A DNA stretch of 59,778 nucleotides, taken from positions 1 through 59,778 of the forward strand of contig JAUUWG010000001.1 in assembly GCA_030589165.1 (NCBI GenBank), read 5' to 3'. Made by a program: the position numbers and the translations under genes. Within the stretch, counting starts at the first letter, position 1. Each line of letters starts with the position of its first letter. This document shows positions 1 to 59,778 of the stretch, one piece after another. Source of the stretch: Desulfobacterales bacterium (lineage in GTDB: Bacteria > Desulfobacterota > Desulfobacteria > Desulfobacterales > JAFDHS01). The notes under the pieces are model-generated. The model was not told the origin of the DNA. It searched no databases and was given only the letters and a program-made list of their open reading frames with translations.

Positions 1-304
1 GTATACCATAATGGGCAGTCGTTCTCATCCAGGTCCCAAGCTTGAGGCTTTTATTGAAAAAAAACGTTGTGAATTCGGTGCAGTTGAATTCATTTCCGCA
101 GGGAGTTCTTTAAAATTCTGTCTTGTTGCCGAAGGCAAAGCCGATATATATCCGCGATTCGGGCCGACAATGGAATGGGATACGGCAGCGGGCCAGGCAA
201 TCGCAGAGAATTCCGGTGCCAGGGTATTTTGTGTCGACACAAATGAACCGCTTGTCTATAATAAGGAAAACTTGCTGAACCCTTGGTTTGTCGTCAGTTT
301 TTAA
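1..304 (+). CDS. cysQ: 3'(2'),5'-bisphosphate nucleotidase (CysQ / inositol monophosphatase family), C-terminal fragment; the 5' end lies upstream of the window
   Basis: Reading frame is open to the window edge. It carries the IMPase-family C-terminal motif WDTAAGQAI. It sits directly upstream of the ATP sulfurylase/APS kinase gene. Confidence 0.7.
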   Translation, partial: YTIMGSRSHPGPKLEAFIEKKRCEFGAVEFISAGSSLKFCLVAEGKADIYPRFGPTMEWDTAAGQAIAENSGARVFCVDTNEPLVYNKENLLNPWFVVSF

Positions 305-328
305 GTTGCTTATTCGGAGATTCGTTAT

Positions 329-2044
329 ATGAAAACTGCTTTACTTGTTGAACCTCACGGCGGTAATCCGGTAAATCTTCTTGTTGATGAAGATCGCTCT
401 GCGCTGCTTAAAGAGATCTCTCTCAGCCTGCCGGATATCAGTTTAAACGATCGCCAGCTTTGTGACCTTGAACTTCTTGCAACAGGTGCTTTTTCACCCC
501 TTGACGGTTTTATGGTTCGGTCTGACTATGAATCCGTTCTCGACCGAATGCGGTTGCAAAGTGATATTCTATGGCCCCTGCCGATTTGTCTTGATATATC
601 CGATACACAGGCCCGCAATATTGAGGGGGGGCAGTCCGTGGCGATAAGAGACCCGGAAGGTTTTCTTCTTGCCGTTATGCATGTGGAAGATATATGGCCT
701 GTTGATCGTGAAAAAGAGGCCTTAAGGGTTTATAATACCCTTGATCGTTCCCATCCGGGCGTAGATTATCTTTTCAGGAAATCAGGTGATTTCTATATGG
801 GAGGGAGGCTAGAAGTTTTGAGCCTGCCGCTTCATTTTGACTTTAAGCAGCTTCGCATGTCTCCTGAAGAGATCAAAAATATATACGGTAAACTCGGCTG
901 GCAAAGGGTGGTCGGGTTTCAGACCCGAAACCCCATTCATCGGCCCCAGTTTGAAATGACGATCAGGGCCATGCGCCAGGCAAAGGCGAATCTGCTTTTG
1001 CTTCCGGTTGTGGGCATGACAAAACCGGGGGATTTTGACCACTATACCCGACTAAGATGTTATCGCGAAGTGATAAAAGACTACCCGCCGGATTCTTTTA
1101 TTTTGAATCTGCTCTCCCTTGCTATGCGTATGGCCGGCCCCAGAGATGCCGTTTTACATGCAATAATATCCAAAAATTACGGATGTACTCATTTTATTAT
1201 CGGGCATGACCATGCAAGCCCGGGCATGGACGGCAACGGAAAGCCGTTTTATGCAAGCGATGAAGCTTGCCTGCTGACAAAAGATCTAAGCAGTGAAATC
1301 GGTATCAGGATTCTCCCCTTTGAAGAGATGGTCTATCTCCCTTTTGAGGATGAGTACCGATCTTTCGATGAGATACCGGCGGAAACCCAGACGGTTTCCT
1401 TGTCGGCTTCCGATATCCGGGAGCGTATCCGTACAGGGCGCCGCATACCTGAATGGGCCACCTCCCCTGATGTTGTAAGGGAGCTCCAAAGAGCTTATCC
1501 TCCACCGAAAAAACAGGGATTTACGGTTTTTCTAACCGGGCTTTCAGGTGCGGGTAAATCCACCATAGCCAAGGTCCTCTATTCTCGTTTCCTGGAAATC
1601 GGCAACCGTCCGGTTACCCTTCTTGACGGCGATATTGTCCGCCGGAATCTCTCCAGTGAGTTGAGTTTTTCCAAAGAGCACAGGGACATTAACGTAAGAC
1701 GTATCGGATTTGTCGCAAGTGAAATTACCAAGAACCGTGGAATAGCGATCTGTGCACCCATCGCTCCGTATGAATCCACTAGAGCGGAGATAAGAAAAAT
1801 CATAGAAGAGTGCGGAGGATTTATAGAGGCACATGTGGCCACTCCGATCGAGGAATGTGAAAAAAGGGACAGAAAAGGGATGTATGCAAAGGCCAGAGCA
1901 GGGCTTATCAAGGGCTTTACCGGAGTGAACGATCCGTACGAAATTCCTGAATCACCGGAAGTTCGTATCGACACTACGGATCTTACACCTGATGAAGCAG
2001 CCCAGGAGATCCTTTTGTTTCTGGGCCAAAAGGGGTTTATATAG
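329..2044 (+). CDS. sat/cysC: bifunctional sulfate adenylyltransferase / adenylylsulfate kinase (PAPS synthesis)
   Basis: 571 aa. ATP sulfurylase motifs QTRNPIHRPQFE and HFIIGHDHASPG are present. The C-terminal APS kinase domain has the P-loop LTGLSGAGKSTIA. A GGAG RBS lies upstream. Confidence 0.9.
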   Translation: MKTALLVEPHGGNPVNLLVDEDRSALLKEISLSLPDISLNDRQLCDLELLATGAFSPLDGFMVRSDYESVLDRMRLQSDILWPLPICLDISDTQARNIEGGQSVAIRDPEGFLLAVMHVEDIWPVDREKEALRVYNTLDRSHPGVDYLFRKSGDFYMGGRLEVLSLPLHFDFKQLRMSPEEIKNIYGKLGWQRVVGFQTRNPIHRPQFEMTIRAMRQAKANLLLLPVVGMTKPGDFDHYTRLRCYREVIKDYPPDSFILNLLSLAMRMAGPRDAVLHAIISKNYGCTHFIIGHDHASPGMDGNGKPFYASDEACLLTKDLSSEIGIRILPFEEMVYLPFEDEYRSFDEIPAETQTVSLSASDIRERIRTGRRIPEWATSPDVVRELQRAYPPPKKQGFTVFLTGLSGAGKSTIAKVLYSRFLEIGNRPVTLLDGDIVRRNLSSELSFSKEHRDINVRRIGFVASEITKNRGIAICAPIAPYESTRAEIRKIIEECGGFIEAHVATPIEECEKRDRKGMYAKARAGLIKGFTGVNDPYEIPESPEVRIDTTDLTPDEAAQEILLFLGQKGFI

Positions 2045-2052
2045 TATTTTTT

Positions 2053-2172
2053 AAAAAGTGTGAAGTGCCTAAAGTTTGAAGTGAGCTAAAGTTAATGAAT
2101 CGCTTCGCTCCGTCTTTTTTATATAAAATTGATAGAATACCTTAACTTTAGCTCACTTTAGGCACTTGAAAC
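2053..2172 (-). repeat. CACTTTAG-array / GCGAAGC-core intergenic repeat, copy 1 (full)
   Basis: Structure is AAAAAGTGTGAAGTGCCTAAAGT..GAGCTAAAGTTAA + TCGCTTCGCTCCGTC..TATAAAATTGATAGAATACC + TTAACTTTAGCTCACTTTAGGCAC. The two arms are mutually complementary. Confidence 0.9.
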
Positions 2173-2202
2173 CTAATATAACAACTAAAGGGAAGATAAG
2201 CG

Positions 2203-3498
2203 ATGGGAAATATTTTTAACGCAACTGTTGCTGTTATCGGCCTCGGCTATGTGGGCCTGCCGCTTGCCGTAAATTTCGGCAAAAGATATCCTACTGTAGG
2301 TTATGACTTGAATGAAAAAATTATTTCTAACTACAAGCGAAACACAGACCCTACCGGTGAGGTCTCTCAGACGGATTTTGAAGCCGCGGTCCATTTGACT
2401 TTTACTGCCGATCCAGCCGAGATTTCCAAGGCCGACTTTATCGTTGTTGCCGTGCCTACGCCTATAGATACCGCTCACCGGCCGGACTTAAGTGCGGTAA
2501 CAGGAGCGGTAAGGACTGCGGGAAAGCATATGAAAAAAGGGGCTGTTGTCATTCTTGAATCCACGGTCTATCCCGGTGTTACCGAGGAGGTCTGTGTGCC
2601 TGTTTTAGAGGAAGAATCCGGATTGGTATGGAAGCGTGACTTCCATGTCGGCTATTCTCCCGAGCGGATAAACCCCGGGGATAAGGAACACACCTTGCCT
2701 AAAATTATCAAAGTGGTTTCAGGTGATGACGAAAAAACCTTGAACCGTGTGGCTGATCTTTATGAATCAATTATTGACGCCGGCGTTTACCGTACCACAA
2801 GTATCAAGGAAGCAGAAGCCGCAAAAGTTATTGAAAACACACAAAGAGATTTGAACATTGCTCTGATGAATGAGCTGGCCATAATTTTCGACAAACTGGG
2901 GATTGATACACTCAGTGTGCTTGAGGCCGCCGGTACCAAATGGAATTTTCTTCCTTTTCGGCCGGGGCTGGTAGGCGGCCACTGTATCGGTGTCGACCCC
3001 TATTACTTGACTCATAGAGCCGAGGCTGAAGGTTATCACCCCGAGGTTATCCTGGCGGGCCGCAGGATTAATGACGGAATGGGCAAGTTCATTGCCGAAA
3101 AAACGGTGAAAAATATGATCCGGTCCAATCAGAACATAAAAGGATCAAGGGTGGGTGTTTTAGGGATCACCTTCAAGGAAAATTGTCCTGATCTGAGAAA
3201 CTCAAAGGTCGTGGACATCGTCAGAGAGCTGGAATCTTACGGCATCGATGTTCTGGTCCATGATCCTCAAGCGGATCCTGATGAGGCAAAACGTTTTTTT
3301 GGGGTTTCTTTGTATCCATGGGATGAATTGACCGGGTTGGGGGCCATTATCATAGCCGTTGGACATAAGGAATACAGGAAAAAGGAATTTCGTGAATTTG
3401 CCGACAGGCTGTCTCCAAAAGGATGCCTTGTTGATGTCAAGTCCATTCTTGACCCGTATGAAGCCTCAAAAAGCGGTATTTTGTTCTGGCGGTTGTAG
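2203..3498 (+). CDS. nucleotide-sugar 6-dehydrogenase (UDP-glucose/GDP-mannose dehydrogenase family; TviB/WbpO-like UDP-N-acetylhexosamine dehydrogenase)
   Basis: 431 aa. N-terminal Rossmann motif VIGLGYVGLPLA is present, with catalytic-region GGHCIGVDPYYL and C-terminal UDPG_MGDP_dh-type domain. Confidence 0.85.
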   Translation: MGNIFNATVAVIGLGYVGLPLAVNFGKRYPTVGYDLNEKIISNYKRNTDPTGEVSQTDFEAAVHLTFTADPAEISKADFIVVAVPTPIDTAHRPDLSAVTGAVRTAGKHMKKGAVVILESTVYPGVTEEVCVPVLEEESGLVWKRDFHVGYSPERINPGDKEHTLPKIIKVVSGDDEKTLNRVADLYESIIDAGVYRTTSIKEAEAAKVIENTQRDLNIALMNELAIIFDKLGIDTLSVLEAAGTKWNFLPFRPGLVGGHCIGVDPYYLTHRAEAEGYHPEVILAGRRINDGMGKFIAEKTVKNMIRSNQNIKGSRVGVLGITFKENCPDLRNSKVVDIVRELESYGIDVLVHDPQADPDEAKRFFGVSLYPWDELTGLGAIIIAVGHKEYRKKEFREFADRLSPKGCLVDVKSILDPYEASKSGILFWRL

Positions 3499-3502
3499 AA
3501 TT

Positions 3503-3623
3503 AAAAAAAAGTGTGAAGTGCCTAAAGTGATCTAAAGTGCCTAAAGTTGAGGAATTCTATCAATTTTATATATAAAAAAAGACGGAGCGAAGCGACTCCT
3601 TAACTTTAGCTCACTTTAGATCA
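3503..3623 (+). repeat. CACTTTAG-array / GCGAAGC-core intergenic repeat, copy 2 (full)
   Basis: Structure is AAAAAAAAGTGTGAAGTGCCTAAAGTGATCTAAAGTGCCTAAAGT + TGAGGAATTCTATCAATTTTATATATAAAAAAAGACGGAGCGAAGCGACTCC + TTAACTTTAGCTCACTTTAGATCA. Confidence 0.9.
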
Positions 3624-3658
3624 ATTTTTTATCTTATCCGGGTTAGAAAGGAAAAATA

Positions 3659-4666
3659 ATGAAAGCTTTAGTAACCGGGGCAGCCGGTTTTATCGGCTTC
3701 CATCTAAGCAGACGTCTGCTGCAAAAGGGATATGATGTCGTTGGCGTAGATAATTTAAATGACTATTATGATGTTCAATTAAAAAAAGACCGGCTGGAGC
3801 AATTAAAGCCTTTTAAAAATTTTATCTTCATCCGTTTGGAAATCGCTGATCGTAAAGGCATGGAAAAACTTTTTACCGAACATCGTTTTGACATTGTCGT
3901 CAATTTGGCTGCCCAGGCCGGTGTTCGCTACAGCCTCGAAAATCCGTATGCCTACGTGGACAGCAATGTTTCGGGATTTGTGAATATCCTGGAGGGTTGC
4001 AGGCACAGTAAAGTCTCCCATCTGGTTTATGCTTCCAGCAGCTCCGTCTACGGTTTGAATACGCGGATGCCGTTTTCCGTGCATGACAATGTCGATCATC
4101 CCGTCAGCCTCTATGCCGCAACAAAAAAGAGTAATGAACTCATGGCTCACACATACAGTTACCTCTACGGCCTGCCGACTACCGGTCTCCGTTTTTTTAC
4201 TGTTTATGGGCCCTGGGGAAGACCGGACATGGCCCTGTTTCTTTTTACAAAGGCCATCATAGAGGGTAAACCGATCAAGGTCTTTAACAACGGCCTGATG
4301 AAGCGTGATTTTACTTATATCGACGATATCGTAGAAGGGGTCGTTCGGGTCATGGAGCTGATGCCGGAGCCTGATTCTTCCTGGGACGGCTCTGATCCTG
4401 ATCCGGGGACAAGTCCGGTGCCCTATCGCCTTTATAACATCGGAAATAACAACTGCGTCCAACTGATGGATTTCATCAAGGCGATCGAAACCGCTCTGGG
4501 CAGGAAAGCAATAAAAGAATTTATGCCGCTGCAACCCGGTGATGTGCCTGAAACCTATGCGGATGTGGAAGATTTAAGCAGGGCCGTGGGTTTTCGGCCG
4601 GATACGGATATAACTGATGGAATCAATAACTTCATCTCATGGTATCGTGAATATTATAAAAAATAA
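3659..4666 (+). CDS. NAD-dependent nucleotide-sugar epimerase (UDP-glucuronate / UDP-hexuronate 4-epimerase-like, TviC/CapI type)
   Basis: 335 aa. Motifs are [10 protein letters not shown] (Rossmann), the SDR catalytic YAATKKSNE (YxxxK), and GPWGRPDMA. Confidence 0.85.
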
Positions 4667-4670
4667 GTGC

Positions 4671-4827
4671 AAAAAGTGTGAAGTGCCTAAAGTGAGCTAA
4701 AGTGCCTAATGCCTAAAGTGCCTAAAGTTGAGGAATTTTGTCAATTTTATTATAAAAAGACGGAGCGAAGCGATTCATTAACTTTAGCTCACTTCAAACT
4801 TTAGCTCACTTTAGCTCACTTTTCAGG
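4671..4827 (+). repeat. CACTTTAG-array / GCGAAGC-core intergenic repeat, copy 3 (full, expanded arms)
   Basis: Same architecture as copy 2. The left arm has five xCTAA(A/T)G units and the right arm has CTTTAGCTCA units. Confidence 0.9.
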
Positions 4828-4879
4828 TTCACCCCTTAAGCAAAACTGGAATAAAGTTGTAGAACAAAGGAAATATAAG

Positions 4880-5755
4880 ATGAAAATTCGTAAAGCTGTT
4901 TTCCCCGTTGCCGGATTGGGTACCCGATTTTTACCGGCTACAAAGGCGATGCCAAAGGAGATGCTGCCGGTGGTGGATAAGCCTCTTATTCAATATGCGG
5001 TTGAAGAGGCCTTGGCCTCCGGTATTGAGCAAATTATATTTGTTACCGGCAGGCAGAAGGAGGCTTTGGAGGATCATTTTGACCACCGTTGTGAACTGGA
5101 GCATACCCTCATGGCACGGAGCAAGGATAACCTTTTAATGGAACTGGACGCTCTGATCCCCGAGTCCGGCACCATTATATATACCCGACAGCATGAACCG
5201 TTGGGTTTGGGCCATGCCATCTGGTGCGCCCGGCATGTGGTCGGCGATGAACCCTTTGCGGTTCTTCTTGCCGATGACTTAATAAAGGCCGACCCCCCTG
5301 TTCTTGCTCAGATGTTGAACAAGTTTGAACAGGTTCAGACGTCCATTGTTGCGGTTATCGACGTGGATAAGCGTGAAACGGATAAGTACGGGATTCTGGA
5401 TGCTCAAGATGTGGGAAACGACCTGTGCCGGGTGCGCGGCATGGTAGAAAAACCAAGGCCGGAAGATGCGCCGTCAAATATGGCGATTATAGGACGTTAT
5501 ATATTGATGCCGGAGATATTTCAAATCCTCGGCCAAAAGAAAAAAGGCGCAGGTGGTGAGATACAACTGACGGATGCCATGGCCTTGCTGCTGGAGAAGC
5601 AACCTTTTTATGGTTGTCATTTCAAGGGCATACGCTTTGATTGCGGCTCCAAGGCGGGATTCCAGATGGCAAATATTGCTTTTGCAATGGAAAGACCCGA
5701 ATTAAGATCACGATTGATGCCGTTTTTGGAAAAATTGCTTAAAGCTGAACACTGA
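4880..5755 (+). CDS. galU: UTP--glucose-1-phosphate uridylyltransferase
   Basis: 291 aa. N-terminal motif is KAVFPVAGLGTRFLPATKAMPKEMLPVVDKPLIQY, and VEKP is also present. Confidence 0.9.
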   Translation: MKIRKAVFPVAGLGTRFLPATKAMPKEMLPVVDKPLIQYAVEEALASGIEQIIFVTGRQKEALEDHFDHRCELEHTLMARSKDNLLMELDALIPESGTIIYTRQHEPLGLGHAIWCARHVVGDEPFAVLLADDLIKADPPVLAQMLNKFEQVQTSIVAVIDVDKRETDKYGILDAQDVGNDLCRVRGMVEKPRPEDAPSNMAIIGRYILMPEIFQILGQKKKGAGGEIQLTDAMALLLEKQPFYGCHFKGIRFDCGSKAGFQMANIAFAMERPELRSRLMPFLEKLLKAEH

Positions 5756-5865
5756 AATTTTTTTCGTTTTTTTAAAAAAACTTGACATGAATGTGCCGGA
5801 ATGAAAAAGAGGAGGTGAAAAAAACATAGACTGAGGAGACTCCCGATTTTAGGAGAAAGAAAACA

Positions 5866-6291
5866 ATGGACCCAAAAAATGATGAATTATGGCAAAAGCA
5901 TTCTGATAATTATCTAAAAATGGCATTTGCCTCAGATAAACGAGAGGTTATGGAGAACCCGGATGGATATGGAAAGAGGACCGGAGAATGCGGTGATACC
6001 ATAGAGATATTTATAACCGTCCATAATAATAGTATTCAACATGTTTCATTTGATACAAATGGATGTTTAAACACGACTGCCTGTGCCAATACGGTGGCTT
6101 ATCTGGCAGAAGGCAAAAAATTGAATGAGGCATGGGAACTCACGCCGGACGAAGTTGTCGATTACCTGGAAACGTTACCCGCGGATCATAACCATTGTGC
6201 TGAACTGGCGGTGGGGGCTTTTTATCTTGCCTTGTCCAATTTTGAAGAGGTTAAACGAAACCCCTGGAAGAAGGCATATTTAAAAAAATAA
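5866..6291 (+). CDS. NifU/IscU-like Fe-S cluster scaffold domain protein
   Basis: 141 aa. The three conserved Cys contexts are present: GECGD, NGCLNTTAC and HCAELA. Confidence 0.75.
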   Translation: MDPKNDELWQKHSDNYLKMAFASDKREVMENPDGYGKRTGECGDTIEIFITVHNNSIQHVSFDTNGCLNTTACANTVAYLAEGKKLNEAWELTPDEVVDYLETLPADHNHCAELAVGAFYLALSNFEEVKRNPWKKAYLKK

Positions 6292-6303
6292 CTTCATCAT
6301 AAT

Positions 6304-6360
6304 CTTTAGTTCATTTCAAATTTGAGCTCACTTTTAATTTTTCCGGTTTATCCGGGTTGG
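6304..6360 (+). repeat. partial arm of the CACTTTAG repeat family plus the CCGGTTTATCCGG end motif (copy 4, partial)
   Basis: Sequence is CTTTAGTTCATTTCAAATTTGAGCTCACTTTTAATTTTTCCGGTTTATCCGGGTTGG. This matches the reverse complement of the left edge of the copy at 39801-39830. Confidence 0.7.
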
Positions 6361-6606
6361 GCCTGCAACCCGAAACCCGCGACCATCTCTCCGCCATGAC
6401 CTGCTGATGGTCGCAAAAACCGAATCATACCTTCCTGTTATACTTTTCCTTGAACTTGAACAAAATCCAAGCTCCAATAAATCCTCCTTCAAAAAACGCT
6501 CATTTTTGAGAGGATTGACAAGCAAGGGGTTTTTATAATTTTCGCCTTTAGGCCGTAAAACCCAATCCTTTAGGTTTGGGATATAAGCCTTACTTTAGCA
6601 TTTTTG

Positions 6607-6636
6607 TTGACAAACACTGTCGGCTGCTATTATACT
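6607..6636 (+). promoter_or_regulatory. candidate sigma70 promoter (TTGACA-N18-TATACT) about 260 nt upstream of the KamA-like gene
   Basis: Perfect -35 TTGACA at 6607-6612. A -10 TATACT lies at 6631-6636; the alternative is TTATAC with a 17-nt spacer. Confidence 0.4.
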
Positions 6637-6897
6637 TGCTATTTACTGTAGACGTCTCGCTACGTCTCTGTTCGGGAGAAAAGAACAAATAGAGAGTTAA
6701 GATTTCATGATAAAAAAGTATCTTAACATGTGCTATTTCATCACTCTGCTTTAAATCCTTAAACGAATGATTCGCCTCACCGGATTTGTCAGCCCTGTCT
6801 TCATCTTCCTGCCAACTCTTTTTTTCTACACTTTCAAACTATAAAAGTATTTCTTTGTAACCTGTATCATTTGAAACCGCCATTAAAGGAGGTAACT

Positions 6898-8259
6898 ATG
6901 AAAGGGATCGATAAAATCATGCCAAAAAAGTATAAACCCTATTCTCGAAAGGATATTCTTAAAATTCAAGATGTTGCTGGTTTGTCCCATGAACTTTCCG
7001 ACGCAATCAAGATCGTTTCGGCTGTTTTCCCCTTCAGGGTAAACAACTATCTTATCGATGAGTTGATTGATTGGGATAATATTCCTTCTGATCCGATATT
7101 TCAGCTTACGGTTCCACAGCCCGGTATGCTTGAATGGCATGATTTTGAAAAACTAAAAAGCCTTTATCAGAAAGAAGTCCCCGAAAAAGAGATACTGAAA
7201 ACCGCACGAAAAATTCAGATGAAGATGAATCCTCACCCTGCAGACCAGATGGAACTTAATGTCCCTGTAGAAAATGGAACCGTCTATAGAGGGATGCAGC
7301 ACAAGTACAATGAAACCGTTCTTCTTTTTCCCCATCAGGGGCAGACGTGTCATGCTTTTTGTACCTACTGTTTTCGATGGGCTCAATTTGTGGGCCTTGA
7401 TGATCTCAAGTTCGCTACTGATAGAGCGGATAAAGTTATAGAATACCTGCGCAACCATCCTGAGGTGACTGATCTTCTGATTACCGGAGGAGATCCTCTT
7501 ATTATGCGCACGAAAGTCTTGCGCCGGTATATCGAACCCATAATCAGGCAGAGGCCGGGGAATCTTTCCACCATCCGTATCGGTACCAAGGTACCCGCTT
7601 ACTGGCCCTATCGTTTTGTTACCGACAAGGATGCCGATGATCTTATTTCGCTGTTTGAGGAGGTTGTTGAGAGTGGATTCCATCTCGCGATCATGTCACA
7701 TTTCAGCCATCCGAGGGAACTTGAGACCCCAATCGCCCAAGCGGCGATAAAGCGGATTTTAAGTACGGGCGCAACAATTCGTTGCCAGGCTCCGCTTATC
7801 AAGCATGTTAATGACGATCCTGATATCTGGGCAAAAATGTGGCAAATCCAGGTCAAGCTGGGAGCGATACCCTACTACATGTTTATTGGACGGGACACCG
7901 GTCCTAAAAGTTATTTCAAGCTTCCTCTTGCCAGAGCATATGATATTTTCAGCAATGCCTACAATAAGGTATCGGGTCTTTGCCGTACGGTAAGGGGGCC
8001 TTTAATGTCTGCAACGCCTGGAAAGATAATGATTGACGGTGTTACCGAAATCGGCGGAGAAAAGGTCTTTGTTTTGAAGTTTATTCAGGGCCGGGATTCT
8101 GAATGGGTAAATCAAATTTTCTTTGCACGTTATGATGAAAAAGCCTGCTGGCTTGATGAACTTGAACCGGCCTTTGGAGAAAAGCAATTCTTTTTTGAAA
8201 ATCGGCTTGATGAAATTAAAGCTGAAAAAGATGTTTTTCACAAAGCCTCTTCGTTATGA
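6898..8259 (+). CDS. KamA-family radical SAM protein (lysine 2,3-aminomutase-like)
   Basis: Radical SAM CxxxCxxC motif CHAFCTYCFRW is present. The start was moved from the track's TTG at 6871 to the ATG at 6898, which follows the RBS AAGGAGG. Confidence 0.85.
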   Translation: MKGIDKIMPKKYKPYSRKDILKIQDVAGLSHELSDAIKIVSAVFPFRVNNYLIDELIDWDNIPSDPIFQLTVPQPGMLEWHDFEKLKSLYQKEVPEKEILKTARKIQMKMNPHPADQMELNVPVENGTVYRGMQHKYNETVLLFPHQGQTCHAFCTYCFRWAQFVGLDDLKFATDRADKVIEYLRNHPEVTDLLITGGDPLIMRTKVLRRYIEPIIRQRPGNLSTIRIGTKVPAYWPYRFVTDKDADDLISLFEEVVESGFHLAIMSHFSHPRELETPIAQAAIKRILSTGATIRCQAPLIKHVNDDPDIWAKMWQIQVKLGAIPYYMFIGRDTGPKSYFKLPLARAYDIFSNAYNKVSGLCRTVRGPLMSATPGKIMIDGVTEIGGEKVFVLKFIQGRDSEWVNQIFFARYDEKACWLDELEPAFGEKQFFFENRLDEIKAEKDVFHKASSL

Positions 8260-9287
8260 CGACGGCTTCCTCCCGACTCGTTATATGCCTCTATCGCCTC
8301 GTTTTGTATGAGATCTTCCTGGTTCGAGTAACGGGGTGAAAAATGAAAGGGTGTAAACCGCTTCGCATTTGCCAGGCCTGCTATCGCACCGGCCTGGCGG
8401 GCGGTGAGATGATATTTTTGTCTTGCGGTATCCCTCTCCTTTTCAAGAAAGGCGGATTCTATAAATAGATGATCCGTTTTGTTTGCAAGTTTAATGATTT
8501 TATCGGTATTGGATTTGCTGTAAACCACATCTGCAATGTAGGTAATCTTCCGGCCCGGCGTTATAAGGGCAATCCGGTTTTTAAGATCGCCCAGGGCAAA
8601 GCTTTTTCCGTTGGAATCTCCTTTGTTGAATTTAATCTCGAATCTGGAATCAAGTGGTTTGTTGTTATACAGGGCTTGTTTGAATTCTTTAAGCCACGGA
8701 CCTGTTTTTAACCCGAGGGCTGAAAGAGAATCTTTCATTATATTGACGTGAAAGCGTTCCTCCATGGTAAATCCAAGACACGGGATTCCGTGATCCAGTA
8801 TTACAGCCGAAACGGCCAGAGCCGGCTCTTTAAGCAGGGTACCGGAGAAGGGTTTTGGGCGAGTACCGGACACGGACTCATTTTTCGGGATAAACCGGTT
8901 TTCACACAGGTATTCCCGGGTAATTATATGATCCGGATGCACCTCGGTTACATGTAAACTTAATCGGCTTTCGAAATTTTTTACAAGGTTCCAGGTATAT
9001 CCGGCAAACTTTCCTTCGACATTTTTCAAAAAACCTTCCGGGCCAAACAGATAAAGGTCCTTTTCACGCCCAAGGACAAGACGCAGCAACCTGTCAAAAC
9101 CTACAAAATGATCGATATGGGTGTGGGTAATAAAAACGTGGCTTATTTTGAGGATATCTCTGGCTGAAAGTAAATGAATATCACCCAGATCAAACATAAA
9201 GGCACGTTTTTCAAAAGCAAAAGGAACGAATAGGCCCGGGTCGTCAAAAGGGCCGTTGACAAGCCTGGGATGAAAGGAAGGGGGCAT
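8238..9287 (-). CDS. MBL-fold metallo-hydrolase (RNase Z-like)
   Basis: 349 aa with the HxHxDH motif ITHTHIDHF. Its start overlaps the stop of the upstream gene (TAATG). Its 3' end overlaps the convergent KamA-like gene by 22 nt. Confidence 0.75.
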   Translation of the reverse strand: MPPSFHPRLVNGPFDDPGLFVPFAFEKRAFMFDLGDIHLLSARDILKISHVFITHTHIDHFVGFDRLLRLVLGREKDLYLFGPEGFLKNVEGKFAGYTWNLVKNFESRLSLHVTEVHPDHIITREYLCENRFIPKNESVSGTRPKPFSGTLLKEPALAVSAVILDHGIPCLGFTMEERFHVNIMKDSLSALGLKTGPWLKEFKQALYNNKPLDSRFEIKFNKGDSNGKSFALGDLKNRIALITPGRKITYIADVVYSKSNTDKIIKLANKTDHLFIESAFLEKERDTARQKYHLTARQAGAIAGLANAKRFTPFHFSPRYSNQEDLIQNEAIEAYNESGGSRRHNEEAL

Positions 9288-9712
9288 TAACCGGGTAAAA
9301 ATTTTATAACTTGATCGTTAATACAGTTATATATCTCTTCATCAGAACCGAAAATATCAACAACATCTTTATGATTTATAACCGTCTCTATAACATAAGC
9401 GGTAACATACAGACTGACGATATGCGGCTGTGGAACGACATGCCTGAATGGAGCGGTCTTGTAATCAATATCAAAATCTTCCGCATAGCTGATTTTTTCA
9501 AGACACAGTACTATCTGTTTCTCAAGAGCGTTTTTGTCTGTCGTCTCCACAAAATTATTTTCAATAAGCTTCATGGAGATGGCATTGCTAAGGGGTTCGA
9601 TACAATCTTTTATCCCTTTGATTGCCCGTTTTCGTATACGTTCTTTGGAGCCTTCGATTTGTGAAAGGATTTTTGTTTCACTCCGGTTACTTGGCCGAAA
9701 TGTTTTTGCCAT
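9287..9712 (-). CDS. hypothetical protein (141 aa), translationally coupled to the MBL hydrolase gene
   Basis: Clean ORF with a TAATG stop/start overlap with the downstream gene. I recognise no motif. Confidence 0.55.
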   Translation of the reverse strand: MAKTFRPSNRSETKILSQIEGSKERIRKRAIKGIKDCIEPLSNAISMKLIENNFVETTDKNALEKQIVLCLEKISYAEDFDIDYKTAPFRHVVPQPHIVSLYVTAYVIETVINHKDVVDIFGSDEEIYNCINDQVIKFLPG

Positions 9713-9806
9713 GAAAGATTTCCTTTTTTGATTCTGTTGATAGAGGCTAATTAAAATTTATAACAAATTATAATAACTGGAACCAGTCGGCATTGCAAGG
9801 AAAATT

Positions 9807-11534
9807 TTATGTGTCTTCAATAATGATTTGTGCTGTTTTGCTGCCGTTCCACCGGTTCCATCGCAGCCTGAATATGATTTGATCAAAGTTTTCTTCCAAA
9901 GGTTTGCCGGTCTCGATGTTGAAATGAATGGCATTTATACTTTTTTGTGTTTTGCCGTGAGGCTGGGTTAAAAGCATGCGTCTATGATTACCACCGACAA
10001 GTGTAGAAGAGGCAACCTTGATATTTCCGGCTGCAAAGAGCGGTTCCTGGTTGTCCGGCCCAAACGGTTGCAAGGATTCAAGCTCGTCGATCAGTTTGTC
10101 TGAAATATGATCAAAATCGAGTTCATAATCGATTAAGAGTTCAGGCACAAAATCATCGGGAGCGGTCATCTTTTCAACAATCGTTTCGAAATTTCTTTGA
10201 AATCGTTCAATATTGGCGGCCTTTATTTTCAGCCCGGCCGCCATCGGATGTCCGCCGAATTTTTCAAGGTCATCGAAACAGGCACAAAATCCTTCGTACA
10301 GATCAAATCCGGGTATACTTCTGGCTGAACCTTTTCCCGCTCCGTCTCGTATCGAGATCAGCACCACAGGACGAAAGTATCTGTTTGCCAGTCTGGAAGC
10401 GACGATTCCCAATACTCCTTCGTTCCATCCTTGTCCGGACAGAACAAGTGCTTTGTTTTCGAGCAGGTGAGGATTTTCATTTAAATGCAAGAGGATTTCT
10501 TCTAAGATTTCTTTTTCACAAGTTTGCCTGAAGGTATTTAATTTGTTCAACGTGACGGCAATTTCTTTGGCGGTGTTAAAATTTTTTTCCGTTAAAAGTT
10601 CAACGGCAATTTTTGCGTGGTCTATCCTGCCTGCCGCGTTTAAGCGGGGTGCCAGCTTAAACGCGATATCTTCCGTTCCTATTGAGTGGGTAGATAACTG
10701 CTTTTTGATTCCGCATACTTCCAGGATGGCTTTTATTCCGGGACGGGTATTCGAGTTGATTACCTCAAGGCCTGTTTTTGTGAGTATGCGGTTATCATCA
10801 ACAAGAGGAACAATGTCGGCGACGGTTCCGAGAGCAACAAGGTCGCAAATATTTTTCAGATTAGGTTCCTGGCGGTCACGCCAAAAATTCTTGTCACGCA
10901 GGTGCTTTCTAAGGCAGATCAGAAGATAAAAAGCCAGGCCGACTCCTGCAAGATTATCAAAACCGGATGTGCAATCACGGCGTTTCGGATTTACAACAGC
11001 AACAGCAGGGGGGAGGGGTTCCGAAATTTTGTGATGATCGGTTATGATGACATCTATACCGGCTTTATGAGCGGCTTTTACGGCGTCATGGCTGTCTGAT
11101 CCGCAGTCTACGGTGATGATAAGGTTTATTCCTTTCGGCAGAGCGTGATTTGGGATATGGTTTGTCTGAAGGCCGTAACCTTCTTTTGATCTGTGGGGAA
11201 TATAGTATGAAACATCTGTACCAAGATATTTGAAAAAATCATAAAGTATTGTTGTCGCTGTGATTCCGTCAACATCATAATCGCCGAAAATCAGAATCTT
11301 TTCATGATTTGTTATGGCGGTATCGATCCGGTTTACCGCAACATCCATATCTTTTATTGAAAATGGAGAGCGTATGGAATTAAGTGAAGGATTAAGGAAA
11401 ACAAATGCTTTTTCCGGGGAAATAATTTTTCGGTTAACAAGGATGGTTGCAGTGACAGGATCGCATTTCAGAGTTTTGCTGAGATGACGAACAATTTCAA
11501 TATCGGGCTGTATGATTTTTCGGTTCTTTTTCAT
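9807..11534 (-). CDS. recJ: single-stranded-DNA-specific exonuclease RecJ
   Basis: 575 aa. DHH-family motifs are GDYDVDGITAT, VDCGS and ITDHH, followed by a DHHA1 region (GGHPMAAG). Confidence 0.92.
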   Translation of the reverse strand: MKKNRKIIQPDIEIVRHLSKTLKCDPVTATILVNRKIISPEKAFVFLNPSLNSIRSPFSIKDMDVAVNRIDTAITNHEKILIFGDYDVDGITATTILYDFFKYLGTDVSYYIPHRSKEGYGLQTNHIPNHALPKGINLIITVDCGSDSHDAVKAAHKAGIDVIITDHHKISEPLPPAVAVVNPKRRDCTSGFDNLAGVGLAFYLLICLRKHLRDKNFWRDRQEPNLKNICDLVALGTVADIVPLVDDNRILTKTGLEVINSNTRPGIKAILEVCGIKKQLSTHSIGTEDIAFKLAPRLNAAGRIDHAKIAVELLTEKNFNTAKEIAVTLNKLNTFRQTCEKEILEEILLHLNENPHLLENKALVLSGQGWNEGVLGIVASRLANRYFRPVVLISIRDGAGKGSARSIPGFDLYEGFCACFDDLEKFGGHPMAAGLKIKAANIERFQRNFETIVEKMTAPDDFVPELLIDYELDFDHISDKLIDELESLQPFGPDNQEPLFAAGNIKVASSTLVGGNHRRMLLTQPHGKTQKSINAIHFNIETGKPLEENFDQIIFRLRWNRWNGSKTAQIIIEDT

Positions 11535-11714
11535 GATGGGGGGATATAGCCTGAAATTGCCTTTGGGACAATACCAAATGCTGATGATCTCCTATTTAAT
11601 TCTTTTTTTATTGAAAAAAAGTGATATATGATTAATTTATAATTTTGCCATTAAATAAACAGGCTCTAATGACCCAAGGGGGCCGATATAGAAAACGGGG
11701 TCTGACGGAATTCT

Positions 11715-11963
11715 TTGGAATCAATTAAAAAATATTACCGTGTCGATCGGAGGGAGATCAGCTTTCTAAGATTTATTTTTGAAGCTTATGACGGCCTTGC
11801 AACCCTGACGACTATAGATCCTGACTCGGGCATTGTGGTATTTTGCATCTCTCCCGGCTGTGAAGAGGATGTGAGAATGATTTTGCAGGATCTTAAAAGA
11901 AATATTATGATTGAATATTTAAAAAAGTGTGAAGTGCCTAAAGTTGAGGAATTCTATCAATAA
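11715..11963 (+). CDS. DUF4911-like small protein (conserved upstream partner of miaB)
   Basis: 82 aa with YYRVDRREISFLRFIFEAYDGLATLTTIDP. It has a TTG start, which is uncertain. The last ~14 codons are encoded by a repeat element. Confidence 0.6.
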   Translation: MESIKKYYRVDRREISFLRFIFEAYDGLATLTTIDPDSGIVVFCISPGCEEDVRMILQDLKRNIMIEYLKKCEVPKVEEFYQ

Positions 11964-11980
11964 CTTTAGTTCACTTTAAA
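11921..11980 (+). repeat. CACTTTAG repeat family, copy 5 (short form lacking the GCGAAGC module)
   Basis: Sequence is AAAAAAGTGTGAAGTGCCTAAAGTTGAGGAATTCTATCAATAACTTTAGTTCACTTTAAA. Confidence 0.8.
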
Positions 11981-11993
11981 TAGCAGATAAGGT

Positions 11994-13415
11994 GTGATGA
12001 ATACAAAATATATTTATGTGAATACAATCGGCTGTCAGATGAATGTCTATGACTCCGAGCAGATGATAAAGGTCCTGAAGCCTTTGGGATATGAAAGGAC
12101 CTTGTCCCTGGAGACGGCCGATCTGATTATTGTCAATACCTGTTCGATTAGGAAAAAAGCGGAACAGAAAGCCTTTAGTTTTTTGGGCCGTCTCCCTGAT
12201 CTCAAAAAAAAGAAAGCCGGTTTGATCATCGGAATCAGCGGTTGCGTGGCACAGCAGGAGGGTAAGAAAATTCTGGACCGTTTCCCGTATGTTGATATTA
12301 TTCTCGGAACACATGCCATCGGACGGTTGCCGCAACTTGTCAATCAAATCGAAAAAGAAAGATGCCGTATTGTTGATATCAAAATGTCGGAGGAGATGGA
12401 AGAGCTTGAATGCGCCAACCGATTTCACAGTGGTGATGTTTCAAGCTTTGTAACCATCATGCAGGGTTGTGACAATTTTTGTACCTACTGTGTTGTCCCC
12501 TATGTTCGCGGCCGGGAGAGAAGCCGGGCACCTGAGAATATCATTCAGGAGATTTGCGGTCTTGTTGCGTCCGGCACAAAGGAAGTTACATTGCTGGGCC
12601 AGAATGTGAACAGTTATGGTAAAAAGGAAGGCCTTTGTTCCTTTCCCGAACTCCTGGGTCGTGTCAATGATATAGAGGGGCTTTTGAGGATCAGATTTAC
12701 GACGTCTCACCCAAAGGATCTTTCCGATGAGCTTGTATATGCTTTTAAAGACCTTGAAAAGGTATGCGGCCATTTTCATCTCCCTGTTCAGTGTGGATCA
12801 AACAGAATTTTAAAAAAGATGAACCGGAAATATACCCGGGAGTCGTATCTTGAAAGAGTGGATAAACTTCGTCAGGTACGTCCTGACATTGCAATCACGT
12901 CGGATATGATTGTCGGTTTTCCGGGAGAAACAAGGGCTGATTTTGAAGAAACTTTGGATTTGATAAAAAAAGTTGAATTCGACGGCCTGTTCGCATTTAT
13001 ATATTCAGAACGCCCGAATGCCCCGGCTTCGGCCTTTCCTGATCAAATTGACCTCAAAGAGAAAAAAGAGAGATTGCAGAAATTGCTCGATCTGCAGGAA
13101 GGGTTCACGAAAAAAAAGAACGAAGCATTAGTAGGAAAATCCGAATTTGTCCTTGTTGAGGGCTTGAGCAAAAAACAGAATGAACCCGGTTCGGAAGACA
13201 GACTGCATGATTTTCAGTTGACCGGGCGTACCTCAGGCAACAAGATCGTAAATTTTGTCGGGGATGATACCGGTGTATGCGGTAATGACGTTTTTACGGG
13301 CAGGATAGTTAACGTCAGAATTGAAAAAGCTTTTGCCCATTCACTTTGGGGTAAAGCGCTGAAGAGTGATTTCCCATGTCACGGATTGAAAGGAGATGCA
13401 ACTTATGCTGCATAG
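11994..13415 (+). CDS. miaB: tRNA-2-methylthio-N6-dimethylallyladenosine synthase
   Basis: 473 aa. UPF0004 N-domain (NTIGCQMN, NTCSIR), radical SAM CDNFCTYCVVP and a TRAM C-terminus are present. An ATG at 11997 is an equally likely start. Confidence 0.92.
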   Translation: MMNTKYIYVNTIGCQMNVYDSEQMIKVLKPLGYERTLSLETADLIIVNTCSIRKKAEQKAFSFLGRLPDLKKKKAGLIIGISGCVAQQEGKKILDRFPYVDIILGTHAIGRLPQLVNQIEKERCRIVDIKMSEEMEELECANRFHSGDVSSFVTIMQGCDNFCTYCVVPYVRGRERSRAPENIIQEICGLVASGTKEVTLLGQNVNSYGKKEGLCSFPELLGRVNDIEGLLRIRFTTSHPKDLSDELVYAFKDLEKVCGHFHLPVQCGSNRILKKMNRKYTRESYLERVDKLRQVRPDIAITSDMIVGFPGETRADFEETLDLIKKVEFDGLFAFIYSERPNAPASAFPDQIDLKEKKERLQKLLDLQEGFTKKKNEALVGKSEFVLVEGLSKKQNEPGSEDRLHDFQLTGRTSGNKIVNFVGDDTGVCGNDVFTGRIVNVRIEKAFAHSLWGKALKSDFPCHGLKGDATYAA

Positions 13416-13902
13416 GGTAAGCATAGCGGGCTTGACCATGGACCAGGCCTCAAATACGCCGATTCTGATATTGAAAACCGTTGAAGGAGATGAGTCGATT
13501 CCCATATGGATCGGCTTGCTTGAAGCCGCTTCCATAGCTTCGGCCCTGCAGAACATCAATTTTGACCGACCGATGACCCATGATCTTTTTAAAAATTTTA
13601 TGAATATTGTAAACATTGAACTCGCCAAGGTTGAAGTGTGTGACCTGAAGGATAGCACTTTTTATGCAAGGATCTATTGTACTTCCGGTGACAAGGAGTT
13701 CAGTCTGGATGCCCGACCCAGTGATGCAATTTCATTAGCCCTTCGATTTAACGCTCCCATATATGTAGAGGAAAAGGTTATTAAAAAATCCGGAATGGTG
13801 GATGCCGGCCCTGAAGTTGTGGACAAAAGTGAAGAAGGGAAAAAATGGGCTGAATATCTTGAAAAACTTTCTCCTGAGGATTTCGGTAAGTACAAAATTT
13901 AA
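13405..13902 (+). CDS. bifunctional nuclease family protein (BFN/DUF151)
   Basis: Motifs are PILILK, IPIWIGLLEAASIA and RPMTHDL. Start set at the ATG at 13405, 9 nt after the AGGAG RBS; the track start at 13396 is too close to the RBS. Confidence 0.8.
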   Translation: MLHRVSIAGLTMDQASNTPILILKTVEGDESIPIWIGLLEAASIASALQNINFDRPMTHDLFKNFMNIVNIELAKVEVCDLKDSTFYARIYCTSGDKEFSLDARPSDAISLALRFNAPIYVEEKVIKKSGMVDAGPEVVDKSEEGKKWAEYLEKLSPEDFGKYKI

Positions 13903-13932
13903 TTCTCTTTCGCTCACTTTTCCAGGAGTATA

Positions 13933-14568
13933 ATGATTGATCTGCACACACATACCATTTTCAGCGACGGCGTCTTAATCCCCTCCGAGCTTGCAAGGCG
14001 TGCGGAGAATATGGGATTAAAAGCAATAGGTTTTACCGATCACGGTGATTCATCCAATATCGATTTTATTATTCCCAGGATAGTCGCGGTGGCTGAAGAA
14101 CTGAACGACGTTTTAAAGATAAAGGTCATTCCAGGGATAGAGATTACACATGTTCCTCCCCCTTTAATTGCTGATATTGTCGTAAAGGCACGCGATCTGG
14201 GTGCAAAAATTATTGTGGTTCATGGGGAGACAATTGTCGAGCCCGTTGCTCCCGGCACCAATATCGCTGCACTTAAAGCGGATATCGATATCCTTGCCCA
14301 TCCCGGTTTAATCACTGAGGAAGAAGTTTTACTGGCAAAAGAAAAAGGGGTTTTTCTGGAGATATCAGCCCGAAAGGGGCATTCCCTGACCAATGGGCAC
14401 GTTGCACGCCTGGCCCGAAAAATCGGAGCAAGGCTTGTCATTGATACGGATGCACATGCTCCCGGCGATTTGATTGATGGTGCCATGGCAAGGCGCATTG
14501 TTTGCGGTGCCGGATTGACGGAAAATGATTTTGATATGATGCAGAAAAATGCAGCCTGGTTTTTATGA
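13933..14568 (+). CDS. PHP-domain (histidinol phosphatase-like) hydrolase
   Basis: 211 aa. N-terminal DLHTHTIFSDG is present, with later HG and DTDAH metal-ligand motifs. An AGGAG RBS lies upstream. Confidence 0.7.
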   Translation: MIDLHTHTIFSDGVLIPSELARRAENMGLKAIGFTDHGDSSNIDFIIPRIVAVAEELNDVLKIKVIPGIEITHVPPPLIADIVVKARDLGAKIIVVHGETIVEPVAPGTNIAALKADIDILAHPGLITEEEVLLAKEKGVFLEISARKGHSLTNGHVARLARKIGARLVIDTDAHAPGDLIDGAMARRIVCGAGLTENDFDMMQKNAAWFL

Positions 14569-14572
14569 TTTT

Positions 14573-14878
14573 TTATCGGCTTTTCTGCAGACTGCTCCAT
14601 AGGGAAAGTGCAAAATTGAATTTATTTACGACAAGGGCGGCGCATGATAGAAGCCTGACGGAGTCCGGGGTGCGACGCAAAGAGCAGGAACGCCTTGCAT
14701 GAAAGAACATCTGCTCAAAGTCATTTGAAGCAAAGGCAAAAATGGCCTTTTTTCTGTGGAATTCGGCCTTTTCTTCTATATCGATCAGAATTCCGAGGTC
14801 GGTTTTGCATCTGTGGCACACCCTTTTTCCGATATATTTGGCATGGCACGCAGGACATCGTTCCATAATAATTTTCAT
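14573..14878 (-). CDS. zinc-ribbon protein (101 aa), last gene of the Hsp70 module
   Basis: N-terminal CPACH..(10)..CHRC is followed by a helical region. It is co-directional with the Hsp70 gene and 60 nt downstream of it. Confidence 0.55.
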   Translation of the reverse strand: MKIIMERCPACHAKYIGKRVCHRCKTDLGILIDIEEKAEFHRKKAIFAFASNDFEQMFFHARRSCSLRRTPDSVRLLSCAALVVNKFNFALSLWSSLQKSR

Positions 14879-14938
14879 CCTTTGCGCTTTTTTGCGTTCT
14901 TGGCGGTAAAAAAATAACCGCCAGGCGCGTAAAGATTT

Positions 14939-16693
14939 TTATTCAAGATAAAACAGGATATCCTCCAATTCTTCCCGTAACTTCCGGGCCTTATCAAGAT
15001 CTTTTTCTTTTACGGCGTCCCTGATATCTTCAATAAGATTGATAATTTCATCACGATCCTCAGATGGAGTTGCATCAAGTTGTGACTCGGCCTGGTTTAT
15101 TGTTTCGGCCAGATCGGCCGGCATTCCCCGGTCAATCTCTATCTCTGTTTCCGAAGATACTTCCGCTTCTTCTACAACGCCTTCCGGGCTGCCCCACTCT
15201 GACTCAATTCGCTCTTTTGAGGCAGATAATTCCAGGTCTGTAAATCGGGAAAAGGCATTTTCGATAACCGCGTTAATCTTTTTGCCTGTTTTCTTTTCAA
15301 CAGCCTGAATTTTCAGTATACCGTTCAGATCCAGATCAAAGTTAAGGATGATAACGCTTCCCGCCGGAGCCCTTGTTAAATTAAAAATATACTTGCCTAA
15401 CAGGATGTTATCAAGAGCATCCGGATTTTCTCCTTGAAAGATCTTTATTTCAACCTTTTCCTGGTCGTCTACCATAGTATAGAATGCTTCACTTTTGTTT
15501 GCCGGCAACTTGGTATTGCGGTGAATAAGAGGAACGAATTTGTGCATGTGAGTGATACCGTCTAATTCGTCGATAGCCGATGTGCCGAATGTATACGGTG
15601 TTATATCCAGCAAGACGCTTGAAGAATCGATGCCCATCTCCCTTCCTGCCTGTATTGCGGCGCCAATGGCTACACAAAGATCCGGATCAATCTCACTATG
15701 GGGAATAATGTTAAATTTTTCCTCCAGCATATCGGAAATTTTAGGGATTCTTGTGGACCCTCCTGCCAGGATTATGGTGTCAATGGCCGAAGGGAGCGAT
15801 GATGCGTCCTTAAGTGCCTTGTTTACTGACTCCATTGTTCTTATCAAAGCATCTTCTATCATCTTGTCGAAGTCGGTGCGGGGAAGCTCGAAAGAAAGAT
15901 GAATATCTTTAAAACCTTTTTTGCCGATATGGTCTTCTTCTATTCCGGCATAGGGTTCGGAAGAAAGAGTGATTTTGGCTTTTTCCGCCGCATTTTTCAG
16001 TCTGGCCATGACCACGGGATCACCGGCCACGGTAAGTTTGAGTTCTTTTTCAATATGTTCGACAAGAAGATCAACAATCTTTTGATCAAAATCATCGCCG
16101 CCGAGATGGTTGTCCCCCGTGCTTGAAAGGACTTCCACAATTCCTTGTTCAATTTTGACGATTGATACGTCAAATGTCCCTCCGCCAAGGTCATAAACCA
16201 GAATTCTCTGATTCTTCGGGTTGGTGCTTTCATAAGCAAGGGCCGCTGCCGTAGGTTCATTTATAATCCTTATTACATTGAGCCCGGCAATCGCACCTGC
16301 ATCTCTTGTAGCCTGCCGTTGTGCATCCGTAAAATATGCGGGAACGGTAATGACCGCCTTTGATATCTTTTTGTCTAACAGTTTTTCCGCTCTTTCCTTT
16401 AATGCTTTAAGAATAAAAGCGGAAATTTCCTGGGGCAGGTAGCTTGAATCGTTCATCTGAAACTTTGTTTCAGAGCCCATGAACCTTTTTACCGAAAGGA
16501 CAGTGCGCTCCGGAGCAATTGCAGCCTGATTCCTGGCTTCAATACCAGTAATAATTTTTCCCTCGTTATCAAGTCCCACACAGGAAGGAACGATTCCGTT
16601 ATCCTTGTCTTTTAGTACTTTTGCATTCCCGTCGATAATGAAGGCAATTTCTGAATTTGTAGTTCCAAGATCTATGCCGACTACCGGTTCCAT
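14939..16693 (-). CDS. Hsp70-family ATPase (non-canonical DnaK paralog)
   Basis: 584 aa. Motifs are GIDLGTTNS, DLGGGTFDVSI, ILAGGSTRIP and the SBD-beta LDITPYTFG. The C-terminal tail is acidic and ends FYLE. An AGGAG RBS lies upstream. Confidence 0.9.
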   Translation of the reverse strand: MEPVVGIDLGTTNSEIAFIIDGNAKVLKDKDNGIVPSCVGLDNEGKIITGIEARNQAAIAPERTVLSVKRFMGSETKFQMNDSSYLPQEISAFILKALKERAEKLLDKKISKAVITVPAYFTDAQRQATRDAGAIAGLNVIRIINEPTAAALAYESTNPKNQRILVYDLGGGTFDVSIVKIEQGIVEVLSSTGDNHLGGDDFDQKIVDLLVEHIEKELKLTVAGDPVVMARLKNAAEKAKITLSSEPYAGIEEDHIGKKGFKDIHLSFELPRTDFDKMIEDALIRTMESVNKALKDASSLPSAIDTIILAGGSTRIPKISDMLEEKFNIIPHSEIDPDLCVAIGAAIQAGREMGIDSSSVLLDITPYTFGTSAIDELDGITHMHKFVPLIHRNTKLPANKSEAFYTMVDDQEKVEIKIFQGENPDALDNILLGKYIFNLTRAPAGSVIILNFDLDLNGILKIQAVEKKTGKKINAVIENAFSRFTDLELSASKERIESEWGSPEGVVEEAEVSSETEIEIDRGMPADLAETINQAESQLDATPSEDRDEIINLIEDIRDAVKEKDLDKARKLREELEDILFYLE

Positions 16694-16711
16694 GATGCAT
16701 CTCCTATTCGT

Positions 16712-17551
16712 TTATTCGTTGACAACAACCTCTGCTGTTTTAAGAACTTCATCTTCACGTACAAAACCACTTATCCGCTCTTCTATCACCACTCCTTTTT
16801 CCATTTCAGGGTTGGAGCCTTTATCCACCGCCTTCATCGTTTTTGGATCAAAGGGTTCTCCTATCGTTTTTACGGGATGAATATCAAACAACGCAAGGGT
16901 ATGGTCAAAGCGCCTTATGGCCATTTCATATCCTTCTATAATACCCTCTATTTCTTGACAACGGCGCCTGAAAAAGCTTTTTGATTCTGCTGCGGCAAGA
17001 CTTGCCTTATGTCCTCGGATCAAAGCGTCTCTTATATCAAGGAAAGGCATGACCGTTTTTTTTTCACTGGAGCGTCTTATCCTTTCTTCAAGTTCCGCAA
17101 GCCCTTTGGATCTGTTTTTAAAAAAATCCGCCGATTTTTGAAAAAGCTTTGCCGAATCTTGAAAAAGGTTTGCCGAATCTTTATATGCATCGATAAGAGG
17201 ATTGAGAGCCTTTAATGTTTTATTCTGCTCCCTGTTTTGCATCTTGATCTCCTGTCTTAATGCGGAAAACTCGGATAAAAGCGTATAAAGATCGCATGAG
17301 TCCATTGTGGTCCCTTCTCCTGGGGGCGGAGAATCCGGAAGATCTTTAAGCCAGAATACAAAATCATCCAAGGCCTTTTTTTTCCAGTCAAAAAGACTCT
17401 CGTCTTTTATCTCGGGTTCTATTCTTTTTGAAAGAAAATCAACAAGGTGCTTTATCAGGGGGAGTATCAGGTTTTTGTCGATTTTATCAATAAAAATTGT
17501 GACTTTATCACGAAAGCCTATAACCCATGGGGGAATTTTTAAAAAACGCAT
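16712..17551 (-). CDS. GrpE-like nucleotide exchange factor with a long N-terminal extension
   Basis: 279 aa. The C-terminal half is GrpE-like (PFLDIRDAL.., GEPFDPKTMKAV, GFVREDEVLKTAEVVV). The start codon abuts the stop of the J-like gene. Confidence 0.75.
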   Translation of the reverse strand: MRFLKIPPWVIGFRDKVTIFIDKIDKNLILPLIKHLVDFLSKRIEPEIKDESLFDWKKKALDDFVFWLKDLPDSPPPGEGTTMDSCDLYTLLSEFSALRQEIKMQNREQNKTLKALNPLIDAYKDSANLFQDSAKLFQKSADFFKNRSKGLAELEERIRRSSEKKTVMPFLDIRDALIRGHKASLAAAESKSFFRRRCQEIEGIIEGYEMAIRRFDHTLALFDIHPVKTIGEPFDPKTMKAVDKGSNPEMEKGVVIEERISGFVREDEVLKTAEVVVNE

Positions 17552-17848
17552 TTATTTTTTTGCCTCCTGAATCAGTTCCTGCAATCCGGCCCGTCGTCTT
17601 TTTAAAATTTTGGCTTTTGCCAGGGAAAAAAGGGCATCCTCATAATCTTTAGCGTTTAACGCCGCAAAAATTTTTGCTTTTATGCGGCTTCGCTCATCTT
17701 TGATCGCTTCATATGCTTCCGTGATTTGTTGAAATCTTGCCGGATCTTTTTCAGGTGTATGTTTTTTTACCAACTGAATGTAACTATTTCTGATCTCTTC
17801 ATTTGACGCATCAAGTGAAAGACCGAGACAGAGATAATATGTTAACAT
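17552..17848 (-). CDS. J-domain-like protein lacking the HPD tripeptide
   Basis: 98 aa. YYLCLGLSLDASNEEIRNSYIQLVKKHTPEKDP aligns to the J-domain consensus, but HPD is replaced by HTPE. There is no Gly/Phe, zinc-finger or C-terminal domain. Confidence 0.7.
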   Translation of the reverse strand: MLTYYLCLGLSLDASNEEIRNSYIQLVKKHTPEKDPARFQQITEAYEAIKDERSRIKAKIFAALNAKDYEDALFSLAKAKILKRRRAGLQELIQEAKK

Positions 17849-17917
17849 GAAAATCTCCTGTTATGAAAATGGGGGGTTCGTTCTGACTTCGGCCGGTATC
17901 AGGGTGAACACACAGGT

Positions 17918-20596
17918 TTATCTTTTTTTCTTGCCGTATAAAAAAATCCGGGCCTCATGGGAGAGTTGGGGAAATTTTTTGGGATCAATTAATTTACTCA
18001 ACATGTCTAATTCAAGACGTGATTCCGGATTGGATCTGATCAGTTGCCTTATACTTTTTATGACATAGTCAGGTGCACCGCGAAAACCTGAACCATCGAC
18101 AAACGATTCAAGTCCTTCAACCCATTTTTCTAAAATACCCTCTTCAACCCCCGTATCCATCAAATCCGGATCGGATCTTAAAATGTCCAGCATTTCAAAA
18201 AAAGTTTCCAGCCCTTCTCCAAGACTTTCGACAGGAAATATATCGTCATCATAGTCTTCATAGTCGTCGTCAAACAGATCATCATCGAAATATCCGCCGC
18301 CAAACATATCAAAGTCAAATCTTTCAAGTGCATCTTTCAAAGGGCCTGCCGCATGTTTTGACAGCCTTCTTGATATCGTTCTGAGCTCTTCCTTCACGGG
18401 ACCTTCAGTCTGATCGATGAGATCGTTAAACAGGTCAAAATCAATGATTTCTCCTGTTATATGTCGTATGGCAACAAGATAGAAGTTCAAGACCAGACGT
18501 TGATTTGATGTTGCTTTTTTTATTCTGCGTTGAATCTCTTTCTTTATCACATTAAACGAATCCGGCGCAAAGATAAGATCAAAAAGAGGTATAATCTCTG
18601 AATCATTAAAGTTCTTGAGAATATTCGTACTGTTTTTGAAAAAAACCGGGGCGATTTCTCTGGAAGGCAAAATCGACAAATATTCTTTCTCCAGGGGCAT
18701 AAGGAGTTTCATAATGTCGGATGATGAGAATTCTTTTGCCTTTTTTAATCTGTTGTTAAAAATCTTTTCGATACTTTTTAAAATGTTTTTTTTTGAATCC
18801 ATATCCCGCGTTTTTATGTCCAGGATAAGAAAAGCCAGTATTCTCAGTTGCCGGGTCGGGGAAAGATCTCTAAGTTCATCTTCTATAAGTTTTTTGGCAT
18901 CTTTTTTATGGGTAAGAAGTTGAAATAAAATCAGTTTTTCGATGATAAAAGGAGCAACTTTTTTACTGCCGATTTTTTCAGCTTTTTCAATATCTCGTAT
19001 TACCAGATGGGGGTTGCCACGATTAATATTCTTATCCCCGGATATCAGCAGAGAAAGCTCATGCCGGTCAATGACCCTGTTGTCATGGGGTGCCCGCTTC
19101 ATAGCTTCCGCAAGAATATTTTCCGCTTTCCGGAAGGCATTTTTTTCATAATACAGGGATGCAAGTTCAAGGCAGGGATATGGATCATCCGGAAAGTATT
19201 CGGCCATGGAAGAAAGGATCGTTTCAACTTTATTTTTAGCGGGCCGTGAGAGCCGGGGCAGTGCTGCAAGGAGTTCGTATCCCTTTTTGTTGTACGGATC
19301 GAGCCTGATGCTTTCCAGGGCCATATCGATCAACATTATTTCATTATCGTCAGACGTTATCCCCATAAGCTTCTTGTATCGTTGAAATCCCATACCGTGG
19401 CTGTAACGTTTCAGATTTGTACGTTTCTCATACACATTTTCCACGGCATATTCCAGGATTATGGAACGTGCCATATCTCTTTGCTTTGAATCGGAAAAGT
19501 CATTTTCTAAAACAGAGAGGTATTTCCCAACGGCTGAAAAAGGGTCCGTAAAATTCAAAAGTCGGGTCTTGGCTAACAGAATGGCGGCATGCTCCTTTGG
19601 TAAAAGATCTCTAACCATGGTTTGAAATTGATAATCCGAAATCATCTCCTGGTTCGCCATGTTCCAGATAATCTGAAGAATATGGGACCTTGCCGCCGTG
19701 GGGTCTTGGGGATAAACAGCCTCCGCAAGTCTGCAGATGGATGCTTTTGCCTGATCAAACTTTTTTTGCTCAAGTTCGTAAAGCAGGTCGGCGACATACT
19801 TTTCCTTATTTACGGGGCCGTCCCACAGGCATGAAAGCATGGGTATCGCTCCTGTTTTTTCCATATCTTCATCTTTATCAACCCTGATTTGTTTCAGGCT
19901 TTCCATCACGGGTTTAAGGGGAAAATCATCCGGAATCATTGAAAGTGCTCTTAACATATCCTTGTCGTCTTCCCTGTAGAAAGATACCATGGCCCGGCAA
20001 AACATACGAACATGCGCAAAACAAGAAGATCGGCCTATGGGTTTAAGGGCTTCAAGGGCTTCTTCCCAGTTTCCGCTGTTCATCAACAAAACCGCCTTTT
20101 GGGCTGGTATGGCATCACACCGCAGGGGCAGGGATTCATCAAGTTTATTTAACAATTCCCATTTCCCGCTTGTAAAAAGGCGGTTTGCAAGTAAACGTTC
20201 TGTTTTGGCTGACCGGTCGTTTGCCTGAATGTATTCGGCATATGCATCAAATGCCTCTTTGTTTGGACATGTAGATATATATGCTTCCATGTCGCCTTCA
20301 GAGACTTTTTTAAATTCAGGCATGTATTCGCGAGCCTGTTTCCTTACCGTATCGGCTTCAACGAGCATCCCCTTGTCTCGCAGTTGACTTTCCCGCATAA
20401 GATATGACCTGAAAAGAAAAGCATTTATTTCATCGGAGAAACTACCTCTTTTACCTGCAACCTTAAAAAAGGAGATGGCATCACGGGGTTTTCCTGCCTC
20501 AAGGTTCTCTTTCCCCTTTTCAACAAGCTGATCGAAATTCATATTTTGAAGTTTTTTTTGTGCTTCTTTTCGTTGCTTTTTCTTTTTTGGGGCCAT
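17918..20596 (-). CDS. large TPR-like / helical-repeat protein of unknown function (892 aa), first gene of the Hsp70 module
   Basis: Long clean ORF. The termini are basic (MAPKKKKQRK.., ..YGKKKR) and there is an acidic patch FDDDLFDDDYEDYDDDIF. Composition is helical and I recognise no catalytic motif. Confidence 0.7.
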   Translation of the reverse strand: MAPKKKKQRKEAQKKLQNMNFDQLVEKGKENLEAGKPRDAISFFKVAGKRGSFSDEINAFLFRSYLMRESQLRDKGMLVEADTVRKQAREYMPEFKKVSEGDMEAYISTCPNKEAFDAYAEYIQANDRSAKTERLLANRLFTSGKWELLNKLDESLPLRCDAIPAQKAVLLMNSGNWEEALEALKPIGRSSCFAHVRMFCRAMVSFYREDDKDMLRALSMIPDDFPLKPVMESLKQIRVDKDEDMEKTGAIPMLSCLWDGPVNKEKYVADLLYELEQKKFDQAKASICRLAEAVYPQDPTAARSHILQIIWNMANQEMISDYQFQTMVRDLLPKEHAAILLAKTRLLNFTDPFSAVGKYLSVLENDFSDSKQRDMARSIILEYAVENVYEKRTNLKRYSHGMGFQRYKKLMGITSDDNEIMLIDMALESIRLDPYNKKGYELLAALPRLSRPAKNKVETILSSMAEYFPDDPYPCLELASLYYEKNAFRKAENILAEAMKRAPHDNRVIDRHELSLLISGDKNINRGNPHLVIRDIEKAEKIGSKKVAPFIIEKLILFQLLTHKKDAKKLIEDELRDLSPTRQLRILAFLILDIKTRDMDSKKNILKSIEKIFNNRLKKAKEFSSSDIMKLLMPLEKEYLSILPSREIAPVFFKNSTNILKNFNDSEIIPLFDLIFAPDSFNVIKKEIQRRIKKATSNQRLVLNFYLVAIRHITGEIIDFDLFNDLIDQTEGPVKEELRTISRRLSKHAAGPLKDALERFDFDMFGGGYFDDDLFDDDYEDYDDDIFPVESLGEGLETFFEMLDILRSDPDLMDTGVEEGILEKWVEGLESFVDGSGFRGAPDYVIKSIRQLIRSNPESRLELDMLSKLIDPKKFPQLSHEARIFLYGKKKR

Positions 20597-20842
20597 ATTT
20601 TTTTCTCTTCTGTTTTATCATGATATGAACTTGTAAATAAATTGAACAATCAATATACTGCTTTGGTAATGGCGATGAGCTGATGATAAGATAAAATATA
20701 AATTTTATACTGTATTATCAAGATAATACTAACACATTTTTTAAAAAAATCAAAGAATTGTACAAAATATCCGCTTTTGGTATGCAGCAAAAAAAACAAT
20801 GGATTGATTTTATGTATTTCAAAAATTCAAGCACTAATTTCT

Positions 20843-23800
20843 ATGTCGAACGTTAAGCTTTTTACCGGTAACCGATTGGAAAATCTTTCCGAGGCGTTGG
20901 CCGAGGTTTTAGATAAACCCCTTGCATTTCCCCTGGATGAGGAGGTAATTGTTGTACGGAACAAGGCTATGGAGCAATGGGTATCAATGGAACTTGCCCG
21001 CCATCATGGTATCTGTGCAAACATCAGCTTTTACTCTCCCTATTCCTTTGTTAATGAAATTTTGCGCAAGGTATCCCCCCGGGGTGTTTCCGAAGGCCTT
21101 TCCTTTGATCCCGAGGTAATGACCTGGAAGATCATGAAGGTCCTTCCCACCTTAATTTCGGATAAGAGCTTTGAGAGAATAAGTATTTATCTGGGAAAAA
21201 ACAAAGATGGGAACAGGTGCTTCCAGCTTGCAGAGCGCATTGCCGAGACTTTTTGTCAATATCTTGTTTTTCGTCCTCAAATGATTTTCAGGTGGGAAGA
21301 AGGCAAAGACAACCACTGGCAGGCCAGGCTGTGGAGAGAACTGGTTAAAGGCAATGAAGGCAAGCACCAGGCTGGACTTTTCAAGGCTTTTATTGAAAAA
21401 AATGAAAAAAACCCGCTTCGATCCTCCATGAAGATAGAGGAGGACTTGCCTGAAAGAATTTCGGTTTTCGGTATATCTGCATTGCCGGGCTTTTATATGC
21501 GGGTTTTTGCCGCTATATCCGCCTTTACCCGGATAAATTTGTTTTTCATGTTCCCCTGCAGGGAATATAGGGGCGATTCTCTTTGGGACCAGGACAAAGT
21601 GCCCGGAACTGCAGAGAATAAAAAACAAAGCGGTTCTGAAAAATCTTTGCATCAGGATTATTCATACCTTGAGCCGGGAAACAGCCTGTTTGCATCTATG
21701 GGTACCCAGGGCGGAGAATTTTTTGATCTGGTCAATGGGTTTGACTGGGATCGAATCGAAATTTTCAATGATTCTGACCGGAAAACTCTGCTTGAATGTA
21801 TTCAATCCGATATTCTGAATCTCACGGAGAGCTGCCGGCGATCAAACGGTAAAACGATTGTTGAAAAGAACGACGTCTCAATACAGGTACACTCATGCCA
21901 TGGTCCCATGCGGGAGATCGAGGTCCTGCAGGATAGACTTCTTGCAATGTTTGAAAATAATCCTGACTTGAAGCCGGGAGATATCCTGGTTATGACGCCG
22001 GATATTGAAACCTATGCTCCCTACATTCAATCCGTCTTTGATCTGCCTTTTTCCGATTCAAGACGGATTCCTTTCTGTATTGCGGATCCAAGTGCCCAGG
22101 CGGAACACCGTATTATTGACAACTTTTTTGCTCTTTTGGATTTTGCGGGAGGCCGGTTTGAAGTATCCGGGGTATTATCTCTTCTTGAATCACGGCATAT
22201 ACGGGAAAAGTTCGGTTTATCTGAAAAAGATTTTGAGCTTATCGAAAAATGGGTCAGTGAAACGCGGATCAGATGGGGAATCGATGGACAAAGCCGCAGG
22301 AATTTTGGGCTGCCGGGTATTGAGGAGAATACTTGGAAAGCGGGTTTCTCAAGGCTTTTGCTGGGTTATGCTATGCCCGGACGGCAAAAACATATGTTTT
22401 CCGGCATACTCCCTTATGATGATATGGAGGGGGACGAAGCCGAAGTGCTGGGAAAATTTGTTGAATTTGTAAATCAGATTTTTTCCTCTGCAAAATCTCT
22501 TGAACAAAAACAAATGCCGGGTGAATGGTCTGATATCCTGACGGGTCTTCTTGAAAATTTTTTTGAATCGGATGAGAATACGACCAATGAAAATACAAGC
22601 CGGGAAATAGGCTTAATCCGCCGCACGTTAAGCAGTTTGCGCAACATATCCGATTTGTCGGGTTTTGATGAAAAGATTGATTTGAATCTTATCAAAAATT
22701 ATTTGAGACAAAAGTTTGAAAAACAAGGATTCGGTTTTGGTTTTATTCCCGGCAGCGTGACATTTTGCGCAATGTCGTCCATGGGGGGTATTCCCTTTAA
22801 GGTTATCTGCCTTGTCGGTATGGATAGTGGTGCTTATCCGGGGGAGTCAAAACCCCACGGTTTTGATCTTATGGCGATGAATCCCGAACCGGGTGATCCT
22901 TCCCGCCGGAATGACGACCGTTATGTTTTTCTTGAGACCCTTTTGTCAGCCATGCAGAAACTTTATATCAGTTACATAGGGCAGAGCATTCGGGACAACA
23001 GTGTTATCCCTCCTTCCGTGCTGGTTGGTGAAATCATGGATTACATTGAAGAGAATTTTGAGATTCCCGGCATCAATATTCGCCGACACATGGTTACAAA
23101 ACACCGTCTTCAGGCGTTCAGTCCGGTGTACTTTAAGGGCAGTGCAGGGCCGGGTAATTCAGGCAATGATCCGGATAGGGATGAAAAGCTTTTCAGCTAT
23201 TGCCTGGAAAACTTTCAGACGGCCCGGAGCATTGGTCATGACCGGGAGCATCAGGTGCCTTTTGTCGCCGGTGGTCTTAAGGAACCTGAAGATGAATTCA
23301 AAAGGGTTGATCTGGTGGAACTTTGCCGTTTTTTCAGCAATCCGGCAAAGTTTTTGATTAATAAGCGTCTTGGATTTTCTCTTGAACAAGGGACTTTGAT
23401 TCCTGAAGAAAGAGAGGCATTTGAAATAAAAGGACTTGAGAAGTATGTGCTTGAACAGATGCTTATGGAGAAAAGACTTGAAGGAGAGAGTTTAAAAGAA
23501 TTTCAAGCCTCAGCAATAGCTGCAGGCCGGCTTCCCCATGGAACCATGGGGGAATGCGTGTTTGATCGTCTGGCATGGGGGGTTGATCGGTTTGCCCATT
23601 GGATAAAAGGGTATAGGCATGGGAACCCCTTGGAGCCTGTTGAGGTGGACCTTGATTTGTCGGGTTTCAGGTTGACCGGCAGAATAAATCCCGTTTATCC
23701 TGAGAGATTAATCCATTACCGGTATGCAAAGGTAAAAGCAAAAGATATTCTCAGGATATGGATTCATCACCTGGTGCTGAACTGCATGGATACAAAAAAC

Positions 23801-24220
23801 CTTAAAACAGGCGACTACCCTGAAACCAGCCTGCTTGCGGGCCTTAAGCCAGACGGCCGGGGTGAACCCGTCTTTGCCGCCTGGGAATATCCGCCTGTAA
23901 AAGAGAGCAGACAGATCCTTGAAAATCTGCTTGAAAAATACCGCCGGGGACTGGTAAGGCCCCTTTCATTCTTTCCGGAATCCTCCATGAAATACGCCCG
24001 GCTGGTCATTGAAAAAAACAAGCCCGCCCAAGAGGCTCTTCGAGGTGCTGAAAAAATCTGGAAGGGAAATGATCACCAGCAGGGAGAATGCAGCGACTTG
24101 TATTATCAGCGTTGCTTCGGCAATACGGAGCCGTTGGATTCAAATTTTGAAAAAATTGCCATTGAGATTTTCAGCCCCATATTAAGGAATCAGAAGGAGC
24201 TGGATAAACCGGGAAAGTGA
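20843..24220 (+). CDS. recC: exodeoxyribonuclease V gamma subunit
   Basis: About 1126 aa of RecC-like sequence (LFTGNRLENL.., HSCHGPMREIEVL, RRNDDRYVFLE). The start was moved to the ATG at 20843. The stop codon lies inside a repeat element. Confidence 0.9.
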   Translation: MSNVKLFTGNRLENLSEALAEVLDKPLAFPLDEEVIVVRNKAMEQWVSMELARHHGICANISFYSPYSFVNEILRKVSPRGVSEGLSFDPEVMTWKIMKVLPTLISDKSFERISIYLGKNKDGNRCFQLAERIAETFCQYLVFRPQMIFRWEEGKDNHWQARLWRELVKGNEGKHQAGLFKAFIEKNEKNPLRSSMKIEEDLPERISVFGISALPGFYMRVFAAISAFTRINLFFMFPCREYRGDSLWDQDKVPGTAENKKQSGSEKSLHQDYSYLEPGNSLFASMGTQGGEFFDLVNGFDWDRIEIFNDSDRKTLLECIQSDILNLTESCRRSNGKTIVEKNDVSIQVHSCHGPMREIEVLQDRLLAMFENNPDLKPGDILVMTPDIETYAPYIQSVFDLPFSDSRRIPFCIADPSAQAEHRIIDNFFALLDFAGGRFEVSGVLSLLESRHIREKFGLSEKDFELIEKWVSETRIRWGIDGQSRRNFGLPGIEENTWKAGFSRLLLGYAMPGRQKHMFSGILPYDDMEGDEAEVLGKFVEFVNQIFSSAKSLEQKQMPGEWSDILTGLLENFFESDENTTNENTSREIGLIRRTLSSLRNISDLSGFDEKIDLNLIKNYLRQKFEKQGFGFGFIPGSVTFCAMSSMGGIPFKVICLVGMDSGAYPGESKPHGFDLMAMNPEPGDPSRRNDDRYVFLETLLSAMQKLYISYIGQSIRDNSVIPPSVLVGEIMDYIEENFEIPGINIRRHMVTKHRLQAFSPVYFKGSAGPGNSGNDPDRDEKLFSYCLENFQTARSIGHDREHQVPFVAGGLKEPEDEFKRVDLVELCRFFSNPAKFLINKRLGFSLEQGTLIPEEREAFEIKGLEKYVLEQMLMEKRLEGESLKEFQASAIAAGRLPHGTMGECVFDRLAWGVDRFAHWIKGYRHGNPLEPVEVDLDLSGFRLTGRINPVYPERLIHYRYAKVKAKDILRIWIHHLVLNCMDTKNLKTGDYPETSLLAGLKPDGRGEPVFAAWEYPPVKESRQILENLLEKYRRGLVRPLSFFPESSMKYARLVIEKNKPAQEALRGAEKIWKGNDHQQGECSDLYYQRCFGNTEPLDSNFEKIAIEIFSPILRNQKELDKPGK

Positions 24221-24351
24221 GCTAAAGTGAGCTAAAATTTGAAGTGAGCTAAAGTTAATGAGTCGCTTCGCTCCGTTTTTTTATATATAAAATTGATCCA
24301 ATTCCTCGACTTTAGGCACTTTAGATCACTTTAGTCACTTCACACTTTTTT
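24202..24351 (-). repeat. CACTTTAG-array / GCGAAGC-core intergenic repeat, copy 6 (full, with GGATAAACCGG end)
   Basis: Structure is GGATAAACCGGGAAAGTGAGCTAAAGTGAGCTAAAATTTGAAGTGAGCTAAAGTTAATGAGTCGCTTCGCTCCG..AAATTGATCCAATTCCTCGACTTTAGGCACTTTAGATCACTTTAGTCACTTCACACTTTTTT. Confidence 0.9.
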
Positions 24352-24370
24352 AAGAAACTAACTATAAAAT

Positions 24371-27300
24371 ATGCCGGAAAATAATTTTGATCTTTTAAAC
24401 AGTCCTCTTGATGGCACGAACCTGATTGAAGCAAGTGCGGGCACGGGGAAGACATTCACCATTACCGGGCTTTTCCTCCGACTGCTTCTGGAAAAAGGTC
24501 TCTTGGTCGAGAATATACTTGTGGTCACTTTTACCGACGCTGCAACACAGGAGTTGAAAGAGAGAATCCGAACGCAGCTGCGGCAGGCAATTGAGGCATT
24601 TTCCAAAGGAGAGAGTGAAGATCTGTTCCTGAGCGGTCTTGTGAAGCGAGATGCTGATACAAAGCGTGCATTAAAATCCTTAAGGGATGCGGTCCGGTCT
24701 TTTGATCAGGCTGCGATATTTACCATACACGGATTTTGCAGGAGAATGCTTATTGAAAATGCCTTTGAAAGCGGATCGCTTTTTGACACCGAACTGATTA
24801 CCAACCAGGAGGATTTAATAAGAAAAATCGTTGATGATTTCTGGCGGAAACATTTTTACGAGCAGTCCGTCTTGTTTCTTAATTATGTTATGGCAAAGAA
24901 ATTAAGTCCGGAAAATTTTTCTTCTCTTTTAAGGGAAGCTTTTCAGCCGGATCTAAAGGTCATCCCGGAACTCGACCCCCCTGATTCGTCTGATACGTTA
25001 GAAAAAGATTTCAGGAAAGCTTACGAAGCGGTTTCAACGTCCTGGGAATTAAACCGGACGGATGTTGAAAACATTCTTATCAGCCATAAGGGATTGAATC
25101 GGACGAGGTACAAAAAAGCAAATATCCCGGTCTGGATCAGCCGCATGGACGACTATCTGGCATCCCAACATAACAACGTGGTATTGTTCAGCGGGTTTGA
25201 AAAATTTACTTCAAGTCTACTTCAAGGCTCCGTAAAGAAAAATCATACTGCCCCGGATCATCCGTTTTTTGATTGCTGTGAAGCGTTAAAAGAATCGAGT
25301 GAACGGCTGGTGAAGCTTTTTCAGGACCGCATCACGGCTTTAAAGAAAAAACTCTTTGTCTATGTGCAGAATGAGCTGGCAGTAAAAAAACAAGAGAAGA
25401 ATGTCCAGTATTTTGACGATCTTTTACTCAAACTCCATACGGCATTGAATAATAAGTGCGGAGAAAGGCTTGCCGATGAGATAAGAAAGAGATTCAAGGC
25501 TGCCCTGATAGACGAATTCCAGGATACCGATCCGGTTCAATATGCCATATTCAATACGGTTTTCGCCAGGGCAGACAACAGCATCCTGTTTCTGATCGGT
25601 GATCCGAAACAGGCCATATACGGGTTCAGAGGCGCTGATATCTTTGCCTACATGGATGCGGCAAAGCATGTGACATCAAGATACACCCTGAAGACGAACT
25701 GGCGTTCCGATCCACGGCTCGTTGAGGCCATAAACACCCTGTTTGAAAACGCGGATACCCCCTTTGTTTATCGTGAAATTCCGTTTTATCCGGCTCTGGG
25801 GACACAAAGGGAAGGGTTTGAATCTTTAAGGATAAACGGAAAAGAGGAGCTGCCGTTGCAACTGTGGTATCTTGATGCCGGTAAAATTACGGGGCAGGGG
25901 AAACCTCTCTCCAAAAGCGTGGCAAGGGACCGGATTGTCATGGCTGTTTTAGCTCAGATTTCCAGGCTTTTAAATCTTGGGGTTCAGGGCAAGGCGTCTC
26001 TTGGGGACAGACCGTTGAAACAGGGAGATATCGCCGTCCTGGTGAGGAGAAACGCTGAGGCGGACAAGATTCGGAAAGCCTTGACGGATTTAAATATTAA
26101 CAGTGTCGTTTACAGTACGGAAAACATTTTTGATTCTCTGGAAGCCCTTGAGATGGAAATCCTCCTTTCCGGTATTTTAAATCCCGGTAATGAGGCACGC
26201 CTTAAGGCCGTTCTTGCAACGGACATGATGGGGCTTTCAGGAGAAGATCTGGAAAGTCTGACGGAGGATGAAATTGCATGGGAAGAATGGCTGGTTAAAT
26301 TTAAGGAATATCATGACGTGTGGAGTGGACACGGCTTTATAAGGATGTTCAAGCATTTAATACAAAATGAAAAGATTCTGGGTCGTCTGATGGCTTTTTC
26401 CGATGGGGAGAGACGGAGTACCAACCTTTTGCATCTTTCGGAAATTCTTCATCAGACCGGCATTGAAAAAAAAATGGGCATGCCGGATCTTTTAAAGTGG
26501 CTCTCCCGGCAACGAGATCCTGGTTCGCCGCGGCTTGAGGAACACCAGCTTCGTCTTGAAAGTGACGAGGATGCCGTGAAAATCGTAACCATGCACAAAA
26601 GCAAGGGGATGGAGTATCCTGTTGTATTTTGTCCCTTCACATGGAGCAGCTCAAGGATAACAGGGAGAAAAGACCATTTTACATTCCACGATGAACACGA
26701 AAACATGAGGCTGACCCTTGATATCGGTTCTGACAATATGGACAAAAACATCAGCTTTGCCGAAAGGGAATTGCTGGCGGAGAACCTGCGTCTGATGTAT
26801 GTTGCTTTAACACGGGCAAAAAACAGATGTTATCTGGTCTGGGGTCGTTTTAACGAGGCTGAGTCCTCTGCCCCGGCGTACCTTTTTCATCAGGCTCAAT
26901 CAGAAGATGCGGAAGATAGGGTCGGCTCTACATGTCAAAGGTTTAAAACCTTAAGCGACCAGGATCTGCTAAAGGAATTGAATTTTATCAAAGACAAGTC
27001 CCATGGGAGCATAATCGTCTCTGAATTGCCTGAAGATCAGGGAGAAAAATATCTGCAGCCCTGGGAGAATACCGGAGAATTGATCTGCCGTGAATTTTCC
27101 GGAAAAATAGATCAAACCTTTCGTATTTCAAGCTTTTCGTCCCTGGTCTCCAGACGACCTCAGCTATATGAACCGACGGATTATGACGAAAAACTCCAAA
27201 TCAACGGTTCTGATCGTGATGCATTTGAAATTCCTTCCGGCAGGGAGGAACTCGAAGGTATTTTCTCTTTTCCAAGAGGGGCAAGGGCAGGAACTTTTAT

Positions 27301-27991
27301 GCACGATATATTTGAACATCTTGACTTTACCCAAAAAGATACCCCCCTTATGGAAAATCTGGTGGCTGCTAAACTTGAGGAACACGGCTTTGAGGCTTCG
27401 TGGAAGGGAATTGTTTGTGACATGATCCAAAATGTACTCTCGGTTTCCCTTGAACCGGACAACAAGGGGTTTACCCTGTCCTGTGTCCGGAGTAATGAGC
27501 GGTTAAATGAAATGGAGTTTTATTTCCCTTTAAAATTGATCACACCCAAAAAGCTGAAAAACATATTCGCAAAATACGCAGGATTCAATCTGTCAAAAGT
27601 TTTTCCTGATCGTATTGAAAAGCTTGACTTTGAACCTGTCAAAGGGTTTATGAGAGGATTTGTGGATCTGATTTTCAAGTTTGCCGACAGGTTTTATATT
27701 GTGGACTGGAAATCTAATTTTCTCGGGGGCAGGGGAGCCGATTATAACCAAAACGCCATGAACAAAGCCATGGCGGATGAATTTTATATCCTGCAGTATC
27801 ACATATATGCCGCCGCTCTGAACAGATATCTCCACAAGCGTCTGCCCGGCTACACCTATGAAAAACATTTCGGGGGGGTGTATTACATATTTTTGCGGGG
27901 AGTGGATTCGGACAAAGGCCCGGATTACGGCATCTACAGGGCCAGACCCCCGGTCGGATTAATAAATGAGTTATGTGAAGGGCTGATTTAG
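24371..27991 (+). CDS. recB: exodeoxyribonuclease V beta subunit (helicase-nuclease)
   Basis: 1206 aa. SF1 helicase motifs are ASAGTGKTFT, IDEFQDTD, TMHKSKGMEYP and VALTRAK. The C-terminal PD-(D/E)xK nuclease has GFVDLIF..YIVDWKSN. Confidence 0.93.
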   Translation: MPENNFDLLNSPLDGTNLIEASAGTGKTFTITGLFLRLLLEKGLLVENILVVTFTDAATQELKERIRTQLRQAIEAFSKGESEDLFLSGLVKRDADTKRALKSLRDAVRSFDQAAIFTIHGFCRRMLIENAFESGSLFDTELITNQEDLIRKIVDDFWRKHFYEQSVLFLNYVMAKKLSPENFSSLLREAFQPDLKVIPELDPPDSSDTLEKDFRKAYEAVSTSWELNRTDVENILISHKGLNRTRYKKANIPVWISRMDDYLASQHNNVVLFSGFEKFTSSLLQGSVKKNHTAPDHPFFDCCEALKESSERLVKLFQDRITALKKKLFVYVQNELAVKKQEKNVQYFDDLLLKLHTALNNKCGERLADEIRKRFKAALIDEFQDTDPVQYAIFNTVFARADNSILFLIGDPKQAIYGFRGADIFAYMDAAKHVTSRYTLKTNWRSDPRLVEAINTLFENADTPFVYREIPFYPALGTQREGFESLRINGKEELPLQLWYLDAGKITGQGKPLSKSVARDRIVMAVLAQISRLLNLGVQGKASLGDRPLKQGDIAVLVRRNAEADKIRKALTDLNINSVVYSTENIFDSLEALEMEILLSGILNPGNEARLKAVLATDMMGLSGEDLESLTEDEIAWEEWLVKFKEYHDVWSGHGFIRMFKHLIQNEKILGRLMAFSDGERRSTNLLHLSEILHQTGIEKKMGMPDLLKWLSRQRDPGSPRLEEHQLRLESDEDAVKIVTMHKSKGMEYPVVFCPFTWSSSRITGRKDHFTFHDEHENMRLTLDIGSDNMDKNISFAERELLAENLRLMYVALTRAKNRCYLVWGRFNEAESSAPAYLFHQAQSEDAEDRVGSTCQRFKTLSDQDLLKELNFIKDKSHGSIIVSELPEDQGEKYLQPWENTGELICREFSGKIDQTFRISSFSSLVSRRPQLYEPTDYDEKLQINGSDRDAFEIPSGREELEGIFSFPRGARAGTFMHDIFEHLDFTQKDTPLMENLVAAKLEEHGFEASWKGIVCDMIQNVLSVSLEPDNKGFTLSCVRSNERLNEMEFYFPLKLITPKKLKNIFAKYAGFNLSKVFPDRIEKLDFEPVKGFMRGFVDLIFKFADRFYIVDWKSNFLGGRGADYNQNAMNKAMADEFYILQYHIYAAALNRYLHKRLPGYTYEKHFGGVYYIFLRGVDSDKGPDYGIYRARPPVGLINELCEGLI

Positions 27992-28143
27992 TCTCTTAAT
28001 TCTGAAATTTGTGCTTTTTATAGCAAAAAAAAACAATTCTTTCCGCCACCAAGACACAAAGACACGAAGAATATAATCTAAAAATATTACTTTGTGCCTT
28101 CGTGACTTTGTAGCAAATAACGTTGGTTCCGGTTTATCCGGTC
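27991..28143. repeat. second intergenic repeat family: 31-nt module shared with 49071-49101, a CTTCGTG/CTTTGTG inverted-repeat hairpin, and a CCGGTTTATCCGG motif
   Basis: GTCTCTTAATTCTGAAATTTGTGCTTTTTAT is identical at 27991-28021 and 49071-49101. ACAAAGACACGAAG..CTTTGTGCCTTCGTGACTTTGT is an inverted repeat. The CCGG motif is at 28129-28141. Confidence 0.8.
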
Positions 28144-28154
28144 AGGAATAAATC

Positions 28155-30017
28155 ATGAACATGGAAGATATAGACCGCCTTGTTGACAGCGGGATTCTTT
28201 CCTTTCTGGATATTCATTTTGCAAGGTTTATGGTAGAGCTTGACGGGATGGAGAGTCTCCAGGTTTTTCTTGCGGCTGCTCTGACAAGCAGTCATACAAG
28301 GCAGGGCAGTGTCTGTCTTGATCTTTGTGAAAAAGGGGGGGATACGCTTGGGGGCGGTAAAGATAAAGACGAACCGGTTGTCTGCCCTGATCCGGAAGAC
28401 TGGATCGGGAGCCTTGAAAAAAGCTCTGTTGTGGGCAAGCCCGGTGAATTCAAGCCCTTGGTTTTAGATGACAGATCAAGACTCTACCTGTACCGTTACT
28501 GGGAATATCAGGAAAAACTGGCTGATTTTATAACGGAACGCGTCCGTGAGGATGACGAGGATACGGATCTTGTTCTGTTGAAAAAAGGGCTGGACCGTCT
28601 TTTCCCCGTCTCTTCGGGAAAGGATGTCGACTGGCAGAAAGTTGCGGCTTTCACCTCCATAGTCAAAAGATTCTGTGTAATTTCCGGAGGCCCCGGAACA
28701 GGTAAAACCGCTACGGTTGCAAAAATTTTAGCCCTGGCTTTGGAACAGGCCGGCCCCAAAAAGCTTAAAACAGCGCTGGCAGCCCCTACCGGCAAGGCAG
28801 CCGCCAGACTTCAGGAATCCATCAGGCTTGCAAAATCACAACTTGATTGCCCGGATATCATCAAGGATGCCATACCCGAGGAGGCATCAACCATACATCG
28901 CCTTTTAGGGGCGGTTTCAGGCTCTCCGTATTTCAGGCATAATGCCGAAAACAGGCTTTTTGTCGACCTGGTGGTCGTCGACGAGGCCTCCATGGTGGAT
29001 TTGGCCCTGATGTCCAAACTCGTTCAGGCGCTTCCGACTCAGGCACGGCTGATATTACTTGGAGACAAGGACCAGCTCGCTTCGGTGGAGGCCGGCGCCG
29101 TACTCGGTGATATCTGTGATGCAGGCAAGGCCCATGGTTTTTCCCGTTGCTTTTCCAGGACCCTTAAAGCGGTTACCGGATATGCGCTGGGTCAACAAAC
29201 GAATGAGAAAGACGCGCCGGGTATTTATGACGGTATTGTTCAGCTTCAAAAGAGTTATCGCTTTGTAGAAAAAAGCGGCATCCGTGCCCTCAGCCGGGCG
29301 GTAAATGCAGGGGACGGGGATGGGGCTTTAGATCTTATAAAAAGTGGAAAATACAGGGATATTCAATGGAGAGATCTTCCCCCGCGCCATGGGCTTGCTC
29401 AACGGGCTAAAAATGCCGTTGCACAGGGTTTCGGGGGGTATTTAAGGGCTATCGATGATCCCTTGGAAATTTTCCGGCTGTTCGATCGGTTTCGTATTTT
29501 GTGTGCCCTCAGAGAAGGTCCCTATGGCTCGGTTGCCGTAAATCTTCTCGTTGAACGAATTCTGAAACATGAAAAGCTCATAGACCCTCGAAAAAAGTGG
29601 TATCCGGGTCGTCCGGTGCTTGTTACGAGGAATGACTATAAGCTGCGGCTCTTTAACGGTGATGTGGGGGTGGTATTGCCGGATCGTGATTCCGGTCCGG
29701 GCAATGATCTTCGGGTTTTTTTCCCCTCGGCTGAGGGCATGGTAAGAAAGTTTCACCCCTTAAGGTTATCTGAATATGAAACCGTATATGCCGTGACGGT
29801 TCACAAAAGCCAGGGATCGGAGTTTGAAAAAGTGCTTTTGCTTTTGCCGGACACGGATTCCCCGGTGATGACAAGGGAACTGATATACACGGCGATTACA
29901 CGCGCCAAGGACAGTGTCGAAATCTGGGGAGATAAGAATGTTTTTCGCACTGCCGTTTCCCGGCGCATTGAACGAACGTCCGGCTTGCGGGATGCCTTGT
30001 GGGGTGCAGTAAAATAG
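28155..30017 (+). CDS. recD: exodeoxyribonuclease V alpha subunit
   Basis: 620 aa. Motifs are ISGGPGTGKT, VVDEASMVD, the SH3-like VLVTRNDYKLRLFNGDVGV, and TVHKSQGSEF. Confidence 0.92.
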   Translation: MNMEDIDRLVDSGILSFLDIHFARFMVELDGMESLQVFLAAALTSSHTRQGSVCLDLCEKGGDTLGGGKDKDEPVVCPDPEDWIGSLEKSSVVGKPGEFKPLVLDDRSRLYLYRYWEYQEKLADFITERVREDDEDTDLVLLKKGLDRLFPVSSGKDVDWQKVAAFTSIVKRFCVISGGPGTGKTATVAKILALALEQAGPKKLKTALAAPTGKAAARLQESIRLAKSQLDCPDIIKDAIPEEASTIHRLLGAVSGSPYFRHNAENRLFVDLVVVDEASMVDLALMSKLVQALPTQARLILLGDKDQLASVEAGAVLGDICDAGKAHGFSRCFSRTLKAVTGYALGQQTNEKDAPGIYDGIVQLQKSYRFVEKSGIRALSRAVNAGDGDGALDLIKSGKYRDIQWRDLPPRHGLAQRAKNAVAQGFGGYLRAIDDPLEIFRLFDRFRILCALREGPYGSVAVNLLVERILKHEKLIDPRKKWYPGRPVLVTRNDYKLRLFNGDVGVVLPDRDSGPGNDLRVFFPSAEGMVRKFHPLRLSEYETVYAVTVHKSQGSEFEKVLLLLPDTDSPVMTRELIYTAITRAKDSVEIWGDKNVFRTAVSRRIERTSGLRDALWGAVK

Positions 30018-30077
30018 GCACTTTTCTATTCCGGTTTATCCGCGGGTTACGAATCTACAAAACAACAGGAGATAAGA

Positions 30078-31442
30078 ATGAATCGAATTAAAGCACTTTC
30101 GGTCCTTGACGGAAGGTATGCACGACTTACGGAAGAACTCCAGGATATATTTTCAGAATATGCGCTGATAAAATACAGGGTTTTTGTGGAGATTCAATGG
30201 CTCAAATTTCTGGCCGGGGAACTTGGGCTTGTTGAGGTTAAGGACTCGGATATGCCAAAGATAGATGCCATTGCCAAAGACTTTAATGCAGAGTCGGCCC
30301 TCATGGTCAAGGAGATAGAAAAAACAACCAACCATGATGTCAAAGCTGTTGAGTACTATATCAAGCGCAAACTTGCAGAGGCGGGTCTGGCATCCATCGG
30401 GGAATGGGTCCATTTTGCATGCACCTCGGAGGATATCAGTAATACGTCTTACGCACTGATGCTGAAAAAGGGCAGAGAGAAGATCGTTGACCATCTTTCA
30501 GAACTTCTTGAAAAAATTGAAGAAATCGGAAAGCGATATAAATCCCTTCCCATGATGTCGAGAACACACGGACAGCCCGCTAGTCCGACAACGGTAGGCA
30601 AGGAATTTATCAATTTTGCGTGGAGAATAAGAAGAGAACTTTCCAGTATTAAAAAATCGGATATCTGTGCAAAGATGAACGGCGCGACCGGCAATTTTAA
30701 TGCACATTATTTTGTATTTCCGCATATTGACTGGCTGGAGGCCGGCAGAAAGTTTGTTTCGGAATACCTTGGTGTGACACCTGTCTTATATACAACCCAG
30801 ATCAATCCCGGCAATTATATCGCCGAACTGCTTCAGGCGATGATCCGGACCGCTTCCACCATTATTGACCTGGACAGGGATATGTGGGGATATATTTCAA
30901 TCGGTTATTTTAAGCAGAAATTAAAGGCAGGTGAAGTCGGCTCTTCAACCATGCCCCACAAGGTAAACCCGATCGATTTTGAAAACGGTGAAGGCAATAT
31001 GGGAATTGCGATTTCCGTGATGGAGCATCTTTCCGTAAAGCTTCTGAATTCAAGATTCCAGAGAGACTTGTCAGACAGTACGGTACTCAGAAATATAGGG
31101 GCGCTTTTCGGCTATTTTCTGATCGGGGTAAAAAACACGTTAAAAGGCTTGAATAAGCTTGATCTTGATCAGGAAATGCTTGAAAAAGACATCGAACAGA
31201 ATCCCGAACTGCTTGCAGAGCCCATACAGACGGCGATGAGGGTCTTTCAGGAAGAGAATCCCTATGAAAAATTAAAAGAACTTACACGCGGCAAAAAGAT
31301 TACCAGAGAGACATTGGATACCTTTATCGACGGCCTTGAAAAAGTGCCTTCCGATTTTAAAAAAAGGATGAAAGAGTTGACCGTGGATAAGTATGTCGGA
31401 CTTGCGGAAAAACTTGTGGACAGGTATTTTTCCGAAATATAA
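30078..31442 (+). CDS. purB: adenylosuccinate lyase
   Basis: 454 aa. The fumarate-lyase signature GSSTMPHKVNP is present, along with SRTHGQPASPTT. Confidence 0.93.
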   Translation: MNRIKALSVLDGRYARLTEELQDIFSEYALIKYRVFVEIQWLKFLAGELGLVEVKDSDMPKIDAIAKDFNAESALMVKEIEKTTNHDVKAVEYYIKRKLAEAGLASIGEWVHFACTSEDISNTSYALMLKKGREKIVDHLSELLEKIEEIGKRYKSLPMMSRTHGQPASPTTVGKEFINFAWRIRRELSSIKKSDICAKMNGATGNFNAHYFVFPHIDWLEAGRKFVSEYLGVTPVLYTTQINPGNYIAELLQAMIRTASTIIDLDRDMWGYISIGYFKQKLKAGEVGSSTMPHKVNPIDFENGEGNMGIAISVMEHLSVKLLNSRFQRDLSDSTVLRNIGALFGYFLIGVKNTLKGLNKLDLDQEMLEKDIEQNPELLAEPIQTAMRVFQEENPYEKLKELTRGKKITRETLDTFIDGLEKVPSDFKKRMKELTVDKYVGLAEKLVDRYFSEI

Positions 31443-31450
31443 GGAGCATT

Positions 31451-33304
31451 ATGCAACTTTCAGCCCCACAAAAAGATGCTGTGGAACACATCGGATCGCC
31501 CGCTCTCGTTGTTGCCGGTGCGGGTTCCGGAAAAACACGGACCTTGACCGCTAAAATATCGCATCTCGTATCAAACGGTTATGATCCTGAACGTATTCTT
31601 GCCATTACGTTCACCAATAAAGCCGCAGAAGAGATGAAAAGACGTCTTGTTCATTTAACAGGCATGCCGATTAACAGGTTTCCATGGGTCCGGACGTATC
31701 ACAGCGCATGTTTCAAGATCCTGAAAGAGCATTGCAGCCTCTTGGGATACAAGATACCGCTTCAGATATATGCGACTTACCAGCAGCAAAAGACAATCAA
31801 GGAGATTCTTATGCGGCTGAATTTTGACAAAAAGGATGTGCCGGCTGTTTTATCGCATATTTCAAAAGCAAAAAACTCCGGAGATCCCGGAAAATATTTT
31901 GACCATAAAGCCCGTGTTTCACATATTCGCCTGTCCGATGTGTTTGATATTTACGAAAAAGAGCTGTTTTCAAAAAATGCCGTTGATTTTGACAATATTC
32001 TTTTAAAAACCCGAGACTTGCTTCGAGAGCACAAAGACCTTGGAAAGGATTACCAAGATTTTTTTCAGTATATCCTTGTGGATGAATACCAGGATTCCAA
32101 TAATCTCCAGGAAGAACTGACACGCTTGCTCCTTGGTGACGGCGGCAATCTTTTCTGCGTGGGGGACGACTGGCAGGCTGTTTACGGATTCCGGGGGAGC
32201 AACATAAACCATTTTTTGACCTTTTCGGAAAAGTACAGTGGTTCCCGGATCTTCCGTCTGGAACAGAATTATCGTTCCGCGGACGAAATTGTTCGGGTTG
32301 CAAACGATTTGATCGCATACAATGAGGACAAGATGGAGAAGGAATGCTTCTCCGAAAAACACGGCGGGGTGGTGGAACTCTATAACTTTTATGATGAAAC
32401 CGAGGAAGCCCAATGGGTTGCTCAAAAGATTAAATCATTACGGCAATCCGGTATCTCCTTAGACAAGATGGCGGTCTTATACCGGACAAAGTTCTGTTCA
32501 CTGGCGTTTGAAAAAGCCTTCCGGGCATCCAATATCAAATATCAGATGATGGGCTCCAAGGGGTTCTTTGAGCGCAAAGAGATCCTTGACATCAACTGCT
32601 ATCTTACGGCTGCCGTCTTTCCCAAAGACGATGTGGCTTTTGATCGTATCATCAATATTCCGAAAAGGGGGATCGGTCCGGCAATGATCAAAAAGATCGG
32701 CCAGGTCCGGACAGGCGATATGAGCCTTACGGATGCGGCGCGCAAGGTGCTGGCTGAAAGAATCCTGACGCCAAAGGTGCACAAATCTCTTACCTTGTTG
32801 ATTGAACTGCTTGACGACATTAAAAGTTACGCGCCTGACCATGCCATTCGTGAAATTTTAAAGCAGTGCAACTATCCGGAATATCTCAGGCAGTATTCAA
32901 AGACCGAATCCGATTACGTCTCCAGGCGGGAAAATATCGACCAGCTCATCTATTCAGCATCACAGAAAAAGACAATCATTGAATACCTCGAAGAAGCGGC
33001 TTTGATCAAGGAGGATAAGGAAGATGAAGAAGATGAAGACAACTTCGGGGTAAACCTTTCCACGATACATGCCAGTAAGGGTTTGGAATACCTCGTGGTC
33101 TTTATCACCGGATGTGAAGAACAACTCTTTCCGCATTGGAAATCAATAAATTCCGATAAGGCAATTCAGGAAGAACGAAGACTCATGTATGTGGGGTTGA
33201 CACGGGCCGAGCGCTATCTGTTTTTGACGTGTTCGGAATTTAGAAAGGGCCAGTACAATAAAAGAAGCCGGTTCGTGGAAGAGATTGCAGGAACACTGGA
33301 CTGA
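31451..33304 (+). CDS. UvrD/PcrA/Rep-family ATP-dependent DNA helicase
   Basis: 617 aa. Motifs are AGAGSGKTRTLT, VDEYQDSN, GDDWQAVYGFRGS, QNYRS, TIHASKGLEY and VGLTRAE. Confidence 0.88.
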   Translation: MQLSAPQKDAVEHIGSPALVVAGAGSGKTRTLTAKISHLVSNGYDPERILAITFTNKAAEEMKRRLVHLTGMPINRFPWVRTYHSACFKILKEHCSLLGYKIPLQIYATYQQQKTIKEILMRLNFDKKDVPAVLSHISKAKNSGDPGKYFDHKARVSHIRLSDVFDIYEKELFSKNAVDFDNILLKTRDLLREHKDLGKDYQDFFQYILVDEYQDSNNLQEELTRLLLGDGGNLFCVGDDWQAVYGFRGSNINHFLTFSEKYSGSRIFRLEQNYRSADEIVRVANDLIAYNEDKMEKECFSEKHGGVVELYNFYDETEEAQWVAQKIKSLRQSGISLDKMAVLYRTKFCSLAFEKAFRASNIKYQMMGSKGFFERKEILDINCYLTAAVFPKDDVAFDRIINIPKRGIGPAMIKKIGQVRTGDMSLTDAARKVLAERILTPKVHKSLTLLIELLDDIKSYAPDHAIREILKQCNYPEYLRQYSKTESDYVSRRENIDQLIYSASQKKTIIEYLEEAALIKEDKEDEEDEDNFGVNLSTIHASKGLEYLVVFITGCEEQLFPHWKSINSDKAIQEERRLMYVGLTRAERYLFLTCSEFRKGQYNKRSRFVEEIAGTLD

Positions 33305-33322
33305 CCAGGAGGGTGTTTAATT

Positions 33323-33973
33323 ATGGGAAACAAACGATCTGACGAGATTTCACCGGTAATGGCATCATACGAAGGGGTAATCCGAACTCCTCCGGATTAC
33401 TGGGATAAACTTAAAAACATGGACCCCCACGATGTCTGTAAACGTTCCCTTGCCCGGATTCATCCTTCAGGGGGATTTGTTCTTGGTTTTTTTCAGAAAG
33501 ATATCCGCGTTGATGTTGCGAATCGATGTATCAGGGAGTTAAAGCAGGACAAATGGGAAAAAATGGACATTCTGCTTCTGGATCTGCTCATCTTGGTTTA
33601 TCTTCTGAATGTGAGTTCCCGTTCCCTTGCCGATGATATGATAAGCGTCCAGGAACTTAAAGACGCGAGTTTTTTTCGTGGGCCCCATGAACTTAAAACA
33701 ACACCCCTTATAGTGCGTTACGGGAATGATTTTCCAGGGTTCAAAAGGGCCGCTGAGGATCTGGACGGAGAACGCCTTGACCTGGCGGACATCGCGTACA
33801 GGTTTTTGCCTTTTCCAAAAATCCCATTGTACTACCTGATGTGGGGAGGAGATGAAGAATTCGGTCCCAATCTTTCCATACTCTTTGATCGTTGCATTGA
33901 GAGCCATCTTTCGGCGGATGCGATCTGGGGGCTTGTTAATTTTACATCGGACCTTCTGCTGATGCATCCATAG
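33323..33973 (+). CDS. DUF3786-like protein
   Basis: 216 aa. The pattern YWDKL..DP..V.., a hydrophobic LLILVYLL segment and ELKDASFFRGPHEL resembles my recollection of DUF3786. This is not verified. Confidence 0.5.
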   Translation: MGNKRSDEISPVMASYEGVIRTPPDYWDKLKNMDPHDVCKRSLARIHPSGGFVLGFFQKDIRVDVANRCIRELKQDKWEKMDILLLDLLILVYLLNVSSRSLADDMISVQELKDASFFRGPHELKTTPLIVRYGNDFPGFKRAAEDLDGERLDLADIAYRFLPFPKIPLYYLMWGGDEEFGPNLSILFDRCIESHLSADAIWGLVNFTSDLLLMHP

Positions 33974-33978
33974 GATGG

Positions 33979-34024
33979 AAATCCCCCCTTGGCCCCTTTT
34001 CCTAAAGGGGATTCGGGGGGATTT
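33979..34024. terminator. G/C-run palindromic element between convergent genes (probable bidirectional terminator / REP-like unit)
   Basis: Nested inverted repeats AAATCCCCCCttggCCCCTTTtcctaAAGGGGattcGGGGGGATTT, followed by a T-rich run on the plus strand. Confidence 0.55.
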
Positions 34025-34039
34025 TCATTTTTATCAGTT

Positions 34040-35158
34040 CTACCGTGGTGCCCGATACCCCCCCTGAATGCCTTCGGGCGAGAGAACGATCTGCCATACC
34101 TGGTTCACCCTTGCGCGAAAGGTTCCGGCGCATACCAGCAGATAATACGTCCACATCCGGTAGAATCGTTCATCGTAGTTTTTCTTGATCTTATCCCAAT
34201 TCTCATGAAAATTTTTAAACCAGCTCATCAGGGTCTTATCATAATCGGCACCGAAATTATGCCAGTCTTCGAGAACGAAAAAATTTTCAGCGGCATCGCA
34301 TATCTGTTTTTTGGACGGCAGGATGGAATTGGGAAAGATGTAACGCTCGATCCAGGGATCGGTCTTGGAAACGGAGACATTGATACCGATGGTATGTAGA
34401 AGGAAAATTCCGTCTTTTTTCAAATAGCTGCGAACACAGCGCATAAAGGTCTCATAATTTTTGTAACCAACGTGTTCAAACATACCGATGGAAAGAATAC
34501 GGTCAAAGTCTCCCTTGATGCTTCGGTAATCCTGCAAACGGATGTCAACCGGAAGCCCCTGGCAAAGTTCTTGTCCGAACCTTGCCTGTTCTTTAGAAAT
34601 GGTTACGCCGACGATGTCGACATCGTAACGTTTAGCGATAAATCTGGCAGTTGCGCCCCAGCCGCAACCGATGTCCAGAACGCGCATCCCCGGCTTCAAG
34701 TCCAGCTTTCGGCATATCAGTTCCAGTTTGGCTTTCTGGGCCTCGTCCAGGGTAGATGCGTTTTTCCAGTAGCCGCAGCTGTAAACCAAGCGTTTGCCGA
34801 GCATGTTCTGATAAAGATTGTTGCCGATATCATAGTGCCGCTGCCCGACTTCAAAAGAGCGGGACGGTTTCTGGAGATTGAACAGCCTGGCTTTTAGAAA
34901 CCCGAAAAATTGCCTCCATGGTTTGACTTTTTCATCCAGTCTGGCTCGAAAAATTCTGTGAAAGAATTCGTCAGGCCTCTCACAGTCCCACCAGCCGTCC
35001 ATGTAAGATTCTCCAAATCCCAGCGAACCTTCGGCAAACAATCTTACATAAAGTTTATCGTTATGGACCTGAAGATCCCAGGGCCGGTCTCCGCTGATTT
35101 TAATATCGGCAAGGGACAAGAGTCGTTCTGTTTTGTGACGGAAATTATCTTGATGCAT
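34040..35158 (-). CDS. cfa: cyclopropane-fatty-acyl-phospholipid synthase
   Basis: 372 aa. CMAS-family motifs are HYDIGNNLY, the SAM-binding VLDIGCGWG, and SIGMFEHVG. Confidence 0.9.
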   Translation of the reverse strand: MHQDNFRHKTERLLSLADIKISGDRPWDLQVHNDKLYVRLFAEGSLGFGESYMDGWWDCERPDEFFHRIFRARLDEKVKPWRQFFGFLKARLFNLQKPSRSFEVGQRHYDIGNNLYQNMLGKRLVYSCGYWKNASTLDEAQKAKLELICRKLDLKPGMRVLDIGCGWGATARFIAKRYDVDIVGVTISKEQARFGQELCQGLPVDIRLQDYRSIKGDFDRILSIGMFEHVGYKNYETFMRCVRSYLKKDGIFLLHTIGINVSVSKTDPWIERYIFPNSILPSKKQICDAAENFFVLEDWHNFGADYDKTLMSWFKNFHENWDKIKKNYDERFYRMWTYYLLVCAGTFRARVNQVWQIVLSPEGIQGGYRAPR

Positions 35159-35216
35159 ATTCCCTCCCTTTGCTTGATTATTATGCTCTTTTGGGTGGTG
35201 CAGTGCAGCCGTTTGA

Positions 35217-35244
35217 ATAAAAAAGCAGAGCCGTTGCCGGCTCC
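35217..35244 (-). terminator. rho-independent terminator downstream of the Tad-associated lipoprotein genes
   Basis: The minus strand reads GAGCCGgcaaCGGCTCtgcTTTTTTATT: a 6-bp GC stem, a GCAA loop and a T-run. Confidence 0.6.
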
Positions 35245-35288
35245 GCCGTGAAACGGTATGGCATGATAATTATCCGGAACCTTTGTGT

Positions 35289-35846
35289 TTAATTGTCTCT
35301 CAACAAGATAGTCTGTGTTTTTAAATTCATGGGTATGCCCACATCACAAGAGGAGATTACCGTGCCGTCCAAGGGGTTTACAATACGGGAAGATACGTAT
35401 AATCTTTTGTTCCCCTGTCCATAGGTCCCTACGATAACGGCGGAGGCATTATGCTTCTTGATGACTTCACGCAGGTCCCGGCTGAGCAAAAATTCCCCCT
35501 TTCCCTTGTCCATAAAAACTGAATTTTGTCTTAATTTCATCTCGATAATTTTATAGCCCTTTTGAGCAAAGCGGGATGAAACCTGTTCCGCAACGATGCG
35601 CCCAAAAGTCGATGAATCCTCCAGGTCGTTAATATTTACAAAACTGGCAACGATTAGCGGATCATCCGGAGTAATTTCGTATTTTAGATTGTTTTCCAAA
35701 GTGTCGGCTATCTGATAACTGGCGGCCACAAGGCCTCCATCCGGAACAGCCTTGCCGGAATTTTGCAACGGCCGCGAACATGCCGCTATCGATACGACAA
35801 TACTTAAAGCAAATATAAGAACCAAGATACGCCTGGTCATCGTCAT
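35289..35846 (-). CDS. FlgO-like / TolB-N-like lipoprotein
   Basis: 185 aa. It has a signal peptide with lipobox SIAAC. The segment PLIVASFVNINDLEDSSTFGRIVAEQVSSRFAQKGY resembles the FlgO family as I recall it. Confidence 0.5.
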   Translation of the reverse strand: MTMTRRILVLIFALSIVVSIAACSRPLQNSGKAVPDGGLVAASYQIADTLENNLKYEITPDDPLIVASFVNINDLEDSSTFGRIVAEQVSSRFAQKGYKIIEMKLRQNSVFMDKGKGEFLLSRDLREVIKKHNASAVIVGTYGQGNKRLYVSSRIVNPLDGTVISSCDVGIPMNLKTQTILLRDN

Positions 35847-35856
35847 TCTCCTTTAC

Positions 35857-36573
35857 CTATTTATTAACAACGGTATAATTTACCGGTACCAAATCCGCTC
35901 CGGCCCGGTAATGCCGACGGTCTTCATCATTGATATAGTAGAGATCGGAACGGCGCACTAAAACAGAGTCATTCTTTTTGGCCGAGCAGGTAATAATGAT
36001 TTCCTCATGAGGCAGACTCCCCCATTCGGTTCCACCTAAAAAGGTTGCCATTACCAGGCCGCCGACGGCTTGCAGCAGGCTCGTCTGGTTGGTTCGTTTT
36101 GCCTGATGTTTAACTTCCTGAACCTTCCACTTGATTTTGACGTCGCTCTTTTCGTTAGAGGAGACCGACAGCCCATGATTTATTAACTCGGTGACAAGCA
36201 AGGTGCGAAAAGTCTTTCCGAAGACGGATTGGTCAGATGTTTGAACGTAAACCGGTTTTATGCCGATACCAAACAGGTCCTGGATCGTGTCCATAGACCC
36301 TTGAGTTGAGGTGGTCCCCTCGTTACCGGCTGGGGCTGTTTCGTGGCCGAAGTTTTCGAGATTTCCTGACTGCAGATCCGCTAATCCTGATAGCGCCTGA
36401 TTTTTCAACTCTGTCTTTACCTGCATTGCAAGACTTTTGGCCAGTTGCTTCCAATGATAAGAAGCCTGCATCTTCTGTTGATATGTGAAAGGGTAAGTGC
36501 TCTGTTTTGGTGCTTGAGCACAGGCGGATAAAAAAAACAACACGGATAAGACCAGGATTGTGCGCATACTCAC
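35857..36573 (-). CDS. lipoprotein of unknown function (238 aa)
   Basis: Signal peptide with lipobox FLSAC. The gene is tightly packed, 10 nt from the next gene in the same operon. Confidence 0.6.
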   Translation of the reverse strand: MSMRTILVLSVLFFLSACAQAPKQSTYPFTYQQKMQASYHWKQLAKSLAMQVKTELKNQALSGLADLQSGNLENFGHETAPAGNEGTTSTQGSMDTIQDLFGIGIKPVYVQTSDQSVFGKTFRTLLVTELINHGLSVSSNEKSDVKIKWKVQEVKHQAKRTNQTSLLQAVGGLVMATFLGGTEWGSLPHEEIIITCSAKKNDSVLVRRSDLYYINDEDRRHYRAGADLVPVNYTVVNK

Positions 36574-36616
36574 TCCTCCTATATGTTAATTTTTTAATTC
36601 AATTCATACTACGATC

Positions 36617-37702
36617 CTAACCGGCGGTGAATCGCTTATTAAACGGAATCATATCCCTGCCGATCAGCACCCTGATTTTGGTATTCGGCTGTCCAAGGTT
36701 TATGACTTTTTCCATGTCCTGATATCCGGGTATCTCTTTGGCTATATGATAGGCGTCATGGAGATAACCGCTGCAGTAATAGATTTTTGTTTTTGCATGG
36801 TTAAAATGATCTGCATTGTTTAGACATGTCTTGTTTTTAAATCCTTTTTTTCTTAAATAATTGTCTACTCTTTTTGCCATGCGGCGAACGCCGTTTCCGT
36901 TTGAAATTTCAATCTCCACGGATTCTTTATTCGTTTGTTCATCTTCAGGTTGAGGCATCCGGGTAATAGCTTCAGGTAGCTTCAAACTGTTTTTTGTCTT
37001 GCCAAGGGAAGGATTAATGGCCAAGGCTTTGACAAAGTGGGTTTTCGCCTGCTGATTCAGACCTTTTTGATAAAAAATTTGCGCCAGGTTATAGTGTGCT
37101 TTTGCCTCATCCCCGGCCCGCTTAAATTCAGCCAGGGCCTGATCAAATCGGCCTTTTTTTGCATAAGCCAGTCCAAGGTTGTTGTGATATCGTCTGCTTT
37201 TGTCATTCAGGGCAACCGCCTTGGAAAATGCGTCAATGGCGAAATCGATCTCTCCCTGAAGGAGGTGGGAATATCCCAGGTTGTTATGAACATAAGCCAG
37301 ATCCGGATTCAATTTAAGAGCCGCTTCATAAAACCTTACAGCCCTGGAATAATCTCCCAGCAGATCGCAGGAGACACCTATTCCGTTATAGGCCTTTACA
37401 TGGTCGGGATCGATGAGAACAACCTTTAAAAACTCTTCTACGGCTCTTTCATGTTTCTTTCTTTTCTGAAAATGGCACGCCAGCCGGTAGTGCGAATCCG
37501 GATTTCCCCGGTAAGGCCTGATGCCGGAAATAAATCGTTTCATTTCCTTTTTTGTAAAGCTGTTGGGATTTTTCCCGTGATTCAGAAAAGGGACCCAGCC
37601 ATACAAATTTTTCAATGAAGAACAACCCGTGAGACAAAAGAGAAGAAGGGTTCCTGAAAAAATCAGCAGGATTGCTTTGTTGATTTTACCGTTTTTATTC
37701 AT
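36617..37702 (-). CDS. TPR-repeat lipoprotein with a C-terminal LytR_C-like domain
   Basis: 361 aa with lipobox LTGCS. It has several TPR units (AYNGIGVS.., YVHNNLGYS.., YHNNLGLAY). The C-terminal VEIEISNGNGVRRMAKRV..KTKIYY resembles LytR_C. Confidence 0.65.
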   Translation of the reverse strand: MNKNGKINKAILLIFSGTLLLFCLTGCSSLKNLYGWVPFLNHGKNPNSFTKKEMKRFISGIRPYRGNPDSHYRLACHFQKRKKHERAVEEFLKVVLIDPDHVKAYNGIGVSCDLLGDYSRAVRFYEAALKLNPDLAYVHNNLGYSHLLQGEIDFAIDAFSKAVALNDKSRRYHNNLGLAYAKKGRFDQALAEFKRAGDEAKAHYNLAQIFYQKGLNQQAKTHFVKALAINPSLGKTKNSLKLPEAITRMPQPEDEQTNKESVEIEISNGNGVRRMAKRVDNYLRKKGFKNKTCLNNADHFNHAKTKIYYCSGYLHDAYHIAKEIPGYQDMEKVINLGQPNTKIRVLIGRDMIPFNKRFTAG

Positions 37703-37722
37703 TGTTTCACCTTGTTTACAGG

Positions 37723-38700
37723 CTATAATTCTCTTTTGGCTATCCGTCTTTCCTTACCGGTATATTCATCCGCACCGATGTCGATACGCTTGCGCTGCGG
37801 TCTTGAATCTCCGTCAATATCCCTGTCAGGCGCTCCTTTTGATGTGGCTGCATTTATGCAGGGGGATTTTTTTGTCAGATGGTAGTAATCTCCGGCTCCG
37901 ATAAACAGAGGATCGGTATCGATATTGCCTGTTCCGCTGTATCCTCCCTGAACAAGCGAGTAGCTGATTTTTGGAGAATCCTTGCACAAGAGATCCCTGG
38001 AGACCTCGTTCGGCGTATTTCCCCAGAGAATGGAATTGGTGATCACGGGAGCGGGTTTGTATCGGTAATAGATTCCGCCCCCATCCATCGCTATATTTTT
38101 GGTAATTGTGCAGTTGGTTACGGTTGCGCCTGAGTTATAGAAATAAATTCCGCCGGCCCGGTAGTTGGAGCTGTTTTCCATGATGATGCAGTTGATCAGG
38201 GTCGGAGAACTGCCGCAGCCAAAGTAGATCCCTCCGCCCTGGCTGTTGTTGCTGTTGCCGGCAACGGTATTATTTCTGATAATGCAGTTGGTGATTGTTG
38301 GAGAGCTGTTGCTGCAGTAGATCCCGCCGCCGTAGTCGATGGCCCGCCCTTTGATGACGGTGAATCCGGAAACCACGGAATTTTTGAGTTCACCCTTGTG
38401 AAAATAGAACCCCCGTCCGTCATCTTCACAATCGATAATGCAATTGTCCGGGCCGTTTTCCGACTGAAGCGTCAGTTCCTTGCCATTAAAATCTATATTT
38501 TTGTTCCCCTCGCCGGCGTAAGTACCGTCGGCAACGAGGACCGTATCACCCTTGGATGCTGCATCGACTGCTTTCTGGATGGTTTTGTAGTCGCCCGGGA
38601 CCTGGATTACGTCTCCAAAGGCGGTGGTGGAGCATAAGATCAGCGATAGTGCAAAAACACAAAAGATGTATCCTTTGATACTGCTTTGATTCCTTTTCAT
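37723..38700 (-). CDS. secreted right-handed parallel beta-helix repeat protein
   Basis: 325 aa with a signal peptide. The repeats are GGGIYC..SSPTITNCIIRNN, GGGIYF..SSPTLINCII and GGIYF..ATVTNCTI. The C-terminus is DIDGDSRP..DIGADEY. Confidence 0.75.
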   Translation of the reverse strand: MKRNQSSIKGYIFCVFALSLILCSTTAFGDVIQVPGDYKTIQKAVDAASKGDTVLVADGTYAGEGNKNIDFNGKELTLQSENGPDNCIIDCEDDGRGFYFHKGELKNSVVSGFTVIKGRAIDYGGGIYCSNSSPTITNCIIRNNTVAGNSNNSQGGGIYFGCGSSPTLINCIIMENSSNYRAGGIYFYNSGATVTNCTITKNIAMDGGGIYYRYKPAPVITNSILWGNTPNEVSRDLLCKDSPKISYSLVQGGYSGTGNIDTDPLFIGAGDYYHLTKKSPCINAATSKGAPDRDIDGDSRPQRKRIDIGADEYTGKERRIAKREL

Positions 38701-38739
38701 AATTCTTTCTCTCCTTACACCAGTTTTTATGCTTTTATC

Positions 38740-39606
38740 CTACTTTGTATTCGGTGACGTTTCATAGAACTCGTTCATTTCGGTTTTTTTTAAATTTTCC
38801 CCCGCTCTCAGGTAAAAAGTGGGTTTGCACTCGATGGCCTTCTCAAAAGAGCGGATTGCCGGTTTTCGTTCCCCTCTCTGCAGATAAACAAATCCCAGGT
38901 TGTTGTATGCCTGCGCTTTATCCCCTCCTTTTCTGAAAGCCGCCATTGCACGCCGGTCTTTTCCGAGCCTGGCCAAAACCAGTCCTAAGTTATTGTAAAT
39001 TTTAGGATAAGAAGTCGTAATTTTCAATGCATCCTCAAAGGTATGGATTGCCTGTTCGTAACCCCCTGCCAAGGAGTAGGATACCCCCAGATTATTGTAT
39101 ATCAGGGCGTTGTCCGGTTTTAAAACGATAGCTGCCTTATATTCGGTAACGGCTGCCTTGTAATCTTTCTTATAGTCATAAATTATTCCCAGTAAATTAT
39201 GAGCCTTCCATAACTTGGGTTTCAGTTCGACGGCTTTGCGTAAATGTTTTTCAGCCTCCTTGTATTTCTTCAATTCAAAAAAGGCTTGCCCCATGCCCTG
39301 ATAAGCGAATTTATGTTCGGGTTCCTTTTCTATAATTTTCTCAAATTCCCGGACGGCTTTGTCATTCATCTTTCCTTTAAGAAAGATCAGGCCTTTCTTG
39401 TAACGGACCCGGGTATTGTCGGGGTTAAGCCGGAGAAATTTATTATACCGCACCAAAGCCATCTGGAGATTACCCTGCCTGAAGTAGACATCGCCTGACC
39501 TTTCAAGTTCATCCCCTGTCATTGTTTCAGGACCGGGCAGCTCTTTAAGCAGATTATTCTGTTGAGGGGCACAACCGCAGAAAATCCAGGCTATGACAAA
39601 GACCAT
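38740..39606 (-). CDS. TadD-like TPR lipoprotein
   Basis: Lipobox IFCGCA followed by about 7 TPR units. The start was moved to the ATG at 39606, because the track's N-terminal extension (..LRPLRLCGG..) translates a short-repeat tract. Confidence 0.65.
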   Translation of the reverse strand: MVFVIAWIFCGCAPQQNNLLKELPGPETMTGDELERSGDVYFRQGNLQMALVRYNKFLRLNPDNTRVRYKKGLIFLKGKMNDKAVREFEKIIEKEPEHKFAYQGMGQAFFELKKYKEAEKHLRKAVELKPKLWKAHNLLGIIYDYKKDYKAAVTEYKAAIVLKPDNALIYNNLGVSYSLAGGYEQAIHTFEDALKITTSYPKIYNNLGLVLARLGKDRRAMAAFRKGGDKAQAYNNLGFVYLQRGERKPAIRSFEKAIECKPTFYLRAGENLKKTEMNEFYETSPNTK

Positions 39607-39800
39607 TGCCGGCAGGCTGTGGAATATTTTTTTATCCCTTTGTAAGGACCCGCCGCAAAGGCGCAAAGGACGCAAAGTTTTAAAGACCATTGACAATTTT
39701 CTTTATTCCTTTTTCAGAATTGGAACATTGAAATTAATCAATATCCCCAATTTTAAACCCGACAACTTTAAAGACATCAAGAGTTGTGCTTCATTCCCCA

Positions 39801-39955
39801 ACCCGGATAAACCGGGAAAGTTAAAAGTGAGCTAAAGTTAATGAGTCGCTTCGCTCCGTCTTTTTACATATAAAATTGATAGAATTCCTCAACTTCAGTC
39901 ACTTCAGTCACTTCAGTCACTTTAGTCACTTTAGCTCACTTTAGCTCACTTTAGC
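39801..39955 (-). repeat. CACTTTAG-array / GCGAAGC-core intergenic repeat, copy 7 (full, 7-unit right array)
   Basis: Structure is CCCGGATAAACCGGGAAAGTTAAAAGTGAGCTAAAGTTAATGAGTCGCTTCGCTCCGTC..AAATTGATAGAATTCCTC + AACTTCAG (TCACTTCAG)x2 (TCACTTTAG)x2 (CTCACTTTAG)x2. Confidence 0.9.
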
Positions 39956-39985
39956 TATCAAGAGACTAAGATAAAAGTTTGAGTG

Positions 39986-40966
39986 TTAGAAGTGACCTCC
40001 GTGCAGAAATACCCTATAAATACTGATAACCGCCGGTCCCAGGATCGCAACGAAAATAGCCGGAAAGATAAACAGAATCAGAGGAAAAAGCAGCTTTACC
40101 GGCAGCTTGGCGGCCATTTCCTCCGCCCTCTGGAATCTCTGGGTTCTCAGGGTATCGGAATAAATCTTCAGGGCCTGGCTTACGCTGGTGCCGAATTTGT
40201 CTGTCTGGATTAATAATGTCACAAGATTGTTCACCGCATCCAGGTCAATCCGCATGGCCAGGTTTTTCAAGGCATCCTGCCGCGGTTTTCCGGCTCTGAG
40301 TTCCAGGTTGTAGAGATTGAGTTCGTAGCTCAGTATCTTGTTCTCCAGTTCTATCTCTTTTGCGACTCGCAGGAGCCCGGAATCGAGTCCCATGCCCGCT
40401 TCCACGCAGACGACCAGAAGATCAAGCGCATCCGGGAATCCGTTAAGGATTGTTTGCTTTCTTTTGTCGATTTTATGGTGCAACCAGATATTGGGAAGAT
40501 AGAAACCTGCGAGGGCCAGCAAAGCGCCGACGGCAACCACCATATTCCCTGAAATCAAAAAATCGGGAAAGGCGAGTTTAAAGACTGCAAAGCAGACCGG
40601 CAGAAAAACCGCAAGGAGAAATTTGGCCCCCCAAAAGGCAGACGGAGCGTCTTGCCGGCGGAAGCCCGCCTTAAGAAAAACAGGCCTCAACTTGGAATAA
40701 TCCAAGGCTTTGTCACTGCCCGTGCGCTTGCCCAGTGAATCGAGAAAATCCAGAACCTTGCCCTGGAACCTTTTTTCGGTTTTTGGAGGCGAAAAATTCG
40801 TATCGGGAATTTGTAACTTTTGCCCGCCGTGCCGGATTTTTTCCATCAATTCACGTTTAGCGGAAGCCACCCGGCGATATTGCAATATTCCGATTAAAAG
40901 CAGGATCACGGAGCAAAACACTGAAACGGAAACGATAATGGGGATATATTCGGCTATGCTGGTCAT
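39986..40966 (-). CDS. tadC: Flp pilus assembly inner-membrane protein TadC (T2SS F family)
   Basis: 326 aa. It has a T2SSF domain (FPDALDLLVVCVEAGMGLD) and lies next to tadB and tadA. Confidence 0.85.
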   Translation of the reverse strand: MTSIAEYIPIIVSVSVFCSVILLLIGILQYRRVASAKRELMEKIRHGGQKLQIPDTNFSPPKTEKRFQGKVLDFLDSLGKRTGSDKALDYSKLRPVFLKAGFRRQDAPSAFWGAKFLLAVFLPVCFAVFKLAFPDFLISGNMVVAVGALLALAGFYLPNIWLHHKIDKRKQTILNGFPDALDLLVVCVEAGMGLDSGLLRVAKEIELENKILSYELNLYNLELRAGKPRQDALKNLAMRIDLDAVNNLVTLLIQTDKFGTSVSQALKIYSDTLRTQRFQRAEEMAAKLPVKLLFPLILFIFPAIFVAILGPAVISIYRVFLHGGHF

Positions 40967-40985
40967 TTATCACTGCTCCCGGTTG

Positions 40986-41954
40986 TTATATTTTAATATC
41001 GATCATTCTTTTCATCACAAATGTGCCTATGACCATCATGACCAGAGCGGTGTAACACATTATTCTTCCGGCAGGGTCTGTAAACAGGGTCATAATATAT
41101 GTTCGATTCGTAAGAAAAAGAGCACCCAGAACGAAAAAGGGGAGACCGAGAAGGACATACATGGATAATTTTCCTTCCGCTGCAAGGGCCCTGACCTTGC
41201 CCAGGAATTTGTATCTCTCCCGTATAAGATGAGCGATGTTCTCCATGATCTCGGCAAGGTTGCCGCCTGTTTCACGCTGCAGTATTACGGCGACCACAAA
41301 GAAATTCAGGTCCACACAGTCCACCCGGCCGGCAAGGTTCTTCATGGCTTCGGCAACACCGACCCCGAAGTTGATTTCATCCAGGGTTATTCCAAATTCC
41401 GGGCCGATCGGATCGTCAAACTCTTCGGAAGTCATCTTCATACCGGTAGTGAAGGCATGTCCCGCTTTCAGGGAACGGGCCATCAGGTCCAGGGCCTCGG
41501 GCAACTGGCTTTGAAATTTTTCCATTCTCTTTTTTTTTTTCAACTTAAGATAGATAAAAGGGGATGCTCCGAGGAATACCGTAAAGATTACGCAGAACAC
41601 GGTGTTTATCTTGAGCATGGACAATCCCAGAAACCCAGTAAGCGCGAGAAGAGGGGAGAGTAATAGGAAGAAACCCGCTGGATATTGGGAATTGGCCTGA
41701 TATATCAATTTATCCAGGCGCTGGATTCCGGTGATGCGAAGCAGGATCTGATTCAGTGCCGGCACATCGCTTAGTACTCTTTTTCGAACAATATCAGGTA
41801 ACTCGGTTGTGCTTCCGCTTGATGAAATCCTTTTCAGCTTTTTGCGGATCTTGGCGTGGTCCGGGTTCCGCAGGGTTCTATAGGAATAAAAAAACATCTC
41901 TATGACAAATACGGATATTAAAAATATTATTATGCCGGTGATGAGAATGTTCAT
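40986..41954 (-). CDS. tadB: Flp pilus assembly inner-membrane protein TadB (T2SS F family)
   Basis: T2SSF domain (LPEALDLMARSLKAGHAF). Start set at the ATG at 41954, 1 nt after the tadA stop; the ATG at 41966 is an alternative. The track start at 42086 would overlap tadA by 130 nt. Confidence 0.8.
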   Translation of the reverse strand: MNILITGIIIFLISVFVIEMFFYSYRTLRNPDHAKIRKKLKRISSSGSTTELPDIVRKRVLSDVPALNQILLRITGIQRLDKLIYQANSQYPAGFFLLLSPLLALTGFLGLSMLKINTVFCVIFTVFLGASPFIYLKLKKKKRMEKFQSQLPEALDLMARSLKAGHAFTTGMKMTSEEFDDPIGPEFGITLDEINFGVGVAEAMKNLAGRVDCVDLNFFVVAVILQRETGGNLAEIMENIAHLIRERYKFLGKVRALAAEGKLSMYVLLGLPFFVLGALFLTNRTYIMTLFTDPAGRIMCYTALVMMVIGTFVMKRMIDIKI

Positions 41955-41955
41955 G

Positions 41956-43299
41956 TTAAACCTCATATACTTTGTCCGGATTGAACAAATCATCAGGAAC
42001 GGATATATCGTTTGCATTGAACCGATCGATGAACCTGGGGCGGACCCCGTGAAATTTGAAGTATCCTTTTGTTTTTCCTTCTTCATCCATTCCTGTCTGC
42101 TGGAAGGAAAAGATCTCCTGCAGGGTGATTATGTTCCCCTCCATCCCGGTTATTTCCTGGATGCTGATTACCTTTCTGGTACCGTCGGGAAGACGGGATA
42201 TTTGGATGATGACATTGATGGCGGAGCTGATAAACCGCCTCATAAATTCGTAGGGAATATCCAGGTTGGCCATGGATATCATGCTTTCCAGGCGCATTAT
42301 CGCGTCACGGGGAGTGTTGGCGTGAATGGTTGTTAAAGATCCGTCGTGCCCGGTGTTCATGGCCTGGAGCATATCAAAGGCCTCCTGGCTGCGCACCTCG
42401 CCCACAATAATGCGGTCCGGGCGCATCCTGAGGCTGTTTCTCACAAGATCCCGGGCCGTGACCTCGCCCTTGCCCTCTATGTTCGGAGGCCGGGTCTCCA
42501 GCCTGACCAGGTGCATCTGCTTGAGTTGTAATTCTGCGGCGTCTTCAATGGTGATAACCCTGTCGACATTAGGTATGAACTGAGACATGACATTGAGCAG
42601 GGTGGTTTTGCCGCTGCCGGTGCCCCCTGAAATCAGAACATTCAGCCTGGCCTTGACGATACCTTTCAGAAGCTCGCCGATTCCATCTGTAAAGCTCTTC
42701 AATAAAATAAGATCATCAAGCAGAAGCGGGTCCCTGCCAAAACGCCTGATAGACAAACTGGCCCCGTCTATGGCCAAGGGAGGGATGATGGCATTGACCC
42801 TGGAGCCGTCGGGAAGCCTGGCGTCCACCATGGGAGAAGACTCGTCGATCCGTCGTCCCACGGATGAAACAATCTTGTCGATGATTCTCATCAGGTGGGC
42901 ATCGTCCTTGAACCTTGAATCGGAAATTTCCAGCTTGCCGAATCTCTCCACAAAGATCTGACGGTATGAGTTGACCAGGATATCGGAGACCGTATCGTCT
43001 TTAATAAAGGGTTCCAAGGGGCCGAGCCCCAATACTTCATCCTCGATCTCCACAAAGAGTCTTTCCCTTTCGGCTAAATTGAGCGGTACGCTTTGGCCTT
43101 CTTCCTCTAATATCCTCATTACTAGGGTCCTGATCTGAGACTTGAGGACATCCCGGTCAATAGATTCGATGAGAGTAAGGTCGACAAGATCCAGCAGGCG
43201 ATCATGAATCCTGGTTTTCAGGTCAAAATATTCGTCGGAAATATACCGGCTTTGGTCTACTATATCTTTTAACGGGATAACATCAGGGTCTATTGGCAT
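41956..43299 (-). CDS. tadA: Flp pilus assembly ATPase TadA/CpaF
   Basis: 447 aa. Walker [15 protein letters not shown] is present, with the secretion-ATPase Asp/His boxes ([24 protein letters not shown]). Confidence 0.92.
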
Positions 43300-43335
43300 T
43301 TGATCGTAATCTCCTGGGTTGTTTCATCTTTGTTT

Positions 43336-44502
43336 CTAAAGGCTGAAGAATTTCCAAAACTTTCTTTTCTTTTTTCCCTCTTTTTCTTCGAACGAAGGAC
43401 AAATGGAAGAGGCCATTTCTCTGAAGTTCTCGGTGATGGGCTCCTTTGATGCAAATTGAGTAAGAGGTTTCCCCTTGTTTATGGCGGATATGGTTGTATT
43501 GTAGTCATTGGGTATGGTCCGGAATATTTTCTTGTCAAATGATTTTTCCGCATCTTCTATGGAGATGTTTGAGTTTTTCAGATGACGGTTGATAACAATA
43601 TTGATGCGTTCCCTTTCCGGGTACCCTAAATCGTAAAAAGATTTTAAAAGCTTGTTTGTGTTTGCCAGGCAGGGGATGCTCAAGTTCGAGACAATTAGAA
43701 CGGTGTCCGACATTTCAAGGATTTTCAAGGAGATATTACCCATGGAGTGGCCCCCGTCGATAATAACAAAGTCAAACATTCCCCGCATAACCTTTAGTAA
43801 ACTCTCTATAATTGCCGGGGATGCCACATTGTAGCCGCTCAAATAGCCGGGGGAGCAGAGGACGTAAACTCCCGAGGGATCAACAGAAAGGATATTCTTC
43901 AAAAAAGTGGCATCCAGGCGGGAAATATTCTTGGTAATTTCACTCCAGTTATAGGTCGGCTCAATATCCAGGAACAGGGGGATCTCTCCGAACACCAGGT
44001 TCATGTCTATCAATGCCACGGATTCCACCCTTTCAAGCTCGGCCAGGCAGACTGCCAGGTTTACGGCAATGGTTGTTGTGCCGACCCCTCCCTTGCTGCC
44101 GAGGACGTTTATAATCTGCCCTTTCTTGCCGGGTGTTTCGTTTTTTAATCTCTCCCTTCTCTCCTTGAATTTTTCCAGGGCCTGCCGGATTTCTTCCTCT
44201 TTAACCGATTGATCGAAAAATTCCCTGGCGCCTGTTTGCATGGCTCGTTTGAGCAGGGTCTGGTCGGAGTAAGTTGACGCTAAAAAGAGCTCTTTGACCT
44301 CGCCTGAATTCAGAATGTTCTGGACATGCTGAAAATCTTTGTCATGTTCATCGCTCAGTTCAAAAATCCAAAGATCGATCGGACGTACATCGCCGGGCTT
44401 TTGTATATCAAATCCCGGAACGGATCGGATAATGCTTTCAAATTCTCTTCTCAGGTTGCGGTTTCTTATTTCCAGTTTAATGCAGATGTTTTCATCTGTC
44501 AT
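43336..44502 (-). CDS. tadZ: TadZ/CpaE-like protein (receiver-like N-domain plus ParA/MinD-type ATPase)
   Basis: 388 aa. Deviant Walker A GSKGGVGTTTIAVNLA is present, and the position upstream of tadA fits. Confidence 0.8.
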   Translation of the reverse strand: MTDENICIKLEIRNRNLRREFESIIRSVPGFDIQKPGDVRPIDLWIFELSDEHDKDFQHVQNILNSGEVKELFLASTYSDQTLLKRAMQTGAREFFDQSVKEEEIRQALEKFKERRERLKNETPGKKGQIINVLGSKGGVGTTTIAVNLAVCLAELERVESVALIDMNLVFGEIPLFLDIEPTYNWSEITKNISRLDATFLKNILSVDPSGVYVLCSPGYLSGYNVASPAIIESLLKVMRGMFDFVIIDGGHSMGNISLKILEMSDTVLIVSNLSIPCLANTNKLLKSFYDLGYPERERINIVINRHLKNSNISIEDAEKSFDKKIFRTIPNDYNTTISAINKGKPLTQFASKEPITENFREMASSICPSFEEKEGKKKRKFWKFFSL

Positions 44503-44706
44503 TGTCTCCTCCGAAATTCAAGGGTCCAAAGTAGTTCTCAATATAGCCGGGTTTGCCTTTTAAGGGCGGTAAGTTCAGGATGCCGGTGTATTTTGCGTTC
44601 GGTAATATAAGGTCGGGAATGTAAATTATATCGGTTCACCTCTTTTTTACTTCTAATTTGATCAAATGAATACTATCCGTCATGAAAGCTCTCTCCAAGA
44701 ACTATG

Positions 44707-45957
44707 CTATTCAACTAAATTCGGGATGGCGCCTTTGGTGTTCCCATGCATCCCCCCGCCTCCGCGTTCATCCAAGAAGGTTATCTTGCAGTCGAGAATT
44801 ACGTCAACCGTATTTGCAGCTGCATCGACACCAACGACTTGAACCGTGGCAAAGCCTACAATTTCAATTGAACTCTGGTAAGGCGGCGCATAATTCGGAC
44901 GCACGCACTGTCCATTAGTTTCATCATAGTAGGCCTTATAAACCGGCACAGTGGTTGTCCAGACGTTGTCATTTTCATCGCCATCACGGAATCTGAAATA
45001 ATCGAAAAGCGCTGGAAAAGCCGCTGGGTTGCCTTTGTCTTCTTGAGCGGGTGTAATTGGACCATTATCATCCCACTGAATTATTTCCCCAGAGAATAAA
45101 GCCGCGATAACGCCTTCCTGAAAATCATACATATCGCTACTTGCTGTCTCAGGTGTCGCAGAGGCGTCAGGGATGGTTGCATCTACACTCTTATAAAAAT
45201 ACTCCCTCAGCCAAGCTTCGCCTTCGCCACCCGGATCGTTTTTTATAAAGCTTATCAGCTTATCTTTCATTGCGTTAGCATTAATTGCGTCAAAAAAGTT
45301 ATGCCAACCTGCACATTTATCTTGAAAGTCGATTTGACCAGGACAATTATCCGGGAAGTAGCTCATGGATACCGCAATCGGCAATTTCAGTTCCCCCTCA
45401 CCGACTATGGCTGGTCCGGTCAAGGCGGCAGTGGCGTCAGCGGAAACACTCATGGTATTATGGTTAAATATCCTTGCGAAAAAGGTGGCGATTGTCCCAT
45501 TGATACCACTGTCCCTGCGAGCTTTCACTCTTACCGCATCGGGTTGGTCGTTTCTCACATCCAAAGGAGGACTGCCCGTCCATCTTCCAATTTCAACATC
45601 TTCAGGTTTGATCTTGATATCAAGATTTGCAGCCTGGTTTTTTTCAGCTACTTCGTTAGCAACCATCTCAATACTCGGGCGATCTCCGCTGACATCATAA
45701 TTTTGCTGTTCCTCGTAAGACATAGTTTGGTAAATGGATCCCAATTTCCTTGTTGCAGCCAGCGCGGCGGCATCGGCTACATTTTGAAGTTCATTGCGGG
45801 TGGCATAAAGATAACCGACGTCAACGGCCAGCGCCACAAAACCGATGAGCATGGCCATCGTTATAGCAGCGACTATGGCTGTTACTCCCCGTTGGTTTTT
45901 CATCATTGATATTAGATGGAGGCCTTTATTCATAATTACACTCCTTTTGCTATCCAT
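44707..45957 (-). CDS. tadG: TadG-like pilus assembly protein (pseudopilin-like N-terminus)
   Basis: 416 aa. The N-terminal segment is QRGVTAIVAAITMAMLIGFVALAVDVGYLY..LQNVADAAALAA. The exact start is uncertain. Confidence 0.7.
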   Translation of the reverse strand: MDSKRSVIMNKGLHLISMMKNQRGVTAIVAAITMAMLIGFVALAVDVGYLYATRNELQNVADAAALAATRKLGSIYQTMSYEEQQNYDVSGDRPSIEMVANEVAEKNQAANLDIKIKPEDVEIGRWTGSPPLDVRNDQPDAVRVKARRDSGINGTIATFFARIFNHNTMSVSADATAALTGPAIVGEGELKLPIAVSMSYFPDNCPGQIDFQDKCAGWHNFFDAINANAMKDKLISFIKNDPGGEGEAWLREYFYKSVDATIPDASATPETASSDMYDFQEGVIAALFSGEIIQWDDNGPITPAQEDKGNPAAFPALFDYFRFRDGDENDNVWTTTVPVYKAYYDETNGQCVRPNYAPPYQSSIEIVGFATVQVVGVDAAANTVDVILDCKITFLDERGGGGMHGNTKGAIPNLVE

Positions 45958-45966
45958 GAACCCTAT

Positions 45967-46446
45967 TTATTCCATCCTCATCGTACATTTTGCTGTTATG
46001 TCGACTCCCAGACTGGAAAGAAACAAAGAATCATATGGATAAGTTACCTCGACAGTAAGAGAATCACCGAAACCACCTAATATGGGGTTCCCATCCGCGT
46101 CCTTCAACAGAAGGTTCTCTTCTGAATCTCTCCTCTCAAAAAATGGTTTATCCATAGTATCAGGATCTGTAGGCACAACAATTGTTCCAGAGCCAAAGGT
46201 CACAAGGTGTTGTTCACTGAATTCTATGACTTTAGCCTTAATCTCATCGTTTGATATTCTCGGACTCCGAACCACGATGCCAAAACGTGCGCCTTCTCTG
46301 GCGGCATTGGTAATCACCTGTTTGTTGAATAAATACAGGCCGAATTCAACGATGCCGAATATCAGGGTGATAAACAATGGCAAGATAATCGCAAATTCTA
46401 CTGCTGTCGCACCCTTCTGATTTTTCAATAAAGTTTTTTTTTTCAA
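45967..46446 (-). CDS. TadE/TadF-like pseudopilin
   Basis: 159 aa with the N-terminal motif GATAVEFAIILPLFITLIFGIVEFG. Confidence 0.8.
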   Translation of the reverse strand: MKKKTLLKNQKGATAVEFAIILPLFITLIFGIVEFGLYLFNKQVITNAAREGARFGIVVRSPRISNDEIKAKVIEFSEQHLVTFGSGTIVVPTDPDTMDKPFFERRDSEENLLLKDADGNPILGGFGDSLTVEVTYPYDSLFLSSLGVDITAKCTMRME

Positions 46447-46525
46447 TTTTTTTGGTCTCGCTGGTCATTTTCTTTCAGTATTCAAAACAAAGCCCAATCA
46501 GAAATGCTTGACTATTTGATGTAAT

Positions 46526-46957
46526 TTATTCCATTCGCATTACTGTCTCGCCTGTTAGGGTTATGTTGCCAAATCCGAGAATTCCGGTAAATAGGAAGTT
46601 ATAAACATATGGCACTGTCACTGTGATATCTTTTTGTAAATCAACAGATGAAATAGCTATCTCGTCTACGTTTAGATCATTAGAACCACCAAGGTTAATA
46701 AGATTATTTTCACAGTAATCATCTATTATCTGATTAACTTGCGCTTTGTCGTCTGTTTTTAAGCTTGTGCCATCCAAAGTTTTGGTAATCGCGGCGCGCG
46801 CTCCCTCCCTGCTGGCATTGGTAATCACCTGTTTATTGTAAAAAAGCAGGCCGAATTCAATCATTCCGCAGAAGAACAAAACCAGCAGAGGCAGAACGAT
46901 GGCAAACTCCACCGCTGCCGCCCCTTTCTCGCTTTTTATTATTTTTGGTGTCTTCAT
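46526..46957 (-). CDS. tadE: TadE-like pseudopilin
   Basis: 143 aa with the N-terminal motif GAAAVEFAIVLPLLVLFFCGMIEFG. Confidence 0.8.
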   Translation of the reverse strand: MKTPKIIKSEKGAAAVEFAIVLPLLVLFFCGMIEFGLLFYNKQVITNASREGARAAITKTLDGTSLKTDDKAQVNQIIDDYCENNLINLGGSNDLNVDEIAISSVDLQKDITVTVPYVYNFLFTGILGFGNITLTGETVMRME

Positions 46958-47037
46958 AAATTATGCCTGCGTCCTGGTATTCATGGGAAAAAGTCGTGAC
47001 AATAATTTTCATGAATGATCAGTCATTTTGTTGCTGG

Positions 47038-47125
47038 ATTCCCCCCTTGAGGGGGGCAGGGGGGTGTTTTTTATCAATCGGAGTGACCATACACCCCCCC
47101 CCTAACCCCCCCTCAAGGGGGGAAT
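47038..47125. repeat. G/C-run long palindrome (REP-like)
   Basis: Inverted repeat ATTCCCCCCTTGAGGGGGGCAGGGGGGTG..(28 nt)..CACCCCCCCCTAACCCCCCCTCAAGGGGGGAAT. It shares the TCCCCCCTTG motif with 33979-34024. Confidence 0.8.
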
Positions 47126-47179
47126 AAATCTGATTTGAGCTTATTATTTTTGTCGATAATTAAAATTCGAAAACCCAAG

Positions 47180-47244
47180 TATATAAAAATGATAAAGCGA
47201 AGCGACTCCTTAACTTTAGTCACTTTAGTCACTTTAGTCACTTT
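47180..47244 (+). repeat. CACTTTAG repeat family, copy 8 (half element: core remnant plus right array)
   Basis: Sequence is TATATAAAAATGATAAAGCGAAGCGACTCCTTAACTTTAG(TCACTTTAG)x2TCACTTT. Confidence 0.8.
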
Positions 47245-47253
47245 CCCCAGAGT

Positions 47254-47550
47254 CTATTTGCCAATCCCGGTAAGAACAGGAGTTTTAGGCGGTTCCGCCT
47301 TTTTGAACGCATCCCTGTATTTTTTCATGTTGTACCCGGCCGCCTCTCCGTCAAGCCCGACCACCGGTTCCGGCTCCATCCCTGCCTCGGGGTTCAAAAT
47401 CTGGTTGTTTTTGGCTGATTCAAAGGACTTTCCCCAGTTCATATCGATCATTTTTGTTCTCTGACTTTTGGGCAGGTTCCCGGCACAGCCCCATAACATG
47501 ACAGAGAGCACCGCCGTCAATGCGATCAGTATTATATTGTTTTTAAACAT
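47254..47550 (-). CDS. small Tad-locus lipoprotein (possibly DUF3613-like)
   Basis: 98 aa with a signal peptide and lipobox LWGCAG. It lies immediately downstream of the secretin gene. The DUF3613 resemblance (..AAGYNMKKYRDAFKK..) is from memory only. Confidence 0.55.
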   Translation of the reverse strand: MFKNNIILIALTAVLSVMLWGCAGNLPKSQRTKMIDMNWGKSFESAKNNQILNPEAGMEPEPVVGLDGEAAGYNMKKYRDAFKKAEPPKTPVLTGIGK

Positions 47551-47578
47551 TTTCCCCTCCTATGCTCAACTTTTTGAT

Positions 47579-48991
47579 TTATTGGGTAAATATATGCCCG
47601 AATTCACCATCCAGCCCCCCGTTTTCATAAGAGACCTTCTGCCGGGACTGCCCGAAAACGCCCCAGAGGAAGAATTCGGCGTCATCCGGTTCGATGTAGT
47701 TATCTGTCGGCAAGGACTGTTCCATCATGTCAAGAGGCTTGACAAGGTGAGGGGTGACGAAAATAACCAGCTCCGTTTCCTGTTTCTGAAAAGCCTTGCT
47801 TTTGAAGAGGGCGCCGAGTATGGGGATATCCCCCAGGAACGGATACTTGGAGAGGTTCTCTCTTGCGGTTTCCTTGAGAATACCCGCAATGGCAAAGCTC
47901 TGGCCGTCTCCAAGCTCCACCCGGGTGGAGGCCCGTCGGGCCAGTAATCCCGGCACTACAGATCCCGCTATGGTCACTGCGGTTGTAAAATCTATCTCGG
48001 ATACCTCCGGCAGGACCTCGATGCTGATCCTTTTTTCACTCAGGACGGTCGGGGTGAAAGCCAGGGTTACGCCGTAGGTCTTGAACTCGACGCCGACGTT
48101 CCCATCGTCGTCTATCTTGGGTATCGGGAATTCTCCTCCGGCCAGAAAGTCCGCCGACTGACCGCTCATGGCAATCAGCGTCGGTTCGGCCAGAATTTTG
48201 ACCAGCCCGTTTCCTTGAAGCACATCAAGTACGCCGGTCCACTGGTTTGAACCGGAATTAAAACGAAATGCCCCGGCTGCCTGCGCGCCTAAAGTAAGAT
48301 CTCCGCCCGGGAAAAGGTCCATACCGTCCTCAAGATCGATAAGCCCCCCGAGTAAGGTGAGGGCAAACTCTCCGGAAGCGTTTACCCAGTTGAAATTGAT
48401 CCCCAGGTTGTTGGCCACGCTCCGGGACATTTCCGCGATTTTGACTTCCAGCATGACCTGGTGTGTCCCGGCCACCTTGAGTAAATTGACGATCTTGTCT
48501 TCGGGGGCGAATGCCCTCGTCAGTGCCAGAACTTCGGAGAGATTTTCGGTACTGGATACCATACCGGAAAGGGTGATGGAGTTGTTGGTGGCAATGACGC
48601 GGATATCCTTTTCGTTGGGAAGGATATCATGTATTCTTTGCTTGAGCCGTGACACATCAAAAGAGACCTCTATGTCATAAAGCTCGGACTCTTTGTTGCT
48701 GTGCCACAGGATCATGTTGGTGACCCCCGCGGCTTTTCCGATGATATAAACCTGGCGGGAAGAGAGAAGCGTAAAGTCGGCAATATCCGGAGCGGCTATG
48801 GAAACGCGTTTGACCGGCCTGGCGCTTTTCAGGATAACTGTTTTGCCCACCAGCACTTCAAGTTTTCCGGATTTCCGGAATCCCGGCTGAACATTCTCCG
48901 CCGCCGAGGCGTCGGCGGTAAAGATCAACAAAACAATTGCAAAACCAACAGCTGCTATTCCCGTTGTAGAGAATTTTTTGGGTATGAACAT
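47579..48991 (-). CDS. cpaC: Flp pilus secretin CpaC/RcpA
   Basis: 470 aa with a signal peptide and N-terminal BON-like region. The secretin C-domain has PFLGDIPILGALFKS..ETELVIFVTPHLV. Confidence 0.9.
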   Translation of the reverse strand: MFIPKKFSTTGIAAVGFAIVLLIFTADASAAENVQPGFRKSGKLEVLVGKTVILKSARPVKRVSIAAPDIADFTLLSSRQVYIIGKAAGVTNMILWHSNKESELYDIEVSFDVSRLKQRIHDILPNEKDIRVIATNNSITLSGMVSSTENLSEVLALTRAFAPEDKIVNLLKVAGTHQVMLEVKIAEMSRSVANNLGINFNWVNASGEFALTLLGGLIDLEDGMDLFPGGDLTLGAQAAGAFRFNSGSNQWTGVLDVLQGNGLVKILAEPTLIAMSGQSADFLAGGEFPIPKIDDDGNVGVEFKTYGVTLAFTPTVLSEKRISIEVLPEVSEIDFTTAVTIAGSVVPGLLARRASTRVELGDGQSFAIAGILKETARENLSKYPFLGDIPILGALFKSKAFQKQETELVIFVTPHLVKPLDMMEQSLPTDNYIEPDDAEFFLWGVFGQSRQKVSYENGGLDGEFGHIFTQ

Positions 48992-49070
48992 GGATCCATT
49001 TCCTCCCGGGTCGCTATAATTTATATTTTTTTGCTTTTATCAAGCTTCTTTGGCTGCTTTTACGCTTTTG

Positions 49071-49191
49071 GTCTCTTAATTCTGAAATTTGTGCTTTTTA
49101 TCCAAGTATATAAAAAGACGGAGCGAAGCGACTCATCAACTTTAGTCACTTTAGCTCACTTTAGTCACTTTAGTCACTTTAGCTCACTTTT
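49071..49191 (+). repeat. composite intergenic repeat: 31-nt family-2 module fused to a CACTTTAG half element (copy 9)
   Basis: GTCTCTTAATTCTGAAATTTGTGCTTTTTAT is followed by TATATAAAAAGACGGAGCGAAGCGACTCATCAACTTTAG TCACTTTAG CTCACTTTAG TCACTTTAG TCACTTTAG CTCACTTTT. Confidence 0.85.
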
Positions 49192-50052
49192 TTAGGCATC
49201 TTTCATTACCTTTTTACTTTTTTGAATTCCTTTGATTATTTCTATATTGTGAGTACTCCTTCTCACTCTCTTTTTAGAAGCTACCCGTCTCCCCTTTGAT
49301 ACGGCCTTTTTCGGGGGTTCGACCGGGCGGTAGGCGGCAAGCGTTTGCGGAAAGGTTGCCCCTGTTGTCAGCACCGTTTCGGTATCCAAGGCATTTCTGA
49401 GGGCAAACCGGAGCTTCCCCTGCGAGGAGGCAAGGGAGAGTCTCTCCCCCTCTTCGGGCGTGACTTCCAGGGTGTAGATATCCACCGGAGCCGGTTTCCC
49501 GTCCTTATTTTTCCCAAGCTGAGTACCGGTTGCGAGCACACGCATGTTTTCAAAAATGGTCTTGTTTATCTTCTCTTTGGTTTTGGGATCGGTGGTCATT
49601 ATCATGATATCCACGTGATCACCCGGGCAGATAAGCCCGGATATCCCGAGGATTTTATTGCCTGCCACGGCCATGGCCCGTTTTCCGGGTTTTATAATTG
49701 CCGACACGCCGCCCCTGGTTACGCTTTTTGAAGCCAGCCTGGATTCCAGGATGAGCTCCTTTCTTTTCAAGGGCGTGATGACAACCCTTCCGGTCAGCTT
49801 TTCAGGGTCTGAAAAAGATCCGGGGGGAAGGCTCTCTTCAAAAAAAGGGACAAACTTTACCATCTCCGGTTTCAGTTTAGTCCCCCACGGCAGGTCCACT
49901 TCCGCCACGGCAACCCGCATGGCCTTGGTCTTTACTTTTAGCACTTTTTGGGGAGTCGTCTGAGTCTTCATCCACTTATATAAAAAGGTACTGGCAGTAA
50001 CAGCAATCAACAAAGCCAATACAATAGGACCCATTGCCTTCCACTTTCCCAT
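49192..50052 (-). CDS. cpaB: Flp pilus assembly protein CpaB/RcpC
   Basis: 286 aa. It has an N-terminal TM segment, a SAF-like region (VAVAEVDLPWGTKL) and an RcpC-like C-domain. Confidence 0.8.
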   Translation of the reverse strand: MGKWKAMGPIVLALLIAVTASTFLYKWMKTQTTPQKVLKVKTKAMRVAVAEVDLPWGTKLKPEMVKFVPFFEESLPPGSFSDPEKLTGRVVITPLKRKELILESRLASKSVTRGGVSAIIKPGKRAMAVAGNKILGISGLICPGDHVDIMIMTTDPKTKEKINKTIFENMRVLATGTQLGKNKDGKPAPVDIYTLEVTPEEGERLSLASSQGKLRFALRNALDTETVLTTGATFPQTLAAYRPVEPPKKAVSKGRRVASKKRVRRSTHNIEIIKGIQKSKKVMKDA

Positions 50053-50083
50053 GGCGGTCTCCTTTTTCTTTTTTTATTTAAAT

Positions 50084-50662
50084 TCAAATGGGGAACCTGT
50101 ATCCATAAGATTCCAAAAATATATAGAATAATGTACCGAACGCGATGGCCAGGCCATAGCACAATCGGGGTTTTTTCTCGTTTTCATCCGCAGGAATCGG
50201 AATGAGCTGTCCCGTAAACGCGAATGTCTTGAGCGTGGCTGCATGTCTCGTGATAAAATCTTTGAAATATTTACAACTGATCAGAAGGAGTAAAAGCGCG
50301 TAAATCCCGCCGGCAACGGCGGTAAACAGAGAGGCGAGAAAGATGCTCTTGGGGCCGATCAGCGCCCCTACGGCTCCCATCAGCTTGGCGTCTCCCGCTC
50401 CCATCCCTCCCATCAGGTAAGGGATGATAAAAAGAGCGATACCGAGGGCCAGGCCTCCTGCGCTGAAGAGCAAACCGTCCCAGCCGTTTGTTATGCAATG
50501 ATAGGCAAGAGCTACAACCATGGCAGGAAAGGTGAGCAGGTTGGGGATTTTCTGTATCCGAACGTCGATTATCGCGGCAATGAGAAGAATACAGCTTAAA
50601 AATATGATTAAGAAAGGATCTGTTGGCACGGTTATGGCTGTCTCTTTAATTGCGGCCGTCAC
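50084..50662 (-). CDS. tadV: prepilin peptidase TadV/CpaA (A24 family)
   Basis: 192 aa and polytopic. Both catalytic Asp contexts are present (IIDVRIQKIPN; GMGAGDAKLMGAVG). Confidence 0.85.
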   Translation of the reverse strand: MTAAIKETAITVPTDPFLIIFLSCILLIAAIIDVRIQKIPNLLTFPAMVVALAYHCITNGWDGLLFSAGGLALGIALFIIPYLMGGMGAGDAKLMGAVGALIGPKSIFLASLFTAVAGGIYALLLLLISCKYFKDFITRHAATLKTFAFTGQLIPIPADENEKKPRLCYGLAIAFGTLFYIFLESYGYRFPI

Positions 50663-50719
50663 TACGTGAGCGGCGCATTAACATTTTTATGATAAACACA
50701 ATTATTATTGATGAAGGTT

Positions 50720-50754
50720 AAGCATCTCCCATCATAATGAGAGGGGAGATGCTT
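50720..50754 (-). terminator. strong stem-loop immediately downstream of flp1 (attenuator / mRNA-stabilising hairpin; no T-run)
   Basis: AAGCATCTCCC (13-nt loop) GGGAGATGCTT forms an 11-bp perfect stem 20 nt after the flp1 stop. Confidence 0.45.
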
Positions 50755-50773
50755 GCTACGCTATGTCAAGAAC

Positions 50774-50959
50774 CTATACACCTACACCCCCTAGAGTTGA
50801 GCCAACCGTATTGAATACAGTACTTGCTTTTTCTCCTATTATTTTTACTCCCGCAATGATTACTACTGCTATCAATGCAACCATTATTGCGTACTCAACG
50901 GCCGTTGCACCCTCTTCGTCCTTAAAGAAACCAATCATTTTTTTTGTCAATTTTTTCAT
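50774..50959 (-). CDS. flp: Flp-family type IVb pilin (copy 1)
   Basis: 61 aa with the Flp motif EEGATAVEYAIMVALIAVVII. Confidence 0.9.
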   Translation of the reverse strand: MKKLTKKMIGFFKDEEGATAVEYAIMVALIAVVIIAGVKIIGEKASTVFNTVGSTLGGVGV

Positions 50960-51033
50960 TTCTTAATCTCCCTTTCTTGTTTTAGGTTATCGGCTAATCG
51001 ATTTATTTATTATAAACCGAAAAAATATGTAGA

Positions 51034-51048
51034 GCAAAGAATATGCCA
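51034..51048 (-). promoter_or_regulatory. candidate sigma54 (-24/-12) promoter for flp1
   Basis: The minus strand reads TGGCAT-ATTCT-TTGCT against the consensus TGGCAC-N5-TTGCW. It lies about 75 nt upstream of the flp1 ATG. Confidence 0.55.
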
Positions 51049-51162
51049 TGGATCTTAATGGTTTTTTAAAATATGTAACTTGCTGTATTTGTATTAATTA
51101 TGGCCCGGTAAAAAAGTTATTGAGTTACAGATATTGAAAAAAATACTTAATTTTATGAAACG

Positions 51163-51210
51163 TTTTACATACCTTTTATGTTGATTGTGAAAAATTTTAC
51201 ATATCTTTTA
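51163..51210 (-). promoter_or_regulatory. pair of 16-bp direct repeats upstream of the sigma54 element (candidate enhancer / activator sites)
   Basis: TTTTACATACCTTTTA (51163-51178) and TTTTACATATCTTTTA (51195-51210) match at 15 of 16 positions. They are spaced 32 bp apart, 115-160 bp upstream of the -24 element. Confidence 0.35.
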
Positions 51211-51312
51211 ATCACGGTTATTTTAGTTTTCTTTAAATCATAGTTATTTTACTTTGTCCATAGGGGGGAGGACTCATTTTCATGGGTAAAACTCCCAAAA
51301 CAGAAGGGGGTA

Positions 51313-51454
51313 ATACCGGGATGGGGTTAAACGTAGCCCTTTGAGCCTGTCGAATCAATCTATTTGGCCGGAAGCTCCGGTATCCTGGAGCCGATAACCC
51401 CATCATACTCCTGGCTGGAAATTATTGGCAACAGCCGGGGGAATCCCTCTATGG
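51313..51454 (-). pseudogene. remnant of a GT2 glycosyltransferase gene (internally deleted copy of 51775-52524)
   Basis: 51337-51383 matches 51887-51933 and 51384-51454 matches 52166-52235 at high identity. The intervening ~230 bp of the intact gene is absent. Confidence 0.8.
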
Positions 51455-51610
51455 CATAGCACTAGCCGTCTTACTGAACAGATTGCTTGTATTCTTTCCT
51501 AGAAAAGTTACTGCAGCAAAGATTACTATTGCAATCAAAGCAAGCATTATTGCGTACTCGACAGCCGTTGCTCCCTCTTCGTTCTTAAAAAACCCGATTA
51601 GTTTTTCCAT
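51449..51610 (-). CDS. flp: Flp-family type IVb pilin (copy 2)
   Basis: 54 aa from the ATG at 51610, which follows the RBS AAGGAG. Flp motif is EEGATAVEYAIMLALIAIVIF. The track's longer N-terminus is rejected. Confidence 0.88.
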   Translation of the reverse strand: MEKLIGFFKNEEGATAVEYAIMLALIAIVIFAAVTFLGKNTSNLFSKTASAMP

Positions 51611-51640
51611 TGCTAAAACTCCTTTTCTTATTTTAGTTTG

Positions 51641-51670
51641 CCAAAAAAACCTTGCCCTCAGGGCAGGGTC
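51641..51670 (-). terminator. terminator-like hairpin plus T7 run between the GT2 gene and flp2
   Basis: The minus strand reads ACCCTGCCCtgaGGGCAAGGTTTTTTTGG, giving 8 of 9 bp in the stem. It ends about 25 nt before the flp2 ATG. Confidence 0.45.
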
Positions 51671-51774
51671 AGAGTTCAGTGCTTTTGACATCTATCAAAT
51701 GGACTGCAATTGCAACGGCAATAATCTTTTTGCTTAACCGTTCAAACGGGTGTTTGTCTTTGAAATAATAATTA

Positions 51775-52524
51775 TCATTCATATTTATTTTTTTCTTGTT
51801 TCCGTACTTTCGTGTTTTCGTGGTTCAGGCGCTTGTGTATTTTGACAAGATCGAAAAACATCTGCAGTGAGTCCAAAACCGGGTGGACCTTTGAGCCGGG
51901 CGAATCAATCCATTTGACCGGCACTTCCAGTATTCTGTAGCCTCTTTTTTGGGCCATGACAAGGATTTCAACGTCGTAGGCGAACCTGTCAATCCGTGCG
52001 TCCTTAAACAGGCTCCTGGCCGTATCTCCTGAAAATATTTTAAAGCCGCATTGGGTATCCAGAAAATCATCCAATACCATAAACCTGACTATTTTATTGA
52101 AAACCTTGCCCATGCCCTGCCTCCACCACGGCTGTTTCCTGATGAGTGTGCTGGACTTAAGTGCCCTGGAGCCGATAACCCCATCATACTCCTGGCTGGA
52201 AATTAACGGCAACAGCCGGGGAAGTCCCTCTATGGGGGTCGAAAGATCCGCATCCGTTAACAGAATTGCATCTCCTGTAGAGGCGAGAACCCCTTTCCTC
52301 AGGGCATACCCCTTGCCCCTGTTTTTCGGGTAGCGTATCATTTTAAGATTTGTAATTTCCGGCTTATAATCCACTACCACTTGGGCGGTATTGTCCGTGC
52401 TGCCGTCGTCAACAACAATTATCTCGTAATCCTCATTCCGGCCTGTTAAATAATCCTTGATCTTAAGCAGGGATTCTCCTATCCGACGCTCTTCGTTGTA
52501 CGCGGCAATAACTATTGAAATCAT
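51775..52524 (-). CDS. family-2 glycosyltransferase (polyprenyl-phosphate hexosyltransferase-like, DPG/ArnC type)
   Basis: 249 aa. Motifs are ISIVIAAYNEE, VVDDGSTDNT and LTDADLSTP (the DxD region). Confidence 0.85.
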   Translation of the reverse strand: MISIVIAAYNEERRIGESLLKIKDYLTGRNEDYEIIVVDDGSTDNTAQVVVDYKPEITNLKMIRYPKNRGKGYALRKGVLASTGDAILLTDADLSTPIEGLPRLLPLISSQEYDGVIGSRALKSSTLIRKQPWWRQGMGKVFNKIVRFMVLDDFLDTQCGFKIFSGDTARSLFKDARIDRFAYDVEILVMAQKRGYRILEVPVKWIDSPGSKVHPVLDSLQMFFDLVKIHKRLNHENTKVRKQEKNKYE

Positions 52525-52550
52525 GGATACTCCAGGTTGTTATTTTTTTT

Positions 52551-53132
52551 GACAGGATAACAGGATAAACAAGATTAATTGAAAATGCTGTTTGTCATCA
52601 TTTTAAGTCTTTTATTTTACGCTTAATTTCAACTTTTTTTTCTCCGAAATTCAGAATCAGGCCTATAGGCTTGCCTGTAGCAACAAGGTAATTAACCAGT
52701 TGTACTTCATGGGCTTGTACAATTTGTCTAACTGACTTTAATTCCAAAATAATTGTATCTTCTACAATAATATCGGCTACAAATTTCCCGACTACCTCAT
52801 TTTCATAATATACGATAATGGGCTGTTGTGCTTTTGTGTTAAGTTCCTCTTTACGCAGTTCGATAAGCATACATTTCTCATATACGCTTTCAAGAAACCC
52901 AAATCCCATTTTATTATAAACACGGAAAGCACATCCGATAATTTTTTCTGTCAACTCACGGCATTCCATTTTATTATTAACTCCCGAAACTACAATTAAG
53001 GCCATAACTACCCAAGCATATATTTTAAAATATTGAAGTCCCCGGGAAGTAAGTTTCTTAAGGAGCTTACCTTCTTGAAATTCTGAAAAATTTTTGTTCT
53101 GACACTTATCATGTTCATCCTGTTATCCTGTC
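52551..53132. repeat. perfect 16-bp inverted repeats flanking the GxxExxY gene (cassette boundaries)
   Basis: GACAGGATAACAGGAT at 52551-52566 has its exact reverse complement ATCCTGTTATCCTGTC at 53117-53132. Confidence 0.85.
52598..52969 (-). CDS. GxxExxY protein (PD-(D/E)XK-like small protein family)
   Basis: 124 aa from the ATG at 52969. The signature GFGFLESVYEKCM (GxxExxY) is present, plus the ILELKSV..QLVNYL..GLILNFG pattern. Confidence 0.8.
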   Translation of the reverse strand: MECRELTEKIIGCAFRVYNKMGFGFLESVYEKCMLIELRKEELNTKAQQPIIVYYENEVVGKFVADIIVEDTIILELKSVRQIVQAHEVQLVNYLVATGKPIGLILNFGEKKVEIKRKIKDLK

Positions 53133-54705
53133 AAATATTTTTATTATTACCCTCTTCATCCACGACCAGCTTTACATCAGGGTATTTTTGTATCAGGGGC
53201 TGGTTTTCCGGGGTGTTTTTCACAAATATATTAGCCACCTTATCGGCATATATCAACTTCCAGTCCTTTCTCTCCATAAGAAAGACTGATAATGTCGAAT
53301 TTGCATTGTATATAATCCAGTTGATTTTATATTTTTCAATAACCTCGTCCCAACCCGGCTTGATACTTCTTACCTTTAAATACTCTTTCATTCTGTCAAC
53401 TCCGTACATATCGGATCTGCCGTCAAAAAAGACCTTGAATTCCGGCCATGCAGAATAGATGATATAGTCGCCGAACTCATCGTTATCAAACATATTTCCT
53501 TTTAGATTCTCTTTTTTCATAAATTCTACGGCAGCCACAGGCTTGCTCTTTTCATCAAACTTAAAGTCTATTTTACCGCCTGCTGCAGAAACAACGACCA
53601 ATACCATTGCTGCAACCGGCCACAAAAAACCTCTTGCGAATGCATCCGTTTCGGAAATGCTGTCTGATCTTTTTTTGAGAAAGCCGGCAAATCTTCCATT
53701 TGCCTGCTCCAATATCAATATTAACTGTCTTAATAAAATCGGCGCGGCAATGATGCCCAAAAGGGGAATATACCTTACCGAATAGAGAGACATATTGGTA
53801 AACAGCAGGATTAAAAGGAGTTCTATAAAATTTATTTTTACTTTTGAACCGGCAAATACGGCCAGCATCAAAAGCAGGAGATACTTGAACGGCATCACCT
53901 CATGAAAGTTGGGTGACATGAACTCCGAAACATGATCCATGATAAACTTGTTTGAGACCAGGTTGAAAGGAAACATCAGAATATGGAAGCCGTAAGGGTT
54001 TATCAGGGAAACAAGAAGACAGGCAACAGTTGTAAGACCAAGCAGCCCGGCCTTTTTCTTATGAAAATCTTTTTCTTTACCCTGCGAAGTAATGAACTTT
54101 GCCAGATTACCAAACAGGTAAATGCCGGTCAGAATAAAACCGGCCAGGAAACCCCCATGCAGGTTAACCCAGAGGAGCATCATCAGCGGCAGGAGATACA
54201 GATAGTTTTTATTGTTATATTGATATTCATCAAGCAGGTAATACCAGGCTATCATCAGGACCAGTGAAAATATATGGGGCCTGGCCAGCCAGTGTATTTG
54301 TGATGACACGATAACGAGTAAAACGATAAAGGCGGCCAGGATGATATTGTCTTTGTCGGTACGGATTATTTTAAGCAGCAGGTAATAAACCAGGGAGATA
54401 ATAAAAGAGAAAAAAACAACGATTCCGGTAAGGCCGAAGGCCTGGTGAACCATCGCCATAATTACCTCGGAAAGCCACTCGTGGGCGGTCCAAGGAAGGG
54501 CAGGGGAGAGGAAGGAGAACATATCCTGCTTCGGGATTGAAAGGGTTTTTATTATGTACTCTCCCGCACGTATATGATAGCCGGTATCCCCGTCGTTCAA
54601 AAGCTCCTTGCCCGCGGAAAACGACAGAAAAAGAAAAAGGGCTATAAACATAATATCGGCAATTGAAGGTATTAAAAAAGAGATGCTTTTTTTCGTCTGA
54701 GTCAT
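53131..54705 (-). CDS. polytopic membrane protein, probable GT-C-fold glycosyltransferase
   Basis: 524 aa with more than 10 predicted TM segments. The first periplasmic loop has NDGDTGYHIRAGEYI..WTAHEWLSEV, and there is a soluble C-terminal domain. The assignment rests on architecture only. Confidence 0.5.
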   Translation of the reverse strand: MTQTKKSISFLIPSIADIMFIALFLFLSFSAGKELLNDGDTGYHIRAGEYIIKTLSIPKQDMFSFLSPALPWTAHEWLSEVIMAMVHQAFGLTGIVVFFSFIISLVYYLLLKIIRTDKDNIILAAFIVLLVIVSSQIHWLARPHIFSLVLMIAWYYLLDEYQYNNKNYLYLLPLMMLLWVNLHGGFLAGFILTGIYLFGNLAKFITSQGKEKDFHKKKAGLLGLTTVACLLVSLINPYGFHILMFPFNLVSNKFIMDHVSEFMSPNFHEVMPFKYLLLLMLAVFAGSKVKINFIELLLILLFTNMSLYSVRYIPLLGIIAAPILLRQLILILEQANGRFAGFLKKRSDSISETDAFARGFLWPVAAMVLVVVSAAGGKIDFKFDEKSKPVAAVEFMKKENLKGNMFDNDEFGDYIIYSAWPEFKVFFDGRSDMYGVDRMKEYLKVRSIKPGWDEVIEKYKINWIIYNANSTLSVFLMERKDWKLIYADKVANIFVKNTPENQPLIQKYPDVKLVVDEEGNNKNI

Positions 54706-55025
54706 TTCATGGCGCCTTTCTGAATTTAAAGTTATGCTACAGTGAAATCACTGACAATGGGAAACTAAGAGAATGAGCTTAAAAAAGGGGATGAAAAGAA
54801 CTCCATTTTGGATTAAGGATCGTAATTTAAATAATTGTAAAAAAATGAGGGTTGTATGTCAAGCAACTCTGCGTTTTATTTTCTAACCGGAAATTACTGA
54901 GTTTGGATGTTTTTTTCAGTTGTTTTCTGATTTGGGTGTTGATATCTTTGTGAGGCATGAAAAAGTCTTCTTAAAGCTAATAACTTCCGTACCTTATTAT
55001 CCAACCAAAGAATTGGAGTCAGCCT

Positions 55026-56765
55026 ATGGACAAGACAAGTTTGCAAAAAACTGATTTAGCCCGGAAAGGTATTACCCGAACGGAATTGGGGTTGCTTGTT
55101 TTCATCACAATTGCTCTGGTTTTAAAATTTTACCTGATTTTTTTGCTTAAAATCGGCTGGGATGAATTTTTCTATCTTTCCAAGGTGTATACCTATATAC
55201 GCGGTACTCTTACCGGCCAATTCCAAACATTTTATGTTCACTTTTTTACCTGGCTCTCTTACATTTCCGACAATGAGGTAACCCAAGTTATCGCTGCGCG
55301 GTTAGTACTGTATTCGCTTTTTTTGGGGGCATGTATCTATACCTACCTGATAGGAAGACAGTTTTTAAATCGGTCTGGAGCTTTGTTCGGAGTCTTTTGC
55401 TATGTTTCCCTTTCCAATATAGTGGTGCATGGCACAAGTTTTCGAGCTGATTCTATTTGTTCGTTCCTTTTTTTACTCTCAGTTTATCATATCCTCACAA
55501 GCCCTCGCTCAAAGGTGTTGATCAGTTTCGCCGGTTTTGCCATGGCACTATCATTAATGGTTTCAATCAAGGTTGCATTTCACTTGCTGACGATCGGGGT
55601 CATTTTTTTGTGTTTATTCGTTCTTGCTGAGAACAAGAGAGATGTTATCAAACAAATGCTATTTTTTGCTCTCGCCTTTTTGGGTGGATTTTTCCTCTTA
55701 TATTCCTTTCATTCATCTACACTTCTCATTCCACAAGTAACTGGGGCAAAGCAATTTGTTAGTCGTGCCGGTTCAAAGGTTATTATATTGAACGATTTGT
55801 TTCCACAATTGCCATATCTGGCACTAAGCCTCAAAAAAAATATTTTCATCTGGAGTTTTTTGATATTAGGGATAATTATTGTTACGAGTGACTTAATACG
55901 TTCAAAAGGAAAACGGATAAATAGAAATCTAATATTGTATACTTTTCTAATTCCGTTGATCACTTTGATATTCTACAGGAACGCTTTTCCTTATTTTTAT
56001 GTGTTCATAATAGCGCCTGCAATTATTTTTTGTGGTGTCATCGTCCACAAAATGACAGAGGATTACAGGAGAACCGGCTCTGCTTTTTTGATCGTTTTGG
56101 TGGCTATTTATTCTTTTTCCGTTTGTATTAATTTTCTTTTTCATTATTTAAACAATTCTTCTGATCGCACAATTGCGCAAAGGGAGTTGCTGCAGGTTGT
56201 CCATAAAATTTTTCCTGAACCTGTCCCCTATATCGATGGATGTTCTGCGATATCTTCATTCCCAAAGGTTGGGCTTTTTATGAGTACATGGGGAATGGAA
56301 GGGTATCTCCAGGCAAACAGACCGATCATGCACAAGATACTGACTCAACGGCAGCCGGTGTTTCTTTTTGCAAATATTCCCAGTCTTGATCCCCTTTTGC
56401 CAAGGGAAAATGCATTTACAGCGATAAACTACGCGTTATTAGAAAAGGATTGGAAAGTTCTTAACTCAAATTTTATCCATCACTGGGGCATTCTTTATGT
56501 TGCGGGTAAACAGTTTAAATTTGATTCAGATGCAGGGTCCCAAAATTTTGAGATATTAATACCCGGCACCTATACACTTGAGGGGGAGGAAGCCGTTTTT
56601 ATTAATGGTGTTGTTTATGAACCGGGAAGTACGGTTAATCTTAAAAAAGGAAGCCATACCATCACTGTTCAATGCACTCCCACCAGGGCAAAACTTCGCT
56701 GGGGTGAACATCTTTATAGGCCATCAAAGGAACCTTGCGCCATTCCCATTTTTTATGGCTTTTAG
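55026..56765 (+). CDS. polytopic membrane protein, probable GT-C-fold glycosyltransferase (ArnT/PMT-like architecture)
   Basis: 579 aa. It has an N-terminal TM bundle with an early acidic loop (GWDEFFYL) and a ~170-aa soluble C-terminal domain. Confidence 0.45.
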   Translation: MDKTSLQKTDLARKGITRTELGLLVFITIALVLKFYLIFLLKIGWDEFFYLSKVYTYIRGTLTGQFQTFYVHFFTWLSYISDNEVTQVIAARLVLYSLFLGACIYTYLIGRQFLNRSGALFGVFCYVSLSNIVVHGTSFRADSICSFLFLLSVYHILTSPRSKVLISFAGFAMALSLMVSIKVAFHLLTIGVIFLCLFVLAENKRDVIKQMLFFALAFLGGFFLLYSFHSSTLLIPQVTGAKQFVSRAGSKVIILNDLFPQLPYLALSLKKNIFIWSFLILGIIIVTSDLIRSKGKRINRNLILYTFLIPLITLIFYRNAFPYFYVFIIAPAIIFCGVIVHKMTEDYRRTGSAFLIVLVAIYSFSVCINFLFHYLNNSSDRTIAQRELLQVVHKIFPEPVPYIDGCSAISSFPKVGLFMSTWGMEGYLQANRPIMHKILTQRQPVFLFANIPSLDPLLPRENAFTAINYALLEKDWKVLNSNFIHHWGILYVAGKQFKFDSDAGSQNFEILIPGTYTLEGEEAVFINGVVYEPGSTVNLKKGSHTITVQCTPTRAKLRWGEHLYRPSKEPCAIPIFYGF

Positions 56766-56795
56766 GGATAGCTCTTCTTTTCTGTGAGGGAATTC

Positions 56796-56954
56796 CAATC
56801 AATAAATGCAATACCGCAAAACTCACCCCAAAAAGTGTTAATGGCTATGAACAAGAAGTATAGACTTCAGTAAAAACGCAGGTTTTATCGTGCGTCAATT
56901 ATCGTACAAAAAAACCAAAAGGTGACTTTTGCGGTATTGCGTATTTTTCTATTG
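56796..56954. repeat. about 32-bp imperfect inverted repeats enclosing a ~93-bp spacer (MITE-like or long hairpin)
   Basis: CAATCAATAAATGCAATACCGCAAAACTCACC (56796-56827) pairs with GGTGACTTTTGCGGTATTGCGTATTTTTCTATTG (56921-56954). Confidence 0.7.
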
Positions 56955-56993
56955 AATTTGAAAAAGGTTTTGATAAATTTGTCGACTGTGATA

Positions 56994-57012
56994 TGAGTAA
57001 TTAATTTACTCA
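56994..57012. promoter_or_regulatory. palindromic candidate operator upstream of the wHTH regulator gene
   Basis: TGAGTAA-ttaat-TTACTCA has 7-bp perfect half-sites. It ends 2 nt before the RBS AAGGAG of the regulator gene. Confidence 0.4.
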
Positions 57013-57027
57013 TAAAGGAGTTGTTGG

Positions 57028-57576
57028 TTGAATAATCTATTTACCGGCCTTATTGCATCAAAAACCAGAATCAGGTTGCTGATCCGTTTTTTCTTTAATC
57101 CGCAGACCCGTTCCTATTTAAGGGAGCTGGCCAAGGAATTTAATGTGTCCACCAATTCGGTGCGCGAAGAACTCAACCAGCTTACCAAAACGGATCTGCT
57201 GAAATCGGAAAAAAACGGGCGGCAAGTCTATTATATGGCAAACCAGGACCATCCCCTGTTTCCGGAGCTCAGATCCATGGTCGGCAAAGTCATGGGAATC
57301 GACCGGGTCATAGACGGCATTGTCGGCAGGTTGGGGGATCTGGAACGCGCTTACCTGATCGATGATTACGCAGAGGGCAAGGACACCGGCATTATCGACC
57401 TCGTGTTGGTGGGAAATATCGATCATTACCACCTCAATGATTTGAGCAGAAAAACTGAACGCTATATCAATCGCAAGATTCGTTCGCTGGTTTTGGATAA
57501 AGGTGAGTACAACGACCTTTTGCTGAAGCTGAAACAACGACCACGCGTGTTGATTTGGGAAGCCAAAGGAAAATAG
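57028..57576 (+). CDS. winged-helix (ArsR-like) transcriptional regulator with a C-terminal domain of unknown function
   Basis: 182 aa with a TTG start 7 nt after AAGGAG. The wHTH segment is YLRELAKEFNVSTNSVREELNQLTKTDLLKSEKNGRQVYY. Confidence 0.6.
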   Translation: MNNLFTGLIASKTRIRLLIRFFFNPQTRSYLRELAKEFNVSTNSVREELNQLTKTDLLKSEKNGRQVYYMANQDHPLFPELRSMVGKVMGIDRVIDGIVGRLGDLERAYLIDDYAEGKDTGIIDLVLVGNIDHYHLNDLSRKTERYINRKIRSLVLDKGEYNDLLLKLKQRPRVLIWEAKGK

Positions 57577-57666
57577 ACGGCCCGCACCTTTCTGATTCAT
57601 AAAGGATTCAGAATATTTGATTATTTTTGGACCCCGTTGATATCAAAAATGGAAGGATACGACAAA

Positions 57667-57900
57667 ATGGAAACAAGAAAAGCACCACTTTCCTATAGCG
57701 ACTATGTAAAGGGAATTAAGTTTTTAAACATAGATGAACAATTGAGCCTTTTAGAAATCATATCAGCCAGGCTCAAGAAGAGCATTGGTAAAAGAAGAAT
57801 AAAACATAGTATTATGGAGCTTGAGGGACTATGTGCTGATATATGGAAAGGCATTGATGCTCAGGAATATGTTCGCAAGGAGAGAGAATCTTGGGATTAG
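57667..57900 (+). CDS. putative antitoxin of a VapBC-like pair
   Basis: Small ORF immediately upstream of the PIN-domain gene and overlapping it. The start (57637, 57649 or 57667) is uncertain; 57667 follows GGAAGGA. Confidence 0.5.
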   Translation: METRKAPLSYSDYVKGIKFLNIDEQLSLLEIISARLKKSIGKRRIKHSIMELEGLCADIWKGIDAQEYVRKERESWD

Positions 57901-58337
57901 TCGATGAAATACGAGGATCAAGGATTTGTATCGATACCGCGCCCTTTATCTATTTCATTGAAAAGGATCCCAGGTATCTGGATGTATTAAGACCAGTCTT
58001 TGCTGAAATAGATGCTGGAAAAATTGATGCGTTAACATCAACCATCACATTATTAGAGGTGTTAGTCCTCCCGTTTAAGATGAAAAATGAACCGTTGGCT
58101 GAAAAATATCGTGAGATATTACTTTACGCTGAAGGATTAACAACCTTTGAGATTTCTCACGAAGTTTCAGAATTGTCCTCAAAGCTAAGGGCAAAATATT
58201 TGATCCGGACGCCTGATGCGATTCAGATAGCTGTTGGTATTATATATGGTGCTGATACGTTTTTGACCAATGATTCAGGCCTGAAGAAAGTCAAGGATAT
58301 CAAGGTAATGATACTCGAAGATTTTTTAGAAAAATAA
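57891..58337 (+). CDS. vapC: PIN-domain toxin (VapC-like)
   Basis: 148 aa with a TTG start overlapping the upstream ORF by 10 nt. Acidic PIN positions are present (ICIDTAPFIYF, TLLEV, RTPDAIQIA, FLTND). Confidence 0.75.
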   Translation: MGLVDEIRGSRICIDTAPFIYFIEKDPRYLDVLRPVFAEIDAGKIDALTSTITLLEVLVLPFKMKNEPLAEKYREILLYAEGLTTFEISHEVSELSSKLRAKYLIRTPDAIQIAVGIIYGADTFLTNDSGLKKVKDIKVMILEDFLEK

Positions 58338-58458
58338 ATTTGATGAGCTGGTCAGGATGATGGTTCGAGAAGATCTCAAACAAGCGGAAAAAGACCGGTT
58401 ATGTAACCGTGCCGGCTTTCGGACTTACAATCAGTTTGATTAGATAAACCTGATTTAA

Positions 58459-58638
58459 GGGACTCAGCACGAATAAAGTGTCCCAGATAGCGCTCATGTT
58501 CAGGTCAGATTTATTCGATCCGAAATCTAATCGCCACAGGAATAGTCGTTCTATTTCGAGGACGATTTGATTGAGGATCGGATAAAGATGGCCTGGAGAG
58601 GAGATGTTAAATGGGATAATTTATTTGTGCCGAGTCCC
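58459..58638. mobile_element. MITE-like 180-bp imperfect palindrome flanked by a TAA direct repeat
   Basis: Left end GGGACTCAGCACGAATAAAGTGTCCCA.. matches the reverse complement of the right end, GGGACTCGGCACAAATAAATTATCCCA... Internal arms also pair (TTTATTCGATCCGAAATC / GATTTGATTGAGGATCGGATAAAG). TAA sits at 58456-58458 and 58639-58641. Confidence 0.55.
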
Positions 58639-58658
58639 TAAGAGACCATGCGAATTTC

Positions 58659-59750
58659 ATGAATAAGCATTCCTCCATATACATCGCCGGTCATCGAGGC
58701 CTGGTCGGCTCCGCCATTCTCCGCCGCCTTCAGGCCGAGGGATACACCAATTTAATTAACAGGACTCATCGAGAGCTGGATCTGACCAGGCAAGATAAGG
58801 TGGAAGAATTCTTTAACAAAGAGCGGCCTGAATATGTATTCCTTGCGGCAGCGAAAGTAGGAGGCATCTGGGCCAACGCCACCCGCCCAGCGGAATTTAT
58901 CTACCAAAACCTGGCCATTCAGACCAATGTACTCCACACTGCGTATAAGGCAGGAGTAAAACGGCTCCTGTTTTTGGGTTCCTCATGCATTTATCCCCGA
59001 CAATGCCCTCAACCCATGAAGGAGGAACATCTGCTTACCGGTCCGCTGGAGTCCACCAACCAGCCCTATGCGGTGGCCAAGATTGCGGGCATCATCCAGT
59101 GCGAGGGATACAACCGCCAGTATGGCACCCGGTTTCTTGGGGTCATGCCCACAAACCTCTATGGACCCAATGATAATTACGATCTGGAAAACTCGCACGT
59201 TCTGCCTGCTTTGATCCGCAAGTTCCACCTGGCAAAACTTGCAGGTAAAGGCGATTGGGAGGGGATTCAAAGGGATGAAGCAAAATACGGCCCCATCCCG
59301 GCTGACATCCGCGGCTGTTTACTATCGATTTCTAAACACAATGATCACACTCCCCCATTGCCTACTGCCGACTCCATACTTCCTGCTCCTGCGGTGATCC
59401 TCTGGGGCACCGGCTCACCGCGCCGGGAATTTTTGCATGTTGAGGACCTGGCCGATGCTTGTCTGTTCTTGATGAATTTATCTGGCGATTCATTTGATTC
59501 TATGCTTTTGTCTGATTTGCTTGCCTCCAATCCCCAGCGGAGTGATCCTCAAGCTTCTTCTCTCCCGCTTATCAACATTGGTTGCGGCAAAGACCAAACC
59601 ATCCGGGAACTTGCAAGCCTGGTTACGGAAGTTGTCGGCTGTCAGCTACCCAAAGCTAAAGCTTTTGGGCTTGTAAAAGCCCGGCTGATTAGACTCAGCC
59701 AATCCATTTACTCAATTGGGTTGGCTACGTTAAGAATATATACAGGATAG
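58659..59750 (+). CDS. fcl: GDP-L-fucose synthase; homology is lost after about residue 327 (3' end replaced or disrupted)
   Basis: Motifs are [47 protein letters not shown] and [10 protein letters not shown]. After ..TEVVG the expected KPDGTPRK-type C-terminus is absent. Confidence 0.75.
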
Positions 59751-59778
59751 CCTCAATGCTCCACAAGTTGAGGAAACT

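Follow-up and report, generated by a model that had tools for sequence, protein, structure and literature searches.

What kind of element recurs at one gene junction after another in a Desulfobacterales genome, and from what could it have been derived? The question arises from a window, here the whole 59,778-nt stretch that was analysed, in which our results revealed nine full or partial copies of one repeat within 60 kb, at a frequency far above chance. The core GACGGAGCGAAGCGA was matched six times against 0.03 expected (two mismatches allowed, at most one in every match), at 2100-, 3581+, 4759+, 24263-, 39846- and 49117+, and a degenerate seventh core lies at 47196. The CTAAAGTG unit was matched 21 times in the window against 1.2 expected, the terminus AAAAGTGTGAAGTG occurs five times exactly, and the end module CCGGTTTATCCGG occurs at 6343, 24200 and 39803, and as a solitary module at 28129. 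The GC content of the copies is 0.28-0.39, compared with 0.443 for the window as a whole. All of the copies that a sequence-only reading of this DNA had located are present, and its description of a dispersed family of modular palindromes that lie in intergenic DNA and lack an ORF holds, as does its observation that copy 1 carries the core on the strand opposite to copies 2 and 3. The asymmetric core that it described is also there, but proved to be two modules, A (TTGAGGAATTCTATCAA) and B (GGAGCGAAGCGACTCC), joined by an AT-rich stretch, and its optional end is present as a small hairpin, CCGGTTTATCCGG, within a CACTTTAGG unit. The copies and the related structures in the window are the following.

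2053..2170, minus strand: full ORF-less copy (copy 1), between sat/cysC and the UDP-glucose dehydrogenase gene; fold z -5.3/-6.8
3506..3652, plus strand: full ORF-less copy (copy 2), between the dehydrogenase and epimerase genes; fold z -4.2/-5.4
4671..4827, plus strand: full ORF-less copy (copy 3), between the epimerase gene and galU; fold z -5.1/-6.4
6304..6360, plus strand: partial copy without core, 3' of a NifU-like gene, with right-arm units and the CCGGTTTATCCGG end
11921..11980, plus strand: internally deleted copy with left terminus, one unit, A module and right-arm units, without AT joint and B core
24202..24351, minus strand: full ORF-less copy, between recC and recB; fold z -3.6/-2.9
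39801..39955, minus strand: full ORF-less copy, between the T2SSF (TadC-like) and TPR genes of the tad operon
47180..47244, plus strand: half element without left arm, comprising AAGTATATAAAAA, a degenerate B core and the right array
49107..49191, plus strand: half element comprising AAGTATATAAAAAGAC, B core and right array (5.6 units), between the secretin and RcpC genes
28047..28141, plus strand: related array of another unit (CACRAAGA / CTTYGTG, palindromic), then the CCGGTTTATCCGG hairpin, between recB and recD
52548..53135, minus strand: related design around another ORF family, a GxxExxY / PDDEXK_3 gene (52598-53005) within an inverted repeat

All nine copies lack an ORF, and no gene-bearing copy was found within the 60-kb window. 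An Rfam search at gathering scores over the whole window returned no matches and no rRNA, and the window holds no tRNA or tmRNA as an insertion landmark. The arms consist of tandem units of 8-10 nt, in arrays of period 9-10 (TRF) and typically with three to six units per arm; the copy at 39801..39955 carries a long 9-nt array of 6.8 units. Every copy folds into a long imperfect hairpin on both strands (z = -2.9 to -6.8), as had been proposed from the pairing of the arms, with predicted stems of ~25-45 bp, long enough for the stem of at least ~20 bp expected of an IVS-type cassette. In copy 1, the A module, AT joint and B core lie on the minus strand, with the terminus AAAAAGTGTGAAGTG at the left end of the plus strand, and the half element at 49107..49191 is preceded by the module GTCTCTTAATTCTGAAATTTGTGCTTTTTAT. 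Stop codons, claimed for all three frames, occupy all six in the full copies and in the 60-nt copy at 11921, but not in the remaining three partial copies. The inner stem has two interchangeable modules, of which the B core is one. The 11-mer core GAGCGAAGCGA is common to repeat families with other arms (loci L026, L019, L089 and L162), and in L162 and L026 it is merely part of the inverted repeat. GCGAAGC varies to GCGCAGC in L136 and L162, a variant that keeps a GNA loop, reportedly the mark of a class of very stable DNA mini-hairpins; the importance given to the GCGAAGC mini-hairpin is unproven.

All of the window copies lie between protein-coding genes, at operon gene junctions, and the flanking genes had been named correctly (sat/cysC, UDP-glucose dehydrogenase, epimerase, galU and NifU; recC, recB and recD; tad/Flp pilus genes). 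The copies are wedged tightly between a stop codon and the ribosome-binding site of the next gene, in either orientation. Specifically, copy 2 has a degenerate hairpin end, TTATCCGGGTTAG, directly before the epimerase ribosome-binding site, the epimerase stop codon is the start of copy 3 (TAAGTGC...), and the final codons and stop codon of recC (TGA, 24218-24220) lie inside the copy at 24202..24351. The view that the element partitions operons is right as to position only. Relative to flanking genes, 31 copies are forward, 26 reverse, 13 convergent and 7 divergent, with no bias. We rejected an outward promoter (TTGAGG-N17-TATAAA) or reverse-strand terminator on account of this lack of bias, of matches that do not exceed those of shuffled sequence (in 1900-6500, one terminator-like site vs 5.0 expected and eight promoter-like sites vs 7.4 expected), and of hairpin insertions in other genomes that alter the spacing. 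An sRNA gene or protein sponge was likewise rejected, given copies in both orientations and within operons and a variable number of units.

The sequence-only reading overlooked a relation that becomes visible beyond the window. The core had been proposed as a query for other Desulfobacterota, and the family is indeed present in many Desulfobacterales MAGs, which contribute most of at least 100 genome loci. There, the same arms as in the window flank genes for a four-helix-bundle protein (Pfam PF05635, 23S_rRNA_IVP; TIGR02436), with CTAAAGTG arrays upstream and CACTTTAG arrays downstream. The ORF matches PF05635 at E = 1e-13 and TIGR02436 at E = 2.5e-27, and the closest solved structure, 2RLD, has five chains. 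Using phmmer, three four-helix-bundle ORFs were identified among the 100 genome loci listed, and all three are embedded in arms. In L090, the order is left arm, core (reverse complement), ATG-ORF-TAA, GATAGAATACCTTAA and right arm, and the ORFs of L029 and L026 are likewise enclosed. A metagenome scan returned 572 relatives; among the best 80 of these 572 (L101-L180), 51 of the 74 scorable loci carry at least two forward units upstream together with at least two inverted units downstream, and most of the remaining 23 carry variant units. These metagenome loci average 2.7 units upstream and 3.3 downstream, where background sequence of the same length has 0.05 and 0.08, and their arms fold at -60 kcal/mol, compared with -42 when the downstream arm is shuffled. 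Fewer than half of the 80 metagenome cassettes contain A or B modules, which leaves the immediate parent lineage thinly sampled, and the core is absent altogether from most gene-bearing cassettes. To our knowledge, no biochemical activity is known for this protein family outside DGR Avd.

The window copies are colinear with the flanks of the gene-bearing loci, with an AT-rich joint of ~15 nt at the position of the ORF; copy 1 aligns with the ORF flanks of L090 and copy 2 with those of L136. One joint architecture is common to all of the ORF-less copies, across ~40 MAGs. A left arm is present in 77 copies; patterns for the A module were matched in 40 of these, the other 37 being classed as "other"; the six of these 37 that were printed are also A-module variants by eye, and the loop up to the core measures 24-64 nt in all 77. 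Since the window copies are without the ORF that relatives with the same arms carry, they qualify only as ORF-less derivatives. At orthologous sites the ORF can be present or absent (L029 vs L080, L090 vs L006). A 94% identical genome (L075) keeps copies at orthologous sites, with a 37-nt unit-level indel relative to copy 1, a 22-nt indel relative to copy 2 and a 16-nt array indel relative to copy 3; array length shifts quickly, by whole units, between close relatives. The L075 ortholog of copy 3 also holds a second, unrelated 102-nt element (a MITE), inserted between TTAAC and CTTTAG, and the repeats can thus serve as insertion targets. No filled/empty site pair was found at high identity, the flanks of L050 not being syntenic beyond the site; a look-up of exact proteins for empty sites returned only contigs with identical layout, and L065 ends inside repeats. 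No target-site duplication was established in the comparisons with L050, L065 and the exact-protein contigs.

We consider it likely that the repeats derive from a small palindromic selfish cassette of the IVS type that resides in the mRNA of operons, of which they would be an ORF-less and amplified form. In a complete cassette, (NN)CTAAAGTG units form the left array, the loop holds a gene for a four-helix-bundle protein of ~117 aa (PF05635, TIGR02436; S23p/Avd-like family), and CACTTTAG units form a right array inverted to the left one, which is the classical IVS design placed between the protein genes of an operon instead of inside rRNA. The architecture that the copies share suggests that one ORF-less master may have spread in trans, much as MITEs do. 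The elements would be co-transcribed with the host operon, and their arms would form a stem of 25-45 bp open to cleavage by RNase III, as in IVSs. Such cutting would divide the transcript of the operon; from complete cassettes it would also free an mRNA that encodes the four-helix-bundle protein behind a short leader. Strand asymmetry of G.U vs A.C lends this no support from selection on the RNA, with p = 0.07 for sense vs antisense in gene-bearing loci and no dependence on the direction of host transcription in ORF-less copies (p = 0.63). Most speculatively, a pentameric protein might recognise the tandem units and aid the spread or maintenance of the element, with the (CUAAAGUG)n arrays as the candidate binding target of the L090-type protein.

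The closest known kind of element is hence the 23S rRNA IVS, and not the REP, because the same arms and loop modules enclose 23S_rRNA_IVP genes. IVSs with an S23p ORF have reportedly been known from the 23S rRNA of Leptospira. In Coxiella burnetii, the 23S rRNA IVS carries an S23p ORF, a terminal inverted-repeat stem of 28 bp and tandem GACAGAT heptamers before the ATG that vary in number between strains; RNase III cuts at the first repeat, and the authors concluded that the S23p is probably not expressed (PMC4990558). As in these IVSs, the gene-bearing relatives described here hold a PF05635 four-helix-bundle ORF in the loop, the arms consist of short tandem units whose number varies between close relatives, and ORF-less and decaying forms exist. 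IVSs also lack a promoter of their own, ride on the host transcript, and are regarded as selfish; they are excised by RNase III, with which the stem length of the present copies is compatible. In contrast, IVSs lie in helix 25 or 45 of 23S rRNA, whereas our copies lie between the protein genes of operons, have units of 8-10 nt, reach a high density in the ORF-less form (9 copies in 60 kb), and carry an extra A module, the GAGCGAAGCGA core and small nested GC hairpins. The arrangement of inverted unit arrays around four-helix-bundle or GxxExxY genes, and the ORF-less repeat family itself, returned no description in the searchable literature, and with no Rfam match either, the family may be treated as not previously described, as had been surmised.

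The DGR accessory protein Avd interacts with a reverse transcriptase and with nucleic acid. It forms a pentameric four-helix bundle of the same superfamily as the cassette protein (PMC10053308), but none of our copies has a reverse transcriptase, or a template or variable repeat, nearby. In a further reading, the arms would offer a multimeric protein, for which the pentameric four-helix-bundle protein is the most plausible candidate, arrays of binding sites, and the 9-10-nt periodicity, not the hairpin, would be functional. The arms are indeed tandem arrays in place of unique sequence, the closest solved relative has five chains, and the arm unit differs with protein sub-lineage, being GAACATCG with the L026 protein (33% identical), AATTCGT in Nostoc and CGTAAAT in Planktothrix. 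However, linked inheritance of gene and arms would give the same co-variation without binding, replication slippage alone can build such arrays, and the inverted arrangement and its complementarity are conserved as well. We regard this reading as rather unlikely.

A classical MITE, mobilised by a transposase that is encoded elsewhere and recognises the termini (AAAAAGTGTGAAGTG and its inverse), with the four-helix-bundle genes as passengers or secondary insertions, seems quite unlikely. The repeats do resemble MITEs in being small, ORF-less, intergenic and without orientation bias, in their inverted ends and many near-identical copies, and in their apparent derivation from a longer, gene-carrying element with the same ends, and an unrelated MITE inserts into them. 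Yet the longer relative encodes a four-helix-bundle protein and no recognisable transposase, the arms are tandem-unit arrays of variable number, and the terminus module is missing from most copies in other MAGs. No transposase adjoins any copy, either in the window, as had been noted, or at the 180 loci, and no Y1 transposase was found in either. Further, in almost all of the relatives examined, which span phyla and differ in arm unit, the gene is placed between the arms, and this would be unexpected for a passenger.

Selection by the host for operon punctuation, with the hairpins adjusting the relative expression of neighbouring genes through termination, attenuation, mRNA stabilisation or processing, appears distinctly unlikely too. 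It would suit the placement of all copies between stop codon and ribosome-binding site, the strong hairpins on both strands, the retention of copies at orthologous sites between 94% identical genomes, and the one core that, read in reverse, resembles a terminator (GGAGTCGCTTCGCTCC followed by a T run). Against it stand the unbiased orientation, the terminator- and promoter-like matches that do not rise above shuffles, and the fast drift of unit numbers. ORF-less copies likewise show no G.U signature that follows the host transcript, and kinship with a selfish ORF cassette accounts for the origin of the repeats without a host function.

Weakest, and very improbable, is a REP/BIME (REPIN) mobilised by a RAYT, a Y1 HUH transposase recognising the GCGAAGC mini-hairpin on single-stranded DNA: the repeats share with these systems a mosaic, modular build as high-copy extragenic palindromes at operon junctions and a family-specific gene flanked by inverted repeats, and both the spread of GAGCGAAGCGA among families with different arms and the GNA loop kept in GCGCAGC would fit, but there is no GTAG-headed REP palindrome (20-40 nt), no Y1/RAYT-like ORF appeared among 4923 ORF segments (window and 180 loci, ~800 kb; a weak negative), the flanked gene is of another fold family, one that is non-enzymatic, and most gene-bearing cassettes lack the core, which in L162 and L026 is just part of the inverted repeat. 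Of the earlier assignment to a REP/BIME/MITE type, then, a small, non-coding, high-copy inverted-repeat element survives; the REP/BIME part is not supported, and neither is the classical MITE, for which neither a transposase-bearing parent nor a target-site duplication emerged in these comparisons.

The proposed derivation from an IVS-type cassette matters chiefly for the function of the 23S_rRNA_IVP family, which is common, multi-copy and found in many phyla, and for the origin of rRNA IVSs, questions that date from 1993. The genes of this family lie regularly within inverted arrays of short units, between ordinary operon genes, and have abundant ORF-less offspring, which turns a vague annotation into a defined class of element with candidates for the protein and its binding site, and with predictions of an RNase III substrate and of mobilisation in trans. 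The four-helix-bundle family and the repeats would thereby share one explanation that is open to testing, and reported links of 23S_rRNA_IVP genes to CRISPR-Cas and defence operons may, this suggests, reflect selfish insertions instead of functional partnerships. A density of nine copies per 60 kb also breaks metagenome assemblies and is a plausible cause of mis-binned contigs; several of the matches were in bins of low coverage that carry the labels Anaerolineales, Bacteroidales or archaeon.

Related designs extend further. Nostoc, Planktothrix and Chlorohelix have distantly related genes, with products that share 36-45% identity with the L090 protein; these genes too stand between inverted arrays, built of different short tandem units, and are wedged co-directionally between host genes, and the arms of the Planktothrix cassette contain CCCCAAT heptamers, which we take to be the STRR1 unit. 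Cyanobacterial STRRs are reportedly heptamer repeats. Beggiatoaceae carry intergenic TAACTGA repeats, and these were rejected as an instance of the same design, being direct, orientation-biased 5' repeats and not inverted pairs (PMC4679880). Both are, like ours, short tandem intergenic units; the published descriptions differ in being of direct arrays, which mainly precede genes and keep a single orientation, and not of inverted pairs around a four-helix-bundle ORF. Within the window, the GxxExxY gene is bounded by a 28-nt inverted repeat, 93% complementary, of CAGGATAA units. A broader generalization, which we put forward tentatively and hold to be unlikely, is that S23p/Avd-like PF05635 proteins, and in parallel GxxExxY proteins, are the trans-acting factors of widespread, transposase-less palindromic cassettes, in which a pentamer would recognise arrays of 7-10-nt units, host transcripts would carry the cassette and RNase III would set it free, and ORF-less copies would be propagated in trans. 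If true, such a scheme would unify 23S rRNA IVSs, the Desulfobacterales repeats, at least part of the cyanobacterial STRR arrays, and the puzzling occurrence of 23S_rRNA_IVP genes in cas and other defence operons. Viral contigs scanned with the core pattern gave no match.

The ORF-less repeats of the window and a set of gene-bearing cassettes, in which inverted arms surround a small four-helix-bundle ORF, are identical in architecture. In the window, the sequence-only reading had placed one copy in each of three consecutive intergenic gaps within 2053-4827, and all three are present as copies of one shared element:

2053-2170: copy 1, in the gap from sat/cysC to UDP-glucose dehydrogenase
3506-3652: copy 2, in the gap from UDP-glucose dehydrogenase to epimerase
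4671-4827: copy 3, in the gap from epimerase to galU

Six additional copies that it reported, full or partial, were likewise found in place. Motif counts far above chance confirmed the repeat: in the window, the core GACGGAGCGAAGCGA matched 6 times against 0.03 expected and CTAAAGTG 21 times against 1.2 expected, with 5 exact matches of the terminus AAAAGTGTGAAGTG, 6 matches of the A module TTGAGGAATTCTATCAA, and the end hairpin CCGGTTTATCCGG at three copies plus one solitary occurrence. Relative to the window, the repeat is rich in AT, and every copy folds into the long hairpin that had been predicted, imperfectly and on either strand (z = -2.9 to -6.8). Stop codons in all frames, also claimed earlier, occur in the full copies and in the 60-nt copy at 11921 (six frames) but not in the other three partial copies. 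The repeats in the window matched no Rfam family.

We use forward (F) for the strand on which terminus, left units, A module, joint, B core and right units follow in this order, the arms being arrays of units around a loop with two inner modules:

Order of parts in the forward orientation
1: terminus AAAAAGTGTGAAGTG
2: units (NN)CTAAAGTG
3: CCTAAAGT, then the A module TTRAGGAATTCTRYCAA
4: AT-rich joint TTTTATATAAAAAGAC
5: B core GGAGCGAAGCGACTCC
6: TTAACTTTAG
7: units (NN)CACTTTAG or CTCACTTCAAACTTTAG
8: CACTTT[TCCGGTTTATCCGGGT]TAGG

What had been described as an optional end exists as a module but is actually a small GC hairpin within a CACTTTAGG unit; different small hairpins are nested in the arms or loop of copies from other genomes. 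The terminus is independent of loop polarity, sitting on the arm that adjoins the B core in copy 1 and on the opposite arm in copies 2 and 3 and the copy at 24202; therefore, the loop was flipped, or the modules reshuffled, between near-palindromic arms. Half elements at 47180 and 49107 are limited to AAGTATATAAAAAGAC, core and right array.

Among the loci of our genome scan, three (L090, L029 and L026) carry a small 23S_rRNA_IVP/four-helix-bundle ORF matching PF05635 (E = 1e-13) and TIGR02436 (E = 2.5e-27); among solved structures, 2RLD (a deposition with five chains) is the closest. When every ORF of the 100 loci was searched with phmmer, these three were the only family members returned, 3/3 of them inside the repeat architecture:

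L090: CTAAAGTG units; TGAGGAGTCGCTTCGCTC, the B core in reverse; 18-nt leader; ATG-ORF-TAA; AAATAGATAGAATACCTTAA, the A module in reverse; CTTTAG units
L029: ORF flanked by a CTAAAGT unit and, supplying its stop codon, a CTTTAG array; a complete ORF-less copy adjoins
L026: ORF (33% identical) enclosed by two half elements in inverted orientation; the arm unit GAACATCG differs and the core GAGCGAAGCGA is unchanged

A metagenome-contig scan based on the three aligned proteins yielded 572 confirmed relatives, and in the best 80 of these (61-76% identical to the L090 protein) the flanks showed the same arm arrangement with almost no exceptions. Specifically, in 51 of the 74 scorable loci among these 80, the 130 nt upstream contained two or more forward units and the 150 nt downstream two or more inverted units, and most of those failing this strict count bear variant units (e.g., CTAGAGT, ACTTAGAGT, TTTGGAGT) with complements downstream. 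The 74 loci averaged 2.7 units upstream and 3.3 downstream, compared to 0.3 and 0.3 for wrong-way controls and a background of 0.05 and 0.08 per equal length. Further, arm pairing at the metagenome loci averaged -60 kcal/mol, versus -42 with the downstream arm shuffled. We take the terminal motif of some cassette-flanking genes to resemble that of Bacteroidota PorP/SprF proteins; if these genes are truly PorP/SprF-like, the cassette crosses phyla.

As a separate observation, the 11-mer GAGCGAAGCGA (variant GAGCGCAGCGA) is common to repeat families with very different arm units (GAACATCG, ATTCCA and CGGAGTTCGGAGTG), at L026 (Eth-SRB1), L019, L089 and L162; at L162 and L026, it flanks the ORF on both sides, within the inverted repeat.

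By sequence comparison, we show the ORF-less copies to be derivatives of the gene-bearing form. Copy 1 aligns colinearly with both flanks of the L090 ORF and copy 2 with those of the ORF of L136, a metagenome locus of F polarity (arm, A module, ORF, B core, arm), and in both alignments a short AT-rich joint stands in place of the ORF. Across 77 copies that have a left arm, drawn from about 40 MAGs, 24-64 nt of loop precede the core in every case; 40 match the written patterns (A module, then AT joint and B core), and 37 were classed as other, the six of these printed reading by eye as A-module variants. One shared joint is what the proliferation of a single ORF-less master would predict; many independent deletions would not be expected to yield it. 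Orthologous sites differ in the ORF: L080 lacks the one seen in L029 (flanks 88-93% identical), and L006, compared to L090, has lost the ORF and right arm and has a decayed core.

The closest relative, L075 (MAG Meg22_1214_Bin_289; 94% identical), has orthologues of all three copies, which differ from those of the window by whole-unit indels of 37, 22 and 16 nt; the arrays therefore evolve fast by unit gain and loss. Among the comparisons made, no empty site for the repeat was found at useful identity. An unrelated element of 102 nt, bearing the inverted ends CCTGGCCCAGACC ... GCCAGGGCGGG, lies inside copy 3 of L075 (2871-2972) at TTAAC|CTTTAG and is missing at window position 4782, giving a clean filled/empty pair; its end sequence also interrupts right arms in other MAGs (L004, L005, L011, L078, L108), so it apparently targets these repeats.

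Beyond the source genome, where a search for the core had been advised, an exact-pattern scan of one genome per species found at least 100 loci; among the matches listed, nearly all were in seep and sediment MAGs labelled Desulfobacterales or Desulfobacteraceae, Eth-SRB1, Eth-SRB2 and Guaymas bins among them. The same pattern had no match in viral contigs. A few matches lie on low-coverage contigs, probably mis-binned, whose bins bear the labels Anaerolineales, Bacteroidales, archaeon, Gammaproteobacteria and Saccharibacteria (L001, L005, L009, L023, L024, L043, L062, L063).

Copies lie between genes, without orientation bias: among 77 with a called gene within 400 nt on each side, 31 lie in F and 26 in reverse orientation between co-directional neighbours, 13 between convergent and 7 between divergent ones. 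The fit is very tight, in that several copies start at, or provide, the stop codon of the upstream gene, and a frequent end is immediately 5' of the next ribosome-binding site. The recC ORF (20777-24220) takes its last seven codons and TGA stop from the copy at 24202 (24200-24220); insertion therefore reshaped the C-terminal end of a housekeeping protein. Over 1900-6500, matches resembling promoters or terminators did not exceed shuffled expectation. Punctuation selected by the host is an improbable primary cause, as it fails these orientation and signal tests; punctuation as a side effect of the elements is possible.

The tight operon-junction position in both orientations, hairpin potential, fast unit turnover and ORF presence/absence are demonstrated properties, around which we propose the following mechanism. 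First, the ORF-less form may spread in trans, as MITEs do. Second, cassettes would be transcribed together with host genes, because they have no promoter signal and are located inside operons. Third, by analogy with 23S rRNA intervening sequences (IVSs), the arms may form a 25-45 bp stem open to RNase III; cleavage there would split the operon transcript and, in complete cassettes, free an mRNA whose AUG sits right at the stem top. In many cassettes, the stretch from the last unit to the ATG lacks a Shine-Dalgarno sequence. Two strand-asymmetry tests for RNA-level selection gave no support for the RNase III step (p = 0.07 and p = 0.63), which we regard as tentative, falling somewhat short of an even chance. 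Finally, the pentameric four-helix-bundle protein might recognise the tandem units, a step we consider doubtful. That the arms are putative protein-binding arrays is compatible with derivation from a selfish cassette and has a similarly modest chance of being correct.

The design is the same as that of the Coxiella 23S rRNA IVS, a 428-nt selfish element with an S23p ORF, whose 28-bp terminal inverted-repeat stem is cut in vitro by RNase III, and in which two or three tandem GACAGAT heptamers, their number differing among strains, lie directly 5' of the ATG, the 5' cut falling at the first repeat (PMC4990558). The protein family is still termed functionally uncharacterised (PMC11270868) and is related to DGR Avd (PMC10053308).

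A classical MITE moved by an unseen transposase is unlikely, since it leaves unexplained why nearly all relatives, in different phyla and with different units, have the gene between arms. A REP/RAYT element is very improbable, as the repeats lack the REP motif and 4923 ORF segments from the window and 180 loci included no Y1 gene, the latter a weak negative. An IVS-type selfish cassette with a four-helix-bundle ORF is already known, as are ORF-less IVSs. In the searchable literature, outside of which lie most subscription journals and database family notes, we found no description of large numbers of such cassettes between protein-coding genes, of arms generally built, in different phyla, as inverted arrays of short tandem units, or of an amplified ORF-less derivative in Desulfobacterales, at about one copy per 7 kb; an earlier description of these three points is possible.

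Distant family members, plasmid genes of cultured organisms 36-45% identical to the L090 protein, have the same design with other units:

Nostoc flagelliforme: (AATTCGT)x5, ATG-ORF-TAA, (ACGAATT)x4; fold -80 kcal/mol
Planktothrix agardhii: upstream (CCCCAAT)n and (CGTAAAT)4; complement downstream
Chlorohelix: AATCCAAAATC and GATTTTAGATT

Each sits tightly between host genes and runs in their direction (drmD/MmeI; DUF1156/HEPN gene; fabH/M20 hydrolase), and one lies immediately upstream of cas1. On plasmids of Pseudanabaena, Planktothrix and Chlorohelix (L183, L185, L187), four-helix-bundle genes were observed within defence operons: 5' of cas1, in the drmD-MmeI gap and in the gap from DUF1156 to a HEPN gene. 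The family was previously noted inside cas loci (PMC3936711), an association possibly due to selfish insertion and not to function.

Within the window, the cassette design recurs with another small-ORF family, at a GxxExxY/PDDEXK_3 gene (52598-53005, minus strand; TIGR04256, E = 4e-41), bounded by a 28-nt, 93% complementary inverted repeat of CAGGATAA units (52548-53135). In the recB-recD gap (27991-28141), CACRAAGA/CTTYGTG units make up a small palindromic array with no ORF (28047-28111), and the CCGGTTTATCCGG hairpin comes after it at 28129. One further module, GTCTCTTAATTCTGAAATTTGTGCTTTTTAT, lies 5' of this array, 5' of the 49107 half element (49072-49102) and in L065. Further tandem repeats occur at 17115-17181 (period 21 nt), inside or near the ORF at 16712-17551, and at 51194-51255 (period 26 nt), which is intergenic.

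Follow-up and report, generated by a model that had tools for sequence, protein, structure and literature searches.

In this work, we have analysed a stretch of Desulfobacterales DNA of 59,778 nucleotides (the window), and we propose, with a probability of about 0.6, that five adjacent genes in it encode a single Hsp70 machine, dedicated and distinct from the housekeeping one, with a TPR protein as its platform. The first-pass annotation of this DNA had suggested a specialised Hsp70 module with an 892-aa partner acting as client, adaptor or scaffold, and this suggestion is supported by the co-conservation of the genes and by the generic TPR scaffolds that the partner matches. We have found no description of this five-gene cassette of sulfate-reducing Desulfobacterales in the literature.

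Results

The cassette occupies positions 20596-14573 as five co-directional ORFs on the minus strand, in the order solenoid, J-like, GrpE-like, Hsp70 and zinc-ribbon, with gaps of 69, 0, 18 and 60 nt. Every ORF was found where the earlier inspection had placed it, and the tight packing that it described was recovered, including the J-like stop that abuts the GrpE-like start and the 18-nt spacing between the GrpE-like and Hsp70 genes. The genes and the elements discussed below are:

17918..20596, minus strand: solenoid, 892 aa (ORF; TPR_19 match; AF2; Foldseek)
20537..20596, minus strand: N-terminal tail of the solenoid, basic, MAPKKKKQRKEAQKKL... (aa 1-20 carry a median net charge of +8 across 51 orthologues)
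18977..19309, minus strand: most conserved solenoid block, aa ~430-540 (21 of the 53 invariant positions of the protein, columns D433 to D535)
18146..18301, minus strand: disordered acidic solenoid loop, aa 766-817, with DDDLFDDDYEDYDDD (AF2; orthologue median net charge -16)
17552..17848, minus strand: J-like protein, 98 aa (ORF; Pfam DnaJ; alignments to orthologues and PDB entries)
17750..17758, minus strand: TPE triplet at the place of HPD, aa 31-33 of the J-like protein (register KKY-HPD-KNP against KKH-TPE-KDP confirmed)
16712..17551, minus strand: GrpE-like nucleotide exchange factor, 279 aa (ORF; Pfam GrpE; PDB match 4ani)
14939..16693, minus strand: Hsp70 paralogue, 584 aa (ORF; Pfam HSP70; NCBIfam; AF2)
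15128..15190, minus strand: disordered acidic lid linker, Hsp70 aa 502-522 (AF2 pLDDT <50; median net charge -7)
14573..14878, minus strand: zinc-ribbon/TPR accessory protein, ~97-101 aa (ORF of 101 aa; cysteine alignment; profile match to TPR)
20597..20776, no strand: divergent intergenic region separating recC from the module (position only)

In the window the cassette is flanked by recJ, miaB and recBCD, and no second Hsp70 copy is found within it. The module promoter is presumed to lie in the divergent intergenic region, where a single promoter-like site (20721..20693, minus strand) came from a scan whose yield was no higher than in shuffled sequence.

Among the 48 related loci with sufficient DNA downstream, all five genes are colinear in 45, at 27-90% identity and with unrelated flanks, and in 45 of the 48 the zinc-ribbon/TPR gene follows that of the Hsp70. 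The same order recurs in five relatives at a greater distance, namely L069-L072 and a contig from JGI. This arrangement is far beyond chance, and the co-conservation whose absence had been named beforehand as grounds for giving up the module is present in both sets. In one locus (L007), the solenoid gene stands apart from the remaining four, with 8 kb of his genes in between, so the five need not be tightly co-transcribed. Besides the five, no gene family is common to more than 11 of 64 loci, the recurrent ones being ABC ATPases, Mrp-like ATPases and similar proteins, and no natural fusions between cassette proteins were seen among nine long homologues. Clustering at 50% identity gives no fewer than 201 clusters for the module, and its carriers include cultured Desulfonema, Desulfobacter and Desulfocicer strains.

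The Hsp70 is the most conserved of the five proteins (55-96% identity across loci, median 66%). It matches Pfam HSP70 (PF00012) at 5e-141, with 471 bits against a gathering cut-off of 20.6, and its AF2 model contains an NBD, an SBD-beta and a helical lid. The top NCBIfam match is the DnaK model PRK00290 (8.5e-153), but the protein scores below the cut-offs of the DnaK equivalogs (499.3 against 822.55 for TIGR02350; 510 against 648 for NF001413). Identity with HscA or HscC was considered and rejected, as the scores are below the HscA cut-offs (399.9 against 708.55 for TIGR01991; 395.6 against 620 for NF003520) and no HscC-type model is listed among the NCBIfam matches. The catalytic and allosteric residues are kept (D8, T11-N13, K70, E171, D194, T199, D201, R167, N170 and T173), as are the interdomain linker VLLD and the substrate-pocket residues I401, F426, V436 and I438. 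With the catalytic and interdomain coupling residues all in place, the protein is expected to hydrolyse ATP and to clamp hydrophobic stretches of peptide in the manner of DnaK. Missing are the latch residues R467 and K548 and the 24-aa NBD insert found in E. coli DnaK. This insert is reportedly typical of Gram-negative DnaK (the Gupta Hsp70 indel). Taken together, the sequence favours a paralogue derived from DnaK. Of the initial description of this protein, the retention of NBD and SBD-beta motifs holds, but the acidic C-terminus does not: the acidic part is the internal disordered linker (aa 502-522), variable in sequence, which stands in for part of lid helix B. It is followed by a confidently predicted and conserved C-terminal three-helix bundle (aa 526-583) that ends in the highly conserved helix ...EDILFYLE. 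Since this last helix reaches the C-terminus, the Hsp70 has no free EEVD-like tail.

The GrpE-like protein matches Pfam GrpE (PF01025) over aa 104-278 (3e-22, 79.4 bits against a cut-off of 25.8), and its best PDB match is Geobacillus GrpE (4ani) over the C-terminal beta domain (6.9e-6). It scores under all NCBIfam GrpE equivalog cut-offs, at best 36.5 against 137. The extra N-terminus, first put at ~130 aa, is actually ~100 aa before the Pfam domain, or ~60-80 aa beyond an ordinary GrpE; the extension holds a conserved W-K-x2-AL-x-DF-x2-WL-x2-LP motif.

The J-like protein has the J-domain fold by its Pfam DnaJ match (PF00226; 6e-11, 42.7 bits against a gathering cut-off of 27.8) and aligns to the J domains of DNAJA1, DNAJA3 and DnaJ in the PDB. 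The fold covers aa 1-60 and is followed by a conserved basic C-terminal helix (KRRRAGLQELI; median charge +4 in orthologues). The HPD motif between helices II and III of J domains is invariant and regarded as indispensable for stimulation of the Hsp70 ATPase. In the J-like family this motif is replaced: the 49 orthologues have TPE (31), SPE (12), PPE (5) or PPD (1) and never HPD, and distant relatives have PPA or PPG. The earlier description as a short J-like protein is right in length and fold and incomplete in that HPD has become TPE. DnaJ models are matched only over their J domain and, as had been noted, the cassette holds no full-length DnaJ with G/F, zinc-finger and C-terminal domains, this protein of 98 aa being its sole J protein.

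The accessory protein, described at first simply as a 101-aa zinc-ribbon protein, does carry a four-Cys zinc ribbon (CPAC...CHRC, aa 8-24), whose cysteines C4, C7, C17 and C20 (alignment numbering) are invariant in 24 orthologues. Its zinc-ribbon match is sub-threshold (Zn_ribbon_11, E 6e-4, 19.8 bits against a cut-off of 24). It also has about two TPR motifs and probably starts at Met5, since orthologues begin MERCP. Profile positions 33-93 match consensus TPR and the TPR domains of Hop/Sti1, which are the top natural PDB matches of this part (3e-5 to 1e-3) because its sequence is near the TPR consensus. A place in the Hep1/Zim17 escort family was rejected: zf-DNL gives no match at E<=0.1 in Pfam, where only weak generic zinc-ribbon models appear, and the remainder of the protein is TPR-like.

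The 892-aa solenoid belongs to a family of proteins of ~880-940 aa restricted to Desulfobacterota (201 representatives at E<1e-30), whose homologues form 89 clusters and bear, where the source names them, 'hypothetical' or generic 'tetratricopeptide repeat' labels. The earlier guess of Desulfobacterota was correct. Its helical-repeat, TPR-like nature, proposed at the outset, is borne out by one Pfam unit (TPR_19, aa 460-508, 2.5e-9, 37.8 bits against a cut-off of 25) and by an AF2 model made of helices only (pLDDT 83). Foldseek returns only generic long TPR scaffolds and superhelices (Ski3, Ctr9, Naa15, IFT-A), at probability 1.0 but TM ~0.2. Membership of a well-characterised non-chaperone family, which would have spoken against the module, was not observed, all matches being generic TPR. 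No enzymatic domain is found by Pfam, NCBIfam or AF2/Foldseek, in agreement with the lack of a recognised catalytic motif, and the basic termini and acidic patch reported earlier are both present in the sequence. The most conserved block (consensus ...FPDDPYPCLELASLYYxKNAFRKAENIL...APHDxRVIDRH) is a candidate binding site. Distant relatives of ~790 aa have no sequence past the acidic loop. The charged elements of the module are conserved in composition and complementary, with +8 in the solenoid N-tail, -16 in the solenoid loop and -7 in the Hsp70 linker.

Discussion

We propose that the solenoid is the platform that would set the specificity of the machine, with the TPR block at aa ~430-540 as its probable main docking or client-binding site. 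The J-like protein may serve as a bridge, its J-fold sitting on the NBD-linker interface of the Hsp70, where the equivalents of DnaK R167, N170 and T173 are kept, and its basic C-terminal helix anchoring to the solenoid, where the acidic loop is a possible site; the pair could act in the manner of a TPR-J co-chaperone split over two polypeptides. With TPE, SPE or PPE standing where HPD would be expected, the J-like protein is probably a tether, or a weak or conditional stimulator of the ATPase, and probably not a free-running trigger. It might even have no activity or an inhibitory one; the trigger of the ATPase would then lie elsewhere, for instance in the housekeeping DnaJ. The GrpE-like protein has the fold of an exchange factor and would reset the Hsp70. 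The Hsp70 lid, held on a flexible acidic linker and not on a rigid helix B, would suit large or folded clients, and this flexibility may let the lid bundle double as a docking module. The zinc-ribbon/TPR protein, as fifth subunit, may stabilise or regulate the Hsp70 in the manner of the Hep1/Zim17 escort, or cap the solenoid. A far-reaching version of this scheme, which we hold to be speculative and improbable, is a bacterial Hsp70 motor free of the HPD trigger, in which J-like tether, private GrpE, zinc-ribbon/TPR subunit and solenoid join into a stable holo-complex for remodelling a particular large assembly, as a prokaryotic counterpart of PAM, the ribosome-associated complex or auxilin-clathrin uncoating that originated independently in the Desulfobacterales.

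Could the cassette simply be the organism's housekeeping dnaK-grpE set in an unusual gene order? PRK00290 is the top NCBIfam match of the Hsp70, some pipelines name the protein DnaK, and D. magnum, which carries the module Hsp70, has no canonical DnaK in a published census. We nevertheless find this reading scarcely credible, and the original statement that the locus does not look like housekeeping dnaK is upheld. The Hsp70 and the GrpE-like protein fall under all DnaK and GrpE equivalog cut-offs, PGAP goes no further than 'Hsp70 family protein', the full-length partner that a housekeeping DnaK has, a DnaJ with HPD, G/F, zinc-finger and C-terminal domains, is lacking, and so are HPD in the sole J protein, the 24-aa insert and the lid latch. 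Members of the family occur in a single order-level lineage only. The same census counts one PRK00290-type DnaK in the carriers Desulfonema limicola and Desulfocicer vacuolatum and likewise one in Desulfobacterales that give no evidence of carrying the module; as D. magnum scores zero despite its module Hsp70, the census evidently did not count the module Hsp70, which suggests a separate canonical DnaK in carrier genomes. A biological-conflict role (anti-phage or abortive infection), with Hsp70, GrpE and DnaJ/TPR proteins as regulatory chaperones, would have a precedent in the GTPase-centred GAP1-N2 systems, where proteins fused to DnaJ or TPR accompany Hsp70 and GrpE (Kaur et al. 2020, PMC7159879), and in D. 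magnum and one Dissulfuribacterales MAG the cassette does stand among toxin-antitoxin and restriction genes. Yet its neighbours in the window, L069, L071 and L072 are housekeeping genes, the flanks are not conserved, and no GTPase, STAND NTPase or effector domain is found in or beside the cassette. PADLOC-DB gives insignificant matches only (E 5e-4 to 1e-2, <17 bits), no plasmid or phage copies were found, conservation of the Hsp70 is high, and the distribution seems to follow the lineage and not to be patchy. We regard a conflict role as very unlikely.

An alternative that deserves more weight, though still doubtful in our opinion, casts the solenoid as the obligate client: an alpha-solenoid that associates with itself and is assembled or taken apart by its private Hsp70. 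Such arrangements exist in clathrin uncoating by Hsc70/auxilin and in IscU with HscA/HscB, where the client is in the same operon. The solenoid gene is first in the operon and always present, the protein evolves faster than the chaperone (median identity across loci of 37% against 66%), self-association could proceed through its long, disordered segments of high charge and its tails of opposite charge, and no other conserved gene qualifies as a candidate client. Against this, the block at aa 430-540 is almost invariant, as expected for a partner-binding site, and TPR solenoids, including the Foldseek matches Ski3, Ctr9, Naa15 and IFT-A, are typically scaffolds for other proteins. Sequence by itself does not tell an adaptor from a client. 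We favour the solenoid as platform of the dedicated machine.

How does this machine compare with known Hsp70 systems? With DnaK-DnaJ-GrpE it shares an intact Hsp70 ATPase, linker and SBD-beta pocket, a GrpE-fold exchange factor and a J-fold cofactor, and the closest sequence matches of its Hsp70 and GrpE-like protein are Geobacillus DnaK and GrpE. In contrast to that system, it falls under the equivalog cut-offs, has no full-length DnaJ and carries TPE, SPE or PPE for HPD; lid helix B of its Hsp70 is partly an acidic linker, the latch is lost and there is no disordered C-terminal tail; it has two extra TPR-type subunits and is restricted to one lineage.

HscA-HscB, HscC-DjlC (YbeV/YbeS) and MxDnaK2 (SglK)-GrpS resemble the cassette in placing a paralogous Hsp70 with an altered lid beside a private cofactor. 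HscA and HscC are not known to depend on GrpE, and HscB and DjlC retain HPD. No large TPR solenoid and no zinc-ribbon/TPR subunit is known from any of these systems. MxDnaK2 of Myxococcus has a dedicated GrpE paralogue, and its grpS-dnaK2 operon comprises two genes with no adjacent J protein (PMC11019930). This agrees with the early remark that neither Myxococcus sglK/grpS nor E. coli hscC/djlC is known to have this five-gene architecture.

In the mitochondrial import motor PAM, Pam16 is an HPD-less J-like protein, Zim17/Tim15 a small zinc-binding accessory protein, and the scaffold is non-enzymatic and positions Hsp70. Its composition (mtHsp70, Mge1, Pam18/Pam16, Tim44 and Zim17/Hep1; PMC9695410) is like that of the cassette in kind, with an Hsp70, a GrpE-type factor, an HPD-less J-like protein, a zinc-binding accessory protein and a non-enzymatic scaffold; the likeness is one of analogy, not homology. 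Unlike PAM, the cassette has a zinc-ribbon protein without zf-DNL match, a TPR solenoid and not Tim44 as scaffold, no partner equivalent to the HPD-bearing Pam18 and no membrane component.

In eukaryotes, DNAJC3/p58IPK, DNAJC7, Hop/Sti1 and CHIP also join TPR modules to a J domain or to binding of Hsp70, whereas the cassette encodes its TPR and J parts on different polypeptides. The GAP1-N2 systems, reported mainly from actinobacteria and firmicutes, likewise bring Hsp70, GrpE and J/TPR proteins into one neighbourhood (Kaur et al. 2020, PMC7159879), but the cassette has no GTPase, FNIII-repeat protein or effector and is negative in PADLOC.

If the complex forms as we propose, it would offer a compact, genetically defined system for the targeting and triggering of Hsp70 without a canonical J domain, and would hint at a cell-biological process common to many Desulfobacterales. 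Specialised Hsp70 systems such as HscA/HscB, which serves Fe-S clusters, and the mitochondrial import motor are examples of a general ATP-driven clamp that has been turned to one task; to these the cassette adds a bacterial case with unusual parts, namely a J cofactor without HPD, an Hsp70 lid on an acidic tether and two obligate TPR-type neighbours.

Results

Organization of the cassette and its surroundings

The five co-directional ORFs of the Hsp70 module proposed in the first-pass annotation were found on the minus strand at exactly the positions reported there, in the following order:

20596..17918, minus strand: solenoid gene (892-aa ORF)
17848..17552, minus strand: J-like gene (98-aa ORF)
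17551..16712, minus strand: GrpE-like gene (279-aa ORF)
16693..14939, minus strand: Hsp70 gene (584-aa ORF)
14878..14573, minus strand: zinc-ribbon/TPR gene (101-aa ORF)

The spacers are, in order, 69, 0, 18 and 60 nt. Since all are multiples of three, the five genes (14573-20596) share one reading frame, which looks like a coincidence because overlaps and other spacings occur at other loci. The window contains no further gene for an Hsp70, a GrpE or a J protein, and the base composition of the block is not distinct from its surroundings. The flanking genes are ordinary chromosomal ones, with recJ, a DUF4911 gene, a miaB-like radical-SAM gene, a bifunctional nuclease and a PHP phosphoesterase on one side, and recC-recB-recD, divergent to the cassette, on the other. 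The recC-recB-recD operon is complete (20777-30017, plus strand) and recJ (9807-11534, minus strand) lies 3 kb past the other cassette end; no functional link is proposed, as this neighbourhood is not common to other loci. Promoter/terminator and Rfam scans gave nothing above chance. The solenoid/J-like spacer (17846-17904, minus strand) did match the Rfam family Mu-gpT-DE RNA weakly (22.6 bits, with the gathering score at 49; E = 0.1), most likely by chance, because the length of this spacer varies at other loci.

Conservation and distribution

With each species represented by one genome, the scan identified 64 loci, all from Desulfobacterales-type organisms, legacy labels aside. Downstream DNA of 3.9 kb or more was available at 48 of them, and at 45 of these 48 the full five-gene set was present, colinear and on one strand. 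The other three are an insertion and two degraded remnants. In Desulfobacterales bacterium HSG2 (L007, 12700-20845), the sole instance of a split cassette, the solenoid gene is separated from the J-like gene by 8 kb of DNA with genes for histidine biosynthesis and others, which encode a HAD/IGPD fusion, a class I/II aminotransferase, histidinol dehydrogenase, a DUF6847 protein and an FMN reductase. One remnant (L062:10001-11571) is a solenoid fragment alone; in the other (L068:2105-2701) a solenoid-gene fragment (aa 434-540) is followed directly by a zinc-ribbon-like ORF, the three chaperone genes being absent. An apparent homology between the solenoid and the zinc-ribbon protein was rejected as an artefact of single-linkage clustering through this last remnant (direct BLASTP, E = 0.25).

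Among 1.8 billion representative proteins, 201 solenoid relatives were recovered by profile search at E<1e-30. For each of the five more distant ones inspected (788 to 1091 aa), the genes that come next again encode a J-like protein, a GrpE-like protein and an Hsp70, with a small ORF past the Hsp70 gene wherever DNA or gene calls reach that far; a zinc ribbon is present in both of the small ORFs examined (L069 and L070). Their flanks are housekeeping genes, unrelated to each other, and clustering of all flanking ORFs of the 64 loci revealed no further conserved family common to more than 11 of them, those that do recur being generic ATPases or local synteny. Median identities to the window proteins are 37% (solenoid), 52% (J-like), 48% (GrpE-like), 66% (Hsp70) and 47% (zinc-ribbon protein). 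From this colinearity, extending to the distant relatives, from the unrelated flanks and from the identities we conclude that the cassette is a self-contained, long-lived unit, and the co-conservation that the proposed module implied is thus borne out.

At two loci, L001 of Desulfonema magnum 4be13 (150-9000) and L003 (900-7900), the cassette adjoins dense toxin-antitoxin/restriction islands (HicAB, PIN, PemK, Fic, a type ISP restriction enzyme and ParE/Phd). These surroundings are absent at the other inspected loci, and we therefore treat them as a trait of those large genomes and not of the cassette.

The 892-aa solenoid

The first gene encodes a member of a family of proteins of ~880-940 aa, which are unnamed, hypothetical or generic TPR-repeat proteins in the source records. 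Its named carriers all belong to the Desulfobacterota (Desulfonema, Desulfobacter, Desulfocicer, Magnetomoraceae and one Dissulfuribacterales MAG). The AF2 model is confident (pLDDT 83) and all-helical, with predicted disorder at aa 240-253 and aa 766-817, the second segment being the DDDYEDYDDD region; Pfam recognizes a single TPR_19 unit (aa 460-508). Foldseek against the PDB retrieved generic long TPR superhelices alone (IFT-A, Ski3, Ctr9, Naa15 and APC subunits), with TM of about 0.2, and thus no specific structural homologue. The TPR-like, helical-repeat character claimed from the sequence was hence recovered, and neither Pfam nor NCBIfam detected a catalytic domain, in keeping with the absence of a catalytic motif noted there.

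Conservation is focused on aa ~430-540, a block with 21 of the 53 positions that are invariant across the protein in a 22-sequence alignment. Among orthologues the N-terminal tail is basic (median +8 over 20 residues), the loop strongly acidic (median -16) and the C-terminus mildly basic; it is the composition of these features that is kept, not their sequence. The ~790-aa distant relatives have no counterpart of the part beyond the acidic loop. A search for natural fusions (Rosetta stone) found none, the nine unusually long solenoid homologues having TPR motifs alone.

The Hsp70

The 584-aa protein matches Pfam HSP70 at 5e-141. It is DnaK-derived, yet no DnaK equivalog, and scores below the NCBIfam equivalog cut-offs (NF001413, 510 versus 648; TIGR02350, 499 versus 823; HscA, 400 versus 709). 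Its D. magnum orthologue appears in RefSeq only as "Hsp70 family protein". The closest solved structures are the DnaK proteins of Geobacillus and Mycobacterium, which align end to end, and alignments with E. coli DnaK start only past residue ~80. A 24-residue insert in the nucleotide-binding domain (NBD), the Gupta Hsp70 indel, is typical of Gram-negative DnaK; by pairwise alignment, that of E. coli DnaK is missing from the cassette protein.

The catalytic residues (D8, T11-N13, K70, E171, D194, T199 and D201), the interdomain coupling residues (R167, N170 and T173), the VLLD linker and the hydrophobic pocket (I401, F426, V436 and I438) are all kept. The lid latch is altered, R467 being replaced by Ala and K548 being absent. 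In the AF2 model (pLDDT 83) the lid comprises a short helix at aa 486-499, an acidic stretch that is disordered (aa 502-522) and a confidently predicted three-helix bundle that reaches the C-terminal end. The acidic stretch varies in sequence among orthologues and has a median net charge of -7; the acidic segment of the first-pass annotation therefore exists, although the model places it as an internal lid tether and not at the C-terminus. The invariant ...EDILFYLE end was considered as an EEVD-like tail for a TPR clamp and was downgraded, because the model shows this segment as the terminal part of the last lid helix and not as a free tail, and because it can be aligned with the canonical lid.

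The J-like, GrpE-like and zinc-ribbon/TPR proteins

The J-like protein matches the Pfam DnaJ domain (6e-11) and has a genuine J fold, without the His-Pro-Asp (HPD) motif of canonical J domains. In HMMER alignments to DNAJA1 and DNAJA3, its KKH-TPE-KDP stands opposite KKY-HPD-KNP, and in 49 orthologues the triplet at this position is TPE (31), SPE (12), PPE (5) or PPD (1), and never HPD; distant relatives have PPA or PPG. Past the J fold, the C-terminal part is a conserved basic helix, "..RRRxGLxELL". An NCBIfam match to the ActJ cold adaptation protein was rejected (20 bits versus a cut-off of 150), and the literature searched yielded nothing usable on it.

The GrpE-like protein matches Pfam GrpE (3e-22, aa 104-278), and its beta domain matches that of Geobacillus GrpE, while every GrpE equivalog cut-off exceeds its scores. 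An N-terminal extension of ~100 aa carries a conserved W-K-x2-AL-x-DF-x2-WL-x2-LP motif. In the window lineage, a 15-residue insert, SANLFQDSAKLFQKS, is found in the long GrpE helix (aa ~124-138; 17138-17182, minus strand); it looks like an internal duplication and is absent from about 80% of orthologues.

Pfam gave only a sub-threshold zinc-ribbon match for the fifth protein, whose C-P-x-C...C-x-R-C ribbon is invariant across orthologues, so that the zinc ribbon reported earlier stands; about two TPR motifs, which had gone unnoticed, make up the remaining ~60 residues in a profile search against the PDB. The best natural matches of this part are the Hop/Sti1 TPR domains (3e-5 to 1e-3), which we attribute to near-consensus TPR sequence and not to specific kinship. 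The true start is probably Met5, as orthologues begin MERCP.

Discussion

The five genes of the cassette are inherited together as a unit. The residues kept in its Hsp70 indicate that the protein is fully equipped to clamp substrates in an ATP-driven manner, and the cassette also supplies a GrpE-fold factor for reset. We propose, with a probability of about 0.8, that the five genes encode a dedicated Hsp70 system. Somewhat less firmly, we favour a division of labour in which the solenoid would be the specificity platform and the J-like protein would link it to the Hsp70, with the J fold seated at the NBD-linker interface and the basic helix contacting the solenoid, the two proteins being akin to a split TPR-J co-chaperone. 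Because the HPD is lost, the J-like protein would probably act as a tether or as an activator that is weak and conditional. Bulky clients would be suited by the flexible tethering of the lid, and the zinc-ribbon/TPR protein would be an accessory subunit that serves either as an escort-like factor or as a cap.

The main rival reading casts the solenoid as the client of the Hsp70 system; we regard it as possible but unlikely. That the cassette is a conflict system seems improbable: PADLOC gave no significant match, no plasmid or phage copies were found, and no GTPase or effector is conserved in the flanks (cf. PMC7159879), so that a role in defence was ruled against. Least probable of all, and hardly credible in our opinion, is that these genes are the housekeeping dnaK-grpE set, given the scores under the family cut-offs, the missing NBD insert and the J-like protein lacking an HPD. 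A published census, in which DnaK was identified by RPS-BLAST to PRK00290, lends indirect support to a canonical dnaK elsewhere in carrier genomes (PMC11019930 supplement). It lists one DnaK each in the cassette carriers D. limicola, Desulfocicer vacuolatum and Desulfatirhabdium butyrativorans, one also in other Desulfobacterales for which carriage of the cassette is not evidenced, and none of the PRK00290 type for D. magnum 4be13 (8.0 Mb), which carries the cassette Hsp70 (PMC11019930). With these counts, the simplest reading is that the cassette Hsp70 went uncounted and that carriers would own a separate canonical DnaK. The zero in D. magnum bears directly on the housekeeping question: either its canonical dnaK is disrupted or was missed in the assembly, or this organism relies on the cassette Hsp70.

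We found no description of the cassette in the literature searched, including a survey of DnaK paralogues (PMC11019930), a review of Hsp70 diversification (PMC13580251) and a paper on conflict systems (PMC7159879), and a search for Desulfonema magnum and DnaK returned nothing relevant. Its parts list parallels that of the mitochondrial import motor, PAM (Hsp70, Mge1, the J-like Pam16, the zinc-finger Zim17 and a scaffold; PMC9695410), a resemblance that we take as analogy alone; unlike in PAM, the zinc-ribbon protein has no zf-DNL domain by Pfam, and no HPD-bearing partner is encoded. The cassette would operate as HscA/HscB, HscC/DjlC and MxDnaK2/GrpS do (PMC11019930), as a specialised Hsp70 system, but by membership tests it belongs to none of the three. 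In contrast to them, it brings together a GrpE of its own, a J-like protein without HPD, a zinc-ribbon/TPR protein and a solenoid of large size, and its interest lies mainly in this HPD-less J-like cofactor and in the obligate TPR partners.
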